Source: a virus
Length of the DNA stretch: 64,000 nucleotides
Virus record (IMG/VR): IMGVR_UViG_3300017613_000484
Strand: one strand, 5' to 3'
This document shows, piece after piece, positions 1 to 64,000 of the stretch. The number at the start of each line of letters is the position of its first letter. Within the stretch, counting starts at the first letter, position 1. The notes under the pieces were generated by a model, which saw only the letters and a program-made list of their open reading frames with translations, was not told where the DNA came from and ran no database searches. Both the position numbers and the translations under genes were made by a program.

Positions 1-5
1 AGGCT

Positions 6-353
6 TTGGATGGTGACAAGCAGAGGAAAATAATTCGGTTGAATGGGAAGCACACTCTGACAGAAAAGCAAACCTCTGTGATGATCAAAAGTGCTTCAAG
101 CCTTGTGGGTCTTCCTTGTGGCAAAGAGGGAATTTTCTTGCAGGCGTTTGATGCCCTCCTCAACACCAACCGGTTCACCCGAAGATTGAGAAGCAGAAAA
201 AACCAAGTGCGTTCAAGTCTTGTTGCCTGGATCTATTTTGTTTCCTGCAAAATCAAATTCAATGGCGTTGATTGGCAATCCTGTGAACCTGATGACATTG
301 ACAAAGAAAGTTTGAAGAATCCAAACAAATGGAAAACTCTGGAAGAGATATAA
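6..353 (+). CDS. Hypothetical ORF, possibly the 3' end of a gene that starts upstream of the window
   Basis: Frame is open to the window edge (nt 3-5 are not a stop). TAA at 351-353 abuts the ATG of the next gene. No recognisable motif. Confidence 0.3.
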   Translation: MDGDKQRKIIRLNGKHTLTEKQTSVMIKSASSLVGLPCGKEGIFLQAFDALLNTNRFTRRLRSRKNQVRSSLVAWIYFVSCKIKFNGVDWQSCEPDDIDKESLKNPNKWKTLEEI

Positions 354-1838
354 ATGGGACTTGTATGTTCAACCGGATGTTCCTTGCCATTCTCAAGAAC
401 GGAGGCTATTGATTCCGGTTGTGGTTTGCCGTTTGCAAAAACCAGAGCCATTGATCCTGCTTGTGCGGCTCCCTGGTTGAAGACATATCCGATGGACACC
501 GATTGTGAAGCACCTTGGGAAAAGACAAGGCCCATTGATGTTGATTGTGAAACTGTTTGGCAAAAAACCAGACCGATAGATGTTGAGTGTGAAACACCTT
601 GGAGCAAGACCACTCCTCTTGATCCTGTCTGCCTCATACCTTGGCAGAAAACCAATGCCCTTGATCCTGTCTGTCCTGCCATCTTTGCAAGGGCTGAACC
701 CGTTGACAGTCAATGCACCACAGAATTTTCACCAGAGGAAAAGCCTTGGGTGCAATGTGAAATTCCATATCTTGATCTTGGAGGAAGAATTGTGATTGCA
801 CAAGAAATTGAATTTTATAGAACTTCAGATGACCAACCAATTGAGTTGGTTCAGGGTTCTATCACGGCAGACAGGAATCAATGGTGCTGGACATTTGAGG
901 GAGTGGTTGCCAGCAGGGTTGATGCAAACTATTTGAGACTTGATTCAGGGCCGGTTGAGTGCATCCTTGGAATCAACGGCTATTATTGGAAAATCTATGT
1001 TGAAAAGATTTCTGACAACTATGCCCATGCTTCTTCAACATATACGATTCAAGGAAGATCCAAATCAATTGAGATGTCTGCTCCCTATGCTCCACAAATG
1101 ACTGACACCTATGGTTCAGCATATACCATTCAGCAATTGGTTGCAGATCGAATCAACACAGGTGGATATTCCTGGGGTCAAATTTGGGGTGATGGTGCAA
1201 ACCTGAAGAACTGGACAGTTCCGGCAGACACATATTCCTATGCCAATTTCACAAGGATGGCGGTGGTTCAAGACATCTGCAAAAAGATTGGAGCCTTTGT
1301 TCAGACTGAGGGAGGGACAACCACAGATCCGGCAACGATAGTTGACCGGCTGGTTTTCAATTCTCTCTATCCCACTTCACCACATCAATGGGGAACGGCA
1401 ACGATTGATGAATATATTTCACCAAGTCACATATTTTCACAAAGCTATTTTTGGTCGCCTGGAAAGGGTGTTGATTATGTTTATATTTCTGGGATGGGAA
1501 CGAATGCTATTCTCAGGAAAATGTATCGGCTTGCATATGCTCCCACAACTGCATATCCAACCCAGACCAATGAACTGATGTGCCATGAAGATGCAACCTT
1601 CCAGCTTGGCCGATCAATTCTTGATACCCACCAATGGGACAAGACAGTTCACACTTTGATGCTTCCTCTGCCTCTTGCTTCAATGTCTATCAGGCCAGCT
1701 TTGATTCTCCCTGGAAATCTTTTGGAAATCACTGATTTGTTTTCCACTTGGAGAGGTCAGGCAATTAGTGTTAGGATTGCAATGGGTCAAAAGGTTGGAG
1801 TCACACAATCAATCAAGGTTGAACAGTTTCACACATAA
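354..1838 (+). CDS. Tail-associated structural protein with N-terminal Cys-periodic repeat array (function not assigned)
   Basis: 494-aa ORF in a run of co-oriented tail genes. Residues 9-135 form a 14-residue repeat with Cys at every 14th position. The rest has no motif I can name. Confidence 0.7.
   Translation: MGLVCSTGCSLPFSRTEAIDSGCGLPFAKTRAIDPACAAPWLKTYPMDTDCEAPWEKTRPIDVDCETVWQKTRPIDVECETPWSKTTPLDPVCLIPWQKTNALDPVCPAIFARAEPVDSQCTTEFSPEEKPWVQCEIPYLDLGGRIVIAQEIEFYRTSDDQPIELVQGSITADRNQWCWTFEGVVASRVDANYLRLDSGPVECILGINGYYWKIYVEKISDNYAHASSTYTIQGRSKSIEMSAPYAPQMTDTYGSAYTIQQLVADRINTGGYSWGQIWGDGANLKNWTVPADTYSYANFTRMAVVQDICKKIGAFVQTEGGTTTDPATIVDRLVFNSLYPTSPHQWGTATIDEYISPSHIFSQSYFWSPGKGVDYVYISGMGTNAILRKMYRLAYAPTTAYPTQTNELMCHEDATFQLGRSILDTHQWDKTVHTLMLPLPLASMSIRPALILPGNLLEITDLFSTWRGQAISVRIAMGQKVGVTQSIKVEQFHT
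378..758 (+). repeat. Nine in-frame 42-nt tandem repeats encoding C-x2-P-(W/F)-x-(K/R)-T-x-(P/A)-(I/L/M/V)-D-x2
   Basis: Cys at residues 9, 23, 37, 51, 65, 79, 93, 107, 121 and 135 of the 354-1838 product, e.g. CEAPWEKTRPIDVD / CETVWQKTRPIDVE / CETPWSKTTPLDPV. Confidence 0.85.
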
Positions 1839-1849
1839 GGGAAGAGAAG

Positions 1850-2095
1850 ATGGGAACGAACACTTTCAATCCATATGCAATCTTCAGGCAGATTTTTCCC
1901 ACAGCGGATTATCTGATTGTTGAAGTGACAGCGGTTCTTGGGGATGGTAGGTATGAAGTTCAAAATCCTGAAGGGGATGTTTTCATTGTTGAAGGGCCGG
2001 ATGGTTACATTGTGACTGACAAAGTTTCCATCTCTTTGGGAAATATTGTGGGATCGGCTCCCACTCTTGTTTCACAGGACAGGCCGATTCCATAG
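1850..2095 (+). CDS. Hypothetical small structural-module protein
   Basis: 81-aa ORF with a purine-rich GGGAAGAGAAG directly upstream of the ATG. Co-oriented with tail genes. Confidence 0.55.
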   Translation: MGTNTFNPYAIFRQIFPTADYLIVEVTAVLGDGRYEVQNPEGDVFIVEGPDGYIVTDKVSISLGNIVGSAPTLVSQDRPIP

Positions 2096-2105
2096 GAGAA
2101 AAAGG

Positions 2106-3083
2106 ATGTATGCCAAAATTTCAGATATTACTCTGACACAGGATACCATCTACACAAATGAATGGGACTTCACACCTGTTCCTCAGATGGTCAAGCCCAC
2201 TGTCCAAGGCAATGTGGTCATTGAGGTGATCAACCCTGTCAGCTATTCAGGCAGACCAATGACTTTGCAGTTGGGTTGGATCAATGCTCAGACTCTTCGA
2301 TATTTGACAGCCCTTCGGGACACCTATGATCAGAAGGCCAGGATCACAAGGCTTTGTGATGGCAGAGAGTTCACCACTGTCTTCAATCATGCAATGGGCA
2401 ACCCGCTTCAGGTTGCTTCAATTGTTCCCAGGCCGGATCACTTCAATCAGGTCAGCCCTGATTGGTATGATGCAACCTTGAATCTTTTGCAGGGAGAAAT
2501 TTCTGACACCACTTCTTTTTCATATGGAACATTCAATCCCTCTGACAAAGATGGCAACATCACTTTGAGCAATGGGGATCTGACAGTTGAGTCAACCTTG
2601 ATTGGCTTGCGTTCTGTCCGGTCAACCTTCAGCAAGAACGATGATGGAACAGCCTATGCGGAGTTCACCATTGATGCTGATCCGGTTGGTGATGGTGAGA
2701 TTGTGATTGGCATTGGCAACCCTTCTGCCAACCTTGCAACCTATGCCGGAGCAGACACAAATTCCTATGGCTATTATGGAGCAGATGGCAAGAAACTTTA
2801 TGATGGTGGATCAGAAACAATGGGTGACACCTACACAGTAGGTGACAAGATTCAAATGGCCTATGACATGAACAACGGAAATCTTTGGTTTGGAAAGAAT
2901 GGAACTTGGGTTGGTGATCCAGTTGGAAGATCAGATCCAGCCTTCACAAGCATCTCAGGTGACATGCACATCATGATTTCCATTGGCAGGGTTGGGAATG
3001 AAGTGACTGCAAACTTTGGAGCCACAATTCTTGAGTATATGTTCCCACAAGGATTTCTCCCTGGCTTGATTGAGGAGGCATGA
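2106..3083 (+). CDS. Tail protein with C-terminal SPRY/B30.2-like domain
   Basis: ATG 2106 is preceded by GGAGAAAAAGG. The C-terminal ~190 aa fit the SPRY pattern (GYYGADGKKLYDGG ... GDKIQMAYDMNNGNLWFGKNGTWVG ... VTANFG). Confidence 0.8.
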   Translation: MYAKISDITLTQDTIYTNEWDFTPVPQMVKPTVQGNVVIEVINPVSYSGRPMTLQLGWINAQTLRYLTALRDTYDQKARITRLCDGREFTTVFNHAMGNPLQVASIVPRPDHFNQVSPDWYDATLNLLQGEISDTTSFSYGTFNPSDKDGNITLSNGDLTVESTLIGLRSVRSTFSKNDDGTAYAEFTIDADPVGDGEIVIGIGNPSANLATYAGADTNSYGYYGADGKKLYDGGSETMGDTYTVGDKIQMAYDMNNGNLWFGKNGTWVGDPVGRSDPAFTSISGDMHIMISIGRVGNEVTANFGATILEYMFPQGFLPGLIEEA

Positions 3084-3084
3084 A

Positions 3085-3522
3085 ATGGGTGATGCCCTTC
3101 TGCAAGATTTGACCTTGCCTGTCACAGCCAATCTTGGCCTTCATGCTATGTGGGAAAACCAATGGGGAACCACACCCATTCGGCAACAAATGAAAACAAC
3201 TCTTGATGGTGCGGCTGTCTTTGAATATTTATATCCTGTGAAGAGTGGAAGCCAGATCATTGTTGATTGCTCCTGGCTGACAAAGGCAGAACTTCAAAAC
3301 CTGATCACTCTGAGGGATCGGGTTGTTCAAGAGATTATGCAGTTGACCTTCTGTGATGGAATTAGATATGAAGTTATGTGGGATCATGGAAGCACAAGAC
3401 CAATCGAAACAGTTCCAGCAATTCCCCGCCCTGACTATGACGTTGAACTTTGGCCTGACGTTTTCATCACAAAAATCTATTTGATTGATGCTGGCTTTGG
3501 GCCAATCACAGGCTTGCCATAA
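3085..3522 (+). CDS. Tail protein, paralog of the N-terminal domain of 2106-3083
   Basis: ATG 3085 is one nt after the upstream stop, with GAGGAGG upstream. Shares ordered words with the neighbour (LRD..., CDG, (V/I)PRPD). Confidence 0.7.
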   Translation: MGDALLQDLTLPVTANLGLHAMWENQWGTTPIRQQMKTTLDGAAVFEYLYPVKSGSQIIVDCSWLTKAELQNLITLRDRVVQEIMQLTFCDGIRYEVMWDHGSTRPIETVPAIPRPDYDVELWPDVFITKIYLIDAGFGPITGLP

Positions 3523-3539
3523 TCGGGAGGATTTATAAT

Positions 3540-3722
3540 ATGATGAACCCAATTGGAGTGGCCGCAATAATATTGGTTGTGGTGTGTATGCTTTCAATCT
3601 ATTTGCTTTTGGTATCTAACAAGGAGGTGAACAAGTATGAGAAACAGAAATGCAATAACAAACCAACAAATTGTCCTGGGAATGATCCTGTCAATCTGCC
3701 TGATGATGGTGGTGGGATGTAA
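3540..3722 (+). CDS. Small single-pass membrane protein
   Basis: 60 aa with a GGGAGG RBS. One hydrophobic helix (IGVAAIILVVVCMLSIYLLLV), then an Asn/Pro/Gly-rich tail. Confidence 0.55.
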   Translation: MMNPIGVAAIILVVVCMLSIYLLLVSNKEVNKYEKQKCNNKPTNCPGNDPVNLPDDGGGM

Positions 3723-4086
3723 TTCAAAATTTGTTCCGGTGACATACAAGTCAATGCTGGTGATGGAGACAACCTATGACACCGCCCTGACAATCTGTGG
3801 TGATCTTTACAAGCAGGGGATCATTGAAGAATCACAGAAGGAAAAAATCATCCAGGGTGCAAGGGTGTTCCAAGAAACATATGATTTGCTTGGCGTTGCC
3901 CTTCTCAATTATGAGAGGGCCAAAGACAAAGACAACTTGGAAAAGGTGATGCTTGCAATGGGTGAGTGTCTTGCAAACTATGACCGGTTCATCACTCTGT
4001 TCGAATTGTTCACACATAAGACATTGCCCAAAGGCACAATCCCTGACAGAGAATACATTGTGGACAGGGTTGCCACAGTTCAATAG
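3637..4086 (+). CDS. Predicted lipoprotein
   Basis: 149 aa with AAGGAGGTGA 6 nt upstream of the ATG. Signal peptide ends in the lipobox-like LMMVVG|C. The start lies inside 3540-3722 in another frame. Confidence 0.65.
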   Translation: MRNRNAITNQQIVLGMILSICLMMVVGCNSKFVPVTYKSMLVMETTYDTALTICGDLYKQGIIEESQKEKIIQGARVFQETYDLLGVALLNYERAKDKDNLEKVMLAMGECLANYDRFITLFELFTHKTLPKGTIPDREYIVDRVATVQ

Positions 4087-4103
4087 TTCCTGGGGCGGGA
4101 AGC

Positions 4104-4301
4104 ATGATCGGTGAAAAATTAGTCAGGAAACTCATGACCGAATGGTTTGAATATGTTGACAGCATTGTTGACAACTTTCTTTCCGCCCTGGAAAAAATTT
4201 ATGGCAAGTTGGTGAACATAGAAAACATCCTCATCAATATTCAAAAGGAGAATGAAGATGGAAACAGCCCTGATTTTGGAAATCATAAGGATTGCCCTTG
4301 A
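4104..4301 (+). CDS. Hypothetical small protein
   Basis: 65-aa ORF with a weak RBS and no motif. Confidence 0.4.
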   Translation: MIGEKLVRKLMTEWFEYVDSIVDNFLSALEKIYGKLVNIENILINIQKENEDGNSPDFGNHKDCP

Positions 4302-4428
4302 CAGAGGTGTTCCGGCAGTTTTGAAAATTCTGTCAACGTGGTCAGCGATCAATGAAGATGACATCACAGAGGAAGACATTCAAGCCTTGATTGGAAAACT
4401 GAAAGATCCAGCTTCCTATTTTGAATAA
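4258..4428 (+). CDS. Hypothetical small protein (below the ORF-track cutoff)
   Basis: 56-aa ORF METALILEIIRIALDRG... read by hand. AAGGAG lies 7 nt upstream of the ATG. Confidence 0.45.
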   Translation: METALILEIIRIALDRGVPAVLKILSTWSAINEDDITEEDIQALIGKLKDPASYFE

Positions 4429-4434
4429 AAGATC

Positions 4435-4821
4435 ATGTTGTCTCTTCACTTAGAATTGCACGGTGTTGACTGCCTTGATAATAACAAGGTGATGAGCAGA
4501 GTTTTCTATTTGATCGAGTCTCTTCACCTTCATGTTCGGAACTCTCTCCGGTGTGAATATTATCCCTATGGAATAACCTTCACCGCCCATCTCTCTGAAA
4601 GCCACATCACAGTTTCAACATGGCCTGAGAAGTCACTTGTTCAGCTTGATCTTTTTCTTTGTTGTGAAGATGGATTGAAGGTTGCTGGAAAAGCAATCAA
4701 ACTTTCCGCTGAAGTTTTTCATGCGGCTTGCTACAACTCAGCAATCTTGAACAGAGAGGGAATGACAGTGGCCTCCCTTGACAGAAAGGATGGTGATTCC
4801 AATGTGCAATCAAGGCAATAA
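4435..4821 (+). CDS. speD: S-adenosylmethionine decarboxylase proenzyme (pyruvoyl-dependent, SpeD/SpeH class)
   Basis: 128 aa. LSESHITVSTWPE (Glu-Ser self-cleavage site) and LDLFLCCED match the class-1 AdoMetDC core. Confidence 0.85.
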   Translation: MLSLHLELHGVDCLDNNKVMSRVFYLIESLHLHVRNSLRCEYYPYGITFTAHLSESHITVSTWPEKSLVQLDLFLCCEDGLKVAGKAIKLSAEVFHAACYNSAILNREGMTVASLDRKDGDSNVQSRQ

Positions 4822-4847
4822 AGACTGAGGGCTTTTTTATGCAGAAG

Positions 4848-4887
4848 GGCCATCCCTGTTCAGACTTTTCAGGGATGGCCTTTTTTT
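4848..4887 (+). terminator. Intrinsic terminator between convergent genes
   Basis: GGCCATCCCT (4848-4857) pairs with AGGGATGGCC (4871-4880). 13-nt loop, then TTTTTTT. Confidence 0.7.
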
Positions 4888-5287
4888 ATAGGATAAATTT
4901 TTCGAAGTCATCAATGAAGGATTTTCTCAGGGGTTCTTTCTTCTGCTTCTCAGTCACCATCCTGAATCTATAGATTCCATTTGAATATTGCTGACAAATA
5001 TTCTTGAACTCTATGAGTGAAAACAACCAAGCTGAAGTTGCATGAAAATTCACAGCGGCAACATAGTCAGCCTTGGCGTTGTCTCTGATCTTCCAGACCA
5101 GTTCAGGAACACTCTTCGGTTTCTTCTGCTTTGGCCCTTGTCTCACAAGCACCCTGATTGTTTCTTTCTTTGTGAATGATTTGATCAACAAGATGTTCCT
5201 TGTGATCAATTCAGTCTCAACACCTTTTGCCAGCAGTTTTTCTTTGACGATGTTTGTTCCTGCTTCTATCAGTTTTTGATTGATCAT
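4886..5287 (-). CDS. Hypothetical protein
   Basis: 133 aa from ATG 5287 (ATGA overlap with the upstream stop). No confident family. Confidence 0.6.
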   Translation of the reverse strand: MINQKLIEAGTNIVKEKLLAKGVETELITRNILLIKSFTKKETIRVLVRQGPKQKKPKSVPELVWKIRDNAKADYVAAVNFHATSAWLFSLIEFKNICQQYSNGIYRFRMVTEKQKKEPLRKSFIDDFEKFIL

Positions 5288-5700
5288 TTTTCTATTCTCT
5301 CCCACCCTGCCTTTTCATAGTTCCATTTATAAATAGGCACAGGTTCTTTTTTGTCTTTCTCGAATCGCAAAATATAGATTGGAATTTTTGATCTGCAACG
5401 ATAGGGATATATTTCCAGGGCTGTCAGAAGTCCTGGCATGGGTTCATGGGTCACACCAAAATCAATTATCTCTTCATCACCTTTTTGCTGTGCTTGCTTT
5501 TCATAGGCAATGGCATATGTTGGAAAGGCGGTTTCCTTTGTGATTTCTCCTGCATGTTCCATTGCATGAAGCTGAAGAACAACTTTGGGAATGTAGAAAG
5601 AAATGGTGATTTCTTCAAGCGGGTTTCTAATCTCTTCAACGATTGTTTGGCCGGAAGAAGGATCACCAAGTTTGGCACCTTTGACAGAAACTTTCTCCAT
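5284..5700 (-). CDS. Hypothetical protein
   Basis: 138-aa ORF, translationally coupled to the next gene. No motif. Confidence 0.6.
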   Translation of the reverse strand: MEKVSVKGAKLGDPSSGQTIVEEIRNPLEEITISFYIPKVVLQLHAMEHAGEITKETAFPTYAIAYEKQAQQKGDEEIIDFGVTHEPMPGLLTALEIYPYRCRSKIPIYILRFEKDKKEPVPIYKWNYEKAGWERIEK

Positions 5701-5762
5701 TGATCAACTCCTTGGAAGGATGCTTGCTCCCCCAGGAAAAAACAGGGGAGCAAGCCTTGCTT

Positions 5763-5972
5763 CTACTGACTGATAATTTTGTTTCCCGCAATCAAGAACT
5801 TGCCGATCCCTTCCAAAACTTTCTGAAGGCCGGTCAGCTTTTTCATATGCTCTTGGTTCACCCAATAGGAATGAACAACACAGGGTGATTGCATACACTT
5901 CATATAATTGCCTTTGTTGATGCAATGCTGGCAGGGATCTTGCGGAAGTTGAATTATGTTGTCCTTTGTCAT
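5763..5972 (-). CDS. Hypothetical Cys/His-rich small protein
   Basis: 69 aa from ATG 5972 (GGGGAAAG upstream). Contains CQHC...C...C..H. Confidence 0.45.
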   Translation of the reverse strand: MTKDNIIQLPQDPCQHCINKGNYMKCMQSPCVVHSYWVNQEHMKKLTGLQKVLEGIGKFLIAGNKIISQ

Positions 5973-5982
5973 CAACTTTCCC

Positions 5983-6393
5983 CTAATTGATTTGGAGATT
6001 TCCACAGGTTCCAGGTGGCGGCTCCGGCTTGGTGCTGGCAGTCACAATTGCTGTGACACACTGAACAGTTCCGGTGTCCCACCTTGAGCCAACAACAACC
6101 TCATAGTCTGTGGAATATTCCAGGTCAGGAATTGTGATGGTGTTGGAAGTTGATTCGATTGTCTGCCACTCAGTTTCTCCAACCTTTCGATAGCTGAGAA
6201 CATAGACAACTCTTGCCAAATCTTCAGGTGTCAATTCCCTCCCAAGTTCAGCACAATCACCAATGGCAGTTGTGTGAGTGGGAGCATCAAAGGTTGCGGT
6301 CATTGTGGTTGCCGCCCATGCTGAAACTGTCATGGCATAGAACAGCACCAAGACCAATGTGATTTTCAGCCCTGCTTCCAGTTTCTTTTTCAT
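5983..6393 (-). CDS. Secreted protein with fibronectin-III-like beta domain
   Basis: 136 aa with an AAGGAGAAAG RBS. Signal peptide LVLVLFYAMTVSAWA|A. Beta-rich segment YVLSYRKVGETEWQTIEST...YEVVV. Confidence 0.7.
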   Translation of the reverse strand: MKKKLEAGLKITLVLVLFYAMTVSAWAATTMTATFDAPTHTTAIGDCAELGRELTPEDLARVVYVLSYRKVGETEWQTIESTSNTITIPDLEYSTDYEVVVGSRWDTGTVQCVTAIVTASTKPEPPPGTCGNLQIN

Positions 6394-6477
6394 TTTCTTT
6401 CTCCTTCTCTTGGGGTTTATAAAAAATTTAATAGAATACTAACACAAACCACACCCTGAAAACAGAGCCTTTTTTAT

Positions 6478-7140
6478 TTATTCCAACTCACTGACAATGG
6501 CTGAATATTTCCCGAATTGGCCGCTTGATGGACTTCCTGGCCGCCAATCCAAAAGGCCAATCAACACTCCCCCAATATCAACAATCTGCTGAAGGACTTT
6601 CTGATCAATGCCGGAAACTTCGGGATCAACTGAAAGCCCAATTGAGCATGTCCAATTCCTGAACAGTGGGCGGCATCTGATGTGTTTTGATTTGCCTATG
6701 GCGGCACGTTTCAGGAAGAGTTCAAACCCCAGATCATTTGCAACTTCTTTGTGTTTTTTGAAATCCAATTCTCCAATCAGGGACTTGATAGGTTGCCAGG
6801 GAATTTTGTTTCCATCTATGATCAGAGGGAATCCAATGTCATCAAGAATGATTTGGGAGGTCAGTTTTTTGAAAGTCTCTTTTCCTTTTCCGGTTTTTAT
6901 CTTCACACCAGCATCCCTGAAATGGGTCATCAAGCAATCAGCATCCAACACCAAATCCTCACCGTTCTGGTAGACATAGCCAACCCAAGTCCAGGGCGGT
7001 GAACGGTCATCTGCTGTCACACTGATTTGTTTGTTGGCCGGATCTTTCCGCCACTCCTTGATGCTTTCATCATATTCCAAATTGTCTTTGTGCATGATCA
7101 GAGGAGTTGTTCCTGTGAAATCAATTTTGAATCTCTTCAT
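6478..7140 (-). CDS. Hypothetical protein with C-terminal glycine-rich loop (possible RAMP/RRM-like fold, unverified)
   Basis: 220 aa from ATG 7140 (the track start at 7167 is GTG). Begins FKIDFTGTTPLIMH and ends DIGGVLIGLLDWRPGSPSSGQFGKY. Confidence 0.7.
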   Translation of the reverse strand: MKRFKIDFTGTTPLIMHKDNLEYDESIKEWRKDPANKQISVTADDRSPPWTWVGYVYQNGEDLVLDADCLMTHFRDAGVKIKTGKGKETFKKLTSQIILDDIGFPLIIDGNKIPWQPIKSLIGELDFKKHKEVANDLGFELFLKRAAIGKSKHIRCRPLFRNWTCSIGLSVDPEVSGIDQKVLQQIVDIGGVLIGLLDWRPGSPSSGQFGKYSAIVSELE

Positions 7141-7167
7141 TCTCTGTTCCTTTCTAATGATCTTCAC

Positions 7168-7941
7168 TTGCTAATGATTGATTGATCTTGCCTTGATCCT
7201 TGCCCTGCCTTGCCTCTCCCGCCTTTCCATGATATGCCACACCCTGCCTTGCCATGATCCTTGCCTCACACCACCTTGCCAGTCCATTCCCCTCCTCACC
7301 GCACAGGGCCGTTCCCTGCCTCACCATTCCAAGGCCCACCATCCCAGGTTCCTTGCCTTTCCTAGCCATGCCGATCCTGGCCGCACCCGACACAACCGAA
7401 CCTTCCCGCCCATTCCGCACCGCACCGCACCTTTCCTTGATCCAAGCCACACCAAACCTCACCAGACCAGACAAGAACATTCCATGTCTCACCACACCCT
7501 TCCTTGTTCCTTGCCGTTCCACTCCTCACCTCTCCTCCCCTCTCAATTCCTCACCGCACCTTCCCACACTTCACCAAGCCATGATCCCTGCCTTACACCA
7601 CCTTGCCACTCCTTGCTTCTCCTCACCTTCCTTTCCATCCCAGACCTCATCCCACAAAGCCAAGATCCTTGCCATGCCATGCCGCACAAGACCATGCTGT
7701 TCCAGGCAACACAATTCCTTGCCCTGCCTCACCATGCCGTTCCCCTCCTTGTTCCTTGCCGTTCCAATCCTCACCTCCCCTTCCCGTTCCTAACACCACC
7801 AAGAACCATCCCATTCCCAACCGTGCCTCACCATGCCGCACCATTCCAAAAAAGCCCTCACCTTGATCCTTGCCGTGCCTTGCCATGCCGAACCGTGCCG
7901 AACAACACCACTCCGGTGCTTGCCAAACACCACCAAGATCC
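7168..7941. repeat. Non-coding C-rich/G-poor degenerate direct-repeat island
   Basis: 8 co-oriented TCCTTGCC, ~15 CTTGCC and ~13 CTCACC. Hand-aligned internal repeats: 7251-7300 vs 7578-7627 (43/50) and 7501-7535 vs 7746-7780 (33/35). A terminal 24-mer sits at 7191-7214 and 7861-7884. Confidence 0.85.
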
Positions 7942-8418
7942 TCACCCGTTTTCTTTTTTATCCAGCAAAGGCAATGGTGCCTTGCTCCTCAGTCTTGCCG
8001 CTTCAATGAACCGCTTGCCAAGATTCTCAATGAAGTCCAGCTTCCTTGACTGTGTTGGTTCAATCTGATCCCTGTCCACACAGCCAGCAACTTGCAAACT
8101 CCTTGTGGCATAGGCGGAAGCCGTTGAGAATTTCTTGGCAGAGATGTCAACCTTGAGATTGTCATCTGCAACAATGAAAGCCTCTCCGCTGACTGTGCCA
8201 ACAACAATTCCTTTGGACAGCAATTCCTTTCTCCAAACATTTGTGACTGTTCGGAATCTCTTTGATCCATAGGGACTCCCAATCATTTCACCAATTTCAA
8301 CATATGGAATCTTTCTGTCACTGGTGAGTGATTCATCTGGGATCTTCTCCCTGATCTTTGCAATGTCTGGCGCAACTGGAATGAAGCCTCTGAAGATTCT
8401 TGCTTTCCTTTGTTCCAT
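7942..8418 (-). CDS. Hypothetical protein
   Basis: 158 aa with GGGAGGG 7 nt upstream of the ATG. No motif. Confidence 0.65.
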   Translation of the reverse strand: MEQRKARIFRGFIPVAPDIAKIREKIPDESLTSDRKIPYVEIGEMIGSPYGSKRFRTVTNVWRKELLSKGIVVGTVSGEAFIVADDNLKVDISAKKFSTASAYATRSLQVAGCVDRDQIEPTQSRKLDFIENLGKRFIEAARLRSKAPLPLLDKKENG

Positions 8419-8430
8419 GAAATGCCCTCC

Positions 8431-9048
8431 CTATTTTAATTTTTCTACTATGGAATTTCTGTCTTTATAGTTGACCTGATAGCAGGAATCAAAAGCAGGA
8501 ATGAGGTTGTCATCATGGGTGACTATTATGAACTGAATGTCCAACCTCTCTGAGAGTTCCTTCAACATCCTGCCAGCCCTTTCAGACAATGCGCCCAACC
8601 ATCTGAAAGGCTCATCAAGTATCATCACATTTCTGGAACGTGGGTTCTCCAAATACCAGAGAACAATTTTTATTCCAAGGGAAATGATGTCAAGGATTCC
8701 GCCGCCGCAGTCATCGGCAGGATTCAATTCCTCATCATTTTCAAAGACAGCAATTCGGCATTCCGTTCTGTTCCTCTTTTGTTCAAGGATCAGCTTGCAT
8801 TGGAAATCCCTTTCTTCATAAACTGATTGAACTGCTGAAGACACAAGGGATTCAATTCTGTCAGTGAAATTCTTTTGAGCCTGTTCACCAGCCAGGATGA
8901 TGATGTCCCTGGCCTGTTCATGATCCCTCATTTGCTCATCCAAAAAATCAATGTCAGATCCGTGCTGTTTGATTTGTTCCCCATAGATTTTTTGTTTTGC
9001 TTTGACCTCTGCCAAGTCTTCCTTCAGATCATTGATCTTCCGTTCCAT
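8431..9048 (-). CDS. sbcC: SbcC/Rad50-type ATPase, C-terminal half (coiled coil + signature / Walker B / H-loop)
   Basis: CGGGILDIISLG (signature-like), VMILDEPF (Walker B) and IIVTHD (H-loop). ATG 9048 has GAGGA 9 nt upstream; the track start at 9063 is TTG. Confidence 0.75.
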   Translation of the reverse strand: MERKINDLKEDLAEVKAKQKIYGEQIKQHGSDIDFLDEQMRDHEQARDIIILAGEQAQKNFTDRIESLVSSAVQSVYEERDFQCKLILEQKRNRTECRIAVFENDEELNPADDCGGGILDIISLGIKIVLWYLENPRSRNVMILDEPFRWLGALSERAGRMLKELSERLDIQFIIVTHDDNLIPAFDSCYQVNYKDRNSIVEKLK

Positions 9049-9277
9049 AGAGTTCATCCTCAATTGTTTTGATCAATCGTTTCATTGCATCATCATTTTT
9101 CTGCAACTCTTCCTTGATTGCTTTGATTCTTTCTTGTGCCTGCTTCTCATCTTCGATGTTGAGAGAATCCTTCATGTCCTGCAAAAGTTCAAGTTCCCTT
9201 TGGCCCTCAATCTTCAGCAAGGCTTTTGTGTTGGCAATCTCTTCTTTGATTGCTTTCAGTTTGCTCTCAAAACTCAT
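9029..9277 (-). CDS. Coiled-coil protein, probably the descending coiled-coil piece of the split SbcC/Rad50
   Basis: 82 aa, entirely heptad-like and charged (KEEIANTKALLKIEGQRELELLQDMK...). ATGA overlap with sbcD. Confidence 0.6.
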   Translation of the reverse strand: MSFESKLKAIKEEIANTKALLKIEGQRELELLQDMKDSLNIEDEKQAQERIKAIKEELQKNDDAMKRLIKTIEDELYGTEDQ

Positions 9278-10206
9278 TTCATTTTCTCCATTAGCATTGA
9301 TGATAAAATCTCTTTGACATTCTCACCACCATCGAATGCCTCAAGAAAGTTTTGCAAGATTGCCAGGAAGTCAGTTCCCTTTTCCTGAACTTCCTTGATG
9401 GAAGAAATAAATTCATCCATCATGTCAATTGATGATGTGGCCCTTTCCGTTTCTCTGCCTGCCACTCTGATGCAGTTGTCATGATGTTCAAAGGGAAGAG
9501 TTGCCCATTGATGATTTATTTTTTTTCCATTTATATCAATGATCCAATATCCAGGTTCATGCAAAAACAGATCAGAGGTTTTCCTGATCATTGGGCCGGA
9601 GTTGACAATCAACCGTTCCTTCTCCTTCTTGCTGAATGTCCTGTGTTGATCCCCACAAATTATGAGGTTGTATTTTGATTGATCCCTCAGAAAGATGTTG
9701 GCCTTTCTATATTCCTGATTGGGATTCAATTCAATGTCACTGATGTTGGCATGGATCACAAGGATGTTGAAAGCCTTTGGATCTTTTGGTTCTGGAATCT
9801 CCTGGCCGAAACTGCAACCATAATAATTGACAGAAGTTTTTTCACTTGTGGAAACCATTGGAGTTTCATTCAGGATCTTGACAAAGCCTGCCGCTTCTAA
9901 AACTCCCAAGGATGTGTTGGATCTTGTTCCTTCAGAATAAAGATAGGTGTCATGCTGACCGAAGACAGCCAGAACAGGTTGATCAAGATAGTCATCAAGA
10001 AGATTGATGATCTTGGGAAGCAGGAACCATGATCTTGGTTTGTCGAATAGATCACCAGCAACAACAAGTTCCACTTCCTCATCATTGTTCTTTATGAAGT
10101 CCAGCAGGCTTTCAAGTTTTTCAATCTGTGTCTCAACCACATTGTCAGCACGGCAACCAAAGTTTTTATCTGTCAAGTGTATATCAGCCAAAGCAATCAA
10201 TCTCAT
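9274..10206 (-). CDS. sbcD: SbcD/Mre11-type nuclease (calcineurin-like phosphoesterase)
   Basis: Motifs LADIHLTD, AGDLFD, GQHD and VIHANI in canonical order. 4-nt overlaps with both neighbours. Confidence 0.85.
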   Translation of the reverse strand: MRLIALADIHLTDKNFGCRADNVVETQIEKLESLLDFIKNNDEEVELVVAGDLFDKPRSWFLLPKIINLLDDYLDQPVLAVFGQHDTYLYSEGTRSNTSLGVLEAAGFVKILNETPMVSTSEKTSVNYYGCSFGQEIPEPKDPKAFNILVIHANISDIELNPNQEYRKANIFLRDQSKYNLIICGDQHRTFSKKEKERLIVNSGPMIRKTSDLFLHEPGYWIIDINGKKINHQWATLPFEHHDNCIRVAGRETERATSSIDMMDEFISSIKEVQEKGTDFLAILQNFLEAFDGGENVKEILSSMLMEKMK

Positions 10207-11180
10207 TGGAAAGACCTCTTGATCAATTGTTGAATGTTGAGTGGGGTTTCACAGGTTGGACAGATTTCTTGTTGACTGAGCAGTTCTTCCAATTCCTTTT
10301 TCAGCCGTTTCAGATTCTCTGTCTTCTTCCTGTTCCTGGCAACAAGGAAAATATATCCTTCAACCAGTTGTTGATCCTGAAGCAATGACTCTCTCTTCTC
10401 TGCCAACTTTTCATGCCTGACAATCTTCTTTTCAACACTGGAAATCCTGGCAGAAATTTCTTCAGCTTCTTTCAACTTCTCTCTGCATTCTTCCAGGTCA
10501 TCAATGAATCCAAGCAGGCTGGTTTCTTCAGCATCCAGGGCTTTCTTCTTTCTGGAAAGAACATCCAATCTGTTTATGTATTTTTCAACCTTGGGAATGT
10601 CAGGAAGATTGGCAACACTGTCTTCAATCTTGTCTCTTTCAATTTCCTTGAATTTGATTTCCCTTGAGAAGCCGCCAATCTTTTTGCTCAGATCAGAAAC
10701 AAATTCATCAACCTGTTCCAGGTGGGTGACTCTGTTGATTGTCTTTGCAATCTCTCCGCTTGAGGAAGTGACAAGGAAGGGAGGATCAAGTTGACTCTGG
10801 AAATTCAACTCACCCAGATTCAACACCTGAAGGATCTTGTCAGGAACAGTCTGACTTCCCTTCCACTTCTCACCGTTCAATTCATAGAAAGTTTCCTTCA
10901 GTGAAATCTTCCCATCCTTTGCTTCGGTCATTATTTTGGTGAGGATTATTTTCTCACCTGAGTTGAGAATCACTTCAACGGTGCAAGGCTCTTTGACATC
11001 GGCTTGGTTGTTGAAATACCTTGCACCCTGTGGGCGGTTGTTTGCTAATAGATTGAAGGCTCTGAGAATTGCAGTCTTCCCACTTTGAGAGATTCCCACA
11101 ATGCCATTGATGCCTGGGGCAAACTCCAATTCAGTTGATTTGTGTGACTGAAAGTTTTTGATGCTGATTGATTTGATCAT
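10203..11180 (-). CDS. sbcC: SbcC/Rad50-type ATPase, N-terminal half ending at the zinc hook
   Basis: IKNFQSH...GISQSGKTAI (Walker A), a Q-loop-like FQSQ and a long coiled coil. The hook CPTCETPL lies 15 residues from the C-terminus. ATG 11180 has an ATGA overlap upstream. Confidence 0.8.
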   Translation of the reverse strand: MIKSISIKNFQSHKSTELEFAPGINGIVGISQSGKTAILRAFNLLANNRPQGARYFNNQADVKEPCTVEVILNSGEKIILTKIMTEAKDGKISLKETFYELNGEKWKGSQTVPDKILQVLNLGELNFQSQLDPPFLVTSSSGEIAKTINRVTHLEQVDEFVSDLSKKIGGFSREIKFKEIERDKIEDSVANLPDIPKVEKYINRLDVLSRKKKALDAEETSLLGFIDDLEECREKLKEAEEISARISSVEKKIVRHEKLAEKRESLLQDQQLVEGYIFLVARNRKKTENLKRLKKELEELLSQQEICPTCETPLNIQQLIKRSFQ

Positions 11181-11512
11181 GATTTTCGCATCTCCCACCT
11201 GTGATATATTTTTGCAAACAGAAGGATGGCAATGCCAAAAATGAAAATGGTCTTGCTTGTTCGGAATTGATCTTGAATGTCTTTCAACTGTGCATTGCAG
11301 GCTTCCAACTCTTTTTGTATTTGTTCAAGTTCAGGCTCCTCTTGTTCAAGTTCAGGCTCCTCTTGTTCAAGTTCAGGCTCCTCTTGTTCAAGCAACTCTT
11401 CCACAAGTTCAGGCTTCCCTTTGATTTCCAACTCTGGCATTTCTAAAATGAGAGAGGCAGAGGCAGGCACAGCAGTTGGAATGGCAAGAAGGATTATCAA
11501 AAGCAAAACCAT
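11177..11512 (-). CDS. Membrane protein with acidic EEPELEQ repeats
   Basis: 111 aa with N-terminal and C-terminal hydrophobic helices. The central (Q)EEPELE x3 is encoded by a perfect 21-bp tandem repeat. Confidence 0.6.
   Translation of the reverse strand: MVLLLIILLAIPTAVPASASLILEMPELEIKGKPELVEELLEQEEPELEQEEPELEQEEPELEQIQKELEACNAQLKDIQDQFRTSKTIFIFGIAILLFAKIYHRWEMRKS
11321..11392. repeat. Perfect 21-bp tandem repeat, 3.4 copies
   Basis: TTGTTCAAGTTCAGGCTCCTC at 11321, 11342 and 11363, plus a partial copy at 11384. Confidence 0.9.
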
Positions 11513-11513
11513 T

Positions 11514-11870
11514 TCACTTCTCCTTCATAAACTTTTTCAAGATCCAATCGAGAACATTCAGAGAAGCATTCAAGACAATATCAAAATAATAAACTCCATA
11601 ATAATATTTGGCGGCATGTGCAAACACAAAATCATCTGGTGAAATAAACTCAATGGGAACACCTCTGTCATCTATGTTCCAAATTCGATCAACCAAAAAA
11701 TAGTGCCACCATAATAATCCGTTGAGTTCTGGGTTGTTCATGTCAATGGTGAAGGGCTTGGGGATTGGATAGTCTCCCATGTAGACAACGGTTTCAAGGC
11801 CATCAACCATGTTATCCATCCAGACCATTTTTCCTTTCTTCATTTTTACAAGTCTTTTTCTTCTTTCCAT
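11514..11870 (-). CDS. Hypothetical protein
   Basis: 118-aa ORF. The start is ambiguous (M1/M10/M15) because it overlaps the end of the upstream gene. Confidence 0.5.
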   Translation of the reverse strand: MERRKRLVKMKKGKMVWMDNMVDGLETVVYMGDYPIPKPFTIDMNNPELNGLLWWHYFLVDRIWNIDDRGVPIEFISPDDFVFAHAAKYYYGVYYFDIVLNASLNVLDWILKKFMKEK

Positions 11871-12192
11871 GAACTCCTCCTTTTCTCAAAATCAAATATA
11901 TGTTTGCAATGCTCAGATCAAACATGATGGTCAAGGCTTTTGCCGGAGTTCCTGATTTGAACTTGGCAACAATGTTTTCATTCCTGATTCTTTTCAGTTC
12001 CCTTGAGCCTGCGGCTCTGCTCTTTTTTGGGACAGCTTCAGAAACACTGACAGTTTCCCAATATTGATCACAGTGAGGGCAAATGAAAGTGGTTCTCCCT
12101 TGATTCAGATTCTCCATACACTTTGCACAAACCAATTCAATTTTCCGTTTCATCTTCCACAATATCAATCTTGGTGACGATTTGTTTTCCAT
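11812..12192 (-). CDS. Zinc-ribbon plus helix-turn-helix-like DNA-binding protein
   Basis: CAKC...CPHC is followed by TPAKALTIMFDLSIANIYLILRKGG. The start may be M14 (12153). Confidence 0.55.
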   Translation of the reverse strand: MENKSSPRLILWKMKRKIELVCAKCMENLNQGRTTFICPHCDQYWETVSVSEAVPKKSRAAGSRELKRIRNENIVAKFKSGTPAKALTIMFDLSIANIYLILRKGGVHGKKKKTCKNEERKNGLDG

Positions 12193-12352
12193 TGCTCTTG
12201 TTCACAATCAGCTTGACTTCCTTGTCACTCATGAGGATGTTGGCGGCATCATCATCAAGAGGGAAGTCAGAGGCTTCAACTAGGCTTCTTATTATTGTTA
12301 CTATTTCCGTTGGTTCGAAAAAGTTGTATTGAGTAGCAATGATCAGTTTCAT
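12137..12352 (-). CDS. Hypothetical small protein
   Basis: 71 aa from ATG 12352, with AAGGAG upstream. Confidence 0.5.
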   Translation of the reverse strand: MKLIIATQYNFFEPTEIVTIIRSLVEASDFPLDDDAANILMSDKEVKLIVNKSNGKQIVTKIDIVEDETEN

Positions 12353-12491
12353 TCTGTCTCCTTTTGAAATCTTCAACGGCTTTGTCAAATTGCTTGTTTC
12401 TAATTTTAGCACAATGAAAAAACAACAACACCAAAAAACAGAGGATGAACCAAGCAACAAAACCAAGGACAATGCCAATGAAGAGTTTCAT
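12276..12491 (-). CDS. Small membrane protein
   Basis: GAGGAGG RBS and an N-terminal TM helix (FIGIVLGFVAWFILCFLVLLFF). Its 3' end overlaps the next ORF by 77 nt. Confidence 0.45.
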   Translation of the reverse strand: MKLFIGIVLGFVAWFILCFLVLLFFHCAKIRNKQFDKAVEDFKRRQNETDHCYSIQLFRTNGNSNNNKKPS

Positions 12492-12509
12492 TCCTGCCTC
12501 CTCACAAAA

Positions 12510-12836
12510 CTATCTATTGTCACCAGAACCGGAGAGTGCATTTTTTATTTTTCGGTTCTGAAGTTTTTGGATGTTCACAGTGGCAACATCTTGAAGATCA
12601 ATTCCCAAATCAGAGGCAAGGTTTGCAAGATACCAAAGGACATCACCCATCTCCTTCATTATCTCAAAAACCTTTGAAGCGGTCAGTTCACCTTTGTCAT
12701 CTCTGATGAACTTCTTCACCTTCTCTGCCACTTCACCTGACTCACCACAAAGCCCAAGGGCCGGATAAACTATCTTGTATTCACTTGGATAGATGGCGGT
12801 TTGCCTTGCCAACTCTTGATATTTATTTATATTCAT
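12510..12836 (-). CDS. mazG: MazG-like nucleoside triphosphate pyrophosphohydrolase
   Basis: 108 aa with GLCGESGEVAEKVKK and EMGDVLWYLANLA, the EExxE/D metal motifs of all-alpha NTP-PPases. Confidence 0.85.
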   Translation of the reverse strand: MNINKYQELARQTAIYPSEYKIVYPALGLCGESGEVAEKVKKFIRDDKGELTASKVFEIMKEMGDVLWYLANLASDLGIDLQDVATVNIQKLQNRKIKNALSGSGDNR

Positions 12837-12839
12837 TAT

Positions 12840-13406
12840 TCACCCGAACATGAGAACAAGATTGTTTTTGATTTTCCTGGCTGTCTGCCAAACACCAATT
12901 GCATCTGCAAGATGTTCAAAAGTTCCTTCGGCAAACCAGACATTTCCACAATAGATTTCCCGCCTTTGTTTCTTTGCACCCTTCACCATTCTTGTTGGAA
13001 GATTGAAATCAGAAATTGCTTTGTTGATCATGTCATCTTTGGAAGCTGTCCTGTTTCCAAAGAATCCTTTCTTGACATCCCCAGGAGTGAAGAAGTTGAT
13101 TGAGATGTCTTCACAGAAAGTGATCCCTGACAAGGCTCCGATTGACAGACCAAACATCTTGGCGGCTCTTGCGCTTTGACTCCCTGCGGGAAGTTCAGCA
13201 ATGATTCCTTTCACCTTGTATTTGTCAAGAAGGGAAGTGATTGCAGAAACCATTTGAATGGTTCTGTCAAAGTCATCATTGGCAACTGAGATGTTCCGCT
13301 TCTTTGATTTCTCAGTGATGACCACTTCAGCTTCTTGGATGATTCCCTTCTTGACAATTATGATTCCGGTTTTTGCACCGCCCAAGTCCAAACACATCAA
13401 TGGCAT
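12840..13406 (-). CDS. ruvC: RuvC-like Holliday junction resolvase
   Basis: MCLDLGGAKTGI (first Asp), IIAELP (Glu) and HLADAIG near the C-terminus. 188 aa. Confidence 0.75.
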   Translation of the reverse strand: MPLMCLDLGGAKTGIIIVKKGIIQEAEVVITEKSKKRNISVANDDFDRTIQMVSAITSLLDKYKVKGIIAELPAGSQSARAAKMFGLSIGALSGITFCEDISINFFTPGDVKKGFFGNRTASKDDMINKAISDFNLPTRMVKGAKKQRREIYCGNVWFAEGTFEHLADAIGVWQTARKIKNNLVLMFG

Positions 13407-13597
13407 TATGCTTCCCCTTTCTTCATTGCATCTTTATATTTCATCACTTCTCTCAAGGGGAATTTCCAAAACCGGCTTCCCTCATCCTTGAAGGCTCCCA
13501 TCAAACCCTTCCTTCCCAATTCAATCACATCATCTGGCGAACAGTTGAGAATGTGAGCAACATCTTTGCTTCTCAGAATTTGTTTGATCTTAGCCAT
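13406..13597 (-). CDS. Excisionase/MerR-type helix-turn-helix protein
   Basis: 63 aa from ATG 13597 (AAAGGAGA RBS). SKDVAHILNCSPDDVIELGRKGLM...WKFPLREV. Confidence 0.6.
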   Translation of the reverse strand: MAKIKQILRSKDVAHILNCSPDDVIELGRKGLMGAFKDEGSRFWKFPLREVMKYKDAMKKGEA

Positions 13598-13617
13598 TGG
13601 AAATTCTCCTTTCAATT

Positions 13618-13815
13618 TTAGGGGCTGACCATTCGGCTGGCAATAAAGAGATTCAAGACAACCCCCATTGCCAGCAGAAAACCAACAATCAAGTTTCTCC
13701 AAAACTTTTCCATTTTCCTGACCTCTTTGAATATGATGAGGAACAGAAGACCACTGAGCAAAAGTCCAAGTGGTGTGTATAGAAAACCAAACACAGTGGT
13801 CAACCATTCATCCAT
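13618..13815 (-). CDS. Small two-helix membrane protein
   Basis: 65 aa from ATG 13815, with two hydrophobic segments. Confidence 0.5.
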   Translation of the reverse strand: MDEWLTTVFGFLYTPLGLLLSGLLFLIIFKEVRKMEKFWRNLIVGFLLAMGVVLNLFIASRMVSP

Positions 13816-14179
13816 CTTTTTTTTCCGTTGCAGAATAATAGATGGCGGGTTCAGCCAGGACAACAAACTTCCTGACCTCTCCGCCATCTGGGTTGTCTGT
13901 CATGAGAACTTCAACCTGACCATCACTTCCAGTTTGCATCAAGCAATATTCCCCATCCTCTTCATTGTATTTCTTTGCAAACTCTTCAGCGGCTTGTTCA
14001 ATGTCAGTGCCTCTGATTTCTTTCCACTCATCACCATAGGATTCATGTTTGAAATAGAAGACAGGTGGGCATTTGTGTTTGCCTTCCCAATCAAACCTTC
14101 CACAAATGCCACACCTCACAAAGTTTCCCAGAGTGGAAAGTTTCTTCACCGATTTTTCAAACTTGTCCAGATCACCCAA
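13808..14179 (-). CDS. Hypothetical protein
   Basis: AAAAGGAGG lies 9 nt upstream of TTG 14179. The track start at 14209 is also TTG and would swallow that RBS. Contains a CGICG...C cluster. Confidence 0.55.
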   Translation of the reverse strand: MGDLDKFEKSVKKLSTLGNFVRCGICGRFDWEGKHKCPPVFYFKHESYGDEWKEIRGTDIEQAAEEFAKKYNEEDGEYCLMQTGSDGQVEVLMTDNPDGGEVRKFVVLAEPAIYYSATEKKDG

Positions 14180-14195
14180 TGTGTTTGGCCTCCTT

Positions 14196-14276
14196 TTAGA
14201 AAACTTCAAACTGAATTAGAATCGCCAAGACAACCAGAAACAAACCAATTGCCATTAACCATTCACCAAGCCTCAT
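14196..14276 (-). CDS. Tiny hydrophobic peptide (26 aa)
   Basis: MRLGEWLMAIGLFLVVLAILIQFEVF read by hand. ATGA overlap with the upstream stop, and its own stop sits just before the next RBS. Confidence 0.35.
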   Translation of the reverse strand: MRLGEWLMAIGLFLVVLAILIQFEVF

Positions 14277-14602
14277 GCTGGTTCCTCCTCCTCTCCCGTT
14301 GCTTCTTCTTCTGCATCCAACACCAATCCTTCTGCCTCTAATTTTTGAAGGTGTTCGATCCGTTCAGGGAGTTCAGAGATGGGAACATGAAGAACAATTA
14401 TTTTGGTTGGAGAGTGACAGGTGACAACCTTTGACTTTGTTGATATGAGAAGGAAGTCATCCAACAACTCTTCTTCTCCTGGGAGAGGAATCATTTCCCT
14501 GACAATATATTTCACCTTTCTAGTGGGAAGGGAAATGATGTCTCCATTTTTGCAAACAGCCAACGGCAAGTTCACTTCCAACACTTGATCTTTCACTGAC
14601 AT
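14273..14602 (-). CDS. Hypothetical protein
   Basis: 109-aa ORF with an acidic C-terminus. Confidence 0.55.
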   Translation of the reverse strand: MSVKDQVLEVNLPLAVCKNGDIISLPTRKVKYIVREMIPLPGEEELLDDFLLISTKSKVVTCHSPTKIIVLHVPISELPERIEHLQKLEAEGLVLDAEEEATGEEEEPA

Positions 14603-14630
14603 GATTCTCTCCTTCTTCTTCTGTTAGTTG

Positions 14631-15272
14631 TTAGGCTTCTGAAATTCCTCTCATCAATCTTGTCCAATTGAAATTCTCTGCCTTCAATGCCTGCCGGAAG
14701 GTGATTGGATCACCTTTCAATCTCACCAACCTATTGAGAAAGACAAGGGCATTGCTTTCAACTGAAATTTTCTCTTCAACAAAAAGCCTGCCTTTTTCTG
14801 ACAGTCTCCAAAGCCCACTGGAAGTTGGTTTCTTTTTTTCTCCTGCTTCTTCTTCAGTCAACACTCTTGTCTCAACCAAGTCCCAATGCCTCACCATTGT
14901 CCAGTTGTTTACAGTTCCCTTGATGTCATATTCCTCTTTGTTATTCACCCAGGAAGAAACCTCAACAAATCTTTCAAAGCCATTCCGAAGATGTTCAACA
15001 TAAAGCAACCCCAAGATTTTTGTGTGGCCTGATCTGAGGTGGTAATCATAGACCATGATTCTTGTTCCATCTATGGGGCAACGCAGATCCGTTCTTCCTG
15101 CAAAGGCTTTTTGCCACATTATGTCCCTGATTTTTTCAGCGGCATCGGGACTGTTCAAAATCATTTCTTCACAACGATCCCAACCAGCCAGGAAACATTC
15201 TGAGGCGGTGAATTTTTCCTTGTCTCTATTCCTGCGGAACCATTGCCTCAATTCTCTTTGTGATTCTTCCAT
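14631..15272 (-). CDS. Hypothetical protein
   Basis: 213 aa from ATG 15272 (AAGGAGGAG RBS). Confidence 0.6.
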   Translation of the reverse strand: MEESQRELRQWFRRNRDKEKFTASECFLAGWDRCEEMILNSPDAAEKIRDIMWQKAFAGRTDLRCPIDGTRIMVYDYHLRSGHTKILGLLYVEHLRNGFERFVEVSSWVNNKEEYDIKGTVNNWTMVRHWDLVETRVLTEEEAGEKKKPTSSGLWRLSEKGRLFVEEKISVESNALVFLNRLVRLKGDPITFRQALKAENFNWTRLMRGISEA

Positions 15273-15283
15273 CCTTCTCCTCC

Positions 15284-15991
15284 TTAGTTGACAGGCTGGC
15301 AAGCCGCCCTTGGGATTGGTTCTTCAGGTGTCCGTTGCCGGAGCCTGCTTTCATTGGCTTCACCAAGAACCCAATCTTCCATTGCTTCAATTGCCAGCTT
15401 GACTGCAATCACATTGTCAGTGTCAGGGAATTTATATCGGTTGGAAAGGTGGAAGCAAAGTTCAGAAATATTTCTTTCATTGAACTTGATGATTCCTCCG
15501 CCTCTCCTGATGATGTAGTTGTTCTTTGATCCCTTCACAAACAGATGACCGGTTTCTTCATACAGGGCAAGTTCATCTTTGCCGATCAGATCCAAGAGAA
15601 GATCCTTGGCTTTGACTTCGGCTTTCTCTTTTTCATCGGCAAGGATCTGCGCCCTGATTTCTCTTTCAACTCTTTCAGCTTCCCGTTGTTCCCTCTGCCT
15701 CTGCATTTCTTCAAAGTCCTGCTCCTGATAAATTCTCACAGGCTGATAGGATGGTTCATGGGAAGTGGAATCGGTTGAGTCTGAAACCCAAGTGAACCAG
15801 ATGGTTTCATTGCTTCCAGTTGAAGTGATTGGGGTTCCGTTGTTCCAAGAATCCCAAACCAAATTTGAACCTGTGGAACAGGTTGCAGTTGTGTTCGTTG
15901 TGGTGTCTGTCCAGGTTGTCCAGATTTCATCACTGGCGGTGATGATGCTTGCACAACTGCTGACACAGGTTCCTTCATAGTCAGTTGCCAT
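15284..15991 (-). CDS. Hypothetical protein (Thr/Ser/Trp-rich N-terminus, coiled-coil centre)
   Basis: 235 aa from ATG 15991 (AAGGAGGAG RBS). Confidence 0.6.
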   Translation of the reverse strand: MATDYEGTCVSSCASIITASDEIWTTWTDTTTNTTATCSTGSNLVWDSWNNGTPITSTGSNETIWFTWVSDSTDSTSHEPSYQPVRIYQEQDFEEMQRQREQREAERVEREIRAQILADEKEKAEVKAKDLLLDLIGKDELALYEETGHLFVKGSKNNYIIRRGGGIIKFNERNISELCFHLSNRYKFPDTDNVIAVKLAIEAMEDWVLGEANESRLRQRTPEEPIPRAACQPVN

Positions 15992-16286
15992 GTTCACTCT
16001 CCTCCTTTCTTTGGCTTGCTCTTTCAGATTCATCATCTGCAAAAAGGTTTGGCTCTGTCTGAGAGGCAATGATCATTTGCATGATTAGAAACTTGTTGAG
16101 TGTTGTCAGCAATTGCCAGCCCTGGAAGGAAACACAAATGCCAACAACGATGAAGAAAGATTTCACAAAGGAATGCAGAACCAGAGAGAGAAACTGAATC
16201 TGCATTGCCTCAGTCAATGCCAGGGCAAAGGCAATCAGAACAATGGTCAATGTCAAAGGTGATGGTGAGAGAATTTTTGATTTCAT
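15981..16286 (-). CDS. Multi-pass small membrane protein
   Basis: 101 aa from ATG 16286 (GGGGGGTGAG RBS), with three hydrophobic segments. Confidence 0.55.
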   Translation of the reverse strand: MKSKILSPSPLTLTIVLIAFALALTEAMQIQFLSLVLHSFVKSFFIVVGICVSFQGWQLLTTLNKFLIMQMIIASQTEPNLFADDESERASQRKEESEHGN

Positions 16287-16287
16287 C

Positions 16288-16512
16288 TCACCCCCCTTCA
16301 AGTTGAGGGATCATGATGATCTTGCCAGCTTTGGGATTGAACTTCTTCATGATCTTTCCTTGGCTCCCATCCTTCTTGACAGAGTAGGCGGTGAAACCTT
16401 TTTCAATGAGGCTGTCAAACTGTGCCTCTGCCGCTTCAACCTCATCTTCATTCTCAGGGTCAAAGACAACTTTGGTGTCACCACTTCCATCAAGGATTCT
16501 CATCTCACCCAT
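16288..16512 (-). CDS. Hypothetical small protein
   Basis: 74 aa with an AAAGGAGAAAAA RBS. Confidence 0.55.
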   Translation of the reverse strand: MGEMRILDGSGDTKVVFDPENEDEVEAAEAQFDSLIEKGFTAYSVKKDGSQGKIMKKFNPKAGKIIMIPQLEGG

Positions 16513-16687
16513 TTGTTTTTCTCCTTTCTTCTGTTTGTTGATGGTTTGCGTTGCAAAACCCTGGCTTCAAAATTGAGGCGTTTTGGTCTATGCCCAACCC
16601 TTGCCTTGATTGAGTTTGTCCATTCTCAGCAATCCTCAGAAGCCTGTTTTCATAGTTCTGGGAAAAACACCACCTTTTGTTCACAGC

Positions 16688-17038
16688 CTAACTGCATTTT
16701 CCTTTTTTGAGTTCTTGGCAAATTCCCTCCTTGATTCCTTTGATTAGTTGATCCGCTTTTTTTCTATTCTCTGGTGACATTCTCCCAGAGGTCAATTTCA
16801 TTATTTCTTTGTTGTCAAGGATTCGTTCATATTTCAATTCATTCACCAAATCATCATAGTCAAGTTCACCATATTTTTCCTTGAAGGCTTGAACGTCCTT
16901 GACTGCAAACTCCCACCGCCATCTTCCCTTCTTGCCTTTCTTTTCTCCGGCCAGCAATCCTTTCCTGGCAAAGTTGCTGACAGTCTCAGGCATACAGTCA
17001 AGGAAATAGGCCACATCTCTTGTTGACATTTTTTCCAC
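16688..17038 (-). CDS. Excisionase/MerR-type helix-turn-helix protein
   Basis: STRDVAYFLDCMPETVSNFARKGLL...WRWEFAVKDV. GTG 17038 has AAGGGA upstream. Confidence 0.65.
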   Translation of the reverse strand: MEKMSTRDVAYFLDCMPETVSNFARKGLLAGEKKGKKGRWRWEFAVKDVQAFKEKYGELDYDDLVNELKYERILDNKEIMKLTSGRMSPENRKKADQLIKGIKEGICQELKKGKCS

Positions 17039-17060
17039 AGTAGAAATCCCTTGTTGGATA

Positions 17061-17089
17061 TTTTCAAAATTTGCGGCAAATTTTGAAAA
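17061..17089. promoter_or_regulatory. Palindrome copy P1 (TTTTCAAAATTTGC-G-GCAAATTTTGAAAA)
   Basis: Perfect 14+1+14 inverted repeat. It abuts the stop of 17091-17282 and lies ~25 nt upstream of the 16688-17038 start. Confidence 0.85.
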
Positions 17090-17090
17090 A

Positions 17091-17282
17091 CTATATCAGC
17101 CCTTTTTTCTTTGCCAGCCATCTTGGAATCAAGACTGATCCCTCTCCTTCATATTCACAAACACTTTTGGGAAACCAATCTTCAAGCCCTTCCACATCCA
17201 ACAACCAAGCCTTGTCTGTTTCATGAATAAACTCATCCACTTCATAGGAATCAAATTCTTGGTCATCTTCATAGTCACTCAT
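17091..17282 (-). CDS. Hypothetical acidic small protein
   Basis: 63-aa ORF with an ATGA overlap with the upstream gene. Confidence 0.55.
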   Translation of the reverse strand: MSDYEDDQEFDSYEVDEFIHETDKAWLLDVEGLEDWFPKSVCEYEGEGSVLIPRWLAKKKGLI

Positions 17283-17776
17283 TTCTTTTTCTCCAAATCC
17301 ACAGCCCTGTTCCTTCTCATGGTTTTTATGTCAGGCTTTGGTTTCTCTTTCTCCGGCTTCATGTTGATTGTTTCTTGAATGACCTTCCTGGCTTCTTCAA
17401 TGCCCATTGGTTTCTTTGGTTCTTCTTTCTCTGCCTCCATTTCCCAATCTCTGAGAAACTTTTGTGGGTCAGGCATCAACATTGCCATTTCCATCCTGGC
17501 TTTGAAATCCGCCTCAACCAATTCAACCATCTCACCTTCAACCAACTTGCCATCAACTTTCCTGACTGCTGATTTTGATTTGGTGACGATTTCAACCAGA
17601 GTCTTTTTCTTGGTCTTGCTCAGAGGCGGAACAGGTTCAGGAGTTTCTTCCATGAACCTCAAACCGAACACATCAAGTTCCCCAGAGGTCAATGCTTTTT
17701 TATATCTTGCATCGGCTCTTTTTCTCTCCTTGTCTCTGTCATTGTCCCAACTCAAAATTGTCTTCCCATTCTTCAA
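17279..17776 (-). CDS. Hypothetical Lys/Glu-rich protein
   Basis: 165-aa ORF. Confidence 0.55.
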   Translation of the reverse strand: MKNGKTILSWDNDRDKERKRADARYKKALTSGELDVFGLRFMEETPEPVPPLSKTKKKTLVEIVTKSKSAVRKVDGKLVEGEMVELVEADFKARMEMAMLMPDPQKFLRDWEMEAEKEEPKKPMGIEEARKVIQETINMKPEKEKPKPDIKTMRRNRAVDLEKKK

Positions 17777-18692
17777 ATTTTTTCAGGAATGAAGCAAACT
17801 CCATTGACTGAAAAAGAATCCAAAACTTTTCTTTGGTCAACTCATCATCAATCAATTCCATATGATTCAATTTATATTCTTCAGTTTCCAGAGGCAGAGA
17901 AACCAACTGAAGATTTCTTTCAATGATCTTCTGGTTCTCTGGTTCGTTGAACTTCTTCAGCAAGTTCTCTGAAACCTCTGCCTTCATTGCCAGTTTTATT
18001 GCAGGCATCTTTTCTGATTTGCTCTTGGCCGGATCTGCAACTCCCCTGATCCCAGGCACCCCATCGGAGTTGCAACCGCCAATGGCTTTTGCAGTTGCCC
18101 ACACCTCTGGTTCTGCGCCATATTTTTTGATGAAGTTCTTCTTGGTCACAAGTCTTTTATATGTCCATTGGGAAACAGAATCATTCAAACATTGATAGAG
18201 GTCAGCATCACTGGACACAATGACAAACTCTCTGTCATTCCAATATTGGACAAGATAGGCAATCAGGTCATCTGCTTCAAAACCTTTTTGGCAGAAGATG
18301 TTCTTGAAGCCTAACAGGGGAAGGAATTTTCTCCTGATGAAATTGAATTGATTGAAGGCAACCATCAACTTGGCTGTGTCATCTGGATCTTTCTTTTCTC
18401 TCCGCTTCTTCTTGTAGTCAGGAAAGATTTCCTTCCGGTGATTTTCTTTTGAGTCCCAACAAAAAATGAATTGATTTGTCTTGAACTCTTTTGACAGGGA
18501 AAGCATCTGCCTTGCAAATCCAAAGATAACAAAAACCGGAACCTCTTGGACAGAGAGTTCCGGCAATGTGAAAAATGACCGATAGCAGAGGGAGTTGCTG
18601 TCAACTATCAAGGTTGGTTTGTCTGGATTGAATTTCAAATTTGTTTTCCTTTTTTCAGTTGGCATTCCTTTTGACTGCTTCTTGTAATTCAT
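17739..18692 (-). CDS. 5'-3' exonuclease / flap endonuclease (Pol I N-terminal, T5 D15 family)
   Basis: LIVDSNSLCYRSFF, FCWDS...R, GFEADDLIAYL, SSDADLYQC and the H3TH-like GVPGIRGVA. The start may be M10 (18665). Confidence 0.85.
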   Translation of the reverse strand: MNYKKQSKGMPTEKRKTNLKFNPDKPTLIVDSNSLCYRSFFTLPELSVQEVPVFVIFGFARQMLSLSKEFKTNQFIFCWDSKENHRKEIFPDYKKKRREKKDPDDTAKLMVAFNQFNFIRRKFLPLLGFKNIFCQKGFEADDLIAYLVQYWNDREFVIVSSDADLYQCLNDSVSQWTYKRLVTKKNFIKKYGAEPEVWATAKAIGGCNSDGVPGIRGVADPAKSKSEKMPAIKLAMKAEVSENLLKKFNEPENQKIIERNLQLVSLPLETEEYKLNHMELIDDELTKEKFWILFQSMEFASFLKKFEEWEDNFELGQ

Positions 18693-19431
18693 GACAGGAC
18701 TTCCAAGCCTCTTCCATGTTGGGACTCCGAATCTTCAGGGCATCATAAAATATTTTTTTATAGTTCCAGGTGGATTCAAATCTCTTCCACCAATTCAGGA
18801 ACTCCGCCCATTTGTTATCATGCCAAGTGGGACACCAAGCACCTGACCGGCAGACAAAGACCATGTTGAAGTCAGGAAGTTTTTCAGGAATTGAATAATA
18901 AATGTTGATGTCATATTCATAGAAATCAAATTCAACTTGATCGGCAATGATCTTGTGATCATCTCTTTTCCATTCAGGAAAAATGAGATTGTATTTGTCA
19001 AGCAATCGGTTTTCTATTGCCCTGAATGCCCAATTGGAACAATCAACCATGTTGTCAGGCAATCCTTCTCCATATCCCAAATCATGATGAGCATCGAAGT
19101 TCCAAAGCACAATATTTTCAGGAGGAGTGTCAGACAACAAAACTTCTATTGAGTTCAAACCTTCCAACAAAGTCCAAAGGCTTGAGTGGCTTTCAGAGAT
19201 TGCCAGCAATCCAGGTTCCTTCTCCTTGTTGATGACAGAATCCCAAAAGGTTTCGAAGCCTGCGGGAGTGTAGGATTCCAGGGCCAATTCTTTTGTGAAC
19301 AAGTTGATGTGGTTTGTCCTTGCAAACCAAATGTGGTTTATGAAGAAGCTGGCTTCCCTGTGTCCCCAATCATATCCAGAAGAATCAGGAAAGAAGAAAT
19401 CCCAATCCACTGACAGAACATTATAATCCAT
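18655..19431 (-). CDS. Hypothetical enzyme, possibly arginase/deacetylase-fold (UPF0489-like)
   Basis: 258 aa. The words NFDAHHDLGY, ESHSS and CSNW are recalled from that fold family. Needs an HMM check. Confidence 0.6.
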   Translation of the reverse strand: MDYNVLSVDWDFFFPDSSGYDWGHREASFFINHIWFARTNHINLFTKELALESYTPAGFETFWDSVINKEKEPGLLAISESHSSLWTLLEGLNSIEVLLSDTPPENIVLWNFDAHHDLGYGEGLPDNMVDCSNWAFRAIENRLLDKYNLIFPEWKRDDHKIIADQVEFDFYEYDINIYYSIPEKLPDFNMVFVCRSGAWCPTWHDNKWAEFLNWWKRFESTWNYKKIFYDALKIRSPNMEEAWKSCHELQEAVKRNAN

Positions 19432-19457
19432 GATGCCTCCCTGAAAAATACTGACAG

Positions 19458-20528
19458 CTAGAACCTCACTTTTTGTTTTCTCTCAATCCTGAATTTTTCT
19501 CTGATGTCTTCCCAAGTATCAATGACCATCTCTCTGAGTTCCACTTCCAAACCTTCTTTTTCAATGTGGTCAATGGCTGGCTGAATCGTTGCAAATGATT
19601 TCTTGAAAATATTATATTTATTATCACCAGTTGCTTCTTTGAAAAACTCAAGGTTTGCCATCACATCATCAATCCCATATCCAAACCGGATTGGAACAGA
19701 GCAAGTTCTGTATGGTTCATCAATGCTTGATTTTTTCACCTCACAGATTGAACGAATGCCAACGATCTTTTCAAAGACCTTGCTTCCAATCTTCTTGCTC
19801 TTTTTTATTTTGGAATTTCTATAGTCAGGAAAAACTCTGATTCTCAATGAAGCATAATATGGAATGCCTCTGCCGCCAGGAGTCACAAGTCCACTGTTCC
19901 CTTCCCTCTCTTGATTGGTGCAAGCAAGGATCAACCTCTTGTTGGCAATCACCCTGCAAGACTTCCGCAAGTTCTGGGAAAAATCCTTTGCCCTTTTCAT
20001 TCCCATCTTGTCAGCATCTTCCATTTCCATTTCAGTTGAAAGGGCGGCAAGAGAATCAGCGGCAACAAGATTCACTGTGTCAGGGTTGGCGGGTTTCCAA
20101 TTCCATATGTGACCAAACATTTCATTCACGGTGTCAGGGCGGTGATAGAGTTCTTCAGGCATTGACACTCCATAGATCCCACAATATTCTTTGTCCAGCC
20201 TTGCTTCAGGATCAAGGAATTTCACTTCCCCTTTTTTATCTTGAATGCTCCTTGATAGTTCAACAAGGATGCTTGTTTTTCCTGCGGAAGATGGGCCGAA
20301 GATTTCAATGATGATGCCGGAAGGAATCCCACCACCTCTGACTCTGCTTCCAGAGCAGGCAAGATCCAGCAGAGTTGATCCGGTTGAGAAAACTTCTTTG
20401 AAGGAAACTTCTTCCTTCTCCACTGGCTTTCTGATTGACTCTTTTATTTCTCCGGTTGTTGGCATCTTTCTTTTCGGCTTGGGTTTGCCGGTGGTTGTTT
20501 CACTTGTTTTCTTTTGGGTTCGTTTCAT
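19458..20528 (-). CDS. RecA-family recombinase (UvsX/RecA-like)
   Basis: GGIPSGIIIEIFGPSSAGKTSILVELS is the RecA Walker A context. 356 aa. Confidence 0.85.
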   Translation of the reverse strand: MKRTQKKTSETTTGKPKPKRKMPTTGEIKESIRKPVEKEEVSFKEVFSTGSTLLDLACSGSRVRGGGIPSGIIIEIFGPSSAGKTSILVELSRSIQDKKGEVKFLDPEARLDKEYCGIYGVSMPEELYHRPDTVNEMFGHIWNWKPANPDTVNLVAADSLAALSTEMEMEDADKMGMKRAKDFSQNLRKSCRVIANKRLILACTNQEREGNSGLVTPGGRGIPYYASLRIRVFPDYRNSKIKKSKKIGSKVFEKIVGIRSICEVKKSSIDEPYRTCSVPIRFGYGIDDVMANLEFFKEATGDNKYNIFKKSFATIQPAIDHIEKEGLEVELREMVIDTWEDIREKFRIERKQKVRF

Positions 20529-20585
20529 ATATCTTCTCCGTGAAGCTGTGGGGAGGAATGGTCACTCCCCACAAGAACAAGACAT

Positions 20586-21761
20586 CTATCTTTTCCGCCT
20601 TGGTTTTGCTTCAGCCTCATTGAGGATTCTTTGTTGCTCTGCGGCGCATTTCTCCCAGATGCCCTGATCACATTGTTCACAGTCATCCAGTTGATCACAG
20701 TCTTCACCCCAGACACCGTTCACAGGGCAATAGTCAACAATGTCTTCCTCACTTGCCTTGGCCTGCCGCTTTCTCTTGGGCTTCTCTTCAGGCTCATCCT
20801 CCTGGGGTTCTTCTTCTTCATAGACTTCATCCTCTGGAACATCCTCATCAACTTCTTCCGGCTCATCCTTGCCCTCATAAGGTGCGCCATAATAGATTTC
20901 AGAAATCTCTTCATAGGAAAGAACCTTGACATATTCATCAAGCGGGAGAAGGTCTTCAATATATTCTTCCATGTCATAATCCCGATCAACAAAACGATAG
21001 CCAGCATATGTTGGAAATTCCTTGGAAACATTCTTGATGGTGAATGCAACTGTCTTGCCTTCCCAATAATGACCATAGGCAATGTATGCTGTTTCTTTGC
21101 CATCCCTTGAAGGCAATTTGGAAATCTCTTGCAGATGGTCAACTGAATAAAAGAAGGGACTGTTCCAAAGCTGGACACCCTTGTCAATTTCCTTCTGGGT
21201 GTCTTGAACAACAACATGCCAGATGGCACGGTCTTTGGGGTTCAGATGTTTATAGTCATCAAATTCAACTCCATCACTTTTCATTTCAGCAACGTGTTCA
21301 CAGATGGGACACTTCTTTCCATATGGGCCAGGGCAAACAACATCAATGTCCTGGGTTGGGCCAATGCGCCTGTGAACTTTCAACCAAAGAAAATATCTGA
21401 GTTTGTCTTCAACAAAGTTGACAGCCCAATCATTTGTGCCTGACTTGTAGGGCATGACATCCATGAGGTGATCCCCTGTCTTTGGATACCACCAACTGAT
21501 TTTGGTGTCACCCATATCCAGAAGAACACTTTGCTTGCCGGAAGTCTTCTTCTCATCCTCTCTCTGTGTCTCCATGAGTTCCTTGGCAATCTTCTCTCTT
21601 TCCTCTTTGCTCATCCTCTTCCTTCCAGCGGGAGGAGCCGCCCTTCTTGTTGGCCGCTTTGCTCCGCCTGTGGGCGGTGGTGCTTTCCTTGTGGGTCTTG
21701 CCGCATTGCCTGCCGGTTGTCTGGTTCTGTTCGGCTTGCTGTCTACTGGCCTTCTTTTCAT
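20586..21761 (-). CDS. Candidate single-stranded DNA-binding protein (gp32-like zinc motif, acidic tail)
   Basis: Basic N-terminus, C-x7-C-x2-C-x-H (CPGPYGKKCPICEH) and a long Asp/Glu tract, followed by an extra Cys cluster. Lies between the recombinase and polymerase genes. Confidence 0.5.
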   Translation of the reverse strand: MKRRPVDSKPNRTRQPAGNAARPTRKAPPPTGGAKRPTRRAAPPAGRKRMSKEEREKIAKELMETQREDEKKTSGKQSVLLDMGDTKISWWYPKTGDHLMDVMPYKSGTNDWAVNFVEDKLRYFLWLKVHRRIGPTQDIDVVCPGPYGKKCPICEHVAEMKSDGVEFDDYKHLNPKDRAIWHVVVQDTQKEIDKGVQLWNSPFFYSVDHLQEISKLPSRDGKETAYIAYGHYWEGKTVAFTIKNVSKEFPTYAGYRFVDRDYDMEEYIEDLLPLDEYVKVLSYEEISEIYYGAPYEGKDEPEEVDEDVPEDEVYEEEEPQEDEPEEKPKRKRQAKASEEDIVDYCPVNGVWGEDCDQLDDCEQCDQGIWEKCAAEQQRILNEAEAKPRRKR

Positions 21762-22261
21762 TTTTTGTTCCTCCTGAGTCTCATGGATTGTTCAGTTGCT
21801 TCACTTATCCCTTGATCAGTTTTTTTGACAGATGATTCCTTTGCCTCTTTGTTCACGTTGGGCTTTGAATAGAACCCTGCAATCCAAAGATCACTGAGTT
21901 TTTCCAAAGCCTTTTTCTTATGCTCCAATGCCCTGAGAACACCGCCATACACATTGCATTCTTCACAGGCATTCAAATATTCATCAAAGGCTTTTTCATA
22001 TTTCACGGAAGCAATAATGGCGGATTTTATTCCTGATTCAGTGGGCTTGTCTTTCAGGCCAAACTCTGTGGGGTTCTTTCGGATTTCAATGTCCAACTCC
22101 GCTTGCACCAATTCCATCTGCTGTTTGATCTTGTCTCTGTTCTTGATGGCCTTGACAGAAAGTTCCGAATAACTCAAATAAAGGTTGTATTGTTTTTCAA
22201 GATCCTCATCCAGGTTGAAGCGGTCAACCTCTGTGTCAATGTCATAAAGATTTTCCGGCAT
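21758..22261 (-). CDS. Hypothetical helical protein
   Basis: 167 aa. The position would suit a recombination or replication accessory factor, but no motif is present. Confidence 0.55.
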   Translation of the reverse strand: MPENLYDIDTEVDRFNLDEDLEKQYNLYLSYSELSVKAIKNRDKIKQQMELVQAELDIEIRKNPTEFGLKDKPTESGIKSAIIASVKYEKAFDEYLNACEECNVYGGVLRALEHKKKALEKLSDLWIAGFYSKPNVNKEAKESSVKKTDQGISEATEQSMRLRRNKK

Positions 22262-22275
22262 GTTCTTTCCCTCCC

Positions 22276-25110
22276 CTATTTTTTCCTGAGATACTTCTTG
22301 AAATCCATGTCTTCAATTTCACTCCAAGGTTCATTTATCCTTCCAATCTTCACATCAATATCAAGAGGCACAATCAACCAATCAAATTTCCTGGCAGGCT
22401 TGACCACCATTGATTCATTGATGATCCGACAAATTTTCCCAACCTCTTTTGGATTCACACTGATTCCAATGGAGTCATGGATTTCCCACATTGTTTTTGA
22501 TTGCAATCCCTGCCTTGCAATTGTGTTGTTGACATCCATCATGGCATAAAGCAAAAGGTGGAAGGCGGTGCCTTGGATCTTGCCATTGACAATCTGGTTG
22601 AAGGAGAGATGGCCGGATCTGCGGAAGCCAAATCTCATTTCAACATATCCCAACTTTTTATATCGTTCCACACTCTTCAACTGCCACTCTTTGACAACGG
22701 GAAACTTTCCCCAGAAGTCTTGTTCACAATCTTTGATGTGTTCTTCAAAGTCATCATATCTTCTGATTCCTTCATTCCTCAGATGCTTCTTGACTGTGAC
22801 TTCCTCTCCGGTCTTCAAGCCCATGCAATTTTGCCAGAGGTTTGCGGCACAGGCTTTGAAATAGCTTCCATAAAATTCAGGGAAGACAAAACCATTCTTG
22901 GCAAAGAACCTCAACTCTCCTGTGAGTTGCTGTTCATTGAGTTTGAAAATGTTCATGGCCTGATCACGGTGCATATCAGTGGTGGGGTTCAGGATATAGT
23001 TCACCAATGTTGGATCTTGTGATTCACAAGCAATGATCCTGACCTCAAGGGAACCATAGTCAACCTCTGCAAGCCGATCACCCCAATGAGGAAAGACACC
23101 ATCCCTGACATATTTCTTTGTCACTTTGTCCCTGATGGGTTGGTTCTGAATGTTGGGCTTTGAACTGCTGGATCTATAGGAAGCCGCTGTGTGCAAATCA
23201 ATGAAAGGGTGAACAGTGTCATCCTTTGATTTCTCTTTTCTGAACTGGCTGAGATAGGTGTCCCTGATCTTGATCAGCTTCCTTCTCTCAAGCAACTTCC
23301 TGGCAACCGGATTTTTCAGGGACTCCAAAACTTCCCTGTCCACAGAATCAAAATCCTTTGCAGTCTTCTTGATGGATGTCAGGCCAAGAACATCAAAGAA
23401 CAGTTCCCTCATGTCTTTGGTGCTGTAGTCTTTGGCCTTTCTCTTGAAGGGTCTTTCCTTCATCTCTTCAAACAGCTTTGCCTCTTTGCTGTTCTCAATT
23501 TGGGTTTCTGACTTTGCAATGTTGATAGACAGCTTTTTTTCAACCTCTTCAAAATATACTGGATCAATGCAAAGTCCATTGTGCTGAGTTTCCGCCAATG
23601 TCTTCAGCCCTTCAAGGAAGAACACCCTGGCTTCTTCAAGCAATGATCCTGGCCGGATCTTCTTCCCTTGCACCTCTGCCAGGGCAAAGGTGATCCATGC
23701 GTCAAGTCCACCATAGGTCAGCAGATCAGAGAGGGGAGCCTTGTCAAGGTTGTTCCTGCTCCCTTCACCTGACTTCATGAATGGTCTGATTGATTCATCA
23801 TAGGGAGGGATTCCAAAATTGACATATCCCTGAAACTTCAGGCCGGAGAAATTTATTCTGGAATCAAGAATGTGGGCGGTGTTCATTGTGCAAGTCAGCC
23901 AGCCAACAACCGTTCTGACACCGAAGACAACCCTTGACCAGATTTCTTCAAACTTCAGATTGTGGGCAATCTTGGAAACATTTGGGTTGTTCAGGATTTC
24001 AATCCAAAGAGATTTGATTTCATAATAGTCATCATTGGTGAAGCCAGCTTCAGGATGGTCAAAGGGAAAAGCAATTGTGAATCTTGAGGTTGACACATTG
24101 ATTGACCAAACCTTTGGGTCAGGGTCATTGTAGGGAGAAATGGAACTGGTTTCATAATCAAAAGCAATTTCTAGTTTTTTGTTGAGGATCTTTTTCAAAT
24201 AATTCCTGATTGATTCAAAGTCAATCAACAATTTGATTTCATCTTCTGCCAATTCCCAAAAGGAATAATCACCGTTGAGTGGTCTGCTCTTTTTCCTGGT
24301 GACTGAGGCGGCACGTTTGATGTCTCTCTGCCATGTCAACTTCAGGTGGATGTCATCCTCATTCCTCAAGATGTATGAAGGATGGTAGATTGGCAAGATC
24401 CATGAATTGAATCTGGTCTGCTCCGGCACACAAAGACCTCTCCATCTGGTGATTGTCAGATTGGAAAACATGCGGTTCCAGAAACTTTCAACGGCTGTTC
24501 CGCCAACAAGGATGATAAATTTTGGATTCAACTGGCGGATTTCTTTTTCAAGAAAAGTTTCATAGCAACACTTTTGTTGCTTGCGGGTTGGCTTCTTGTT
24601 TCCTGGCGGTCTGCAACGGACAGCATTGGTGATCCAGCAATCCCTTTGAAGATCAATGCCAACCTTTCTCAATTCAAACCTGAGAAGTTTTCCAGCTTCA
24701 CCAATGAAGGGTTGACCGGCTCTGTCTTCCTCTGCTCCTGGGGCTTCCCCAATTATCAGAATTTGTTTCAGCCCTGTCCCAGAGTATTTCATTTCAGGGC
24801 TTTTGGCATTCTGAAACAAGCCGCAAACCTCACAGTCATAGACAGTCTTTGACTTGGCCTTGACCTTTGGCTTTGGCTTCTCAAAATCTGTGTCAGGGAT
24901 TTCTTCCCAGGTGTCAGGAACCACTTCCTTGGGAATCAATTCTTCATACAAGGGCAGAGGAACTGAGGCGGCTGGTGTTCGGAACTGTGTGGCGGTTGTT
25001 GCTCCTCCGCTGTTCTTCTTTGCCTTGAGTTTTGGTTTGGCTTTTGGGCGTTTCTTCCCCTGATCTTTGGGCAACCGGATGTCAATTGCCCTGTTCTTTC
25101 GGCTGATCAT
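22276..25110 (-). CDS. polA: Family-A DNA polymerase with 3'-5' exonuclease and N-terminal family-4 uracil-DNA glycosylase domain
   Basis: UDG: GEAPGAEEDRAGQPFIGEAGKLL, HPSYILRN and four Cys (CEVC...C...CC). Exonuclease: IAFDYETSS. Polymerase motif A DYGSLEVRIIA, motif B RFFAKNGFVFPEFYGS, motif C EIHDSI. Confidence 0.9.
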   Translation of the reverse strand: MISRKNRAIDIRLPKDQGKKRPKAKPKLKAKKNSGGATTATQFRTPAASVPLPLYEELIPKEVVPDTWEEIPDTDFEKPKPKVKAKSKTVYDCEVCGLFQNAKSPEMKYSGTGLKQILIIGEAPGAEEDRAGQPFIGEAGKLLRFELRKVGIDLQRDCWITNAVRCRPPGNKKPTRKQQKCCYETFLEKEIRQLNPKFIILVGGTAVESFWNRMFSNLTITRWRGLCVPEQTRFNSWILPIYHPSYILRNEDDIHLKLTWQRDIKRAASVTRKKSRPLNGDYSFWELAEDEIKLLIDFESIRNYLKKILNKKLEIAFDYETSSISPYNDPDPKVWSINVSTSRFTIAFPFDHPEAGFTNDDYYEIKSLWIEILNNPNVSKIAHNLKFEEIWSRVVFGVRTVVGWLTCTMNTAHILDSRINFSGLKFQGYVNFGIPPYDESIRPFMKSGEGSRNNLDKAPLSDLLTYGGLDAWITFALAEVQGKKIRPGSLLEEARVFFLEGLKTLAETQHNGLCIDPVYFEEVEKKLSINIAKSETQIENSKEAKLFEEMKERPFKRKAKDYSTKDMRELFFDVLGLTSIKKTAKDFDSVDREVLESLKNPVARKLLERRKLIKIRDTYLSQFRKEKSKDDTVHPFIDLHTAASYRSSSSKPNIQNQPIRDKVTKKYVRDGVFPHWGDRLAEVDYGSLEVRIIACESQDPTLVNYILNPTTDMHRDQAMNIFKLNEQQLTGELRFFAKNGFVFPEFYGSYFKACAANLWQNCMGLKTGEEVTVKKHLRNEGIRRYDDFEEHIKDCEQDFWGKFPVVKEWQLKSVERYKKLGYVEMRFGFRRSGHLSFNQIVNGKIQGTAFHLLLYAMMDVNNTIARQGLQSKTMWEIHDSIGISVNPKEVGKICRIINESMVVKPARKFDWLIVPLDIDVKIGRINEPWSEIEDMDFKKYLRKK

Positions 25111-25136
25111 AATGTTTGTTTTCTTTGTTCTAATGT

Positions 25137-26030
25137 CTATGAATAATAATAGTCAATGTCAGACAGCATCTCTTCGATTTCTGCGATTTGATCACCATCA
25201 AAAAAGACTTCCAATGACCTCAACCAATCCTTTGCATGGCTTGCATGTTTATCAGTATCAACCAAGACAGGCATGTTGGTTTGATTCTCTGATCCATCTT
25301 CATGGATTGAATAGACAAAGGCATCTTTGATTTCCAGGGCAACGATGGGAGAAGGAATCTCTTCTTCCTCATCCTCATCGAAGTTGGGAGCATTGACCAA
25401 CTCTTTTGATTTTCTTTTGGCTGGTTTCTTCTGGGGTTTTTCTTCCTGCTGTTCTTCCTGCTGTTCATCATCATCAAAATAAACGGTTTCATCTTCTTCC
25501 GGTGGTGCATCCTCTTCCGGCTCATCAATGTCACCATATTCAGGATTGTCCACAACCTTGCTGGCTGTCTCAATCTCTTCTTCAATGGGATCTTTTTCCG
25601 GCTCAACCAGATCCACTTCTTCATCCTTGGCTTCGGCGGGATCTGCGGGAGGTGCTTGCTCTGATGATTCTTCTTCCACAGTGGAATCAGCATCAACAAG
25701 TTCATCTTCTTCAGTGGTGGGCGGCTCATCATCTTCGGTTGAAGGCGGCTCCTCAGTCTCAACTTCATTCTGGCCTTCGGCTTCAGGATCATAGAAGTTT
25801 TCCTCATAGAACTGTTCCATCTCCTTTGTGATGGTGCCTTTGGGAACTTGCCCTTCATCCTGTCCATCATCAATGAACTCCAAAGCATCCTTGACCTTCA
25901 GGGCCAGGGAAAGAAGGTTGCTGGCTTTGAAGTCTTTCAGGTTGATCTTTTTTCCCTCTGGAACAAATGCAATTTGATTCAATTGTCTTGCAATCTTTTT
26001 GAACTCGACAAATGAGGATTTTATGTTCAT
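25137..26030 (-). CDS. Highly acidic protein
   Basis: 297 aa. The central region is dominated by Asp/Glu/Pro (EEPPSTEDDEPPTTEEDE..., DEPEEDAPPEEDE...). Confidence 0.6.
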   Translation of the reverse strand: MNIKSSFVEFKKIARQLNQIAFVPEGKKINLKDFKASNLLSLALKVKDALEFIDDGQDEGQVPKGTITKEMEQFYEENFYDPEAEGQNEVETEEPPSTEDDEPPTTEEDELVDADSTVEEESSEQAPPADPAEAKDEEVDLVEPEKDPIEEEIETASKVVDNPEYGDIDEPEEDAPPEEDETVYFDDDEQQEEQQEEKPQKKPAKRKSKELVNAPNFDEDEEEEIPSPIVALEIKDAFVYSIHEDGSENQTNMPVLVDTDKHASHAKDWLRSLEVFFDGDQIAEIEEMLSDIDYYYS

Positions 26031-26069
26031 CTTTCAATTTCCTTTCAGGTTGAAGATTGGAGAACGGAA

Positions 26070-27251
26070 CTATTCAGGAAATTCTTTTGAAGAGACTTGA
26101 ACCGATGGGAGCATATAAACAAAGACACCTTTGTCATTTGCTTCAGCATACATTCTGAAGACATCCTCCCAGGAAAGACCTTCAGCGGCTCCCAAGATCA
26201 ACCATCTGATTCCGGTCTTGGCAGAATAGAGTTTCTTCAGGTCAAGATATTTGTCCAGGCTTGAGGCAATCACAAAGTTGGTTCCGCCATTCAGCTTTTT
26301 GTTGACAAGGACTTTGCTGGATGTGGTCACTTGGGCGGGAGTGCTGACCTTGACTCCCAGGAAGATGTTGTCTCCGGTCTGGTTCCAATCAAACTCCTTC
26401 AGCCTTGCGGCTTGGGTTGTGCAAACCATGAAGAAGATGTCAGGGGTTTCATTCATGGCATTGATGACACTTTGAACAAAGGGCTTCTTGTTTGCCTTCT
26501 GCATCAAGTCACCTGTCAGAACAACAATTCTTTCTTCCATTGGTGAATCTGGTTTGGCAACTGCTTTCTTGAGAAGGGTCAGGGCGGCTTCATCTTCGGG
26601 AAGGATTGACCAGATCCAGTTGGCAAAATCAACACCCTTGCCAGCCTTCAGGAATTTGGATTTGGTCTTTGGGGTTTGCTTCTCTTTTTTCTTTATGTCC
26701 TTGTAGGATTGATCAACGGTCTTCTTCTTGGACTTGACTTCCTCTGCCTTGCCTTCTTTGACAACCTTCCTTGCACGGTTCACCTTTGAGACTGAGGTTC
26801 CCAAAGCCTTTGCGGTTTGTTTTGCTGAAGCCTCTTTCTTCTGACCAGCCTTCCGCTTGCCGCCAACGGAATCCACCTTCTCATTCTTTTCGATGTATTC
26901 AACAATTTCTTGTTCCGTGATGTTCCTTCGGTTCCGCTGATTGGCTATGGCATAGGCCAGGGCTTCTTCCTCTGTCTCAAATGTTTTGAAGACACAAGGA
27001 ACTGATTTCCTTTTGCCAACGGCTTCTGCCGCCATGAGCCTTGTGTGTCCATCAAGGCAGACATGCTTTTTCCTGTCTTTGTTTTTCCGCCAAAGGGCAA
27101 CCGGAAAGGCTTTGTCAAAGCCGTTCTTCTCCATGTCTTCTTGGATGGTGAAGAGGGTTTCATCTTCAATGTTGAACAGACCATCAAAAGGTTTCCTTCT
27201 CTCAATCTCATTGATTTCAACAAGACTGCTCCCGCCTGCTTTTGTTGCCAT
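26070..27251 (-). CDS. ParB/Srx-domain protein with Lys-rich linker and unknown C-terminal domain
   Basis: VCLDGHTRLMAA is the ParB N-terminal motif. 393 aa. Confidence 0.7.
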   Translation of the reverse strand: MATKAGGSSLVEINEIERRKPFDGLFNIEDETLFTIQEDMEKNGFDKAFPVALWRKNKDRKKHVCLDGHTRLMAAEAVGKRKSVPCVFKTFETEEEALAYAIANQRNRRNITEQEIVEYIEKNEKVDSVGGKRKAGQKKEASAKQTAKALGTSVSKVNRARKVVKEGKAEEVKSKKKTVDQSYKDIKKKEKQTPKTKSKFLKAGKGVDFANWIWSILPEDEAALTLLKKAVAKPDSPMEERIVVLTGDLMQKANKKPFVQSVINAMNETPDIFFMVCTTQAARLKEFDWNQTGDNIFLGVKVSTPAQVTTSSKVLVNKKLNGGTNFVIASSLDKYLDLKKLYSAKTGIRWLILGAAEGLSWEDVFRMYAEANDKGVFVYMLPSVQVSSKEFPE

Positions 27252-27335
27252 CTTGACTCCTTTCTTGTTTACTGCTTGGGGTTTTCAAAAAATGAAAAAA
27301 CGTGCTGATTTTTATTGAGAAAAAAAGAATAGGCC

Positions 27336-27364
27336 ATTATATTGATAATCAGCACAAAACACAA
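27336..27364 (-). promoter_or_regulatory. Candidate sigma70-type promoter for the ParB-like gene
   Basis: Minus strand reads TTGTGT-17 nt-TATAAT. It is flanked by a 9-bp inverted repeat, GTGCTGATT (27302-27310) / AATCAGCAC (27347-27355). Confidence 0.35.
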
Positions 27365-27427
27365 TCAATTTTTTTAATAATTTTAATAATATTAAAATGA
27401 TTTTTTCTCGTTCAATGTGGCAAAGGG

Positions 27428-27455
27428 TTTTCAAAATTTGCGGCAAATTTTGAAA
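27428..27455. promoter_or_regulatory. Palindrome copy P2
   Basis: TTTTCAAAATTTGC-G-GCAAATTTTGAAA, ending 1 nt from the helicase stop codon (27457-27459). Confidence 0.85.
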
Positions 27456-27456
27456 G

Positions 27457-29070
27457 TCAACTGGTCAGCCATTCAGCATCCAAGATTGGTTGGGATACAT
27501 ACAAATTTTGACAACAAACCAGAAATCTTTTTTCATTGAATCGTTGATGCCGGTGAAGCAGGCAATTCAATCTGATCAATCCATATTCCCTTTCAATGTC
27601 TGAACACTGAATGCCAATCAAGCTGTCAACGGTTCCAGCCTTCCGAATATCTTCAGCAAGGTTCACGGTTCCAAAGGTGTCCTTCTCCATTCCCTGTCTG
27701 TTTGTCTGGGTTGCTGTGGTCACATTTATATTCTTTGTCTGGGCAAGACTCTTCAAAGATTGCCAGATGTCATTCAACTGATTTCTCAGGGAGTCTTGTC
27801 TTGTTGAAGAACTGAGCAGATCAGCATAGTCAATCACCACAAGATCAGGAATGAAATTATACATGAGCCGGATTCTGTTCACCTCTTCAATGATGTCATT
27901 GACTGATGTGGTGTAGCACGGATGGCAGACATAAAAAAAATTGGAACTGTAGATCCCTGAGAATGCTTCCGCCTGTTTCATGAGCAGATCATTTGACCAT
28001 TCATCCAAATCAAAATTCTCCCGATGAAAAGCCAATTGAAAATTCCCTCTGAGCCTTTCCCTTGTTCGGCAATAATCACAGCGTTGATAATCAGGATCAA
28101 CATATTTGCTTTGCATGTTGGAGAGAGCAACCTTCAGCTTGTTGACTGCGTTGCCTTTGGTGATCGGTGAGTCAAGGGTTCCACTGTCAAGGGTGATGTC
28201 ATTTTCCCTGTAGGGCAATTCACAAGAACCATTTTGATTCTTCATGCAATCAAAGAGGGTCTGATTGATGTTTGTCTTTTTTCTCAGCCTGCCTGACAGC
28301 CTTGTCATGATCCTTGATTCAATGTCAACCTTGCTCATCTCAAGAGATATGAACAGAACCTTCATGCCACTTTCAACCGCCTGGAATGCAGACTCCATCA
28401 AGAGGAAACTTTTGCCGGATTTCATTGGCCCCATGAAGCTGACAAGATGCCCTCTCTTGAATGGCCCCATGAGTGCTTCAATCTTGTTTCCATAACTGCT
28501 GAAACGTGGTGCCATAGAAAACAGGATGTCTGATCCATCGGAGTTCTTCAGCATTGACAGAACACCTTCAATGGAAACTTGGTTCAAAGGAACTCTCAAC
28601 TCTGTGATCATTCTTTCAGAGATTCCATCAATGAGTTCCTTGGCATCTTCAACTTTGTTTTTCTCCAATAGAAAAAGAACATCCTTCGAAGTGATTTCCA
28701 AAGTTCTCTTCTGAAAATATTCTCTGGACAAATCCAAATAATATTCAGCATTGAAAGAGGGATCTTCTGAAAGATCAGAATACATTTCATTGAGGGTGAG
28801 AAAGAAATCCTCAATGGATTTTATGAACTCAGGATCATTGATCTTCTTTTTCTTCTGATCGAATAGAGTTCTGATTGCCCTGCCAGGAGCCTTGGAATAT
28901 TTGTCATAATATTCAATGCAGGCTTCCACAAGAAAATCCAGATAGGGTGATTTCATATAGCCTTTTCGATAGATGGGCCGAATCTCTTCAATATATTTAT
29001 TTGAGATGATCATCCCAATGGCAATGTTCATCTCTTCACGGACATCAAAGTTTTGAATTTCCAGATCCAT
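27457..29070 (-). CDS. DnaB-family replicative helicase
   Basis: GPMKSGKSFLL (Walker A), LFISLEMS (DnaB H1a), VVIDYADLL (Walker B). 537 aa. Confidence 0.85.
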   Translation of the reverse strand: MDLEIQNFDVREEMNIAIGMIISNKYIEEIRPIYRKGYMKSPYLDFLVEACIEYYDKYSKAPGRAIRTLFDQKKKKINDPEFIKSIEDFFLTLNEMYSDLSEDPSFNAEYYLDLSREYFQKRTLEITSKDVLFLLEKNKVEDAKELIDGISERMITELRVPLNQVSIEGVLSMLKNSDGSDILFSMAPRFSSYGNKIEALMGPFKRGHLVSFMGPMKSGKSFLLMESAFQAVESGMKVLFISLEMSKVDIESRIMTRLSGRLRKKTNINQTLFDCMKNQNGSCELPYRENDITLDSGTLDSPITKGNAVNKLKVALSNMQSKYVDPDYQRCDYCRTRERLRGNFQLAFHRENFDLDEWSNDLLMKQAEAFSGIYSSNFFYVCHPCYTTSVNDIIEEVNRIRLMYNFIPDLVVIDYADLLSSSTRQDSLRNQLNDIWQSLKSLAQTKNINVTTATQTNRQGMEKDTFGTVNLAEDIRKAGTVDSLIGIQCSDIEREYGLIRLNCLLHRHQRFNEKRFLVCCQNLYVSQPILDAEWLTS

Positions 29071-29082
29071 AGACAGCTTCCT

Positions 29083-30468
29083 TTATAACTTTTCAAGTGA
29101 TCCCTTCCTGACAAAATATTTTTCCATCTGATAATAGAAATTTTCACTGGCAAGATAATGAAATTGCAGATCATCTTCTTCCACTCTTTCAAGCAAATAA
29201 AGGGCGGCATATTCAGAGAAAAATTCCTGGGCATTTGAAAAACAATTCAGGAGCAGGGTTCCAAATCCGTTGGTGTAAAATTTATATTTTGACTCATAGA
29301 GATTTTCCAGAATGGAAACCATCTTTGGCATCAATAGAAGTTTTTCATTGGGCGGATCTTCCTGGGCATACTTCTTCCAGACATTAAGGATCAGGGATTC
29401 TTTTTCATTGAGGGGTTTTGCCGTTGGGCCGGATGCAAGAATGGCCTTGGCTTGCACAAATCCTTTCAGACAGATTGAGAATAGGCTTTTATTTTCAAGA
29501 AGGATTTTTGCTTCAGGGAGGGGATTGTTGGAAAGCACCTTTTTGGCATAGGGGCTGGTGACAAAGAAACCATCAATGCCAATATTGACTGCGGAGTTCA
29601 ATTGAATGGATGTTTGAGGATAGGTGAAAACGGTGAAGGGTTCTTTCAACAAGTCATCATAGACAGCCATTGATTCTTTTATTCTCTCCGGTGGAAATTC
29701 TTTCAAGGCTTTGTTCAGTTGGATCATGGCGGTTTCAGTTGACTTCATTTTCCATCTGGTCTTCCTGACATTCGGCAGGGTCAACCAATATCGGAACAGG
29801 CGGCAAGGGATCGGCCAGTTGTCCAGGCAATAGCGTTCAGTCAGATAATGATATTTTGGTTTGTTGGCTTCCATCTCAAAGACTCTTTTGTTTCGGATGG
29901 ACTCCTTCAATCTCTGGGTTCTCTTCTCTTTGGATGGCAAGGAACTTTCATCTCTTCTGTCAAGGGACATGGCTTCACCTTCTTTCAAGGAATCTTCGGT
30001 GAACCCGCAAGGGTTCGAATTATGAAATAATTCCTCCTTGGACTCTTGTTTGATTAACTCTAATTTTGTGCATAGATTTTCTCTGCTCTTGTCCATAGAT
30101 TTTCTATGCACCAGTGCATAGATTTCAGCCTCATGAATCCGATAGAAATTCTTGGCAGGCAGACCTTTCTTGACAACCGTGATGATCCCCAGATCCTTGA
30201 GGGTCTTGATGATTCTGAAGTGGGTGTTGTTTGAAATGGTCATGAGGGTTTGGAACTGAGGCAGGGTGAAGAAGATTTCAGAGTCCTTGTCAAAGCCTTC
30301 CTTTGTTTTGATCAGAGTGGCTTGCTTCTTCAGCAGAATGCAGAGCCATTCAGCCGCCTTGTTTCCCAAGGATCTGCTCAAGCTGTGGATGTTCAGATAA
30401 AAGCCGGAATCAAGAGTCTTGATTCTGTCAAGAGGGGTTTGAACAATAGGGGCAGGATTTCCGTTCAC
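29083..30468 (-). CDS. Winged-helix protein, candidate replication initiator / helicase loader
   Basis: FFTLPQFQTLMTISNNTHFRIIKTLKDLGIITVVKKG. Lies immediately upstream of the helicase gene. Confidence 0.55.
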   Translation of the reverse strand: MNGNPAPIVQTPLDRIKTLDSGFYLNIHSLSRSLGNKAAEWLCILLKKQATLIKTKEGFDKDSEIFFTLPQFQTLMTISNNTHFRIIKTLKDLGIITVVKKGLPAKNFYRIHEAEIYALVHRKSMDKSRENLCTKLELIKQESKEELFHNSNPCGFTEDSLKEGEAMSLDRRDESSLPSKEKRTQRLKESIRNKRVFEMEANKPKYHYLTERYCLDNWPIPCRLFRYWLTLPNVRKTRWKMKSTETAMIQLNKALKEFPPERIKESMAVYDDLLKEPFTVFTYPQTSIQLNSAVNIGIDGFFVTSPYAKKVLSNNPLPEAKILLENKSLFSICLKGFVQAKAILASGPTAKPLNEKESLILNVWKKYAQEDPPNEKLLLMPKMVSILENLYESKYKFYTNGFGTLLLNCFSNAQEFFSEYAALYLLERVEEDDLQFHYLASENFYYQMEKYFVRKGSLEKL

Positions 30469-30560
30469 GGCAAGACCTCCTTTGAAACTTTTATAATGTT
30501 TAGAATTTCAACTGAGATGCGGAGCAGAAAGGGCCACTTCAGAAAGTGGCTAAAAGAGGA

Positions 30561-30589
30561 TTGACTTTTTTTTGGGAATATCGGAGAAT
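30561..30589 (+). promoter_or_regulatory. Orphan sigma70-like promoter on the plus strand
   Basis: TTGACT (30561-30566), 17-nt spacer, GAGAAT (30584-30589). No plus-strand ORF follows. Confidence 0.3.
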
Positions 30590-30657
30590 GTGGGCATCTT
30601 TAGGTTTTCCGGCGAAAGAATACCTGGATGAAGAAGGCCCACACAGGCCGATAAAGA

Positions 30658-30697
30658 AAGCCACTCTACTTCTGAAGAGTGGCTTTTCTTTTTTTAT
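30658..30697 (+). terminator. Intrinsic terminator (strong on plus, weaker on minus)
   Basis: AAGCCACTCT (30658-30667) pairs with AGAGTGGCTT (30676-30685). 8-nt loop, then TTTTCTTTTTTTATT. On the minus strand it is followed by TTCTTTAT. Confidence 0.6.
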
Positions 30698-30872
30698 TCT
30701 CAAAAAATAATTTCACTTGTTTGGCAATCAGGTCATCTGGTGCGGCTGTGATCCTTTTGATGTGAATGTGCATTGCAGTTTCCAAAAAATCTTTCTTGTG
30801 GATGTCCTTGATCCCTTCTGCCAAACAGTCAAGCAATTCTTTTATCTGCTCAATCTTCTCAATTGTTCCCAC
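30666..30872 (-). CDS. Hypothetical small protein
   Basis: 68 aa from GTG 30872 (GGAG 7 nt upstream). The 3' end overlaps the terminator hairpin. Confidence 0.35.
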   Translation of the reverse strand: MGTIEKIEQIKELLDCLAEGIKDIHKKDFLETAMHIHIKRITAAPDDLIAKQVKLFFENKKRKATLQK

Positions 30873-30950
30873 CAACAATCTCCGGTGAAAAAAACTATCT
30901 ATACAAATTATAGATTGATCCGATGATCATACAAATAAACAAGACAAAGA

Positions 30951-31859
30951 TCAAGAGTCTTTTAGAAAATCTATATACCTTAGTTCCTCACCGTTCAAAT
31001 TATCGGCATCACCTTTTTTCAACAACACCGCAACTGGAATTATTCCGTGGGAACTCAGGCGGTTTCCCAAATCTTCTGTTTCCTTTCTGGCATCTGAATC
31101 AAGAATGATGATCACCTTCCTGGGATCTTTTTCCAAGATCATGTTGAACTGAGCATTGGTGATCTTCTTGCCCATCAACCCAACTGCATTTTCTCCAAGC
31201 CGCCACACATCAAGGATGCCTTCAGTGATCAACATTGAATCACCCTGCTTCACTGAGTCAATGTTGTAGAGAGTTTGCTTTGTGGTGATGATTGAATTTT
31301 TCTCAGGGCAATTCACATATTTTGGTTTGCCCTCTTCTCTGATGAGTCTGATTGCAACATAAGTGACAAGCACACTGTTCAAATAAAAAGGAACAATAAT
31401 AGACCAAGGAATTTGGGCGGAACTGTGGCTTGGTTTCAGGTCATATTTTTTTATGGTGGAATCAGGGTTGTGTTTTCTGGATTTCAGAAATTGGATGTGA
31501 AGATCAGGCCAGTTGTCAGCCAGGAGGGGAAGTTTGACAAGATGTGTTTTTGGTGCGGGAGTTTTCCTTTCTCTGTGCAAGAAAGGAACTTGAAATTTTT
31601 CTATGATTTCATAAATGACTTGGCGGCTTGGGTTCCCTTCAATTTCTTTTATCAGAGAATAGAGGGAACCCGAAGCACCACACCGCCAGCAGTTGAAGAA
31701 CTTCCCTTCAAGATTGATCCCAAAATGGTTTGAAGGGTCATTGCAGAAAAGACATTTTGTTCCGATCCAACCCGCTGAAATGTTCTTCCCTTCGGCTTCA
31801 AAAGGGATGTCAGAGTCAGTCAAATAGTCTTCAATTGAGAAATTGAGGGTTCTGTCCAT
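30951..31859 (-). CDS. DnaG/T7-gp4-type primase (zinc finger + TOPRIM)
   Basis: CLFCNDPSNHFG...CWRCGASG zinc finger. TOPRIM motifs ITEGILDVW and IIILDSD. Confidence 0.85.
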   Translation of the reverse strand: MDRTLNFSIEDYLTDSDIPFEAEGKNISAGWIGTKCLFCNDPSNHFGINLEGKFFNCWRCGASGSLYSLIKEIEGNPSRQVIYEIIEKFQVPFLHRERKTPAPKTHLVKLPLLADNWPDLHIQFLKSRKHNPDSTIKKYDLKPSHSSAQIPWSIIVPFYLNSVLVTYVAIRLIREEGKPKYVNCPEKNSIITTKQTLYNIDSVKQGDSMLITEGILDVWRLGENAVGLMGKKITNAQFNMILEKDPRKVIIILDSDARKETEDLGNRLSSHGIIPVAVLLKKGDADNLNGEELRYIDFLKDS

Positions 31860-31978
31860 AGGATTCCTTCAAAATGTCCTGGGAAACAGCGGAAACGGGT
31901 GATCCTGGCGCATATCCTGGCAAGACTATATCAGATGACCTGGGGAAAGCCAAGCCCTTCAGAACGGCTCCTGCTTGC

Positions 31979-32443
31979 TCACAGGGGAGAGGCAAAAGCC
32001 GTTCTATATAGCATCCAATCCAGGGGCTTCCCATTCAGGATGGTGGGAGTTCTGCCGATCAGGAAAGGGCCAAGGCTGTCAGCGGTTGTGAGTCCATTTT
32101 CAATGACTCCTGGCAGGCTCAAATCAAGGATGTTGTTTCCATCCAGTTGAAGCCAGCAATGAAATTCCAAAGGCGGATTGAAGTGGAATCCATATTCAGA
32201 TTCCAGGTCAGAACTTTGGATCATGAGGCTTCCAAAACAAATGAAGGCAGAGTTGGGAAGGAAGCCTGCGGCAATCTTTGCTTTCCTGTCACAGTCAAAG
32301 AAACGGTTCAACCCAACCAGCTTGGAAAAGATTCCTCTGATGATTTCTTCCTTCAGGAAGTCACCCTGGATTTCATAATCTTCATTGCCGGTCAAAACTG
32401 GATCATGTTTTTCCCTTGTGGAAAAAGCTGTGGTCACTTTCAT
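31979..32443 (-). CDS. Hypothetical protein
   Basis: 154-aa ORF with no motif. Confidence 0.55.
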   Translation of the reverse strand: MKVTTAFSTREKHDPVLTGNEDYEIQGDFLKEEIIRGIFSKLVGLNRFFDCDRKAKIAAGFLPNSAFICFGSLMIQSSDLESEYGFHFNPPLEFHCWLQLDGNNILDLSLPGVIENGLTTADSLGPFLIGRTPTILNGKPLDWMLYRTAFASPL

Positions 32444-32461
32444 TTTGTTGCCCTCTCTTTT

Positions 32462-33832
32462 TCACAGCCATCCTTGGTCTTGATAAATTTGAAGCCGATG
32501 GATGCAATGGCTGGCAAGATAGTGATAGGGATCAAGGAAGTCCACAATGATTGCTTCCTCTTTGCCTTCGGCCAAACGGAAGGCTCTGCCGATTCCTTGC
32601 AACGTGCTGATTTCTGATTTCAACCCTGCGGCATAGACGATGACATCAAGGGTTGGAATGTCAATGCCTTCCTTCCAGGTTGCCGTTGCAATGACTGTTT
32701 TGATTTTCTTCTTGATGAACAGTTGCCGGATCTGCTCCTTGTCTTCGGTTGCATACTGAACAAACACCGCTTGCTGTCCTGCGTTCTCAAATAGCTTCAG
32801 CAGTTGGTTCCCATGTTCAATCTCTTTGACGATGACAAGACAGGTCTTTCCCTGCTCGTTGTATCTGGTAATATTTTTCAGGATGATTCTGTTCCTTGTC
32901 AGATTCTTCACAACTCCGTTGACATAGATGTCAGAATATTTTCTATAGTTTGCAATGGCTGTGTTGTATGGAACTTTTTCAAGTCTCACTTTTGGTTTCA
33001 CAAGCACCTTCCTTCTCACTCCTTCCTTGATTGAAAATTTGTTGAGAACAGGGCCAAGCAAGCCTTCAGAAAAAAGAACCTTCTCCTTCTCCTTGTGAAG
33101 TGTTGCGGTGAATCCGAACCGTGCGGGTGCTGTGTTGACCTTCAGGAATTTTCCATAGGATGATTTGTCAGAGAAACAGTGATGGGCTTCATCAACAATG
33201 ATCATGTCAAAATAGGTTGAATAGTTCTTGGCAATCCTTGACATGGTTTGAATGGTTGCACAGACAACTTGACCAGACAAGTCTTTTTCTTTCCCTGTGA
33301 ACCTTGAGGTCTTGATCCCAAGTTTTTCCATCTCAACTGAAACCTGATTGATGATTGCCACACTGTGACAGAGGAACAAAACTTTTTTGGTTGAGCCATA
33401 TGAATTGATGATGCCCATTGCAATGATTGTTTTGCCTGCTCCTGTGGCGGCTTGAATTATTCCTCTGCCTTTGGTGATGGCATTCCTGATGATTGTCTTC
33501 TGATAATCTCTCAAGGTGATTTCACCGATGGAATCAACCTTTGGATTCAGGATGGTCAACTGCTCTGATTCATTCTCAACCGTGATGCCAAAGTTTCGAT
33601 TGGCAAGGGACTTCTCAACCCTTGGAAGCAGGCCGGTCAAGAACTGGCCTGTCTTCCGGTTGATGGCATAGGCGGGAACGATCCTCTTCCGCTTGCCCTT
33701 GGGACTTGGAAGGATGATTGTTTTTTTGAACTCAAGGAACTTGGCAATGTGTGGGATCAGGTCTTTGCTTGCTTGGCAATAGACAGGATTCATGACAGTG
33801 ATTGTTTTTGTGTTCATTTTGTTTTCCTTCAT
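32462..33832 (-). CDS. Superfamily-2 DNA helicase (DEAH box, UvsW/RecG-like)
   Basis: AATGAGKT (I), VDEAHH (II), GFTATL (III), QGIGRAFR (VI). Confidence 0.85.
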   Translation of the reverse strand: MKENKMNTKTITVMNPVYCQASKDLIPHIAKFLEFKKTIILPSPKGKRKRIVPAYAINRKTGQFLTGLLPRVEKSLANRNFGITVENESEQLTILNPKVDSIGEITLRDYQKTIIRNAITKGRGIIQAATGAGKTIIAMGIINSYGSTKKVLFLCHSVAIINQVSVEMEKLGIKTSRFTGKEKDLSGQVVCATIQTMSRIAKNYSTYFDMIIVDEAHHCFSDKSSYGKFLKVNTAPARFGFTATLHKEKEKVLFSEGLLGPVLNKFSIKEGVRRKVLVKPKVRLEKVPYNTAIANYRKYSDIYVNGVVKNLTRNRIILKNITRYNEQGKTCLVIVKEIEHGNQLLKLFENAGQQAVFVQYATEDKEQIRQLFIKKKIKTVIATATWKEGIDIPTLDVIVYAAGLKSEISTLQGIGRAFRLAEGKEEAIIVDFLDPYHYLASHCIHRLQIYQDQGWL

Positions 33833-34323
33833 TGGGCGGCGGCTTTCAGATCAGTCTCAGGGGCTTTCCATTTTTTGATTGGTTCATTGTCTCGAATGGA
33901 GTTCTCCTTTGACCATTGCCAGATCCTTCCATAAATTACTTTCGGAGTGATGTGTCCATCCTTCTTGTAATATTTTTCCTTGAGGATTTCCGCCTGCCTG
34001 AAACTTCTGGAATATTTGTCTTGAAATTCTCTGAGCCATCTGCGTTTCATCAACTCAGGATTATATTTCTTTTTCTCCTTCTCCTCTTTTATTTTGAGAA
34101 CAGTTTGCTTGGCTTCCGCTTTCAGTTTGTTCAGGTGTTTCATGTCCATTGATACTCTCCCAGGTTTGGTGTTGCCGGTTGTCTCCTTAATTTTCAAGGA
34201 TGGTTGGAGTTTCCTTCTCTTCATTGATGAACAGGTTGCCAATTGCTTCATCTTGGCAACCCTTGCAAGCCACATCTGAGCCTTCTGTTCTTCTTGGGCA
34301 GGAATCACATTCCGGCCAATCAT
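33829..34323 (-). CDS. Hypothetical basic protein
   Basis: 164 aa, Lys/Arg-rich. Confidence 0.55.
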   Translation of the reverse strand: MIGRNVIPAQEEQKAQMWLARVAKMKQLATCSSMKRRKLQPSLKIKETTGNTKPGRVSMDMKHLNKLKAEAKQTVLKIKEEKEKKKYNPELMKRRWLREFQDKYSRSFRQAEILKEKYYKKDGHITPKVIYGRIWQWSKENSIRDNEPIKKWKAPETDLKAAAQ

Positions 34324-34356
34324 TTCTTGTCATGGCTGGTTCCTTTCTGAGATTGA

Positions 34357-34647
34357 TCAGTCAACCTTCCATCCATCATTGATGATTGCTTCAATGGTAG
34401 AATAGACAGTTGAGGGAAGGCTTTCAAACTCCTTCATGGTTTTCGGCAACATCAAGATGTTGGCTTTGTGAACAGTGGTTGGATTGTTTGCATGGATGAC
34501 ACCTTCTTCCATGTCAGGGAATGGCCCTCTCTTCAATGGCAGGAACGGGAAGCAAGGCCAGAGTTGCGGATTTTTTATCATGCCTACATCATCACGATAG
34601 ATCATTATTTCTCTTTCTTCTGCTGTCAAATCTTCAGGTTGTTTCAT
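34357..34647 (-). CDS. Hypothetical protein
   Basis: 96 aa from ATG 34647 (AAGGAGA RBS). Confidence 0.55.
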   Translation of the reverse strand: MKQPEDLTAEEREIMIYRDDVGMIKNPQLWPCFPFLPLKRGPFPDMEEGVIHANNPTTVHKANILMLPKTMKEFESLPSTVYSTIEAIINDGWKVD

Positions 34648-34658
34648 TGTGGTTCTCC

Positions 34659-34847
34659 TTATTCGTTGAGATAACAAACATAAAAAACATCCGAATTGTT
34701 TTGAGAGGAATTGCGCCTTGCATATTCCGCTGTTTTTTCCTTTGCTTCTTCTGCGGAGCCTGTGAAGTGTTCTGTGATTCTGGATTTCTCAAGTGTTGCT
34801 TTTCCGGCAATCAGAGTGACTTCAACCACAGTGAGGTTTGCCTTCAT
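34659..34847 (-). CDS. Hypothetical small protein
   Basis: 62-aa ORF with an ATGA overlap upstream. Confidence 0.5.
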   Translation of the reverse strand: MKANLTVVEVTLIAGKATLEKSRITEHFTGSAEEAKEKTAEYARRNSSQNNSDVFYVCYLNE

Positions 34848-35380
34848 GATTCGTTCTCCTTGTCCAACTCTCTTTGCTTTGCGCCAACTGCTTCAGCTTC
34901 TTCCTTCCCTGACACATTCCGCCCATCGTTGAAGCCGAAGGGAAACCTCACCCCAGGCTTCTTGATGCACCACAAATGATATTGATTGGAAGTGTCAAGC
35001 AATCGGGATTCAGCAGGATAGAGTTCAACCGCTTCACACTCCTCACCCACCAACTCATTCTTGATTCTTTGAAGGTGTCTCCAATCATGAACAGGATGCT
35101 TGTCCAGCCGCTTGATTGAAAGATAGATCAGTTCAGGCCAGCCTTCAGGTTTCTCCGGCTCCCTCTGAACAATGACCTGATAGATGTTGTTGATATAAAT
35201 TTCATTGTACCTTCTTTGATCTTCGATGATGGAAACAATCCTTGCCCTTGCTCTCATCTCACTGATGTCATAATGTTTCATGACCTCTTGAACAAGGGCT
35301 TCAAGTTCTTGCGGTGTTTTGTTGGTCATCTCTGCTGGCTGGAACGGCAACCACTTTTTCACCTTCTTCACTTTCTTCAT
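34844..35380 (-). CDS. Hypothetical protein
   Basis: 178-aa ORF with no motif. Confidence 0.6.
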   Translation of the reverse strand: MKKVKKVKKWLPFQPAEMTNKTPQELEALVQEVMKHYDISEMRARARIVSIIEDQRRYNEIYINNIYQVIVQREPEKPEGWPELIYLSIKRLDKHPVHDWRHLQRIKNELVGEECEAVELYPAESRLLDTSNQYHLWCIKKPGVRFPFGFNDGRNVSGKEEAEAVGAKQRELDKENES

Positions 35381-35655
35381 GGATGGCTCCTTTCTTCAGC
35401 CGCAGGATTGCTTTCAGGTTCTCCCCACAACTCCCGAAGGAATCTTGAAGTTGGATGTGTCTCTTCAAAGGTCAGGGTTCCCTCTCTCCATCGTTTGTGC
35501 CAATAGTCAATTTCCACCTTTGCTCTTTTCAGGGAAGGCACCCAAGACATTTTGGGATAAAACAGATTCCATCCTTGCTGTGTCTTGCAAGTTTGTCCTG
35601 TGCCACTCTTGCTCAAGAAACATCTCTCAATTTTTATTCCCAGATATTCTTTCAT
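35377..35655 (-). CDS. Hypothetical protein
   Basis: 92 aa from ATG 35655 (AAGGAAGGAAA RBS). Confidence 0.5.
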   Translation of the reverse strand: MKEYLGIKIERCFLSKSGTGQTCKTQQGWNLFYPKMSWVPSLKRAKVEIDYWHKRWREGTLTFEETHPTSRFLRELWGEPESNPAAEERSHP

Positions 35656-36175
35656 GGTTGTTGTTTCCTTCCTTTGTTGAAGTGATCTTTCTGAACCGCT
35701 TGCCTGAACTGTCAGGATGTTTTTTGTGATATTGCTTTTTGTTATAGTGATCTTTTTCTCCATCAATTAGCTTGTAGGCAATCTTGCTGTGTGCAATATA
35801 GGCGGCACGTTGAAAGGTTCCATCAACAAGAAGGTTGGCAATCTTGATCACATCCTTTTTCAATTTGGCGGTCAATGTGGATGTGATCTTTTCCGATCCT
35901 TCTTCAATCTTGATATAGATGTGAAGCATTTCATGCAAGATGATTGTGACGGTCTGAGAGAATGTCCGATCCTTTGCAATTTCAATTTCCATTCCCCTGT
36001 GCCAAGCCGTTCCGCCAACACCTTCCGGCATCTTTTTGAATTTCACACTGATTGCTCTGTTTGGAAACTTCGGTTCCAAGTTGTGATATGACAGAACAGA
36101 ATCACAGGCATGAAGAATGGCCCTTGCTTCTGGAAGGGAAACCCTTGTTGGCTTCCCTTTGATTTTGAATCTCAT
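35627..36175 (-). CDS. SprT-like zinc metallopeptidase-domain protein
   Basis: 182 aa from ATG 36175, with TIILHEMLHIY (HExxH). Confidence 0.65.
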   Translation of the reverse strand: MRFKIKGKPTRVSLPEARAILHACDSVLSYHNLEPKFPNRAISVKFKKMPEGVGGTAWHRGMEIEIAKDRTFSQTVTIILHEMLHIYIKIEEGSEKITSTLTAKLKKDVIKIANLLVDGTFQRAAYIAHSKIAYKLIDGEKDHYNKKQYHKKHPDSSGKRFRKITSTKEGNNNHERISGNKN

Positions 36176-36188
36176 AGTTGGATTCCTT

Positions 36189-36710
36189 TCACCAAGGAAG
36201 TTCTGTGATGGGTCTGGAAAGATAGGCGGAGACATAACCTGGATAGACCAGCCGCTTGAACAATGTCCTTGCGCTTCCTGCTTCCTTCCTGGCTTCCTTC
36301 TGGTCTTCATCGTTATAGGTTCCGGCGTTGCTGTGGTGAATGTGTGCAATGTCTTCACAGGCCAGCAGAACCCTTTCACGGAGTGAACCATAATTGGAAG
36401 AAGGGTCTTCACTCTCTGTGTCCCTGTAGACTTCAAGCCAATGATCAATTTCACTGGAACAGCCTGAACATTTCTTGACATGCTTCATGACAATTTCCTC
36501 TGTCATCAACTCAACCCGCTTCTCACCCGTTGCTTTCTCTTCAGCCTGGACACACTTCTTGCAGACTGTGTTGTCATAGGGTTGAAGGGCTTCACTGGTT
36601 TGCACCAAGCACCGATCAGACACAACGCCACAGTATGATTCTGTTCTTGTGTAGGTGATCATTCCCTTCATCTCTTTTTCTGTTCCTGGCTTTTGGATGT
36701 GTGTTTTCAT
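36189..36710 (-). CDS. Hypothetical Cys-rich protein
   Basis: 173 aa with CKKC and CSGC pairs. Confidence 0.55.
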   Translation of the reverse strand: MKTHIQKPGTEKEMKGMITYTRTESYCGVVSDRCLVQTSEALQPYDNTVCKKCVQAEEKATGEKRVELMTEEIVMKHVKKCSGCSSEIDHWLEVYRDTESEDPSSNYGSLRERVLLACEDIAHIHHSNAGTYNDEDQKEARKEAGSARTLFKRLVYPGYVSAYLSRPITELPW

Positions 36711-36731
36711 TGTTGCTTTCCTTTCATTTGT

Positions 36732-37013
36732 TTATCCGTTCACTCCGGTCACAGCATACATCATCAAGGCGTTGTTCAGTTTGGAAACAGCTTCATGGAA
36801 GGTGTTGCCAATCCTTTTGATTCCAGAAGAACGGGTTGCCATGAAGTTTCCATCCTGAATCTCAGACACAAAGCAGAACAGTTTTCCTGTTTCCTTCATG
36901 GTGACTTTCCAAACACCAATGTGATCCTGTTCATAATTGAAAGAGGTTTCCACTTCTATCCGGTTGAACTCTGCAATCATTGCTTTGATTTCTTCTTCTG
37001 TTCTTTTGGACAT
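36732..37013 (-). CDS. Hypothetical protein
   Basis: 93-aa ORF. Confidence 0.55.
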   Translation of the reverse strand: MSKRTEEEIKAMIAEFNRIEVETSFNYEQDHIGVWKVTMKETGKLFCFVSEIQDGNFMATRSSGIKRIGNTFHEAVSKLNNALMMYAVTGVNG

Positions 37014-37031
37014 ATCAAAACTCCTCTTTGA

Positions 37032-37226
37032 TTAGAAGTTGCCTTGATACATTTTCAGAAAACCTTGATAGTCAGCTTCATTCATGTGGTTTTCCAGATA
37101 ATAGACAATGCCCTCTGTCTTGGTCATCTTCTTCAGCCGCTTGATTGCATCTTCCTTTGTTGGAATTTCTTCCACAGGGCCGATGGCATCAAATGCCGGA
37201 ATGAACTCATTGCTGAACCAACTCAT
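37032..37226 (-). CDS. Hypothetical small protein
   Basis: 64 aa from ATG 37226 (AGGAGAG RBS). Confidence 0.5.
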   Translation of the reverse strand: MSWFSNEFIPAFDAIGPVEEIPTKEDAIKRLKKMTKTEGIVYYLENHMNEADYQGFLKMYQGNF

Positions 37227-37288
37227 GTTGTCTCTCCTCTGAGGCAGGGTTGCTGGCCCTGCCTCTGTCATCAAGTGGTTGTGGGTTT

Positions 37289-38197
37289 CTACACAATGTC
37301 AATGGCTCTGTTCTTTCGGGTGTTGGAAAGCTGAAGGTCAGGCATGGCTTCGATCTGGTTGACTGCTTCACTCAATCCCTTTTGCAAGTCAACCTTCAAC
37401 CGGTCATTGGCCCTGATGTCATCGGCATTGACACCATCCAGATATTTCCGAATGTCAGAGAGAACAACATCCAATTGCTTCTGGGTATAGAAGCCGCTGA
37501 AGAGAGTGTCAACCTTGTCCAGAAAGTTGTTGATGCTCTTGATGGTTCCATTGTTCACTTTGTCATCTGTGAACTGTGTGGTCAGAGTCTCAACCCGTTT
37601 CAGGATTTCATCGGCAATCAAGTTCTTGGTGTCAATCTTGATCTGTTCAACCTCTTGCTTGAACTTGTCCATCTCTGCTTTCTGGATTCCTGTGGGCAAG
37701 CCTCTTGGCGGTGCGTTCAGTCTGATTGTCCACTCAAAACAGAACTTGCTTCTCATGGTGTATTCACTTGGATAGTTGGCGGTGATTGCCAACTCAGGGT
37801 TGTCACTCTGGAACCTGTTCTTCAGTTGGTTGAAGTTGTTCAGGAACTCTTCAACCAAGGCATAATATTCAGCCTTGCATTCATCAAGGAAGGTGTTGGT
37901 TTCTTCAACCTTGAACTCAGGGACAAGATAGGTTGCTTCCGCTGGATGCGGGATTCTCACACCGTTCAAGAAGTTCCTGGCCTTGTCCCTCACCGCTGTC
38001 ATGTTCTTCAGAAGGGTCTTGTCAGAAATCAGGTCTTGGGTTCCCCAGACATGGTTCTTGTTGTAGTCATCCTTGATGACCACTGATTCACTCTTGCCAA
38101 CCGCTGACCACTTCCGAACATTCAGGTTCACAAAGTAGGCAAACTTTTCAGCGTTGTCAGCGTTGAACTCTTTGTCATTGGCTTTTTGATTCGTCAT
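37289..38197 (-). CDS. Hypothetical protein (DUF3150-like by recollection)
   Basis: 302 aa, directly downstream of the AAA+ ATPase gene. Confidence 0.6.
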   Translation of the reverse strand: MTNQKANDKEFNADNAEKFAYFVNLNVRKWSAVGKSESVVIKDDYNKNHVWGTQDLISDKTLLKNMTAVRDKARNFLNGVRIPHPAEATYLVPEFKVEETNTFLDECKAEYYALVEEFLNNFNQLKNRFQSDNPELAITANYPSEYTMRSKFCFEWTIRLNAPPRGLPTGIQKAEMDKFKQEVEQIKIDTKNLIADEILKRVETLTTQFTDDKVNNGTIKSINNFLDKVDTLFSGFYTQKQLDVVLSDIRKYLDGVNADDIRANDRLKVDLQKGLSEAVNQIEAMPDLQLSNTRKNRAIDIV

Positions 38198-38241
38198 GAT
38201 TTATTTCTCCTTGAAGATTTGAATTTGGTTTGTTGTGTTCC

Positions 38242-39672
38242 CTAGTTCAGGTTGATGCTCCTCTTGCTCTTGGGCTTGGGCTTTGCCAGGGTCAACTTGC
38301 TGGCAGAGATGGTTCTCTTCTTGGCCCAAGTTCTCAGCTTGTCAATCTCTTCTGACATGGTGTCACTGACCGGAACGATGAAGTCAGAAACTTCACTGAT
38401 GTCTTCTTCCATCATTGCGGCAATTCGACACATTGCCCGAATCTCTGCGCCTGACCAACCTTCCATGTCAGGAGCCTTGCCCTTTACATCATACACTTTG
38501 AGATAGTGCTTCAGGATTTCTTCTCTCTCTTCAGCGTTGGGAAGATCAATGAAGAAAGGTGCTGTGTCCCATCTCTCCGCCCGAACCCATTCAGGCGGCA
38601 GGCTGGTGATGTCATTGCATGTTGCAATCACATAGATTCCTTCTGGCCTGTCATCGGAAAGGAACTTGAGGAACTGCGCCATGCTTCTCTTTGTTGTTCC
38701 GCCATCGTTTGCACCCTGACCACCAACACCAGCCAGAGCCTTTTCAATCTCATCAACAAACAAGATGCAAGGGGCATTGGCTCTGATGAAGTCCAAGGCG
38801 GTCTTCATCAACTTTTCAGATTCACCAACCAAGCCGCCAAACAGTTCAGCAACTTCCATGACTATCATCTTCTTGCCAGCCTCATTTGAAAGGGCTTTGG
38901 CAAACATGCTTTTGCCTGTCCCAGGAGGGCCAAGCAGGATCAAGCCTTTGGCAAATGGGGAGTTGATTGTTCGAAGGGTGAAACTTTTCAGCTTTTCATA
39001 TCCCTTGAGGGAATCAAAGTCTTCTTCATACTGTCCCAACTTCAGGCCAGCAGTTCTTTCAATCTCAACCGCTTTGATTTCCGCCAGGGTCTTCAGGTTG
39101 AACTCACCGCTGTGCTTTATGACACAATAGGCAAGGGCATTTGTGATTTCCCTTTGAGTCAAACCCTTCATCTCTTGAACGATCTGGTTCCTTGTTTTTT
39201 CATCGGGTGAAACATCTGTGGCTTCACAGATGTCATTCACAATTGATTCGATCACTTCAGCAGTTGGAAGATCAAAGTTCACTTCAGTGAAGTCCTTCTG
39301 AAGGGCTTCAGGAATTGCATCTTCAAACCGTTCGGTGCCAACGATGATCAGAGCCTTCCGTGATTCCCTGGAAGAGAACTCAATGGCGTTGGCTTGCAGG
39401 AAAGCCACATATTCTTTGTTCAGGTCTTTGGCAAAGTCTTGCAGGAACCAGTTGAAGTTCCTGGCAACCATCACCGAATAAGCGGGAAGGCTTTTCAGGG
39501 CTTCAATGACCTGATCAGGATCAGGGCTTGTTGAGAAGTCCCAGAAGTTTGGTTTGTATTGACCATTGATGTTTTGGAGTTCTTCAACAACTTCCAAAAT
39601 CTCTGTGGTCTGAACATAAAAATAAACATATCCGGCTCTGAGTTTCATTTCGATTTCTTTGAGTCCGTTCAT
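38242..39672 (-). CDS. AAA+ ATPase (FtsH/Cdc48-type module)
   Basis: LLGPPGTGKSMFAKAL (Walker A), ILFVDEIEK (Walker B), IATCND (sensor 1). Confidence 0.85.
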   Translation of the reverse strand: MNGLKEIEMKLRAGYVYFYVQTTEILEVVEELQNINGQYKPNFWDFSTSPDPDQVIEALKSLPAYSVMVARNFNWFLQDFAKDLNKEYVAFLQANAIEFSSRESRKALIIVGTERFEDAIPEALQKDFTEVNFDLPTAEVIESIVNDICEATDVSPDEKTRNQIVQEMKGLTQREITNALAYCVIKHSGEFNLKTLAEIKAVEIERTAGLKLGQYEEDFDSLKGYEKLKSFTLRTINSPFAKGLILLGPPGTGKSMFAKALSNEAGKKMIVMEVAELFGGLVGESEKLMKTALDFIRANAPCILFVDEIEKALAGVGGQGANDGGTTKRSMAQFLKFLSDDRPEGIYVIATCNDITSLPPEWVRAERWDTAPFFIDLPNAEEREEILKHYLKVYDVKGKAPDMEGWSGAEIRAMCRIAAMMEEDISEVSDFIVPVSDTMSEEIDKLRTWAKKRTISASKLTLAKPKPKSKRSINLN

Positions 39673-39736
39673 TGTGATTCTCCTTGTTGCTTTCTGAAAG
39701 ATTGATTGATTGAATGACTGATTGTTTTGATTTCAT

Positions 39737-39946
39737 CTAATGGCTGTGACCATGACCGGTGTGCTGTTTCCTGTGAACATGGACATTCTTGTTCTTCAAC
39801 TTGGTGGTCTTCCTCTCACCGCCAAGCAACTCTTCAACCTCACTCAAGAACTGTTCGGCTGAAAGGTGGTTGACACCGCTGATGGAATCGGTCTTGATGC
39901 TGATTGTTCCATCTTCCAAAATTTCAAATTCAATTTGATCTGCCAT
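39737..39946 (-). CDS. Small protein, DUF2997-like by recollection
   Basis: MADQIEFEILEDGTISIKTDSISG..., with a His-rich C-terminus. Confidence 0.55.
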   Translation of the reverse strand: MADQIEFEILEDGTISIKTDSISGVNHLSAEQFLSEVEELLGGERKTTKLKNKNVHVHRKQHTGHGHSH

Positions 39947-39966
39947 TGCTTGTTCTCCTCAGATGA

Positions 39967-40272
39967 TTAGAATTTTTTGGCAACGATTTTGTTTCCCACT
40001 CTCTTCAGCAACCACTTCTTTTTCTCAGCAACTTTCTGGATTGCTTTCATTGAATAGGCTTTCTTGATTTCATTTCCGATCTGTTCCCTTCTCTCTTCAA
40101 TGTTCAGCTTGCCTTTCTTCAGGTCAATCTCTCCAAACCTGAAGTTGATGGTTTGCCTTCGTTCGTTCAGTCTTGCTTCATCAAACCCAAGTGACTTGAT
40201 TGCTTCCACCAGAAGAAGCGGGTCTGAGACTGAAAGGTCAATGCTGATCAAGTTGACTTCATAGCATGGCAT
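39967..40272 (-). CDS. Small protein, DUF1257-like by recollection
   Basis: MPCYEVNLISIDLSVSDPLLLVEAIKSLGF... Confidence 0.55.
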   Translation of the reverse strand: MPCYEVNLISIDLSVSDPLLLVEAIKSLGFDEARLNERRQTINFRFGEIDLKKGKLNIEERREQIGNEIKKAYSMKAIQKVAEKKKWLLKRVGNKIVAKKF

Positions 40273-40302
40273 GGTTCTTTTCTCCTCTCTGTTTTGTTTT
40301 TG

Positions 40303-40611
40303 TTAGTTGTCCAAAGTTCTGAAACCGCAACCGCAAACAATGTGGAACTCACCAGTGTTCTCTTCCCAGATCACATCACCGCAGGAAGTTGAACGTGCTT
40401 CTTTGTGCCAAGACACACTCTGATTTTCCCACCACTCCCAATCAATGTGGTTGGTGTCATGGAAGACAGAGTTCAGGCCAGAATCAGGAGAGTCAGGAAA
40501 AATCAATGTGGCAACATGCTGATAGTCTTCAGGGTTGAAGCCTTTGATTTCTTCATAATCTCCAAACATCATCCTGCCATCCGTTGCATGGTACACTTTG
40601 AACTGTTTCAT
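40303..40611 (-). CDS. Hypothetical protein
   Basis: 102 aa from ATG 40611 (AAGAAGGAGAA RBS). The longer track ORF would run through element E1. Confidence 0.55.
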   Translation of the reverse strand: MKQFKVYHATDGRMMFGDYEEIKGFNPEDYQHVATLIFPDSPDSGLNSVFHDTNHIDWEWWENQSVSWHKEARSTSCGDVIWEENTGEFHIVCGCGFRTLDN

Positions 40612-40656
40612 TGTTGTTCTCCTTCTTGTTGGTTGTTTAGAAATCCAATTGACATT

Positions 40657-40705
40657 CACCATCAACTGAGTTGCCCAAGCTGGTTGGGCAACCGGATTGT
40701 TGGTG
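40657..40705 (-). promoter_or_regulatory. Conserved interrupted hairpin E1 (intergenic)
   Basis: Plus strand reads CACCATCAACTGAGTTGCCCAAGCTGGTTGGGCAACCGGATTGTTGGTG. 9-bp apical stem plus a 5+3-bp basal stem. Confidence 0.65.
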
Positions 40706-40709
40706 CTGA

Positions 40710-41042
40710 TCAAACATCCATCTCACCACACCTTCGGCAGAAGGAAAGGGCATCATCATTTCCATGACTGTCAATGAACTCTCCCTCATCAACATCATGC
40801 CCTTCATCTTCACAGATCCTTTCAAGGGCTTTCATGGTGAAGCCATCACGGAGCATCCTGCAACCGTTGACCATGACATGAGTGAAGCGGTTGAACTTCT
40901 CTTCCTCTGCTTCCAGGGAAGGAATGTCATCTTCCAGATCCCTCAGAGAAGGCGGGTTGTTCATGTCAAAACACACATCACAGTTGGGAACACCGTTGAT
41001 CTTCCGGTCAGCTTCTCTGAGTCCACAGATTTGGCATTTCAT
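40710..41042 (-). CDS. Zinc-finger small protein
   Basis: CQIC...CDVC at the N-terminus and CRRC near the C-terminus. 110 aa. Confidence 0.55.
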   Translation of the reverse strand: MKCQICGLREADRKINGVPNCDVCFDMNNPPSLRDLEDDIPSLEAEEEKFNRFTHVMVNGCRMLRDGFTMKALERICEDEGHDVDEGEFIDSHGNDDALSFCRRCGEMDV

Positions 41043-41085
41043 TTTTTCTCTCCTTCTTGGTTTGGTTTGGTTTGTTGTTTCAGTT

Positions 41086-41145
41086 CACCATCAACTGAGT
41101 TGCCCAACCGGAGTTGGACAACCGGATTGTTGGTTCTGATCAACC
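41086..41145 (-). promoter_or_regulatory. Conserved interrupted hairpin E2
   Basis: Same flanks as E1. The apical stem has one position that is a G-U wobble only in the minus-sense RNA, and the loop is UCCG. Confidence 0.65.
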
Positions 41146-41367
41146 AAAATATTCATCCACATAGTCTTGGCCCCAAGCCTGCCTTGCCTGCTCCTTCTCC
41201 CTGGCAAGTTCATATTCAAAATCACACTTCATGTCATACATCTGAACCAACTTCTCTCTGTCCTTGATGTTGAACTTCTCAATGGTTTGGAACTCTGCTT
41301 CAGGAAACTCAACTCCGTTGCTGATCAGGCTGTCCAGGTGGTTGACTGCTTTTGAATACTTGCTCAT
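41140..41367 (-). CDS. Hypothetical small protein
   Basis: 75 aa from ATG 41367 (AGAAGGAGAG RBS). Confidence 0.55.
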   Translation of the reverse strand: MSKYSKAVNHLDSLISNGVEFPEAEFQTIEKFNIKDREKLVQMYDMKCDFEYELAREKEQARQAWGQDYVDEYFG

Positions 41368-41380
41368 GATGTCTCTCCTT

Positions 41381-41782
41381 CTAGTTAGTGGCCCAATGGT
41401 CATTGTTGCTGGCATCCAGGTTGAACTTCTTGAGTCCTGCGTTCTGGTAGATTGAAGCAACTTCTCTTTGGTCTTCAGGAAGGTCATCAAAGGCATCCTT
41501 TGCATCTTCCCGATATTCCCAACCGGAGTGAATCCTGTTCTTGTTGATGACCAGATAAAACCTATAGTCTTTCTGATTGATCGGCTCCGTGCTGATGGTC
41601 TTCTCTGCTGTCTTCACCTTGGCGTTGTTCTCCATGATCTGCTTGCCAAGTTCAGCAACCTGGATGGCATGTTTCTTTGTTTTGCAAGTCCAGATTCCTT
41701 TGGGCATTTGAACCTTCCAGATGTTCTTGCTTCCATACTTCTCTTTCCAGATTTCATGCAGTTCTCTTTTGATTGTTTCCAT
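41381..41782 (-). CDS. Hypothetical protein
   Basis: 133-aa ORF. Confidence 0.55.
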   Translation of the reverse strand: METIKRELHEIWKEKYGSKNIWKVQMPKGIWTCKTKKHAIQVAELGKQIMENNAKVKTAEKTISTEPINQKDYRFYLVINKNRIHSGWEYREDAKDAFDDLPEDQREVASIYQNAGLKKFNLDASNNDHWATN

Positions 41783-41837
41783 TTGCTGTCTCCTTCTTGT
41801 TGGGTTTGGTTTGTGTTGCTGTGCTGTTCATGGTTCT

Positions 41838-41889
41838 GACCATCAATTGAGTTGCCCAACCTTTCAGTCAGGCAACCGGATTGTTGGTC
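41838..41889 (-). promoter_or_regulatory. Conserved interrupted hairpin E3
   Basis: The basal pair is swapped relative to E1 (GACCA...TGGTC versus CACCA...TGGTG), which is a compensatory change. It overlaps the upstream stop codon by 2 nt. Confidence 0.65.
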
Positions 41890-42151
41890 AGCCACTCTGG
41901 GTGACTGCCTTGCTGTGAATGTTGAACCAACCGTGATTCCTTTCGGATTCACCTGAAGGCTTGGTGTAGATAAAATCAAAATAGCGTTCATCCTCTGGGG
42001 AAGAATCCCCTGAGTGCCAATTGTAAAGATCCACAAACTTGGCAACCTGATGAAGCAGGATGTCTTCAGAGAAGATGGCTCCGCAGGCTTGGCAAGTTTC
42101 GATCAGGGAGCCGTGATTGATGTTGTTGCTGGAACAAGCTGGACAGTTCAT
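41888..42151 (-). CDS. Zinc-ribbon small protein
   Basis: 87 aa from ATG 42151 (AAGGAGAA RBS), with CPAC...CQAC. Confidence 0.5.
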   Translation of the reverse strand: MNCPACSSNNINHGSLIETCQACGAIFSEDILLHQVAKFVDLYNWHSGDSSPEDERYFDFIYTKPSGESERNHGWFNIHSKAVTQSG

Positions 42152-42174
42152 GTTGTTCTCCTTGTTGCCGATGT

Positions 42175-42200
42175 GGAGCAGATGATCAGCCATCTGCTCC
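42175..42200 (-). promoter_or_regulatory. Intergenic 10-bp hairpin
   Basis: GGAGCAGATG-ATCAGC-CATCTGCTCC between two early genes, with no U-tract. Confidence 0.5.
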
Positions 42201-42215
42201 GGTGGATTTTGATGA

Positions 42216-42587
42216 CTACCTATTATTGTTTCTCTTCTCATTCATCTTCTCTCTGTGTGCCTCTGCCTTCTGGAAGGCTTTGCTCACTTCACTGTGGAAG
42301 ATGTTGTCAGGTGTGATTCTCACTCTGTCCTTCTCAAAGTAGTCAGTCATTGAATCTGTGTCATTGTGAATGGTCAGGCCAGGAACCTTTGGAAGTCTCT
42401 CATAATCTTTTGCATACATTGTGAAGGTGCCTTCAGGATAGTTGCAGAGTGTTCCGTTGGAATAATAGATCCGGTGAAGTTTGCCGCCATTCACTTTGAT
42501 TCCGTTCCAGAAGAATTGAATGTGAAAGTTGTTGCCTTCCTTGGTGATGAAGATGTCATTGTTGATTTTGGTTTTTCTGTTCGCCAT
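42216..42587 (-). CDS. Hypothetical protein (first gene of the leftward arm)
   Basis: 123 aa with an AAGGAGAA RBS. Confidence 0.55.
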   Translation of the reverse strand: MANRKTKINNDIFITKEGNNFHIQFFWNGIKVNGGKLHRIYYSNGTLCNYPEGTFTMYAKDYERLPKVPGLTIHNDTDSMTDYFEKDRVRITPDNIFHSEVSKAFQKAEAHREKMNEKRNNNR

Positions 42588-42645
42588 GATTGTTCTCCTT
42601 GTTGATGATTGATTGAATGATTGATTTTGTTTTTCCTGTTATTGG

Positions 42646-42676
42646 GACAGCCAACTTGATGTTGATGTTGGCTGTC
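42646..42676 (-). promoter_or_regulatory. Leader hairpin upstream of the first leftward gene
   Basis: GACAGCCAAC (42646-42655) pairs with GTTGGCTGTC (42667-42676), with an 11-nt loop. Confidence 0.5.
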
Positions 42677-43211
42677 TGGATAATGAGAAAAACTTTTGAG
42701 AGGATTCTTTGTGGGCAATGTTAGTTGTTCTCGCTTTGAACAACTTTGACATTCCCTGGAAGGTGTCTGAACTTCTGGTTGTTAAAATCTGCGGTTCCCG
42801 ATCTGAAAGCACCGTTGTGATTTCAGCGTCCCTGCCTACCCAACCACCCTTGCTTTATTTCCGCCCCACCCGATCTGTTTGGCTGTCCTGCCTCTCTTGC
42901 TCCGTTGGTCGCTGACAGCCGCCCAACCCCCCACTCCCCATCTGATTGTCAAAGAACTTTTTGCTGTGTTGCCTGCCGTGCCTTCTAATGTTTACTTCTA
43001 TATATGTTATCGGATTTCTTGATGAAAATCTTTAGGATTCTGAGAAAAAAATCTAAAATATTCTAGTGAATATGGTTTTTTCTAGCCTAACCTGCTGAAA
43101 TATAAGGGGAAAAAATATTTTAATTTTTTTAGAATTTTTTCACTTTTTTCGGGAAAACACCCGCTGTTCATCGGGTGAGATTGGGATTCAGGGGAGGTTG
43201 CCAGGAAGCCG

Positions 43212-43239
43212 TTTTCAAAATTTGCGGCAAATTTTGAAA
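43212..43239. promoter_or_regulatory. Palindrome copy P3
   Basis: TTTTCAAAATTTGC-G-GCAAATTTTGAAA. Confidence 0.85.
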
Positions 43240-43266
43240 GGTGTTGAAGACCATGCAACAAAATCA

Positions 43267-43295
43267 TTTTCAAAATTTGCGGCAAATTTTGAAAA
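43267..43295. promoter_or_regulatory. Palindrome copy P4
   Basis: TTTTCAAAATTTGC-G-GCAAATTTTGAAAA. Its centre is 55 bp from the centre of P3. Confidence 0.85.
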
Positions 43296-43321
43296 ATAAA
43301 TTGGAGAGGAGAAAAGAAAAA

Positions 43322-43358
43322 TCCCCTGACCATCAATGACAGTCAAGGGATTTTTTTT
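43322..43358. terminator. Bidirectional intrinsic terminator after the HTH gene
   Basis: TCCCCTGAC (43322-43330) pairs with GTCAAGGGA (43342-43350) with one mismatch. T8 follows on the plus strand and TTTTTCTTTTC on the minus strand. Confidence 0.55.
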
Positions 43359-43379
43359 GTTGGGTGCGTTGAATGAAAA

Positions 43380-43649
43380 TCAGACTCTAATGATTTCCTG
43401 ACAGTTCACTTTGCTTTCAACTTCATCAAGGTTGGCAAGCATTGCACCTTTCGGAAATTTGATTGCTTTGATTTGTTCGGAGAGGAAAGCAAGATAGATG
43501 GTTTGCTTTGAAACTCCTGTGAGGAATCCAATCGTTTCGAATGACAACCAAGTCCCTTCAGGAATGTCTTCTCTCTTCTTGCAAAGGAGAGGCTTGACCT
43601 CTCTCTTCTTCTCTTTATAGTCTACATTGTGAAGGCCAGGGAACAACAT
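43380..43649 (-). CDS. Excisionase/MerR-type helix-turn-helix regulator (monocistronic)
   Basis: LSFETIGFLTGVSKQTIYLAFLSEQIKAIKFPKG. It has its own promoter and terminator. Confidence 0.65.
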   Translation of the reverse strand: MLFPGLHNVDYKEKKREVKPLLCKKREDIPEGTWLSFETIGFLTGVSKQTIYLAFLSEQIKAIKFPKGAMLANLDEVESKVNCQEIIRV

Positions 43650-43674
43650 ATTTTTCCTCCATGTTTATTTTTTC

Positions 43675-43703
43675 TTGACCTGGAAAAAGTATGCCGTTAT
43701 TAT
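43675..43703 (+). promoter_or_regulatory. Sigma70-type promoter of the rightward (packaging/structural) arm
   Basis: TTGACC (43675-43680), 17-nt spacer, TATTAT (43698-43703). About 180 nt upstream of ATG 43888. Confidence 0.55.
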
Positions 43704-43727
43704 ACAGAAATCAAAATGCTAATTCAA
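43699..43727 (-). promoter_or_regulatory. Divergent sigma70-type promoter of the HTH gene, -10 overlapping the rightward -10
   Basis: Minus strand reads TTGAAT (43727-43722), 17-nt spacer, TATAAT (43704-43699). Confidence 0.4.
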
Positions 43728-43887
43728 TTTAATTTTATATGGAAAGTGATTATGGAAATTTGCCAATCCTTCTTTCAAGAAGAAACCATCTTCAACCAAC
43801 TCCTTCCGTTCTTCATTTCAAAAACCACTCCTGAACAACATTGCTTTTCTTCTGATCACATTCACAGATCAATGAGGTTTTCTATTC

Positions 43888-44439
43888 ATGGAAAATAAAA
43901 TCATCAAAAGCCAGAAGGTCAATTGGAAGGAACTGAAACTCTTCCAACCGGCAGAGATGAAAAGGATGAGCAAAGCACAATTGAAAAAGCTGAAGCTGTC
44001 TCTTTCAAGGAATGGATTCCGTTCTCCTTTCTATGTCTGGGAAGATGAGAACGGTGAACTCTATTGCCTGGATGGTCATCACCGAATCCCCACATTGTTT
44101 TTGCTTGAGAAGGATGGTGAACCCATCCCTGAAAAACTCCCTGCCAACTTTGTCAGGTGCAAAGACATTCAGGAAGCCAAGAAGACAGTTCTCATTTTCA
44201 ATTCCCATTATGCAAAAATTCAAAAGGAATCCCTCCTTGATTGGGTTGAGGATCTTGATTTTGATGAGATGATGGAAGAGATTGATTTGCCCAACATCAA
44301 CTTTGATCTGTCACCAACCAAAGAGGAAACAATTCAACCAAACTTTCAGATCATTATAGACTTTCAGAACCAGCAGGATCTTGAACAAGCCTATGGCAAA
44401 CTGATTGAAGAGAAATATCAATGCAGGATCATTGTCTGA
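43888..44439 (+). CDS. ParB-like nuclease-domain protein
   Basis: FRSPFYVWEDENGELYCLDGHHRIP is the ParB N-terminal motif. 183 aa. Confidence 0.7.
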   Translation: MENKIIKSQKVNWKELKLFQPAEMKRMSKAQLKKLKLSLSRNGFRSPFYVWEDENGELYCLDGHHRIPTLFLLEKDGEPIPEKLPANFVRCKDIQEAKKTVLIFNSHYAKIQKESLLDWVEDLDFDEMMEEIDLPNINFDLSPTKEETIQPNFQIIIDFQNQQDLEQAYGKLIEEKYQCRIIV

Positions 44440-44771
44440 ATGGGTGATGCCCTGCTTTGATTCCCTCTTGAACTTCTTTGTGGCTCTGTCATCTATCCTG
44501 AACAGATCAATCCATCAAGCATTCTGATCAAGCAACCAGATCAAACCAAGCACATCACCGTTTGATTCCTTGGTGAGGCTTTTCCTGACAGAAAGGTTCT
44601 CACCTGTGGAAAACACATTGAAAGGTTTGTTGGCTGTTTGCATGAAGGGGATCACAGAGAATTTCACAGGTGTCAGCAGAGGATCAGGCTCATGGATTGT
44701 GAGGAGATTTTATTTCAGACATAACCAGATGAGCCAGATTCCGGCACCATATAAAAAAGGGCTGGTGAAGG

Positions 44772-45188
44772 ATGTCATCAAAAGGATTCAAGAAGATTCC
44801 AATTCAAGCTGTGCTGGTTGCCATAGATGGAACAATGGGAAGGCTGACCAACATTGCAACAAGGCTTGATTGTTCCGTTTGGCTGGTCAAAGAATACATC
44901 AACAAGGTTCCTGAAATCAGAGAGGCATATGAATTTGAATGCACAAGGGTTGGTGATTATGTAGAAGGCGCATTGATGGGCTTGATCAAGAAGGGCAACT
45001 GTGCGGCCACAATCTTCTATTGCAAAACCAAACTCAGGGAACGTGGCTATATTGAGAAGCATCAAGAGAAACCCACTGATGAAGATCAAGCAAGGAAGGC
45101 GGCTGAACTGCGGCGTTGGTATCGGGCCATTGAAGATTCCGTTCCCAAGCCGCCTGAAGAAGAGAATGGAAATGGGGAGGGAAGTTGA
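44772..45188 (+). CDS. Terminase small subunit (candidate)
   Basis: 138 aa with an N-terminal HTH-like region. ATGA-type overlap with the large terminase gene. Confidence 0.6.
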   Translation: MSSKGFKKIPIQAVLVAIDGTMGRLTNIATRLDCSVWLVKEYINKVPEIREAYEFECTRVGDYVEGALMGLIKKGNCAATIFYCKTKLRERGYIEKHQEKPTDEDQARKAAELRRWYRAIEDSVPKPPEEENGNGEGS

Positions 45189-46522
45189 GGATGCCCAAGT
45201 CAGACAGGGAGAGGAGATTCACCCTTCCCAAGTTGCGCCCACACAAGATTCAATATCGGTTGTTCACTGAAGACTTCCGCTTCAAGGTGACTCCTGCCGG
45301 AAGGCGGTCAGGCAAGACAGAGATTTCCAAGAGGAAGATCCTGAAGGAAGCCATCCGTGGGACAAGGCACAGTGTCAGCCGCTTCTTCTGTGCGGCTCCC
45401 ACAAGGGATCAGGCCAAGAGAATCTTTTGGGCGGATCTGAAAAGGAAACTGAGGAAGCCGTTTGTCAAAGATGTCTCTGATGGGAATCTGGTGATCACCC
45501 TGGACAACAACAATGAGATTCATGTCCTGGGGATGGACAAGCCTGAACGGATCGAAGGTCTTCCTTGGGATGGAGGTGTGTTGGACGAATACGGAAATAT
45601 GAAACAGGATGTGTGGCCGGAGCATGTCAGGCCAGCCCTGTCAGATCGAATGGGTTGGTGTTGGATGATTGGAGTTCCTGAAGGGCGCAATCATTATTAT
45701 GATCTATTCAGAGAAGCGGGAAAGAATGAACTGAGGGATTGGTCAACGTACACTTGGCCCTCTGCTGACATCCTGCCGCCTGAAGAGATTGAAGCCGCCC
45801 AACGTGATCTTGATCCCTTGACCTTTGATCAGGAATACAATGCTTCCTTTGTTACATTTGAAGGGCGGTGTTATTACTGTTTCACTGATCGGAACAAGAG
45901 GCGGAGTGATTATGATCCTGAAGCTGATCTATATATTTGCTTGGACTTCAATGTCAGCCCTGGCGTTGCCGCAATCATTCAAGAAGAAGCGGTGATGTCA
46001 ATGGGTGTTCCGGTCATTGGAGAATCAAAGACTCAGGTGATTGATGAAGTCTACATCAAAAGGAACTCCAACACCATGAAAGTCTGCCAGGAAATCATTG
46101 AGAAGTATGGCAGACACCAAGGGGATGTTCTGGTCTATGGGGATGCAACCGGTGGGGCAAAGGGAACCAGCAAGATTGTTGGATCTGATTGGGATCTGGT
46201 TGAAGAAATCCTCAGACCTGTTTTCGGCAGGAGAATATCTTTCGATGTCCCAAGGGCAAACCCAAGGGAGAGGAGCAGAGTCAATGCCGTGAACAGCAGG
46301 CTTTGCAATGTGAAGGGACAGCGGCGGTTGTTCGTTGATCCGGTCAAGGCTCCCAATGTTGTGCAAGACTTTGAAGGTGTCAGGTCAATGCCTGATGGTT
46401 CCATTGACAAGAGGAAAGATCCAATGCTGACTCACATCTCTGATGGCATTGGATATTATATTGCAAGAGAGTTTCCGGTCATTGATGTTCAGGAAGGAAT
46501 GATCAAGGTTGTTGGCCTATAG
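45185..46522 (+). CDS. Terminase large subunit
   Basis: TPAGRRSGKTE (Walker A), GVLDEYGN (Walker B), and a C-terminal nuclease region with LDFNVSP, GDATG and HISDG. Confidence 0.85.
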   Translation: MRMPKSDRERRFTLPKLRPHKIQYRLFTEDFRFKVTPAGRRSGKTEISKRKILKEAIRGTRHSVSRFFCAAPTRDQAKRIFWADLKRKLRKPFVKDVSDGNLVITLDNNNEIHVLGMDKPERIEGLPWDGGVLDEYGNMKQDVWPEHVRPALSDRMGWCWMIGVPEGRNHYYDLFREAGKNELRDWSTYTWPSADILPPEEIEAAQRDLDPLTFDQEYNASFVTFEGRCYYCFTDRNKRRSDYDPEADLYICLDFNVSPGVAAIIQEEAVMSMGVPVIGESKTQVIDEVYIKRNSNTMKVCQEIIEKYGRHQGDVLVYGDATGGAKGTSKIVGSDWDLVEEILRPVFGRRISFDVPRANPRERSRVNAVNSRLCNVKGQRRLFVDPVKAPNVVQDFEGVRSMPDGSIDKRKDPMLTHISDGIGYYIAREFPVIDVQEGMIKVVGL

Positions 46523-46538
46523 ATAAAAGGAGAGAGTC

Positions 46539-46958
46539 ATGTTGGCAAAACTTTTGGAACTATTGACAACAAAGACCAGCAAGAGTGTTGGCATTGGGAT
46601 CATCTGTCTGGTTGCTGGCGTTGCTGTCTTCTACTATTCCAATCAATACTTTGTTTCCAGGTCAGCCCACAGCCAGGAGGTCAAGGCCATCAAGGTCAAC
46701 TGTTCAACCAACAAGAAGGAACTGAAGAAGGAAATCAAAGTGGGTGATGCCAGCCAGCAGATCAACACCTTGTATCTTCAGAAGGGCATGGCAGAGAAAC
46801 AGGTGTGGGATATTGATGCAAGGATTGAAGACCTTGAGAAGAACGGTGCTGGCCCAGAGCAGAAGGCCAAGTGGAAGAGAAGGCTTGAACGAACAGAGGA
46901 AGAAGTCAAAGAGATAGATGGAAAGATTGAGACAGAGAAAAAGAAACTCACCGAATGA
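46539..46958 (+). CDS. Membrane-anchored coiled-coil protein
   Basis: N-terminal TM helix (VGIGIICLVAGVAVFYY), then a charged helical region. Confidence 0.55.
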   Translation: MLAKLLELLTTKTSKSVGIGIICLVAGVAVFYYSNQYFVSRSAHSQEVKAIKVNCSTNKKELKKEIKVGDASQQINTLYLQKGMAEKQVWDIDARIEDLEKNGAGPEQKAKWKRRLERTEEEVKEIDGKIETEKKKLTE

Positions 46959-46971
46959 AAGGAGACAGATC

Positions 46972-47262
46972 ATGTTGAAGGAAATGTTTGGAGAGGGAGG
47001 TCAAGTCAGCATGATGAGGGCAATGATGTTTGCTGTGACTGCCAACATCATGGCGGTGTGGACTGCCATCTCAATTCAGGATGGTGCCTTTGCAGACATG
47101 CCGCCTGAGATGATTGCAATCATGGCAACCTTTGTGACAGGCAAGGTTGTTCAGAAGTTTCCTGAAGCCAAAGGCAACGGCAACATCATCATTGAGAGGG
47201 TTGAGAAGCCAACTCCAACTGGAACCGGACAGCCGCCCATTGTTCCGCTGTCTGATATGTAG
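46972..47262 (+). CDS. Small membrane protein
   Basis: 96 aa from ATG 46972 (AAAGGAGA RBS), with two hydrophobic helices. Confidence 0.55.
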   Translation: MLKEMFGEGGQVSMMRAMMFAVTANIMAVWTAISIQDGAFADMPPEMIAIMATFVTGKVVQKFPEAKGNGNIIIERVEKPTPTGTGQPPIVPLSDM

Positions 47263-47276
47263 AGAGGAGAAGCCCA

Positions 47277-47393
47277 ATGGCAAAGGCAGTCAAGGGAGTT
47301 CCCAAAAGGGATGGCTCCGGCAAGGGCAAGAGAATGAACAGAGGCAGAGGCGGTTGCAAGAAGACACAACCCAGAGGCAAAGGCAGGAAATGA
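47277..47393 (+). CDS. 38-aa highly basic Gly/Lys/Arg peptide (DUF5320-like by recollection)
   Basis: MAKAVKGVPKRDGSGKGKRMNRGRGGCKKTQPRGKGRK read by hand. GAGAGGAGAAG RBS. Confidence 0.45.
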   Translation: MAKAVKGVPKRDGSGKGKRMNRGRGGCKKTQPRGKGRK

Positions 47394-47394
47394 A

Positions 47395-47469
47395 ATGTGG
47401 ACAACCACACTTGTCTTGCTTGGCCTGATTGCTCTGGTTCTAATCTATCAAATCTATAAAGGGAACTGA
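47395..47469 (+). CDS. 24-aa hydrophobic peptide
   Basis: MWTTTLVLLGLIALVLIYQIYKGN. It fits exactly between the neighbouring genes. Confidence 0.3.
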   Translation: MWTTTLVLLGLIALVLIYQIYKGN

Positions 47470-47471
47470 CC

Positions 47472-48305
47472 ATGCTGGATCAAACAATCATCAAAGGCAG
47501 ATCAATCAATGACACTTGGTTCAAAGCAATGAAGGCAACAATGGAGTTGGGTGTTGATTACCGAATAGACAAGGGAGAATATGAAGGCCAGTTCAGAAGG
47601 GAACTTGACCTTGCGGTCATCACCCTTTCAGATCCAGGCCAAAGACCTCTTGCCTGCCAGATGCAAAACATCCTGCCAACCACTGATGCCAAGATCCACA
47701 AATATTTTCAGAATTATATTCTTGATCCTGACTTCACTGGTGATGGTGATCAAGCCTTCCTTGAATATTCACTCAATGAATATAAATATTCAACATGGAT
47801 TGGCCCAAGCTGGCAACATTGCTGTGACCTTCTGCTTCAAGGTGAAGGCGGGTGCAACCAAGCAACCATCTCAATCGGATCGGCAATGAAGCCTGATCAG
47901 AGCCGGAACTTTTATGATGTGACAAGGGTGACTGACCTGAACACCATGAACACAAGGAGAGGGCCGGTTGTCTTCACTGGTGAGGTGATGCAGTTTGAGA
48001 AGCCGCCCTGCTTGCGGTTGGTTGACATGCGGATCAGGGAGGGAACCCTTCACTTCATAATCTATTTCCGTTCATGGGATTTGGTTGGTGGATTCCCTGA
48101 GAACATTGGCGGTCTTCAACTGCTGAAAGAGTTCTGCCTTGAGTATATGAATCTGAAGGGAAGAGAATATGAAGATGGATCAATCATTGCAGTCAGCAAA
48201 GGCTTGCACATCTATGATCACTATTGGGACACCATCAACAACTATGTTGGGAATGAAGAGGTTGCCAAGGTTGAAATGAATGACTTCGGAATCTGGACAG
48301 TCTGA
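47472..48305 (+). CDS. Thymidylate-synthase-fold enzyme (ThyA / pyrimidine hydroxymethylase family, divergent)
   Basis: KPPCLRLVDMRIREGTLHFIIYFRSWDLVGGFPENIGG matches the catalytic-Cys strand and the RS(x)D...G.P.N core of the ThyA family. Confidence 0.75.
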   Translation: MLDQTIIKGRSINDTWFKAMKATMELGVDYRIDKGEYEGQFRRELDLAVITLSDPGQRPLACQMQNILPTTDAKIHKYFQNYILDPDFTGDGDQAFLEYSLNEYKYSTWIGPSWQHCCDLLLQGEGGCNQATISIGSAMKPDQSRNFYDVTRVTDLNTMNTRRGPVVFTGEVMQFEKPPCLRLVDMRIREGTLHFIIYFRSWDLVGGFPENIGGLQLLKEFCLEYMNLKGREYEDGSIIAVSKGLHIYDHYWDTINNYVGNEEVAKVEMNDFGIWTV

Positions 48306-48461
48306 CAATGGGAAGCCCAGGATCTTCATGCAGGGTCAATGGCGGTTTGGCTTCACCCTTTATATTTCTGAACGTCATTCTCTTGAACGGTTCATGAGTG
48401 GTGAGGTTGCGTTGCCTGCTGACATGAAGGTTCCTGATCAACCGGAATCATTAGATGCTTT

Positions 48462-48677
48462 ATGGGAAGAACAATCATGGAAGATCAAAACTGTGAGAAG
48501 TGCAAAAGACTTTTGAAGATCATTGAGAACTTGGTTGGTGGTGGGCCGATGGACAAAGTTGAATTGGAGAAGATGGAAATCCTTCTCAGGTCATCTGAAG
48601 CACCATTGAGAGACAGAACCCATGCCATTGATGCTGTGCATGTTTTGCTTGAGGAGCAAGGACAATATGAGCAATGA
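48462..48677 (+). CDS. Hypothetical small protein
   Basis: 71-aa ORF. The start may be ATG 48477. Confidence 0.4.
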   Translation: MGRTIMEDQNCEKCKRLLKIIENLVGGGPMDKVELEKMEILLRSSEAPLRDRTHAIDAVHVLLEEQGQYEQ

Positions 48678-49278
48678 GAGAGAGGGTGACAAGAAGGATC
48701 AAGGCAAGTTGAGGTTCAACCTTTTTCCTGTCAGGGCATTGAGAGAACTGGTGAAGAATTACACACAAGGAGCAGAGGTCAACGGTGATCGGAATTGGGA
48801 GAAGGGCTTTGAGTTCACCCGTTGCTTTGATGCCATTCAACGCCATGCCTGGGATTGGCTTGATGGTGAAGACTATGACATCACAGGGCCAAACCCTTCC
48901 GGCATTCACCACATGGCCTGTGTTGCTTTCTGGTCATTGGCTCTGGTTGAGTTCCACTTCACCCATCCTGAGTTGGATGACAGGGCAAAGGTGACAGTTG
49001 AAGATATGTTTGCCGGAATGGATCGGGTGATTGAACACCAGAAGACAATGGAGAAGCTGAACAGGCTGAAGAAGATTGTGCCTGATGTTGAAGATGACTA
49101 TCCAACTGTGGTTGATGAGCCTGAAGAAGATTGCTGTTCATTGAACCTGGAAGACTTTGAGGAAGAAACCAAAGATGTCCTTCCGATCAGTGAAGAGTGT
49201 TCCACCTGTTCACCCGTTGAAGTCATTGAGGAAGAATCCAATGTTGGAGTCAGAGAAAGTGAAACTGCTGATGCCTAG
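48667..49278 (+). CDS. dNTP pyrophosphohydrolase-like protein (DUF5664 / dATP-dGTP diphosphohydrolase N-domain-like) with acidic tail
   Basis: GKLRFNLFPVRALRELVKNYTQGAEVNGDRNWEKG...AIQRHAWDWLDGEDYD...HHMACVAFWSLALVEF, recalled from that family. Confidence 0.6.
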   Translation: MSNEREGDKKDQGKLRFNLFPVRALRELVKNYTQGAEVNGDRNWEKGFEFTRCFDAIQRHAWDWLDGEDYDITGPNPSGIHHMACVAFWSLALVEFHFTHPELDDRAKVTVEDMFAGMDRVIEHQKTMEKLNRLKKIVPDVEDDYPTVVDEPEEDCCSLNLEDFEEETKDVLPISEECSTCSPVEVIEEESNVGVRESETADA

Positions 49279-49323
49279 CAGAAAGAAATATTTCACATTT
49301 TATTTTGATAAGGAGTCAGGCAA

Positions 49324-51048
49324 ATGGCAACCGTAAAAAGCACGGACAGTTTGTTGGAAGGTGTTGACAGCACCCACACAGAATATTCCCTCTATGAAAA
49401 TGATTGGCAATTGATTTCTGACATCAAGGAAGGGGAGAGGCAAGTCAAGAGTCAAGGCACACTATACTTGCCGAAACTCCAAGGCCAGGATGACAAAGAA
49501 TATAAAGCCTATCTTCAGAGGGGTGTCTTCTACAACGCCACAGCCAGAACAGTCAGTGGCTTGACCGGTGCCATCATGCGGAAGCCTGCTGTCATTGAAG
49601 CACCGAACAAGATTGAAGGCTTCTTTGATTCCATCACTCCCGATGGTTACAACATACAGGAGACAATCAAGTCCACAGCGGAAAGCCTTCTGACCTATGG
49701 GCGGCATGGGATCTTGGTTGACTTCAATGATCTTCAAGAAGTCTATTACACTGAATACACAGCCCAAGAAATTCTCAACTGGCGAACAGAGTTGATTGAT
49801 GGCAAGAAGGTGTTGACCTTCCTGACACTCTCTGAGATTGATGAACGGCAAGATCCTGATGATGAGTTCAACACAAACTATTATGAACAGATTCGGGTTC
49901 TGAAGCTGGACTCTGAAACTGGATACTTGGTTGTGAATCTTTTTGAACGGCAAGTGGCTGACACCACAGCGGCAGACAACAACAAGAAAGTTTCTGAAGG
50001 CGGCTGGACTCAAGTGGCTGTGTCAGGAGAAAACAAAGATCATTATCCAACCAAGATGGGCGGAGAGAAGTTGGACTATATTCCTTTTGTTTTCTTCGGT
50101 GCGGTCAGGAACACCGCTGACATCAACAAGGCTCCTCTGCTTGATCTGTCATATGTGAACATTGGTCATTGGAAAGTGACCTGTGATTATTATCATGGCC
50201 TTCACTTCTGCGCCTTGCCCACTCCCTATGCTTTAGGGATTCGAAGCAAAGAGAACTTCAACATTGGCCCTTCCGTTGCCATTGTCAGTGAGAACGAACA
50301 GGCAAAGGTTGGGATGCTTGAGTTCACTGGTCAAGGGCTGTCTGCTGTTCGGGATGCCCTGAAGGATCTTGAAAGCAAGATGGCTGTCCTGGGTGCAAGG
50401 CTTTTGGAAGAACAGAAAAGGGCGGCAGAGGCGGCAGAGACATTGGTGATCCGATCTGCCGGAGACTCCGCCACACTCTCTTCCATCTCAGGCAATCTTG
50501 ACAGAGGTTTTGAAGAGGCCATCCTCTACACAATGTTGTGGTTCAATCTTCCTGAGACAGAGGCATCAAACATTTCTGTGAAGTGCAACAAAGATTTTGT
50601 TGCCGCCCAACTTGCTTCTTCTGAAATCACCGCCCTGCTGAAAGCCCTGCAAACAGGGAACATCTCTCAGAGAACTTTCCTCTACCAGATGAAGCAAGGT
50701 GAAATCCTTCCTGACAACTGGACAATTGATGATGAGATGGAAGAGATTGAGGTGGAAAGCTACACTCCTTTTCTCACCTCCCGAACAGGAGAGGAAGACC
50801 TTGATGATGATTCCACTGTGGAAGATGTTGTGATCATTAAGGACAAAGAGAAGGAAGAGGAAGAAGAGGATCTGACTCTGAAGAAGAAGGATGAAGATGA
50901 TGATGAAATAAAGCCTGATGATGATGAAGAGATGAAGAAGAAAAAGAAGGCACGGCAGGATCAGAAGGAAAAAGAAGAGAAGGAAAAGAAAACCAAGAAG
51001 CCCAAGAAAGATAGGGGCAAGGGAACTCCTCCGAAGGGAAGGAAATAA
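49324..51048 (+). CDS. Portal protein (candidate), with a long charged C-terminal tail
   Basis: 574 aa, positioned between terminase and head-morphogenesis genes. The N-terminal YLPKL...YKAYLQRGVFYNATARTVSGLTGAIMRKP is recalled from portal families. Confidence 0.7.
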   Translation: MATVKSTDSLLEGVDSTHTEYSLYENDWQLISDIKEGERQVKSQGTLYLPKLQGQDDKEYKAYLQRGVFYNATARTVSGLTGAIMRKPAVIEAPNKIEGFFDSITPDGYNIQETIKSTAESLLTYGRHGILVDFNDLQEVYYTEYTAQEILNWRTELIDGKKVLTFLTLSEIDERQDPDDEFNTNYYEQIRVLKLDSETGYLVVNLFERQVADTTAADNNKKVSEGGWTQVAVSGENKDHYPTKMGGEKLDYIPFVFFGAVRNTADINKAPLLDLSYVNIGHWKVTCDYYHGLHFCALPTPYALGIRSKENFNIGPSVAIVSENEQAKVGMLEFTGQGLSAVRDALKDLESKMAVLGARLLEEQKRAAEAAETLVIRSAGDSATLSSISGNLDRGFEEAILYTMLWFNLPETEASNISVKCNKDFVAAQLASSEITALLKALQTGNISQRTFLYQMKQGEILPDNWTIDDEMEEIEVESYTPFLTSRTGEEDLDDDSTVEDVVIIKDKEKEEEEEDLTLKKKDEDDDEIKPDDDEEMKKKKKARQDQKEKEEKEKKTKKPKKDRGKGTPPKGRK

Positions 51049-51063
51049 AAGGAGGAGAGTCAA

Positions 51064-52197
51064 ATGGCTAATGACAAAATAAAAGATGATCTGCTGACTG
51101 CCAGCATCCAGTTGGAAAAGTTTGCCGCAGGCATTGACAAGAAGGCGGAGACAGTTCTGAAGGGAACCCAGGATCACATCATCAATGAACTGGTGAAGAT
51201 GGACTTTGAAGATCCCAACTCTTCCGCCTTCAAGAAGAACAGATTGGGCGGTCTATATTCCCGCATTGACAAGATCCTGAACAAGGAATATGAAAAGATG
51301 GGTGAGGTTCTTGAAGCGGAGTTGAGTCAGATCCCTGGCCTTTCTCAAGACATGGTTGCCAACATCATGAATGATGCAATGGGTGTTGATGTCATGACCA
51401 TCGGCTTGAGTGAGGAGCAACTGAAATCCATTGTGAAGAATGGAACCGTTGATGGCGGTGTCCTGGGTGATTGGATGGCAACCCAGGCTGACAATCTTTC
51501 CAAGGCAATCAGGGCGCAGATTGCAGATGTTGTGGCGGAAGCCAGCATTGGGATTCTGGCAGGAGAAACAACCGCAGAGATGGTGAAGAGAATCAGAGGC
51601 ACCACAACCATTCCTGGCCTGATGAACAAATCCAAGAAGGATCTTTATTCATTTGTTAGAACCTACACAGCCCAGGTTGCCCATGATGCAAGAATGGCAA
51701 TGTATGAAAAGTATGACTACCTTTTGAACGGATATGAAATTGTGGCTGTGCTTGATCAAAGAACCACTCCGCTTTGCAGGGGATATGATGGTTTGCAATA
51801 TACGTTGAAATACAAACCCATTCCGCCCAACCGGAAGAAATATCCCAGAGCCGGTGGCCCACCATTCCACTTCAATTGCAGAACGGTGCTTGTTCCTATC
51901 ACAAAAACCTTTGAAGAACTATCGGAAGGAGGAAACCTGACAAAGCAACAACGGAAAGACTTTGACAAACTCACCAATGCGGAGAGGGCCGCATTAGGTG
52001 GGCCGATTGAGCAAACCAAGAATTATGATCAGTGGCTCCGCAAGCAATCGAAGGCAAGACAGATCCAAGTTCTTGGGCCAAAGAGATGGGAAATCTGGAA
52101 GAAGAGAGGCTTGACGATGGCGCAAATGTTGGATCAAAGAGGGAACACTTTGACCATTGAACAACTCAAGAGAAAGTATCCAAGAAAAGTGAAGTAG
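51064..52197 (+). CDS. Head morphogenesis protein (Mu gpF / SPP1 gp7 family)
   Basis: VLDQRTTPLCRGYDG...PPFHFNCR is the signature of that family. Confidence 0.8.
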   Translation: MANDKIKDDLLTASIQLEKFAAGIDKKAETVLKGTQDHIINELVKMDFEDPNSSAFKKNRLGGLYSRIDKILNKEYEKMGEVLEAELSQIPGLSQDMVANIMNDAMGVDVMTIGLSEEQLKSIVKNGTVDGGVLGDWMATQADNLSKAIRAQIADVVAEASIGILAGETTAEMVKRIRGTTTIPGLMNKSKKDLYSFVRTYTAQVAHDARMAMYEKYDYLLNGYEIVAVLDQRTTPLCRGYDGLQYTLKYKPIPPNRKKYPRAGGPPFHFNCRTVLVPITKTFEELSEGGNLTKQQRKDFDKLTNAERAALGGPIEQTKNYDQWLRKQSKARQIQVLGPKRWEIWKKRGLTMAQMLDQRGNTLTIEQLKRKYPRKVK

Positions 52198-52236
52198 CAG
52201 AATTTTGTCTTTATCTACATTTTATTTTTTTTTGTC

Positions 52237-52265
52237 TTTACACACATTTCAAATCTTGGTAAATT
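52237..52265 (+). promoter_or_regulatory. Candidate promoter upstream of scaffold/capsid genes
   Basis: TTTACA, 17-nt spacer ending in TGG (extended -10), then TAAATT. Confidence 0.4.
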
Positions 52266-52290
52266 AGGTTTCTAAAAAGGAGGTTTTAGA

Positions 52291-53076
52291 ATGGCATTAA
52301 AATTCAAAATTCAATCATTAGAAGAAGTTGCCGCAGAACAGCAAGGTCTTTATGAACCCGCCAAAGATGGAGAAGGCTTCACACTCATGATTGATGGCCT
52401 TCCAACGGACACAATCCCCAAAGAAAAACTTGATGAGTTCCGAACCAACAACATAAAACTGTTCCGTGAAAAAGAAGCCCTGGAAAAGAAGCTGGAAGCC
52501 TTCAGGGATGTTGATCCTGAAGAATATGCCAAGCTGAAAGATATGGCTGATAAAATCGACACCTCCAAATTGCTTGATGAAGGAAAGGTTGATGAGGTTG
52601 TTTCTCAGAAGACAGAACGGATGAGAACAGACTTCATGAACCAGATCAAAGCCCTGTCCGAAAAGATCAAAGAAGCTGAACAGAATGAAGTGAAACTGAA
52701 GAGTGATCTTGGAATCACCAAGATCAACAACGCCATCCAAACCGAAGTGACAAAGGCTTGGAAAATCAAGCCCAACGCCATGAAGCTGATCATCCAAGAA
52801 GGAAAGCAAATCTTCCAACTGGATGACAACAATGAGCCGGTGGCTGTTGACAAAAGTGGCGGAACGATGGTTGGCAAGGATGGCATGACTCCCCTGTCAA
52901 TTCAGGAATGGGTTGAGAATCTCCCTAATGATTTTCCGTTTCTGTTTGAAGAAGGGGAAGGGATCGGATCGAAGAAGGGCGGTCGAAAAGGAGGAAGCAC
53001 AGAACTCCAACGGATCAAGCAAGTGAAAGATCCACAGGAGAGGTTGAGGCTTGCACGGAAAGCGGGTCTTGCCTAA
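52291..53076 (+). CDS. Scaffolding protein (candidate)
   Basis: 261 aa, charged and helical. Lies immediately upstream of the capsid gene, with an AAAGGAGG RBS. Confidence 0.65.
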   Translation: MALKFKIQSLEEVAAEQQGLYEPAKDGEGFTLMIDGLPTDTIPKEKLDEFRTNNIKLFREKEALEKKLEAFRDVDPEEYAKLKDMADKIDTSKLLDEGKVDEVVSQKTERMRTDFMNQIKALSEKIKEAEQNEVKLKSDLGITKINNAIQTEVTKAWKIKPNAMKLIIQEGKQIFQLDDNNEPVAVDKSGGTMVGKDGMTPLSIQEWVENLPNDFPFLFEEGEGIGSKKGGRKGGSTELQRIKQVKDPQERLRLARKAGLA

Positions 53077-53203
53077 GAAGTAAGAAAATCGAATCCAAAA
53101 AAATCCTCTTTACTGCGGAGTGGTGAGAGGTAGGCACGGAGTGCTTCGGTTCACAAGTATTCACTGTTTACTCTAAACCAAATCCGATAAGGAGGATTTT
53201 AAT

Positions 53204-54139
53204 ATGGCTCTCACACTTTTAGAATCTGCCAAGATTGCATTGGGGCGGGATGAGATTGCAAAAGCAACGATCATGGAGCTTTATGCAAAATCCAGCCAGA
53301 TCCTTGATGCAACCCGTTGGGACAACATCTCTGGAAATGCCCTCAAGTTCAATCGTGAAAAATCACTTCCCAATGCTGGCTTCCGTGGTGTCAATGAAGG
53401 CTACACCGAAGGAACCGGTCAGGTTGATCCCATCATTGAATCACTGTGCATTGCAGGCGGTGATCTTGATGTGGACAAGTTCCTTGTTGATACTGCTGGC
53501 AATGATCAGCGAACAATCCAAGAAGGTCTGAAGGTCAAAGCCCTGGCTGGTGCTATGACCAAACAGATTGTCAAAGGCTCTGTGCTGACCGATCCCAAAG
53601 GCTTTGATGGCCTTCAGGTTCGTTCGGTTGGTGATCAGTTGATTGCCGCTGGATCAACTGCCAGTGGTGATGCCCTGTCCCTCACCAGCCTGGATGAACT
53701 GATTGATCAGGTTGATGATGCAACTCATCTGATCATGAACAAGACCATGCGCCGGAGATTGATTGCGGCGGCAAGGAATCCTGCCATTGGCGGTGACATC
53801 CAGTTTGAGTTGAACAATTGGGGTGCAAGGATCACCTCCTTCAATGGCCTTCCCATCATCGTTGTTGAGAAGGATGAAACCTACACAGAGATAATGCCCT
53901 TCACTGAGGCATGTCCTGGCGGCGGTTCCAACCTGGGAACCTCTGTCTACTGTGTGTCAATCACTGACGATGGTTTCACTGGCCTTCAGAACGGTGAGAT
54001 GGATGTTCGGGATCTTGGTGAACTGGAAGACAAGCCTGTTTACCGGACAAGGGTTGAATGGTATGTCACCATTGCCGCCATGAGGGAAAGATCAATCAGC
54101 AGACTTTGGGGAATCAAGGATGCGGCTGTGACTGCCTAA
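53204..54139 (+). CDS. Major capsid protein (candidate)
   Basis: 311 aa with a strong AAGGAGGA RBS. The order portal - MuF - scaffold - this gene is canonical. Confidence 0.75.
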   Translation: MALTLLESAKIALGRDEIAKATIMELYAKSSQILDATRWDNISGNALKFNREKSLPNAGFRGVNEGYTEGTGQVDPIIESLCIAGGDLDVDKFLVDTAGNDQRTIQEGLKVKALAGAMTKQIVKGSVLTDPKGFDGLQVRSVGDQLIAAGSTASGDALSLTSLDELIDQVDDATHLIMNKTMRRRLIAAARNPAIGGDIQFELNNWGARITSFNGLPIIVVEKDETYTEIMPFTEACPGGGSNLGTSVYCVSITDDGFTGLQNGEMDVRDLGELEDKPVYRTRVEWYVTIAAMRERSISRLWGIKDAAVTA

Positions 54140-54207
54140 TCTTTTTTCACCAAGTGAATGCAGTTGATTGATGACTCAAACCAAAGAGACTTTCGGAGGG
54201 ATTGAAT

Positions 54208-54660
54208 ATGTCTACCACAAAAGTTGAAAACAGAGGCAAGATTTTTGATGCTCTGTGTGAACTGAAAGATGCGGGTGCAATCACGGCATCTGCGGCAGGA
54301 ACCGTTGGCGGATCTGCGGCTGTCTATGATGCGGATTCGGCTGAACTGCCTGACAATGCTTGTGCGGTGATTGATGTCTCCGCCTGTGAAGTTGATGACA
54401 CCGATGAACTCTATCACATTGCTATTGAAGGTTCAGATGTTGAGGATTTTTCTGCAACTCTGACTGAACTGGCTGTGCTGGAAGTCGGTGCTGTCGCAAC
54501 CTATCCAGGTGACATTGAGAACACCGTTGGCAGATACATTCTGCCTTTCAGCAACAACAAGGGCGGCGAGTGTTACAAATATCTGAGGGTGAATTGCACC
54601 ATTGCTGGAACGGTGACTCCCGATGGTATCAACTACACTTGTTTCCTGTCCAAGATGTGA
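54208..54660 (+). CDS. Head-associated protein (decoration candidate)
   Basis: 150 aa from ATG 54208 (GGAGGG RBS), directly after the capsid gene. Confidence 0.5.
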   Translation: MSTTKVENRGKIFDALCELKDAGAITASAAGTVGGSAAVYDADSAELPDNACAVIDVSACEVDDTDELYHIAIEGSDVEDFSATLTELAVLEVGAVATYPGDIENTVGRYILPFSNNKGGECYKYLRVNCTIAGTVTPDGINYTCFLSKM

Positions 54661-54673
54661 TGATTGTTCTTGG

Positions 54674-54739
54674 GAGAAAGGCAGACATTGGATGAAGAAA
54701 GGCTGGTGTCTGCCTCTCTCCTTCACCTAATCTTTTTTT
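54674..54739 (+). terminator. Possible terminator/attenuator after the head genes
   Basis: A 14-bp stem with one mismatch (54674-54687 / 54707-54720). The T7 run begins 11 nt later, which is non-canonical spacing. Confidence 0.35.
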
Positions 54740-54759
54740 AATTGCAAGGAGAGAAAATC

Positions 54760-55137
54760 ATGGCTGTCACTCCCAAAAGAAATCCATTAGTGTCCATCAT
54801 TGAGCCTGACGGAACAGAAATTCAAGTCCATCCAATTGATGCCATCGAGATAACCAGAAATGGCCTTGGCAAATACAAGAACATTGCCCAGGCTCCCGCA
54901 AAAGTTCAGGAAGAACTCCAACGAATTGAAAGGCAAGTTGCTTCCGCTGTCACTCCGGCAACTGCTTCCACTGATACACCTTCGGCTCCTCCCCAAGTGG
55001 CTCCTCCTGTAGAGGCTGACACTCAAGGAGAAGATTCACCTGATGGAAAAGGTGATGACTCCGAAGGTGAAGAAACTGCTCCTGCTCCAAAACTCAAACG
55101 AAAAGGGCAGGCAACGGCAGGAACCAAGGAAGGATAA
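54760..55137 (+). CDS. Hypothetical structural-module protein
   Basis: 125 aa from ATG 54760 (AAGGAGAGAAA RBS), with a Pro/Ala-rich centre. Confidence 0.5.
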   Translation: MAVTPKRNPLVSIIEPDGTEIQVHPIDAIEITRNGLGKYKNIAQAPAKVQEELQRIERQVASAVTPATASTDTPSAPPQVAPPVEADTQGEDSPDGKGDDSEGEETAPAPKLKRKGQATAGTKEG

Positions 55138-55143
55138 TTTTTC

Positions 55144-55422
55144 ATGACTAATAAAGTGACTGCAATAATAGATGGGGCGGATCAATGGTCTGACACAATA
55201 TCAATTCCAGCAGGCAACTTCAGCATGTCAGTGGCAGGCACATTCGTTGGAACTATAACTGTGCAAAGAACCTTTGACAGCGGTGTCACTTGGGGAGATG
55301 CAGGAACTTTCACAACCCCAGAAGAGAACACTGGCTTTGAAGGTGCTGGCGCAGATTATAGGATTGGAGCAAAGGCAGGAGAGTTCACTTCAGGTGAGGC
55401 AAAAGTTCTGCTCCTGATTTGA
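55144..55422 (+). CDS. Hypothetical structural-module protein
   Basis: 92-aa beta-rich ORF. Confidence 0.5.
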   Translation: MTNKVTAIIDGADQWSDTISIPAGNFSMSVAGTFVGTITVQRTFDSGVTWGDAGTFTTPEENTGFEGAGADYRIGAKAGEFTSGEAKVLLLI

Positions 55423-55478
55423 TTTCAATTCTCTTCCTTCTGCTTTTAATTTAATTTTAACCAACGGAGGTGTTCCCG

Positions 55479-56975
55479 ATGGCAGGAAATATTTTCAATC
55501 CAGGCGGAGGAGTTTTTGGCGGCGGCGGTGGTGTGTCAACCTTCCTGGCTTTGTCAGATGTTGTTCCAACCGCATACACAGGACAGGCAGGCAATGCCGT
55601 TGTTGTCAATGGCGGTGAGTCTGGGTTGATCTTTGGATCTGGCCCAACCGCACCAAAGTTGGGAACCTGGGATGTCTCCGAAACCTATTCAGCCTTGGAC
55701 ATGGTGAACTATCAAGGTGTGATCTATAAGTGCATTCTTGGTTCCACTGGTGACATTCCTTCTTCCTCTCCAACCTATTGGGAAAGTTTTGGTGGAACTC
55801 CTGCGGGTGCTGATTCAAATATTCAATACAACAATGGTGGTGTGTTCGGTGGGGATGCTTTGCTCATCTGGGATGATGTAGCAAAGAAGATGGGCATTGG
55901 AATATCTCCCACCGCAACTTTTCATGTTGCTGGCGCACAGGATGAAAATGCACAGATTGCCATCAAAGCCTTCACAGGGGATGTTGGTGAAAGCGGTGTT
56001 GTCAATATCATTCGGAGCCGTGGAACGGTTGCCTCTCCCGTTGCCCTCACTTCAGGAGACAGGATTGGTTTGCTTGCTTGGAGAGGTCAGGCGCAGGCTG
56101 GTGATGAACAGATGGCGGCATCCATTGAAGCCTTCACCTCTGAGGCTTGGGATGCTGACAACAATGGAACCTATCTTCTATATAAGATTTGCAAGGAAGG
56201 GGAAAATGCTCCTTCTCTTTATATGAAGGTTGATGAAAATTCCCAGATTGCCGTTGGTGATAGTTCAGCCATTGATCCTTCTTCTGCTTTTGATATTGCT
56301 GGCGTTGGTGGGTTGGCGGCTGTTCTCACATTGAAGAGGATGGATGCAACCACTTCCACAAATGAACCTCTTGGCACAATCCGATTCACAAGCACCGATG
56401 GCGGAGCAACATCCAATCCGCAAGTGGGTGCAACGATCACTTCCGAAGCCACAAGTGCTTGGTCATCTGGTGTCTGTCCTGCTCGAATTGAGTTCTCAAC
56501 TGTTCCCGCTGGATCAGATGTCTTGTCAGTCAGAATGACAATCAAAGAAGATGGTGATGTCAATTTCACTGGCGGAATAAAATTGGGAACCAGAGCCTCT
56601 TTGGTTGCCGGAAGTATGCAATGGACAGGTTCCAACTTCCAAGGATATGACGGAGCCTCATGGATTGATTTGGATCAATCAGGTGGTTCTTCATTCACTC
56701 CGATGATCAAGACAACAACCTACACAGCTTCAGCCGGTGATGAAGTCTATGCTTCAACTGCCGGAGGCATCTGGACACTCACTCTTCCACTCACACCTTC
56801 CTTGGGTGACACTGTGAGAATTGTGAATTTGGACAACTCCTTTGAAACTTACAATCTAACCATCAACCGCAATGGAAGCAACATCATGGGAGTTGGGGAG
56901 AACATGACGGTCAACATCAATGCTTCCTTTTCACTGAAATATTCTGATGCAACCAACGGTTGGGTGATTTTTTAA
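55479..56975 (+). CDS. Tail fibre / receptor-binding protein with CBM5/12-like motif
   Basis: ATG 55479 follows GGAGG. Gly-rich N-terminus. WDVSETYSALDMVNYQGVIYKCILGSTGDIPSSSPTYWE fits the chitin-binding-type aromatic motif common in tail fibres. Confidence 0.7.
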   Translation: MAGNIFNPGGGVFGGGGGVSTFLALSDVVPTAYTGQAGNAVVVNGGESGLIFGSGPTAPKLGTWDVSETYSALDMVNYQGVIYKCILGSTGDIPSSSPTYWESFGGTPAGADSNIQYNNGGVFGGDALLIWDDVAKKMGIGISPTATFHVAGAQDENAQIAIKAFTGDVGESGVVNIIRSRGTVASPVALTSGDRIGLLAWRGQAQAGDEQMAASIEAFTSEAWDADNNGTYLLYKICKEGENAPSLYMKVDENSQIAVGDSSAIDPSSAFDIAGVGGLAAVLTLKRMDATTSTNEPLGTIRFTSTDGGATSNPQVGATITSEATSAWSSGVCPARIEFSTVPAGSDVLSVRMTIKEDGDVNFTGGIKLGTRASLVAGSMQWTGSNFQGYDGASWIDLDQSGGSSFTPMIKTTTYTASAGDEVYASTAGGIWTLTLPLTPSLGDTVRIVNLDNSFETYNLTINRNGSNIMGVGENMTVNINASFSLKYSDATNGWVIF

Positions 56976-56984
56976 GGAGAAAAT

Positions 56985-58478
56985 ATGAGTACACTACAAC
57001 AACATATTGGGGCGGTTCCTGATGTTAGAACTTTGCACACAGCCATAGGTTCTGGTTCCAAAGGTGATTGGCTGTTCCTTGATTCCAACACTGACAAGGT
57101 TGTTGGTGTCAGTGAGTTTGAATCACCCAATTGGTTCAGTGAATATCAGGACACACCCATGTATTCGGCTTGTTGCAAGTTGGATTCTAACAGGGTGATG
57201 GTATTTTTTTATGTGACCAACATTGCTGATTATTTTCTCTTTGCCCGTGTTCTCAATATCAGTGGTGATAAAGTCAGTGCTGGTCAAGCCTATGTGATAG
57301 AGTTGACCAGGGCTTTGAGTTTGGATTGTTGTTTGATTGATACTAACAAAGTGGCCTTTGTTTATAGGGATCAAGGTGATTCGGATATTGGCAAGGCTAT
57401 AATTTTGACTGCTTCCGGTGATATTATTTCTCATGGCGATCCGGTGGCATTCACAGCCAAAACAACCGCCCGATATGGTCATGATATAGATGTTTGCAAA
57501 CTCGACACCAATAAATTTTTGGTGTCATATTCAGACAGGACAACACCCTATCATGGATTTGTTGTGGCTGGCACGGTGTCTGGAACTGTTCCCACCTTTG
57601 GTTCTGAGGTGGATGTCAATTCTGGTGCGGCGGCTGAAGTCCTTCGGTGTTGTCCATTGGGAACGGACAAGGCTCTGACTGTTTTTCGTGATCCAGGCAC
57701 AAGCGGTTATCCAAGTGCGGTTGCTTTGACTGTCAGTGGAACCACAATCACACTTGGCACAAAGCAAACATGGGATTCTGTTTATGGAACTTATTTTGGG
57801 CCGGTTCAAATATCAACTGATAAATTCTTCATAGCTTGGGGCAAAAATTATGCCGCCAATGGTTATGGCATTGTTGGAACTGCTTCTGGGACTGTTCTTT
57901 CATTTGGAACTGAGCAACAATGGTATAGCGGAGCCATTGGCAATGAGCAACTGACTTCTTTTCTAATCGACACTGACAAAGTTGCTATTGTTGGGGAAGG
58001 CCCAACCAATGATCACAACATCACGGTTGGCACCATCTCTGGCACCGTGATGACTTTTGGTTCCGGTGCTTCCTTCCTGTATGAATCTGACACAACGGTG
58101 ACTCATGTTTGGGGATGTCCTTGTGGTGCTTCGAATAAAGTTTTGACGGTGTGGACAGAAGGCTCCGGCAACACTGGCAGAGGCACCACCCGCATAGGAA
58201 GTGTTTCTGGAACAACGGTGTCATTGGCTGATTATAGATACACAGGAATTGCCGCACAAGATTATACGGATGCCGGAACGGTTGAAGTCATGCACAGTGG
58301 GGTTTTGTCTGGGATAAGCAAACCAGGAATGGACAGGTATTATTTGCCAAGCACAACAATGGATCTTGTTGTCCCTAGAATTTTACAACGGCTGGATCTA
58401 AATGCCATTTATCTTGGATATGATTCAATGCCAGGAACAAGGGTGTTGTTTTCAAGAGGCAGAATTTCAGAGGAGTGA
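56985..58478 (+). CDS. Seven-repeat (beta-propeller-like) tail protein, paralog A
   Basis: Seven ~50-aa units of the form C(C)x(L/I)(D/G)T(D/N)K...V(S/T)G(T)...G. Confidence 0.7.
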   Translation: MSTLQQHIGAVPDVRTLHTAIGSGSKGDWLFLDSNTDKVVGVSEFESPNWFSEYQDTPMYSACCKLDSNRVMVFFYVTNIADYFLFARVLNISGDKVSAGQAYVIELTRALSLDCCLIDTNKVAFVYRDQGDSDIGKAIILTASGDIISHGDPVAFTAKTTARYGHDIDVCKLDTNKFLVSYSDRTTPYHGFVVAGTVSGTVPTFGSEVDVNSGAAAEVLRCCPLGTDKALTVFRDPGTSGYPSAVALTVSGTTITLGTKQTWDSVYGTYFGPVQISTDKFFIAWGKNYAANGYGIVGTASGTVLSFGTEQQWYSGAIGNEQLTSFLIDTDKVAIVGEGPTNDHNITVGTISGTVMTFGSGASFLYESDTTVTHVWGCPCGASNKVLTVWTEGSGNTGRGTTRIGSVSGTTVSLADYRYTGIAAQDYTDAGTVEVMHSGVLSGISKPGMDRYYLPSTTMDLVVPRILQRLDLNAIYLGYDSMPGTRVLFSRGRISEE

Positions 58479-58481
58479 ATT

Positions 58482-59936
58482 ATGCTTTTATCCGATCAAA
58501 TCAGAAGCGGTTCAAGGATTGCCAATTCAACGGCTGTGGGTTCCGGCTCCAAGGGTGATTTTGTTGCCATGAATCTTGGTGATGGCAAGGCAACCAAAAT
58601 AATTATTGATGAGTTCATGAACACCTTCAATGATGCCAGCACCGATTTTATTGCCTGCTGTAAGATGGACACCAACAAATTTCTGGTGGTCTATAAAAAC
58701 AATGGTGATACTTTTGGCTATGGCAGAATTGGGGTTGTGTCTGGTGCAACAATTCGTTGGGGAACAGCGGTTGCTTTTCATTCTGCCGCAGGCGGCGCAC
58801 AATACTTGGCTTGCTGTTATGTCAGTGCTGACAAGGCTCTCATAGCCTTCAGCAAAGCATATACATATCCAGGGAATGTGATTGTTGCCTCTGCAAGTGG
58901 AGACACAGTTTCCTATGGCACAGCCGTTGAGTACAATTCCACAAACACAACTGAGGTTGATTGCTGTTTGATAGGAACTGACAAGGTTGCCGTTGCTTTC
59001 CGTGACACAACTGCTCACGGTGAGGTTTGTGTTTGTACTATATCAGGCACAACCATCACGGCTGGAACTCCGGTGACTATTGATTCCGGCAATGATGCTT
59101 TTGATTTGGGCATCTGTCCACTTGGCACGGACAAGCTGATGATTGTTTACCAAGAAAATGCAAGCACCGATGATGGCAAAACGGTTGTGGCAACGGTGTC
59201 AGGCACAGTTCCAACGGTTGGAACTCCGGTGACATTTCATTCTGACAAGTGCTTCACACCTCATGTTTGCCAACTTACAACGGACAAGGCTTTGGTCTTT
59301 GCTGATATTAAAACGAACAGCAAACAACGGTGTTCGGCTTGGGTTGTCAATGTCAGTGGGACGGTTCCCACATTTGCGAAGGAGCATGTTGTTCGCATTG
59401 CCAACAATCAGTACACAAAAGTTTTGGCATTATCCAGCACAAAAGTAATATTTGTTTACAGGGACAGCGGCCAGAATTTTTTTGGCATTGCTATTGGAGC
59501 AACTGTCAGTGGGAATGATATTGTCTTTGGAAAGCCCACCGTTTTCAATCACTATACCACAATGAATATTTGGCCTTGTGCAATTGATACGGACAAAGCG
59601 GTTGTTTGTTGGGAAGATGATGGTGGTGATGATCATGGACAGTCTGGTGTGTTGAGCATTTCAGGCAATGACTTGACTTTGGGTGTCTTCCGGTTTGGTG
59701 GTTTGGCCGCTGATGATTTTACTGACACCAATCCGGTCAGTGTTGTTCTCAGTGGCATTGTTAAAAATATCAGCAGTATGACCTTCAACCATGTCTACCT
59801 TCTTGAAGAGGGAGGCAACCGAATATCAGCACGGCAATCCCATGTCAGCTATACATTTGATGGATATGCAATTGGGAGTGATGTGGACAGTGATGCAAGA
59901 ATGGTCACTGATAGTTTGCTGGCAACTGCTGATTAA
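58482..59936 (+). CDS. Seven-repeat (beta-propeller-like) tail protein, paralog B
   Basis: Same architecture as paralog A, and shared termini (GSGSKGD(W/F) ... G(I/L)AA(Q/D)D(Y/F)TD). Confidence 0.7.
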   Translation: MLLSDQIRSGSRIANSTAVGSGSKGDFVAMNLGDGKATKIIIDEFMNTFNDASTDFIACCKMDTNKFLVVYKNNGDTFGYGRIGVVSGATIRWGTAVAFHSAAGGAQYLACCYVSADKALIAFSKAYTYPGNVIVASASGDTVSYGTAVEYNSTNTTEVDCCLIGTDKVAVAFRDTTAHGEVCVCTISGTTITAGTPVTIDSGNDAFDLGICPLGTDKLMIVYQENASTDDGKTVVATVSGTVPTVGTPVTFHSDKCFTPHVCQLTTDKALVFADIKTNSKQRCSAWVVNVSGTVPTFAKEHVVRIANNQYTKVLALSSTKVIFVYRDSGQNFFGIAIGATVSGNDIVFGKPTVFNHYTTMNIWPCAIDTDKAVVCWEDDGGDDHGQSGVLSISGNDLTLGVFRFGGLAADDFTDTNPVSVVLSGIVKNISSMTFNHVYLLEEGGNRISARQSHVSYTFDGYAIGSDVDSDARMVTDSLLATAD

Positions 59937-59965
59937 ATTTCCCAAGGAAGAAAGGGTGAAAAATT

Positions 59966-60328
59966 ATGGCGGGTTTATTTTCATACCCAGGATTTCTGGG
60001 AGATATAGTCAGGGGTGACACAAGGGATTTCATGATTGCCATCACACAGGATGGATCTGAGGTTGACATCACTGGTGGAAAATTTTATGTCACCATTGCC
60101 GCTGATCTTGATCCTGACACAACTCCTGAGTTGGAAATCCTGATTGATCCTCCCACAGATCCCACTCATGGAAAAACCAGTGGGACAATCTCTGACACTG
60201 AAACCTATGCCTTGGAAGCAAGTGTCTATTTCTATTCTGTTCGGTTCATCAATGCCGCAGGAGCCGCCTATGTTTTGGACATAGGGCAAATCAATATCTA
60301 TGACGGTGTTTCGAGCAGAATTTCATAG
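59966..60328 (+). CDS. Hypothetical tail-module protein
   Basis: 120-aa beta-rich ORF. Confidence 0.55.
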   Translation: MAGLFSYPGFLGDIVRGDTRDFMIAITQDGSEVDITGGKFYVTIAADLDPDTTPELEILIDPPTDPTHGKTSGTISDTETYALEASVYFYSVRFINAAGAAYVLDIGQINIYDGVSSRIS

Positions 60329-60340
60329 GGGGTTTTTATT

Positions 60341-60835
60341 ATGGGCTGTGGATTAGAAGGTGACATTGATGTCAGGAATCTAAACATTGGAATCATTGAC
60401 ACCAATGTTTCAGGCGGTGTTGATGTTGATTCTTTGGAAATTGATTTCTCCGGTGATGCCTATGGCGGAACGATGACTGAAGCCGCCTTGGAATCTCAGA
60501 TTGTCATTGATGCTTTGGAGATTCAGCTTGTTCAGGCGGTGGATTTCCAGCCAACTGTTTTGCCTTCTATCAGAACAACTCTCTTGACCATCACCCAGGC
60601 AATTCCAACTGGTCAAGATTTTTATACAAACAGTGGGGGAACCTACTATGTCAAGGAAAGGGATGATGGTGACTTGAGAGATACTTCAACAAAATTCTTG
60701 GAAGATGAATCAGTTCAGTTCTATCTTAACGGATCAAATCTTGTAAAGGGCGAGCATGTTATTTGGACAAGCCAATGGTCTTTTGTCTTCGGCTTTGCAG
60801 TTGATGTTGGTGACTTTCTAAAAATATTAACCTAA
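60341..60835 (+). CDS. Hypothetical tail-module protein
   Basis: 164 aa. The C-terminus FYLNGSNLVKGEHVIWTSQWSFVFGFAVDVGD is shared with the next gene product. Confidence 0.55.
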   Translation: MGCGLEGDIDVRNLNIGIIDTNVSGGVDVDSLEIDFSGDAYGGTMTEAALESQIVIDALEIQLVQAVDFQPTVLPSIRTTLLTITQAIPTGQDFYTNSGGTYYVKERDDGDLRDTSTKFLEDESVQFYLNGSNLVKGEHVIWTSQWSFVFGFAVDVGDFLKILT

Positions 60836-60851
60836 AAAAGGAGAATGAAAA

Positions 60852-61763
60852 ATGGCGTTGATCAATGAAAGGCATGTTATTGCTGACAGAGCCGGAGATG
60901 AAAAAGGCTTCGGGAACTTTGCAACCCTGATGGACTTCCTGAACAGGCGCAGAGTTCAAATTCAGAATTTTGTGGACACTGACATTGTGGTTTCTGCGGC
61001 TCAGTTCGTTTTGATCAATAGTGCCTTGGTGTCAGGCAACCTTGCGGTTGGAACTGCCACTGAGGAAACTGATGGTGGAACGATGGCGGCAGAACTGGTT
61101 GGTGCGGTTGGGACTGCGGCAACCACAAGCATTGCGGATTCCATTGGCAATGTTCTCAACCTTTGTGACATCCGTGATGCCACAACCCATGATCCGATTT
61201 TGGATGGATCAAACCGGAAGGTCTTTGCTCTTTTCCAATCAGCCAATGGCGTTGCTGATGGAACGGCAATTGGTGCGGCGGCTTCAGAGAACTGCCAGAT
61301 TTCCTTTGTCATCGTTGATGCCACAGGTGCCTTTGCTCTGACCTCTGTGAACGGAACCATTGAACTGGCTTCTCCGAAGGTCTATGCAGAACGGCATCTG
61401 CCAACGATCTACAAGGAAGGCATGTGGGTTGAGTCAGAAGTTCTTGATCCTTCAGCCATTGCTCCTCTGATCCGTTCCTATATTGTCACGGCGAAGTATG
61501 CCAAGGATGAGGTCATCACCGTTTCCACTGGTGCTGGTGGGGTTTCGGGAACGTCAACTCCTTCTGGAGACACAATCGCTTCCCTTGGTGCAAGTGCCGC
61601 CATCTTCAATGCCTCAACCACAACCCATGTCTATCTGAATGGGGCAAGGGCGTTGAAGGGAACTGAAGTCACTTGGTTGTCCACCACAACTTTCAGCTTC
61701 AGCGTGAAGCTGGATGTTGGTGGGACTTCACCCGATTGGTTCCAGGTTGAGGTTGCGGCATAA
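60852..61763 (+). CDS. Hypothetical tail-module protein
   Basis: 303 aa, Ala/Gly/Thr-rich. The C-terminus VYLNGARALKGTEVTWLSTTTFSFSVKLDVGG parallels 60341-60835. Confidence 0.6.
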   Translation: MALINERHVIADRAGDEKGFGNFATLMDFLNRRRVQIQNFVDTDIVVSAAQFVLINSALVSGNLAVGTATEETDGGTMAAELVGAVGTAATTSIADSIGNVLNLCDIRDATTHDPILDGSNRKVFALFQSANGVADGTAIGAAASENCQISFVIVDATGAFALTSVNGTIELASPKVYAERHLPTIYKEGMWVESEVLDPSAIAPLIRSYIVTAKYAKDEVITVSTGAGGVSGTSTPSGDTIASLGASAAIFNASTTTHVYLNGARALKGTEVTWLSTTTFSFSVKLDVGGTSPDWFQVEVAA

Positions 61764-62123
61764 ATGATTTCACAACGCCAAGTCAATGATCTGGTTGTGC
61801 CGGAAGTTTCTCTTGCTCAAGGGACAGGGAGAGAGGATGAAGTTCTCTTTGTCCTTGAGCGAGAAACAACCTACCGGTTCAGGACTTCCTTGGCTCTTGC
61901 TGTCAACGGCTATTCCATTCTTTCCACAGGAGTGAATGGTTTCAGCCGTTGGCAAGCAATCAGTGGCCGCTATGCCAAGTCATATAGAAAGCACAGGATT
62001 CCAACGGATGAATATGCAGAGGTGTTTTCTTCTGACAGGCTTTCGGTAAGAAATCAACCATTAAAAATTGAAGCAGGAGGTCGCCTTGTTCTGAGGGAAG
62101 ATTCCTGTTTTTATGGCGGGTGA
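61764..62123 (+). CDS. Hypothetical tail-module protein
   Basis: 119-aa ORF whose ATG directly follows the upstream stop. Confidence 0.5.
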   Translation: MISQRQVNDLVVPEVSLAQGTGREDEVLFVLERETTYRFRTSLALAVNGYSILSTGVNGFSRWQAISGRYAKSYRKHRIPTDEYAEVFSSDRLSVRNQPLKIEAGGRLVLREDSCFYGG

Positions 62124-62761
62124 TTTTTATGACAATTCCAGCATCTATCTATATGAGGGTTGGAGATGAAACTCCGGCAAGTCCAGAAACCAATCAACTT
62201 TTAGTTTTCTTTGATGATGCCGGAAAGATGTATATTTCTTTTGATGGTTCAACTGCTGAAGTCTATACCACAGAAGATCCTCCTTCTGGCGGTGGTTGGG
62301 CTGTCGGTGCAACTCCTCCTGTTTCACCTTCTGATGGTGATGGTTGGTACAACACAGGTGACAACATTCTTTATGTCTATGATGGATCAAGATCAAAGTG
62401 GCTTTCTTCAAGTGATGTTGTGGTCACACTGGCAAGGAATGGCCTGATCAATAATGGAACCTATGCCTATAGTGGATTGGTGAAAAATTCTAGTTGTGCG
62501 GGAGCAACTTTTCCAAGGGATGCCACTCTTTGCGGAATGTATATAAAGACAAGAAATGCAACGGCAACTTTTGCTTTTTCCTATGAAATAAATTTATCAA
62601 ATGAATGGAGTGACACAATCAGTTCCGCAGGTGAATATTCTGATGATACATTGGACACTGATTTGGATGAAGGTGATCGGGCAAACATTTATTTTTCGGG
62701 GTCTGACACACAGCGGGATGCAGTCTGTCATTTGGTTTTTCGTTGGAGGTACACACCATGA
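62120..62761 (+). CDS. Hypothetical tail-module protein
   Basis: 213-aa ORF with 4-nt overlaps on both sides. Confidence 0.55.
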   Translation: MIFMTIPASIYMRVGDETPASPETNQLLVFFDDAGKMYISFDGSTAEVYTTEDPPSGGGWAVGATPPVSPSDGDGWYNTGDNILYVYDGSRSKWLSSSDVVVTLARNGLINNGTYAYSGLVKNSSCAGATFPRDATLCGMYIKTRNATATFAFSYEINLSNEWSDTISSAGEYSDDTLDTDLDEGDRANIYFSGSDTQRDAVCHLVFRWRYTP

Positions 62762-64000
62762 TTCGAGAGTTGAAAAATGTCAGTGGTTCGGAGGTCACTA
62801 TAAATGACCTTGGGATCAAGCTGGCAAACAATCAAGAGAAAGAGATTGAACAAGATCAGTTGGGATCATATTTGGCAAGCACCGATTTGGAAACACTCAT
62901 TGATGATGGTGACATTCAGGTTGGTGATGGAACAACCTTCTACACCAACGCCAATGAAGGCCAGTGTTATTTTCGGACAATGTTTGGTGATGAGTTCTAT
63001 CTCATTGATGGAAGTTCCCTTGACCAGTTTGCTCCTGTGATTGTCACCGATTCATTGACAAGCAAAAAAGCAAGTAGCATGGCAATGAACATGCTCACCA
63101 TCATGCGGGAATTATACAATGATCCAGGTGATCCACTTTATGATTCAGGCTTCACTCCCATTCTTGGATCAACTGGTTGGGGTGAGGCTCAAGCTGACAG
63201 GATTTTGAATCTGGAAACAATTCACGGTGATCTTGGCTGGCACACTCAAATGATTGTTCAGGCAACCTACAAGAAGCCTAGTGACATTCTCTTCTATTAT
63301 GGTTGGATGAACTCTTTCAATTCGGCTGTGAACAGTTGGAACAATGAATTGGTTGCTCATGACATGGCAAAATTCCAGCTTGTTGTTTTGGGTGATGGCA
63401 TTCAGGAATCAAGTCATGGTGATTATGCCAACACACAGATCATCATTCCAAGAATCCAAGCCCTGAACCCCAACACAAAAATTTTCGGATATGTCACAGT
63501 GAATCAAAGTCTTGCAAACTTTGAAGACAAGTGTGATGAATGGGAAACTCTTGGTGTTGATGGAATCTTCTTGGATGAGGCTGGCTATGATTACGGAACA
63601 ACCACAACAAATGGAAGGGCGGCATTCAATACAAAGGTTGATTATGTTCATGCCTTGACGAATGCCAACCTCTGCTTTGCTAATTGCTGGAACATGGATC
63701 ACATCATTGGAACGGAGAATGATGTTTCCTATCCAAACACCACCTGGAACCCAAGCCTTGTGGCTTCCAACCTCACATTCAATGATTGGTATTTGCTTGA
63801 AAGCCTTGCTGTGAACACCACAGCCTATTCTTCTGCTGGTGGATATGCAACCAAAGGGGAATGGGCGGCAAGGGGTTTGAAGGCCACAGGCCACAGAGGA
63901 ACCTATGGAATCAATGTTGCTTCCGTTGGGATCATTGCCAACACTGATTCCGATGCCCAAGACCTTTTTGATTTCTGTTTTGCTTCTGCCTGCATGTGGT
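62758..64000 (+). CDS. Partial ORF (runs off the window): tail-associated TIM-barrel-like glycan hydrolase candidate
   Basis: Not in the ORF track because there is no stop in the window. Hand translation MIRELKNVSGSEVTINDLG...FYYGWMNSF...WETLGVDGIFLDEAGYDYG... The GVDGIFLDE word is recalled from GH114 / spherulin-4-type families. Confidence 0.6.
   Translation, partial: MIRELKNVSGSEVTINDLGIKLANNQEKEIEQDQLGSYLASTDLETLIDDGDIQVGDGTTFYTNANEGQCYFRTMFGDEFYLIDGSSLDQFAPVIVTDSLTSKKASSMAMNMLTIMRELYNDPGDPLYDSGFTPILGSTGWGEAQADRILNLETIHGDLGWHTQMIVQATYKKPSDILFYYGWMNSFNSAVNSWNNELVAHDMAKFQLVVLGDGIQESSHGDYANTQIIIPRIQALNPNTKIFGYVTVNQSLANFEDKCDEWETLGVDGIFLDEAGYDYGTTTTNGRAAFNTKVDYVHALTNANLCFANCWNMDHIIGTENDVSYPNTTWNPSLVASNLTFNDWYLLESLAVNTTAYSSAGGYATKGEWAARGLKATGHRGTYGINVASVGIIANTDSDAQDLFDFCFASACMW

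What the first reader, a model, noticed from the sequence alone, without database searches (positions are those of the whole stretch)
7168..7941. 775-bp non-coding, strand-asymmetric degenerate-repeat island (8 x GGCAAGGA on the gene-sense strand) inside the replication/recombination arm
The island fills exactly the gap between two minus-strand CDS (6478-7140 and 7942-8418). The plus strand is extremely C-rich and G-poor: hand counts give 28 C / 9 G for nt 7201-7260 and 31 C / 4 G for nt 7501-7560, unlike the flanking coding DNA.

The octamer TCCTTGCC occurs 8 times, always in the same orientation (starts 7197, 7258, 7350, 7508, 7666, 7716, 7753, 7867). CTTGCC occurs about 15 times and CTCACC about 13 times. 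Longer diverged direct repeats are superimposed: 7251-7300 vs 7578-7627 (43/50 identical by hand alignment), 7501-7535 vs 7746-7780 (33/35), and CCTTGATCCTTGCC(C/G)TGCCTTGCC at both ends (7191-7214, 7861-7884).

ORFs are open on both strands and in several frames only because stop codons are rare in this composition. The same peptide words (GMVRQG, VRHGM, ARWC.A.IMA) appear in ORFs of different frames, which argues for a nucleotide-level repeat rather than a protein.

In the sense of the surrounding operon the RNA would be purine-rich, with GGCAAGGAUC / GGCAAGGAAC and GGGGAGGUGAGGA words, i.e. many GGA and Shine-Dalgarno-like motifs. Three hypotheses follow, all inference:
(a) A protein- or 30S-sponge RNA. 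GCAAGGAU resembles the A(N)GGA core bound by CsrA/RsmA and carried in many copies by CsrB/RsmZ-type RNAs.
(b) An iteron array or origin for the initiator/helicase/primase set.
(c) An R-loop-prone segment (G-rich non-template strand, C-rich template strand) that could prime the family-A polymerase, as at ColE1 or T4 R-loop origins.
Basis: partly seen in the sequence, partly recalled or inferred. Interest (0 to 1): 0.8.

Follow-up and report, generated by a model that had tools for sequence, protein, structure and literature searches.

The report
Phage VIPR guide-RNA repeat array
The 775-base C-rich island most likely encodes about ten small guide RNAs built from five-base "NNNGG" repeats, and it lies between the two protein genes of a VIPR system, a CRISPR-like RNA-guided DNA-silencing system first described in 2026 preprints that phages use against rival phages.

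Summary
The island (7168-7941) is non-coding, strongly C-rich on the + strand, and carries TCCTTGCC 8 times against 0.14 expected.

A phase parse splits it into about ten head-to-tail units of 10-18 pentamers. Nine of the ten end in CAAGG (or CAGGG) plus a 2-nt spacer.

This matches the vrRNA arrays of VIPR systems (bioRxiv 10.64898/2026.04.26.720920 and .720927).
- **Downstream gene (6478-7140, minus):** a Vipr homologue. It matches SUSP1 Vipr by profile, has a Csm3/Cas7 RAMP fold, and keeps all five GG-recognition residues.
- **Upstream gene (7942-8418, minus):** a predicted winged-helix accessory protein.
- **Linkage:** the trio vipr + this accessory gene + sense-strand arrays recurs in viral contigs found by DNA pattern alone and in 16 genome loci found by protein alone.

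The sponge, iteron and R-loop-origin hypotheses are not supported.

Differences from the characterised SUSP1 type are no structured 3' tail, a relaxed Y position, and an accessory protein with no detectable sequence similarity to SUSP1's.

No natural target was found, so the guide function is inferred. Verdict: new member of a recently described kind.

The parts
7942..8418 (-). vap-like accessory gene (158 aa), predicted winged-helix DNA-binding domain followed by two long helices. Its TGA stop codon overlaps the first GG pentamers of the array.
   Evidence: ORF. No Pfam, PHROG, NCBIfam or PADLOC family. AF2 model has pLDDT 77 with topology H-b-H-H-b-b plus helices 86-113 and 121-146. Foldseek hits are weak (E 0.02-0.5); the ten best are mostly GntR/VanR and MntR-type wHTH regulators, with MarR and OmpR-type and a few unrelated folds lower down. 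Homologues sit next to vipr in L001, L121, L125, L126, L127 and in 12 of 16 genome loci. No sequence similarity to SUSP1 vap1.
7168..7941 (-). The island as flagged: candidate vrRNA array plus its 3' leader. Sense strand is (NNNGG)n.
7866..7937 (-). Unit U1: 14 in-phase pentamers (11 with GG), ends CAAGG + AT.
   Evidence: Viterbi phase parse. The boundary is inferred from the 2-nt phase break.
7804..7865 (-). Unit U2: 12 pentamers (11 with GG), ends GATGG + TT.
7752..7803 (-). Unit U3: 10 pentamers (9 with GG), ends CAAGG + AA. Its 5' start CTTGG TGGTG TTAGG resembles the start of U1.
7665..7751 (-). Unit U4: 17 pentamers (13 with GG), ends CAAGG + AT. Possibly two fused units.
7584..7664 (-). 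Unit U5: 7 + 8 pentamers with an internal 4-nt slip, ends CAGGG + AT.
7507..7583 (-). Unit U6: 15 pentamers (13 with GG), ends CAAGG + AA. Its 3' part is nearly identical to that of U3.
7440..7506 (-). Unit U7: 13 pentamers (10 with GG), ends CTTGG + AT.
7349..7439 (-). Unit U8: 6 + 11 pentamers with an internal slip, ends CAAGG + AA.
7257..7348 (-). Unit U9: 18 pentamers (15 with GG), ends CAAGG + AT. Its 3' part resembles that of U5 (64 nt at 80% identity).
7196..7256 (-). Unit U10: 7 + 4 pentamers, ends CAAGG + AT. Its last 24 nt are nearly identical to the end of U1.
7141..7195 (-). End of the array (CAAGG CAAGA TC) and the untranslated leader with the AGGAA ribosome-binding site in front of the vipr ATG (7140).
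6478..7140 (-). vipr gene (220 aa): small RAMP-fold protein inferred to bind one protomer per pentamer.
   Evidence: phrog_4652. tblastn to SUSP1 ALH47069.1 is full-length, 27% identity, E 4e-9. hhalign gives 99.2% probability, E 6e-20. The A1 profile hits PDB 36pp_D 'SUSP1 Vipr protein' at E 3.5e-16. AF2 pLDDT is 94. All Foldseek hits with E <= 1e-3 are Csm3/Cas7 subunits. H17, R157, D198, W199 and R200 correspond to SUSP1 H17, R138, D177, W178 and R179.

Best explanation
The island is the vrRNA (guide RNA) array of a phage-encoded VIPR system (Viral Interference Programmable Repeat). The operon on the minus strand reads vap (7942-8418), array (7937-7196), vipr (6478-7140).

Shown here:
- The array is a lattice of NNNGG pentamers on the sense strand. 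It is broken by 2-nt phase shifts into about ten head-to-tail units of 10-18 pentamers.
- The downstream protein is a homologue of the structurally solved SUSP1 Vipr and keeps all the residues that hold the two guanines.
- The three parts travel together in unrelated phages and prophages.

Inferred from the published SUSP1 and P. fulva work:
- The transcript is cut into RNAs of about 50-95 nt.
- Vipr protomers polymerise along each RNA, one per pentamer. They bury GG(Y) and expose the two variable bases.
- The exposed NN dinucleotides pair with double-stranded DNA that carries the same dinucleotides separated by one skipped base (NNx NNx ...). The filament then sits on the target and blocks transcription.
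- The winged-helix Vap assists.
- The likely targets are genes of competing phages, satellites or prophages in the same host, so the array is a ten-guide weapon or shield in phage-phage conflict.
For: (1) Anatomy. There is 5-nt periodicity far above shuffles. 118 in-phase NNNGG pentamers cover 76% of the island, with GG fixed and all 16 dinucleotides used at NN. Ten units of 10-18 pentamers compare with the published 9-16. The array is intergenic, on the same strand as vipr and directly next to it, as published.

(2) Protein. The A1 profile hits PDB chain 36pp_D 'SUSP1 Vipr protein' at E 3.5e-16. hhalign to SUSP1 ALH47069.1 gives 99.2%, E 6e-20. The AF2 model (pLDDT 94) matches only Csm3/Cas7 RAMPs at E <= 1e-3, including 6IFN_E, the Cas7 query used to discover Vipr. 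The GG-contacting residues H17, R138, D177, W178 and R179 of SUSP1 align with H17, R157, D198, W199 and R200. Four of these are invariant and W199 is >=90% conserved in 24 homologues.

(3) Linkage, tested both ways. A DNA-pattern scan for the repeat found L121, L125 and L112 (the same contig as L001), and each has vipr and vap next to the array. L051, picked up from the looser scan, has only a weak partial vipr-like hit next to its array. A protein-only scan found 16 genome loci. 14-15 of them have a sense-strand GG lattice flanking vipr and 12 have this vap family adjacent.

(4) The unit architecture (9-16 pentamers, C(A/G)AGG + AT/AA) is shared by the closer relatives.

(5) No self-target: the best hit in the window is 16/20, equal to the shuffled-order controls, as in the paper's control.

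(6) The mechanism itself comes from papers 10.64898/2026.04.26.720920 and .720927.
Against: - No expression or processing data exist for this locus, so the unit boundaries are inferred.
- No convincing natural target was found with the 1-nt-skip rule. Seven exact target scans of the three collections gave nothing or chance-level hits. A 20/20 match of U3 in three related 30%-GC contigs has an estimated chance probability of 0.15-0.4, and no other guide converges there.
- The third repeat position is a pyrimidine in only 66% of pentamers. The SUSP1 pocket for it is reported to exclude purines.
- There is no structured 3' tail: no inverted repeats, fold z-score -1.0.
- 24% of the island is off-lattice and several units contain degenerate pentamers or internal slips, so some units may be decayed.
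- The Vap has no detectable sequence similarity to SUSP1 vap1, and its fold assignment rests on weak Foldseek scores.
Confidence: 0.9

Rival explanations
1. It is a VIPR-derived array that is partly or wholly decayed, or that serves something other than guiding, for example only as a spacer or leader for vipr expression. On this view most units no longer specify targets.
For: The Y position is relaxed, at 66% pyrimidine against 70-92% C in relatives. Degenerate pentamers, internal slips and 24% off-lattice sequence are present. No target was found. 3' parts are duplicated between units.
Against: vipr is intact with all key residues. The GG lattice remains far above chance over 740 nt. The paper itself reports frequent internal degeneracy and NNNGG variants among vrRNAs. 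The exact-match scans used here were insensitive.
Confidence: 0.07
2. It is a sponge RNA that titrates host CsrA/RsmA, Hfq or 30S subunits through many GGA or Shine-Dalgarno-like words.
For: Many GGA and AGGAG-like words occur on the sense strand. The RNA is predicted to be largely unstructured.
Against: No Rfam family matches. CsrB and RsmZ present GGA in hairpin loops, and here there are no inverted repeats. The strict 5-nt GG lattice and the obligatory linkage to a RAMP protein with GG-binding residues are not explained. Relatives with GGC-only repeats have few GGA words.
Confidence: 0.01
3. It is an iteron array or replication origin, or an R-loop or G-quadruplex-prone segment that primes the phage polymerase (hypotheses b and c).
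For: The non-template strand is G-rich. The island lies in the replication and recombination arm near SbcCD-like and RuvC-like genes.
Against: The period is 5 nt rather than one or two helical turns, and there is no AT-rich unwinding element. Relatives carry two or three arrays around the same two genes. In other genomes the array follows vipr and vap into quite different neighbourhoods (RecT, methylase, integrase). GG dinucleotides, not G3+ runs, dominate.
Confidence: 0.01
4. It encodes a low-complexity protein, for example the 296-aa plus-strand ORF 7178-8068 or the minus-strand ORFs.
For: Long ORFs are open in several frames.
Against: The periodicity is 5 nt, not 3. The plus-strand ORF runs antisense into the vap gene. 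Arrays in relatives are interrupted by in-lattice TAG codons. One database protein (P0025) merely carries a translated array as a spurious N-terminal extension.
Confidence: 0.01

Closest known systems
Type II VIPR system of Escherichia phage SUSP1 (and the P. fulva prophage); bioRxiv 10.64898/2026.04.26.720920 and 10.64898/2026.04.26.720927
   Same: Both have a small RAMP protein homologous over its full length, with the same GG-binding residues. Both have tandem pentamer RNA genes with fixed GG and variable NN on the sense strand next to vipr. Both have a second small accessory gene, a phage location, and roughly ten or more pentamers per unit.
   Different: - Vipr identity is only 27%, and the window protein has an extra invariant GDDRSPPWTW segment.
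- SUSP1 vrRNAs are separate genes of about 100 nt, each with a structured ~40-nt pseudoknot tail. Here ten units abut head to tail, separated only by CAAGG + 2 nt, with no predicted structure.
- The repeat is GGT-NN in SUSP1, against GG(C/T/A)-NN here.
- The Vap is unrelated in sequence.
- The gene order is vap-array-vipr.
'Staggered' vrRNA arrays and NNNGG-type repeats mentioned for other VIPR types in the same paper (fig. S17, S18; text only seen)
   Same: [quoted passage not shown] A relaxed consensus is acknowledged in the paper.
   Different: The figures and type tables are not available here, so it could not be checked which of the seven types this clade belongs to. It also could not be checked whether the published staggered arrays use the CAAGG + AW punctuation.
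Class 1 CRISPR-Cas backbone (Csm3/Cas7 filament on crRNA)
   Same: Both have the RAMP fold with a G-loop and thumb. In both, one protomer binds per fixed number of guide nucleotides and bases are flipped periodically.
   Different: Here there is no CRISPR repeat-spacer array and no cas1 or cas2. There is a single RAMP gene. The guide information is non-contiguous (2 of every 5 nt) rather than 5 of every 6.
CsrB/RsmZ-type sponge RNAs
   Same: Both carry many copies of a short G-rich protein-binding word in one non-coding RNA.
   Different: In sponge RNAs the motifs sit in hairpin loops, spacing is irregular, and the partner is host CsrA. None of these holds here.

Membership tests
VIPR system | A Vipr protein: small, single-RRM RAMP homologous to SUSP1 Vipr, with RRM core, glycine-rich loop and thumb. 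| tested here: met
   The A1 profile matches PDB 36pp_D 'SUSP1 Vipr protein' at E 3.5e-16. hhalign gives 99.2%. AF2 pLDDT is 94 and all Foldseek hits with E <= 1e-3 are Csm3/Cas7. The C-terminal G-rich loop reads GGVLIGLLDWRPGSPSSGQFG.
VIPR system | Residues that recognise the two guanines of each repeat (SUSP1 H17, R138, D177, W178, R179). | tested here: met
   They map to window H17, R157, D198, W199 and R200. Four are invariant and W199 is >=90% conserved in 24 homologues.
VIPR system | Tandem pentanucleotide repeats with conserved GG and hypervariable NN, at least 4 in a row, in intergenic DNA flanking vipr on its strand. | tested here: met
   118 in-phase pentamers with all 16 NN dinucleotides used. 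Periodicity is far above shuffles. The array lies directly upstream of vipr.
VIPR system | Pyrimidine at the third repeat position (GGY). | tested here: inconclusive
   66% pyrimidine in the window (C 35, T 31, A 25, G 10%), against C 70-92% in relatives. The paper allows NNNGG variants. The Y-pocket residues of SUSP1 are not conserved here, or the alignment is ambiguous.
VIPR system | About 9-16 repeats per vrRNA. | tested here: met
   Units are 14, 12, 10, 17, 15, 15, 13, 17, 18 and 11 pentamers by phase parse. Relatives have 9-16. Boundaries are inferred, not mapped.
VIPR system | Invariant structured 3' tail after each repeat tract (type II architecture). | tested here: not met
   There are no inverted repeats. 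The fold z-score is -1.0. The only constant element is CAAGG + AT/AA, plus 3-5 recurring terminal pentamers. So this is not a type II-like array; other VIPR types lack such tails.
VIPR system | Adjacent vap accessory gene with a predicted DNA-interacting function. | tested here: met
   The 158-aa gene has winged-helix topology. Its synteny with vipr is conserved in 12 of 16 genome loci and 5 other loci. The fold evidence is weak, and it is not similar to SUSP1 vap1.
VIPR system | vrRNAs are expressed, processed and bound by Vipr. | not testable with these tools
   This needs small-RNA sequencing and a pull-down.
VIPR system | NN strings match natural DNA targets under the 1-nt-skip rule, and there is no self-targeting. 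| tested here: inconclusive
   There is no self-target above shuffled controls. Exact-pattern scans of the viral, metagenome and genome collections gave nothing or chance-level hits. No mismatch-tolerant search of large collections was possible.
CRISPR-Cas (class 1) | Repeat-spacer array of 25-40-nt repeats, adaptation genes, and several RAMP subunits. | tested here: not met
   The repeat analysis shows only the pentamer lattice. There are no PADLOC or Pfam Cas hits on the two adjacent genes, and the other eight neighbouring genes scanned gave no Cas family in Pfam or PHROGs.
CsrB/RsmZ sponge RNA | Multiple GGA motifs in hairpin loops, with a match to the Rfam models. | tested here: not met
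   There is no Rfam match at gathering score, no inverted repeats, and no excess structure.
Iteron-type replication origin | Direct repeats of about 17-22 bp in helical phase, next to an AT-rich region and an initiator gene. | tested here: not met
   The period is 5 nt. GC is 55-62% throughout. Relatives have multiple arrays per locus.

The most novel reading that the evidence does not exclude
This Vipr clade may use a distinct vrRNA architecture and processing logic. It is known here only from metagenomic contigs and (mostly MAG) genome assemblies, and has less than 30% identity to any isolated-phage Vipr in the phage collection searched. Its array is long, tail-less and head-to-tail. Units are delimited only by C(A/G)AGG plus a 2-nt frame shift, so unit ends might be set by the protein filament or by Vap rather than by an RNA structure. 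The third repeat position is relaxed, which could mean that three rather than two bases per pentamer carry information, or that the pairing rule differs from the 1-nt-skip code. The failure to find targets with the published rule is compatible with this reading but does not support it.
Probability: 0.2. Interest if true: 0.65.

Novelty: new member of a known kind. Interest (0 to 1): 0.42.

Why it matters
VIPR is a newly described mode of RNA-guided DNA recognition, so each well-defined natural locus adds to a small body of knowledge. This locus is unusually large, with about ten guides in one 740-nt array, and it sits in a lytic-looking phage beside recombination genes.

It shows, together with 20 or so relatives, that a tail-less head-to-tail array with CAAGG + AW punctuation is a conserved design. 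It pairs Vipr with a winged-helix protein family that the family libraries searched here do not name. That gives a concrete system for asking how guides are measured and cut without a structured handle, and how strictly the GGY rule holds.

For annotation it also matters. Such islands are currently left unannotated or mistranslated into spurious low-complexity proteins. The vipr profile alone finds about 4,800 clusters at 50% identity in public data.

Tried and rejected
- DNA similarity of 5000-11000 to 50,697 phage records found nothing.
- Rfam at gathering score and tRNA scans found nothing.
- Before the literature hit I considered Chi-site clusters, two-tetrad G-quadruplexes, a TRAP-like 5-nt periodic RNA ligand, immunoglobulin-switch-like R-loop repeats, centromere (parC-type) arrays and pac sites. 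I dropped them once the array proved to be tied to a RAMP protein.
- The first loose pattern scan (14 specified bases) was swamped by chance hits.
- The Vap gene gave nothing convincing in Pfam, PHROGs, NCBIfam, PADLOC or the word-index search.
- The window's own contig could not be retrieved by exact protein look-up, so the sample and host remain unknown.
- Target searches:
They gave nothing above shuffled-order controls.
  - Seven exact 1-nt-skip target scans were run, on U2, U3, U6 and U8b of the window and one L125 unit. They gave no hits or hits that failed extension, frame or context checks.
  - The U3 20/20 hit and the U2 23/24 hit are reported as not significant.
- The VIPR type (I-VII) could not be assigned because the paper's figures and tables are not held.
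Full report
**Observation**

The island is as described. It fills the space between minus-strand ORFs 6478-7140 and 7942-8418. It has 344 C against 97 G in 774 nt. Its GC is 0.55-0.62 in a genome of about 0.42-0.45, and its GC skew reaches -0.70.

TCCTTGCC occurs eight times at the stated positions, always on the + strand. Dinucleotide-preserving shuffles of the island itself give 0.14 copies on average and never more than two (0 of 2000 reach eight). CTTGCC, CTCACC and GATCC are 8-10 times over-represented in the same test. Small slips: 27 rather than 28 C in 7201-7260, and 11 rather than about 13 CTCACC.

The sequence is a lattice. CC on the + strand, which is GG on the gene-sense minus strand, recurs every five bases. 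The spectral peak is at about 5 nt (24.7, against 2.9 at 3 nt). A local 5-nt score is 6.05 against 2.76 +/- 0.29 in shuffles. 118 in-phase NNNGG pentamers cover 76% of the island.

A 5-nt period is incompatible with coding. It also explains why the same peptide words show up in different frames. There are no inverted repeats, no Rfam or tRNA hits, and the sense RNA folds no better than shuffles (z = -1.0). No other such island exists in the window.

**Relatives**

The flanking 220-aa protein (phrog_4652, function unknown) has one relative in the viral collection, L001. That locus has three G-rich (GGCNN)n arrays on the sense strand, sharing the word GGCAAGGATC with the window. One lies before that gene, one between it and a homologue of the window's 158-aa protein, and one after.

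A scan for GGCAAGGATC followed by four phased GGs found further arrays (L121, L125). In each of them, tblastn finds homologues of both window proteins next to the array. L051, picked up from the looser scan, has only a weak partial vipr-like hit beside its array.

In the converse test, a scan of 185,579 species genomes with only a peptide motif of the 220-aa family returned 16 loci. They come from very different MAGs and one isolate (Pseudorhodoferax sp. Leaf274). 14-15 have a sense-strand GG lattice directly flanking the gene, and 12 have the 158-aa family adjacent.

Gene order varies: vap-array-vipr here, array-vipr-vap in L125, vipr-vap-array in L121. The trio stays together while its neighbourhood changes.

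**Identification**

A full-text search for pentanucleotide repeats in phage intergenic regions returned a June 2026 preprint describing VIPR systems (10.64898/2026.04.26.720920). Its main points are these:
- The system consists of a phage-encoded small RAMP protein (Vipr), an accessory gene (vap) and vrRNAs.
- The vrRNAs are made of 9-16 YNNGG repeats with conserved GGY and hypervariable NN, encoded in the intergenic DNA around vipr.
- The NN dinucleotides read double-stranded DNA with one skipped base per repeat.
- The complex represses transcription of competing phages, satellites and prophages.

A companion paper gives the structural mechanism (10.64898/2026.04.26.720927). One protomer binds per repeat, in a helical filament. 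The two guanines are held by H17, D177, R138 and W178, and the pyrimidine sits in a pocket that includes R179.

**Membership tests**

- **Sequence homology.** The window protein matches the SUSP1 protein over its full length (27% identity, E 4e-9). The SUSP1 gene lies between two long intergenic regions that contain GGT-NN repeats. Profile comparison gives 99.2% probability. The family profile hits the PDB chain named 'SUSP1 Vipr protein' at E 3.5e-16.
- **Fold.** The AF2 model (pLDDT 94) matches only Csm3/Cas7 subunits of type III CRISPR complexes at E <= 1e-3. These include 6IFN chain E, the query with which Vipr was discovered.
- **Key residues.** All five GG-recognition residues are conserved (H17, R157, D198, W199, R200).
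- **Accessory protein.** The 158-aa protein has no family assignment. It models as a winged helix plus two long helices. Its Foldseek hits are weak; the best are mostly winged-helix regulators, with a few unrelated folds lower down. This is in line with the DNA-binding Vaps reported for some types. It has no detectable sequence similarity to SUSP1 vap1.

**Anatomy of the array**

A Viterbi parse that rewards GG at pentamer positions 4-5 and penalises phase changes gives ten units: 14, 12, 10, 17, 7+8, 15, 13, 6+11, 18 and 7+4 pentamers. Eight of them end in CAAGG (or CAGGG) followed by a 2-nt spacer AT or AA; U2 ends GATGG + TT and U7 ends CTTGG + AT. The array starts on the vap stop codon and ends 55 nt before the vipr ATG.

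Cleaner arrays in relatives show the same design. L121 has 11, 14, 10, 12 and 12 pentamers. L125 has 10, 14 and 10. L128 has 15, 12, 16, 16 and 14. L307-L311 have 9-16 with CAAGG or CGAGG + AT/AA/ATCG.

The unit size fits the published 9-16 repeats. The absence of any structured tail does not fit the SUSP1 type. It resembles the 'staggered' arrays the paper mentions, which I could not inspect.

In the window the third repeat position is a pyrimidine in only 66% of pentamers, against 70-92% C in relatives. The 3' three to five pentamers recur between units, so the specificity-bearing part may be shorter than the whole unit. Unit ends are inference.

**Targets**

I applied the published rule, replacing GGY by one wildcard.
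- Nothing in the window exceeds shuffled-order controls, which agrees with the paper's no-self-target control.
- Nothing was found in the roughly 1.2 Mb of loci held at the time.
- Seven exact target scans of the viral, metagenome and genome collections gave either no match or matches that look like chance.
- U2's nine-unit core hit unrelated membrane proteins and short ORFs; the best was 23/24 in a 48-aa ORF.
- U3 matched 20/20 in a 316-aa ORF of three related 30%-GC contigs. The seed lies in the part of U3 shared with U6. The estimated chance probability is 0.15-0.4, and no other unit converges on those contigs.

So the defining functional property is untested here, and the scans used could not tolerate mismatches.

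**Verdict**

The island is a vrRNA array of a VIPR system, with vipr and a vap-like gene on either side. That assignment rests on anatomy, protein homology down to functional residues, and two-way genomic linkage. Transcription, processing, filament formation, the pairing rule and the biological targets are inferred from the SUSP1 and P. fulva work.

Its three mechanisms do not.

The kind is known, but only since April-June 2026. This is a new member from a clade seen here only in metagenomic contigs and (mostly MAG) genome assemblies. The clade has 281 clusters at E <= 1e-30 and the wider family 4,782 at E <= 1e-3. Its array design and accessory protein differ from the characterised type.

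Noticed in passing
L126 6700-8950 (GCA_013558375.1, contig JACCDG012077396.1): Downstream of a vipr (42% identical) and vap pair lie at least ten short degenerate pentamer tracts. Each ends in a conserved hairpin, GGGCTCCAATGGAGC, followed by ATTTACAA. Two copies carry a compensatory variant (GGACCCCAATGGGG). They are interspersed with small ORFs. So the same Vipr family also has arrays with a structured tail. The contig also encodes QueC (7-deazaguanine pathway).
   Followed up: partly
L001 5501, 6506, 7172: The identical 32-nt leader TTTTTAATAACACAAATTTAAGGGAGAAAAAA follows each of the three arrays. It precedes the start codons of vipr, vap and the next gene. Each array therefore ends in the same ribosome-binding leader.
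   Followed up: no
P0025 (homologue of the window's Vipr, 312 aa): Its roughly 90-residue N-terminal extension (…MVRHGMAGCGEVW…GCGALRYGLVWRG…) looks like a translated pentamer array. Several other over-long family members (P0039, P0047, P0060) may be the same annotation artefact.
   Followed up: no
window 8431-11198 (minus strand): The SbcC/Rad50-like ATPase appears split. An N-terminal half (10203-11198; AAA_23, SMC_N) and a C-terminal half (8431-9063; SbcC-like C-terminus) flank the Mre11/SbcD-like phosphoesterase (9274-10206) and an 82-aa ORF (9029-9277).
   Followed up: no
window 5284-5700 and 5983-6393 (minus strand): A 138-aa ORF has a weak match to the NrS-1 polymerase-like head domain. 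A 136-aa ORF has an N-terminal hydrophobic stretch that looks like a signal peptide, plus a fibronectin-III-like domain. Both lie just downstream of vipr.
   Followed up: no
window protein 6478-7140, residues 43-52: The segment GDDRSPPWTW is invariant or nearly so in this Vipr clade (D44, D45, R46, P48, W52). It has no counterpart in SUSP1 Vipr in the alignments. It is a clade-specific element of unknown role.
   Followed up: no
phage collection: Distant Vipr homologues (27-29% identity, full length) are present in 123 deposited phage genomes. They include many Felixounavirus/Suspvirus phages of E. coli, Salmonella and Shigella, Gordonia phage Trine gp41 and Mycobacterium phage LittleE gp34. 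All those listed are annotated as hypothetical protein ('Phage protein' in one record) or lie in unannotated stretches or records.
   Followed up: no
L123 9480-9720: This is a different G-rich non-coding stretch, with GGGG/GTG-rich words and several GATCA words, in an unrelated viral contig. It has no 5-nt lattice and was picked up by chance through the GGCAAGGATC word.
   Followed up: no

Follow-up and report, generated by a model that had tools for sequence, protein, structure and literature searches.

A nucleotide-metabolism islet between the terminase and portal genes of a marine virus: a divergent thymidylate-synthase-like protein and a probable dNTP pyrophosphohydrolase

Described enzymes of the thymidylate synthase (ThyA) superfamily are told apart by a few active-site positions. 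According to rules quoted in PMC13326640, the asparagine N177 of thymidylate synthase selects uracil and is an aspartate in dCMP enzymes, and the position of Escherichia coli L143 holds leucine in methylating enzymes versus aspartate or glutamate in hydroxymethylases. As a criterion for a dTMP product, the L143 residue together with the C-terminal lid may not hold for archaeal-type enzymes. The genes of the known dUMP enzymes adjoin hypermodification genes, namely the aGPT-Pplase genes in phage Montesquieu and gp46 and gp47 in PaMx11. The Montesquieu enzyme, MONT_51, belongs to the hypermodification cluster and has a long extra C-terminal region after its ThyA-like domain. A further group, the flavin-dependent 5-hydroxy-dCMP synthases (RB69 gp48, DLP3 gp80, HY126 AfhB), carries the diagnostic changes D169N and N177D.

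DUF5664 (PF18909) proteins act on dNTPs. [quoted passage not shown] This dNTP to dNMP plus pyrophosphate activity is documented only for the Wayne protein and for the fusion protein of Acinetobacter phage SH-Ab 15497, in which a DUF5664-type domain is N-terminal to DUF550 (PMC12884076).

Here we describe a viral locus in which a ThyA-like and a DUF5664 gene lie close together. The window, that is, the whole stretch of DNA analysed, comprises 64,000 nt of an 80.8-kb contig (IMGVR_UViG_3300017613_000484), about 17 kb of which lies outside it. The sequence was found in marine sediment and seawater metagenomes as assembled contigs. No match was obtained when 10 kb were compared with cultured phages by Megablast, and scans of IMG/VR with one protein at a time, first the portal and then the ThyA-like one, revealed no close relative.

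Layout of the islet and genomic context

The islet is a tightly packed 2.8-kb stretch that runs from the terminase to the portal gene. The portal links the virus distantly (about 32% identity) to Xanthomonas phage Xp15, and because terminase and portal directly adjoin in Xp15, the 2.8-kb stretch behaves as an insert. A first-pass annotation of the window had placed a ThyA-like and a dNTPase-like gene here, flanked by mini-ORFs; the ORFs of both genes were confirmed between terminase and portal, as were the mini-ORFs, including that of a 38-aa peptide with its own ribosome-binding site. The islet and three genes from the rest of the window are as follows.

45185..46522, + strand: terminase large subunit, upstream boundary of the islet (Pfam Terminase_6N; PHROG 2, E 5e-34)
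46539..46958, + strand: 139-aa protein that has a coiled coil and, at its N terminus, a membrane helix (translation; strong AAGGAGAG ribosome-binding site)
46972..47262, + strand: 96-aa hydrophobic protein, probably membrane (AAGGAGA ribosome-binding site 7 nt upstream of 46972)
47277..47393, + strand: 38-aa Lys/Arg/Gly-rich peptide (ORF; strong GAGGAG ribosome-binding site)
47395..47469, + strand: 24-aa hydrophobic mini-ORF MWTTTLVLLGLIALVLIYQIYKGN, putatively coding (direct reading of the sequence)
47472..48305, + strand: ThyA-superfamily pyrimidine C5 one-carbon transferase of a divergent clade (Pfam, PHROG, NCBIfam, motifs, model)
48280..48516, + strand: 78-aa putative ORF with an uncertain start, overlapping the end of the ThyA-like gene (no Pfam or PHROG match)
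48462..48677, + strand: 71-aa ORF with a better ribosome-binding site ahead of the in-frame ATG at 48477 (no Pfam or PHROG match)
48667..49278, + strand: DUF5664 (PF18909) protein, probable dNTP pyrophosphohydrolase (Pfam, PHROG 11257/801, homologues, conserved residues, all-alpha model)
49324..51048, + strand: portal protein, downstream boundary of the islet (PHROG 145, E 4e-120; Pfam DUF4055)
4435..4821: AdoMet decarboxylase (Pfam scan)
12510..12836, - strand: MazG-type NTP pyrophosphohydrolase, the genome's second nucleotide-sanitising enzyme (Pfam MazG, E 2.7e-11)
22276..25110, - strand: fusion of uracil-DNA glycosylase (UDG), 3'-5' exonuclease and family A DNA polymerase (Pfam UDG, E 9.5e-30; DNA_pol_A_exo1; DNA_pol_A, E 1.6e-49)

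The Pfam matches of the 139-aa protein are weak and concern its coiled coil only. The likely start of the 96-aa protein is the ATG at 46972, within an ORF of 46918-47262; neither this protein nor the 38-aa peptide matches a Pfam or PHROG family. The stop codon of the 24-aa mini-ORF lies 2 nt ahead of the start codon of the ThyA-like gene.

The Pfam scan covered 40 window ORFs, including every replication-arm ORF of at least 300 aa. It recovered the MazG protein, the UDG-PolA fusion and the AdoMet decarboxylase that had been annotated outside the islet; the ORF at 18655-19431, previously taken for an arginase-fold-like protein, has no Pfam or PHROG match. Among the 40 ORFs there was no 5-hmdU DNA kinase, aGPT pyrophosphorylase, glycosyltransferase, PurZ, dNMP kinase or dTTPase, and no match to adenylosuccinate-synthetase-like, HD/YfbR or DUF550 families; direct searches of all window ORFs likewise found none of the first three. 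With PurZ, DatZ and DUF550 missing from the 40 scanned ORFs, a Z-genome (2-aminoadenine) system was ruled out, and these ORFs also held no NDT-like partner for the DUF5664 protein. A polyamine-linked thymine modification built on the AdoMet decarboxylase and the supposed arginase is unsupported, as no aGPT-Pplase or 5-HMUDK was found among the window ORFs and the 'arginase' ORF lacks a family match.

A divergent ThyA-fold protein and its clade

The ThyA-like protein (277 aa) scores 28.0 bits against Pfam Thymidylat_synt, a small margin over the cutoff of 24.3, and aligns with this family over residues 172-265 alone, in its C-terminal half. It also matches PHROG 160 (thymidylate synthase; E 9e-11). 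The best-scoring curated family is the methanogen-type thymidylate synthase NCBIfam TIGR03283, which aligns over the full length (residues 6-254 versus model positions 2-200/201) with a score of 68.8 bits, under the cutoff of 174.55; nine other clade members score 54-106 bits. The AlphaFold model (pLDDT 86.5) matches ThyA-fold structures in Foldseek with E values of 1e-9 to 1e-10. The PDB matches at E<=0.001 number 396, and the best 50 of these 396 are all of ThyA fold, comprising thymidylate synthases and pyrimidine-modifying homologues. Family searches, alignment and model thus agree with the ThyA-fold enzyme that had been annotated at 47472-48305. The two motifs quoted with it, PPCLRLVD (residues 178-185) and FRSWDLVGGFPEN (residues 199-211), are present; in alignments with solved thymidylate synthases they fall on the catalytic Cys and on the RSxD...N motif.

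By sequence, the protein is placed in a large clade that forms a sister group to the methanogen-type thymidylate synthases. The first-pass annotation had proposed placing it among ThyA and the hydroxymethylases and inspecting the residues that discriminate methylation from hydroxymethylation. The placement sets it outside the known dCMP and dUMP hydroxymethylases, in a separate clade whose nearest curated family is the methanogen-type one, and within this clade the discriminating residues do not point clearly to either activity. Members occur in at least 597 GTDB species genomes (bacteria and archaea), mostly of anaerobes, and on at least 224 viral contigs. A single Chloroflexota-type query returned 6,924 protein clusters, and many of the matches listed for it are named 'thymidylate synthase' by their source pipelines. 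Our literature searches found no enzyme assay of any clade member.

Cellular clade genes have housekeeping neighbours (CysRS in 8/150, SpoU in 7/150, GyrB and thymidylate kinase in 4/150 each), and the neighbours of viral ones include thymidylate kinase (2), NDK (2) and dCMP deaminase, in 3 loci. Glycosyltransferases lie beside the ThyA-like gene in 4 viral loci, sandwiching it in L172, L123 and L134 and standing on one flank in L115; the order in L172 is GT4, ThyA-like, GT4, methyltransferase, GT9. A large GT9-like gene is found a few kb from the ThyA-like gene in 5 loci of the window's own subclade, and in the viruses most closely related to the window, GT9-like genes belong to the replication module. 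Searches with phmmer and jackhmmer using Montesquieu and PaMx11 queries found 5-HMUDK or aGPT-Pplase in 0 of 83 viral loci with clade members, and PurZ was not found in these loci either.

In the active site, Cys180, Arg200-Ser-Trp-Asp203, Asn211, His246 and Tyr248 align with C146, R166-D169, N177, H207 and Y209 of thymidylate synthase. Asp203, Gly207, Asn211, His246 and Tyr248 occupy the aligned positions that contact pterin, uracil and deoxyribose. Asn211 rules out a dCMP-specific enzyme of the T4 gp42 type, for which Lys177 also lacks the Asp or Glu, and Asp203 rules out a 5-hydroxy-dCMP synthase. The site of the phosphate clamp, formed in the partner subunit by Arg126' and Arg127', is occupied by Asn129-Gln130. 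An Arg-Arg pair is present at this site in all thymidylate synthase, dCMP hydroxymethylase and dUMP hydroxymethyltransferase references; viral clade members have Asn (80/81) and Gln (77/81), and the Asn-Gln pair is nearly invariant clade-wide. Arg182, following the catalytic Cys180, is near-invariant in the clade as well. Trp202 stands in place of Cys168 and Leu181 in place of His147. The L143 position is Asp in 62 of the 81 viral members and in all 10 cellular members inspected; it is Lys177 in the window protein, and the nearest subclade has no Asp there, carrying Lys, His, Gln or Tyr. The protein ends short of the C-terminal lid: the final ~40 residues of E. coli ThyA have no counterpart in it. 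The active-site residues are identical in viral and cellular members, which argues for a single chemistry across the clade.

The DUF5664 protein and its association with the ThyA-like gene

The DUF5664 protein (203 aa) matches PF18909 (dGTP_diPhyd_N) over residues 5-106 with an E value of 8e-22 (77.5 bits vs 27). A resemblance to the dATP/dGTP diphosphohydrolase N-domain had been noted at 48667-49278 from the start, and the activity of the Wayne enzyme strengthens it; judged by its homologues, the protein is probably a dNTP pyrophosphohydrolase. Its conserved residues are Arg16, Asp41-Arg-Asn-Trp-Glu45, Gly47, His60 and Asp104, most of them invariant. It carries Val38-Asn39 versus Lys-Tyr in at least 90% of homologues, and the domain is followed by an acidic tail of about 100 residues that homologues do not have. 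Its structural model is all-alpha. The sequence has no PDB relative and the model no significant structural match; a DCTPP1/MazG fold kinship, for which matches reach E ~4 only, is not claimed.

The domain is found in 533 cultured phage records, mostly from actinobacterial phages (Arthrobacter, Mycobacterium, Propionibacterium/Cutibacterium). These are known as phages with ordinary DNA. In 3 of the 83 viral loci, no more than 8 kb separates a DUF5664 gene from the ThyA-like gene, and in one of the three (L111) the DUF5664 gene is directly upstream. Coupling of the two proteins is thus not conserved, and a conserved gene pair was ruled out.

Possible functions and comparison with known systems

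Starting from the gene identities, fold, conserved catalytic residues, family distribution and neighbourhoods, which were observed directly, we infer substrate, cofactor, product and any coupling of the two proteins. Our preferred reading, held with about even confidence, is that the islet is a dTTP-supply and uracil-exclusion cassette that runs from dUTP through dUMP to dTMP. It would be an auxiliary cassette for nucleotide metabolism that entered between terminase and portal, its genes being translated with both of these as a single, tightly packed chain. The DUF5664 protein, if it acts as its characterised homologue does, would convert dNTPs including dUTP to dNMP and pyrophosphate. The uracil-type Asn211 suggests that the ThyA-like enzyme binds dUMP; Cys180 would attack C6, and a methylene-pterin cofactor would give its one-carbon unit to C5, the product most likely being dTMP. 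Acting alongside MazG and the UDG-polymerase fusion, the two enzymes may raise the dTTP supply and keep uracil out of the phage DNA, and the uracil-exclusion reading fits that fusion.

We counted for a dTMP product the ThyA fold and motifs, Asn211, Asp203, the TIGR03283 kinship, the housekeeping cellular contexts, the viral thymidylate kinase, NDK and dCMP deaminase neighbours, the Wayne activity, the UDG-PolA fusion, and the lack of any hypermodification or T/A-exclusion partner in the tested window ORFs. Counted against it were the L143 residue, the Asn-Gln clamp, the missing lid, the match to PDB entries 9iqu and 9iqc, the glycosyltransferase-flanked loci, the GT9-like genes, Val38-Asn39, and the 3/83 pairing.

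An exotic base in the phage DNA is possible, and a modified-base pathway was what the first-pass annotation had suggested. Its gene identities were borne out; the step from these to base replacement or hypermodification was not, as no partner of a known pathway was found in the 40 window ORFs scanned or in the 83 viral loci. The ThyA-like protein could make 5-hydroxymethyl-dUMP or another non-methyl C5-dUMP, so that the DNA contains hmU or further modified thymidine, while the pyrophosphatases bias the dNTP pools in the manner of SPO1-type or hypermodifying phages; we judge this unlikely, at roughly one chance in several. The L143 position that is not Leu (most clade members have Asp, the residue also found in gp42, gp51 and MONT_51, the last of these part of a hypermodification cluster) and the missing lid point this way, as do the glycosyltransferases of L172, L123, L134 and L115, which suggest a glycosyl acceptor on the pyrimidine, and the GT9-like genes of the closest relatives. 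However, the same active site is encoded by genes in housekeeping contexts of hundreds of cellular species in which hmdUMP is not expected, and the Asp has given way to other residues in the window protein and its nearest subclade. The tested window ORFs include no glycosyltransferase, 5-HMUDK, aGPT-Pplase, dNMP kinase or recognisable dTTPase, the 83 viral clade loci have neither 5-HMUDK nor aGPT-Pplase, and dTTP is not a reported substrate of Wayne DUF5664. Hypermodification is unsupported here: the clade is a separate one that occurs in housekeeping contexts in cells, no partners were found in the ORFs and loci searched, DUF5664 is common in phages known for ordinary DNA, and the 'arginase' is unconfirmed. 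The base-modification idea stays alive because the diagnostic residues give no clean answer and four viral relatives are flanked by glycosyltransferases. A more far-reaching form, to which we give slightly less credence again, would make the 'NQ' ThyA clade a distinct enzyme type whose viral members produce 5-hydroxymethyl-dUMP or another oxygenated C5-dUMP; the phage would then swap thymine for hmU or a derivative, with DUF5664 and MazG shaping the dNTP pool.

It is improbable, in our estimate, that the clade uses another substrate or cofactor (a nucleoside, a di- or triphosphate, a flavin or a non-folate pterin) and that the phage copy makes neither dTMP nor hmdUMP. The replacement of the clamp arginines by Asn-Gln, the new near-invariant Arg182, Trp202 and Leu181 are consistent with such a change. 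The flavin-dependent dCMP hydroxylase structures 9iqu and 9iqc are the best by target TM-score among the matches listed, unexpected hydroxylation is already known for ThyA homologues, and archaeal ThyA biochemistry is little characterised. Asp203, Gly207, Asn211, His246 and Tyr248 are nevertheless kept at their ligand-contact positions, the diagnostic D169N is missing, and a dTMP product would suit the thymidylate kinase genes that neighbour clade members in 4 cellular and 2 viral loci. Least probable of all is that the two genes are unrelated passengers of an insertion hot spot with no joint pathway, the DUF5664 protein perhaps weakened or re-purposed (Lys-Tyr change, acidic tail): the rare 3/83 pairing, the 533 cultured phage records, Val38-Asn39 and the two small unrelated ORFs between the genes would fit this, but the invariant DUF5664 residues are kept, a DUF5664 gene directly precedes the ThyA-like gene in L111, and the steps from dUTP via dUMP to dTMP connect naturally in metabolism.

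If the preferred dTMP-supply reading is true, the islet is one further phage nucleotide-supply cassette, set apart by its unusual position between terminase and portal and by a DUF5664 gene where a dUTPase would be expected. The clade itself is very widespread and is called 'thymidylate synthase' by pipelines, yet it is without features thought essential for ThyA chemistry. Its chemistry bears on how many anaerobes make dTMP and on whether the glycosyltransferase clusters around some viral members point to a new pathway of DNA modification.

Compared with known systems, the ThyA-like protein shares with TIGR03283 a short form of ~200-280 aa without the bacterial C-terminal lid; cellular clade members reach 79-106 bits only against this methanogen-type family, and the clade is mostly found in anaerobic bacteria and phages. 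It resembles E. coli ThyA and PF00303 in its fold, the Pro-Cys of the catalytic Cys, Arg166-Ser167-x-Asp169, Gly173, Asn177, His207 and Tyr209, and has a Tyr aligned with Tyr94. It differs in R126/R127 (Asn/Gln), L143 (Lys), H147 (Leu) and C168 (Trp), in having no aligned counterpart of the Glu58 helix, and in the missing C-terminal closing segment. The fold and covalent-catalysis motifs are common to the clade, T4-type gp42, PaMx11 gp51 and MONT_51. These three have Asp at the L143 position, as do most clade members, whereas the window protein has Lys, and all three keep the Arg-Arg clamp that the clade lacks. The window protein and the dUMP hydroxymethyltransferases share Asn at the base-selecting position; the Montesquieu and PaMx11 hypermodification genes are absent from the window and from the 83 related viral loci searched. 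The 5-hydroxy-dCMP synthases have a compact ThyA fold of similar size and include the closest structures by target TM-score among the matches listed (9iqu, 0.75; 9iqc, 0.72), but sequence identity to this type is 12-15% and the window protein has neither of their diagnostic changes. Finally, the window's DUF5664 protein has PF18909 as a stand-alone domain, like that of Wayne, and is 40-45% identical to its Arthrobacter phage homologues.

Gene organization of the islet

The ORFs from the terminase to the portal gene form a closely packed or overlapping chain on the + strand. The first-pass annotation had placed a ThyA-like gene and a dNTPase-like gene between the two, and this observation was confirmed.

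Features from the large terminase gene to the portal gene
45185-46522, + strand: large terminase gene, the upstream flank of the islet
46539-46958, + strand: membrane-helix and coiled-coil protein of 139 aa
likely start 46972, + strand: hydrophobic protein of ~96 aa
47277-47393, + strand: Lys/Arg/Gly peptide of 38 aa, with a strong GAGGAG ribosome-binding site
47395-47469, + strand: hydrophobic mini-ORF of 24 aa
47472-48305, + strand: ThyA-like gene (277 aa)
48280-48516 and 48462-48677, + strand: two small ORFs without assigned function
48667-49278, + strand: DUF5664 gene (203 aa), with a good ribosome-binding site
49324-51048, + strand: portal gene, the downstream flank of the islet

Promoter-like and terminator-like matches are not commoner between 43000 and 52500 than in shuffled sequence. 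The sole such match inside the islet on the + strand is one weak terminator-like site, and the best two + strand promoter-like sites are localized at ~43.6 kb, upstream of the islet in a divergent region. In Xanthomonas phage Xp15, whose portal is ~32% identical to that of the window, the terminase and portal genes abut directly; the 2.8 kb of the window thus behaves as an insert. No close relative of the window phage was found among cultured phages, and its sequence is present in marine sediment and marine metagenomes. The portal C-terminus (~50820-51045) comprises a long acidic segment followed by a Lys/Arg/Gly tail that resembles the 38-aa peptide in composition. A protein with a ParB-like nuclease domain is encoded at 43888-44439, shortly before the small terminase region.

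Fold and active site of the ThyA-like protein

Only the C-terminal half of the ThyA-like protein matches the Pfam family (28 bits against a cutoff of 24.3). NCBIfam TIGR03283, the methanogen-type thymidylate synthase, aligns with it end to end at 68.8 bits, below the cutoff of 174.55, which is missed by every tested member of the divergent clade of ThyA homologues to which the protein belongs. Its AlphaFold model is confident (pLDDT 86.5) and matches ThyA-fold structures. The top match by target TM-score (0.75) is the dCMP hydroxylase of phage HY126, a compact flavin-dependent enzyme; classical thymidylate synthases, MilA and the T4 dCMP hydroxymethylase come next at similar E-values. Among the top hits in viral predicted structures, identity is at most 17%. 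The protein is 45-56% identical to the members of a purely viral or metagenomic subclade; its identity to cellular members does not exceed 37%.

The active site was aligned with those of E. coli ThyA, T4-like gp42, the PaMx11 dUMP hydroxymethyltransferase and the Montesquieu enzyme. The residues kept, with their E. coli ThyA equivalents, are Cys180 (C146), Arg200-Ser-Trp-Asp203 (R166-D169), Gly207 (G173), Asn211 (N177), His246 (H207), Tyr248 (Y209) and a Tyr aligned with Y94. The Arg126/Arg127 phosphate clamp, which is Arg-Arg in all four reference enzymes, is replaced by Asn129-Gln130; H147 is replaced by Leu181 and C168 by Trp202, and the protein has no C-terminal lid. An Arg follows the catalytic Cys (Arg182 in the window) in 79 of 81 viral members. 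A dCMP-specific enzyme is ruled out by Asn211, and a 5-hydroxy-dCMP synthase by Asp203. The residue at the L143 position has been correlated with the product (PMC13326640), and among our references the methylating enzyme has Leu there, whereas the three hydroxymethylases have Asp. The window protein has Lys at this position and its nearest relatives His, Gln, Lys or Tyr; of the members inspected, 62 of 81 viral and all 10 cellular ones have Asp. As judged from this alignment, the diagnostic residues do not separate a methyl from a hydroxymethyl product.

The DUF5664 protein and a candidate dTMP route

The PF18909 match covers residues 5-106 of the DUF5664 protein; most homologues have 110-190 aa and consist of this domain on its own. 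In Arthrobacter phage Wayne, such a stand-alone DUF5664 protein was shown to turn dATP, dUTP and dGTP into monophosphates, and the domain is also known from phages whose genomes are canonical (PMC12884076, 2026). All invariant residues are retained in the window copy, in which Val38-Asn39 take the place of a Lys-Tyr pair present in at least 90% of homologues; its acidic tail is not shared by homologues. The model is an all-alpha bundle, and no solved structure matches it significantly. The domain is present in 533 cultured phage records, mainly from Arthrobacter, Mycobacterium and Propionibacterium/Cutibacterium phages, and is therefore no marker of base replacement. The earlier identification of a dNTPase-like gene holds; the step from there to base replacement is not supported.

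We scanned 40 window ORFs with Pfam and two sets of ten with PHROGs, every replication-arm ORF of at least 300 aa being covered. MazG, the UDG-exonuclease-PolA fusion and the AdoMet decarboxylase, all proposed previously, were borne out by the Pfam scan. The scanned ORFs also include RecA, a DnaB-type helicase and primase, a DEAD-box helicase, a 5'-3' exonuclease (FEN-type), a Mre11/Rad50-like pair, a RuvC-like nuclease and, as a weak match, a gp32-like protein.

Further genes of the window
22276-25110, - strand: UDG domain, 3'-5' exonuclease and family A DNA polymerase in a single 944-aa protein
4435-4821, + strand: AdoMet decarboxylase (SpeD-type), among tail-region genes (Pfam E 2.3e-13)

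A subfamily of phage PolA proteins that carry an active UDG as fusion partner has been described (10.1101/2025.03.26.645540, 2025 preprint). The supposed arginase-fold-like ORF at 18655-19431 matches no family, and no polyamine enzyme besides the AdoMet decarboxylase was confirmed in the window. The scanned ORFs contain no ribonucleotide reductase, dCMP deaminase, dUTPase or dNMP kinase, and no glycosyltransferase, PurZ, 5-hmdU DNA kinase (5-HMUDK) or aGPT pyrophosphorylase (aGPT-Pplase). Hypermodification proteins and glycosyltransferases taken from Montesquieu, PaMx11 and the viral loci matched none of the window ORFs in direct phmmer searches of the full set.

Two other regions of the window deserve description. 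In the replication arm, a ParB-like nuclease domain is fused to a DUF5131-like domain (26070-27251). Between two minus-strand genes, ~770 nt at 7170-7940 (GC 0.54) show the strongest GC skew of the window (-0.49), contain no convincing ORF, and consist of degenerate direct repeats of short period (CCTTGCC, CCATGCC, CCTCACC), whose copies are often spaced by 10 nt. Possible roles of this region are an origin or iteron array and an array of protein-binding sites.

The most economical explanation of the islet, to which we give about an even chance, is a three-part mechanism. DUF5664, perhaps together with MazG, would lower dUTP and yield dUMP, which the ThyA-like enzyme would convert to dTMP; residual uracil would then be removed by the polymerase-linked UDG.

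The clade in cells and viruses

In a library clustered at 50% identity, the clade accounts for 278 representatives at E<=1e-30; it is found on at least 224 IMG/VR contigs and in at least 597 GTDB species genomes, mostly of anaerobes. These genomes include Dehalococcoidia, Syntrophomonadaceae, Desulfobacterota, Actinomycetota, Saccharibacteria, Nanoarchaeota and one Methanosarcinales archaeon. A single Chloroflexota-type query retrieved 6,924 protein clusters, and many of the listed matches are labeled 'thymidylate synthase' by their source pipelines. Cellular neighbors are core genes, including, among 150 flanking ORFs, cysteinyl-tRNA synthetase (8), SpoU methylase (7), RlmN (5), gyrase B (4) and thymidylate kinase (4); dihydrofolate reductase is absent from the 25 commonest families listed among them. 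According to the literature, archaeal ThyA biochemistry is little explored, and we found no published biochemical data for the clade. Many members (P0103, P0107, P0114, P0116, P0125, P0130 and similar proteins) measure 550-680 aa and match ThyA in two separate stretches, a pattern suggestive of inteins or other inserted segments close to the active site. Intein domains are observed in the helicase and ribonucleotide reductase of a related phage contig, L087 (6847-9432, 18805-20756).

The viral neighborhoods of the clade give a mixed message on function. Thymidylate kinase (2), NDK (2), dCMP deaminase (near the clade gene in 3 loci), ribonucleotide reductase and replication genes fit dTMP supply, whereas on three contigs (L123, L134, L172) the clade gene is flanked on both sides by GT4 glycosyltransferase genes, which points in another direction. 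A fourth contig, L115, has one GT4 gene, upstream of the clade gene. In the L172 locus (6630-14274), the next genes encode a methyltransferase, a GT9 and a further glycosyltransferase, with a PD-(D/E)XK nuclease alongside, and loci of this type may be DNA glycosylation clusters built on the clade. The active-site residues of the glycosyltransferase-flanked members are identical to those of the remaining members. In 5 loci of the window's own subclade, the same replication module carries a GT9-like gene (~575 aa) along with DUF4406 and DUF6899 genes, which likewise points away from dTMP supply. Among 83 viral loci with the clade, none contains 5-HMUDK or aGPT-Pplase, and in only three of them does a DUF5664 gene lie no more than 8 kb from the ThyA-like gene, directly adjacent in one (contig L111).

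A hydroxymethyl or other C5 product leading to modified DNA, as the first-pass annotation had proposed, is kept alive by the unusual active site and by relatives flanked by glycosyltransferase genes, but nothing else in the window sustains it, and we hold this alternative to be possible though doubtful. It is unlikely that the ThyA-like enzyme differs in substrate or cofactor, and slightly less likely that it and DUF5664 are unrelated passenger genes. As a phage feature the islet is of less note than for the large clade of ThyA homologues to which it points. The sole cultured-phage protein that matches the ThyA-like query over its full length is MONT_51 of the Glutamicibacter phage Montesquieu (L088:6013-7563; 24% identity), a 516-aa 'thymidylate synthase/pyrimidine hydroxymethylase' with ~250 extra C-terminal residues. 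Its gene adjoins an aGPT-Pplase gene of clade 1, a clade 2 aGPT-Pplase gene follows ~3.5 kb downstream, and MONT_51 thus belongs to a thymidine hypermodification cluster.
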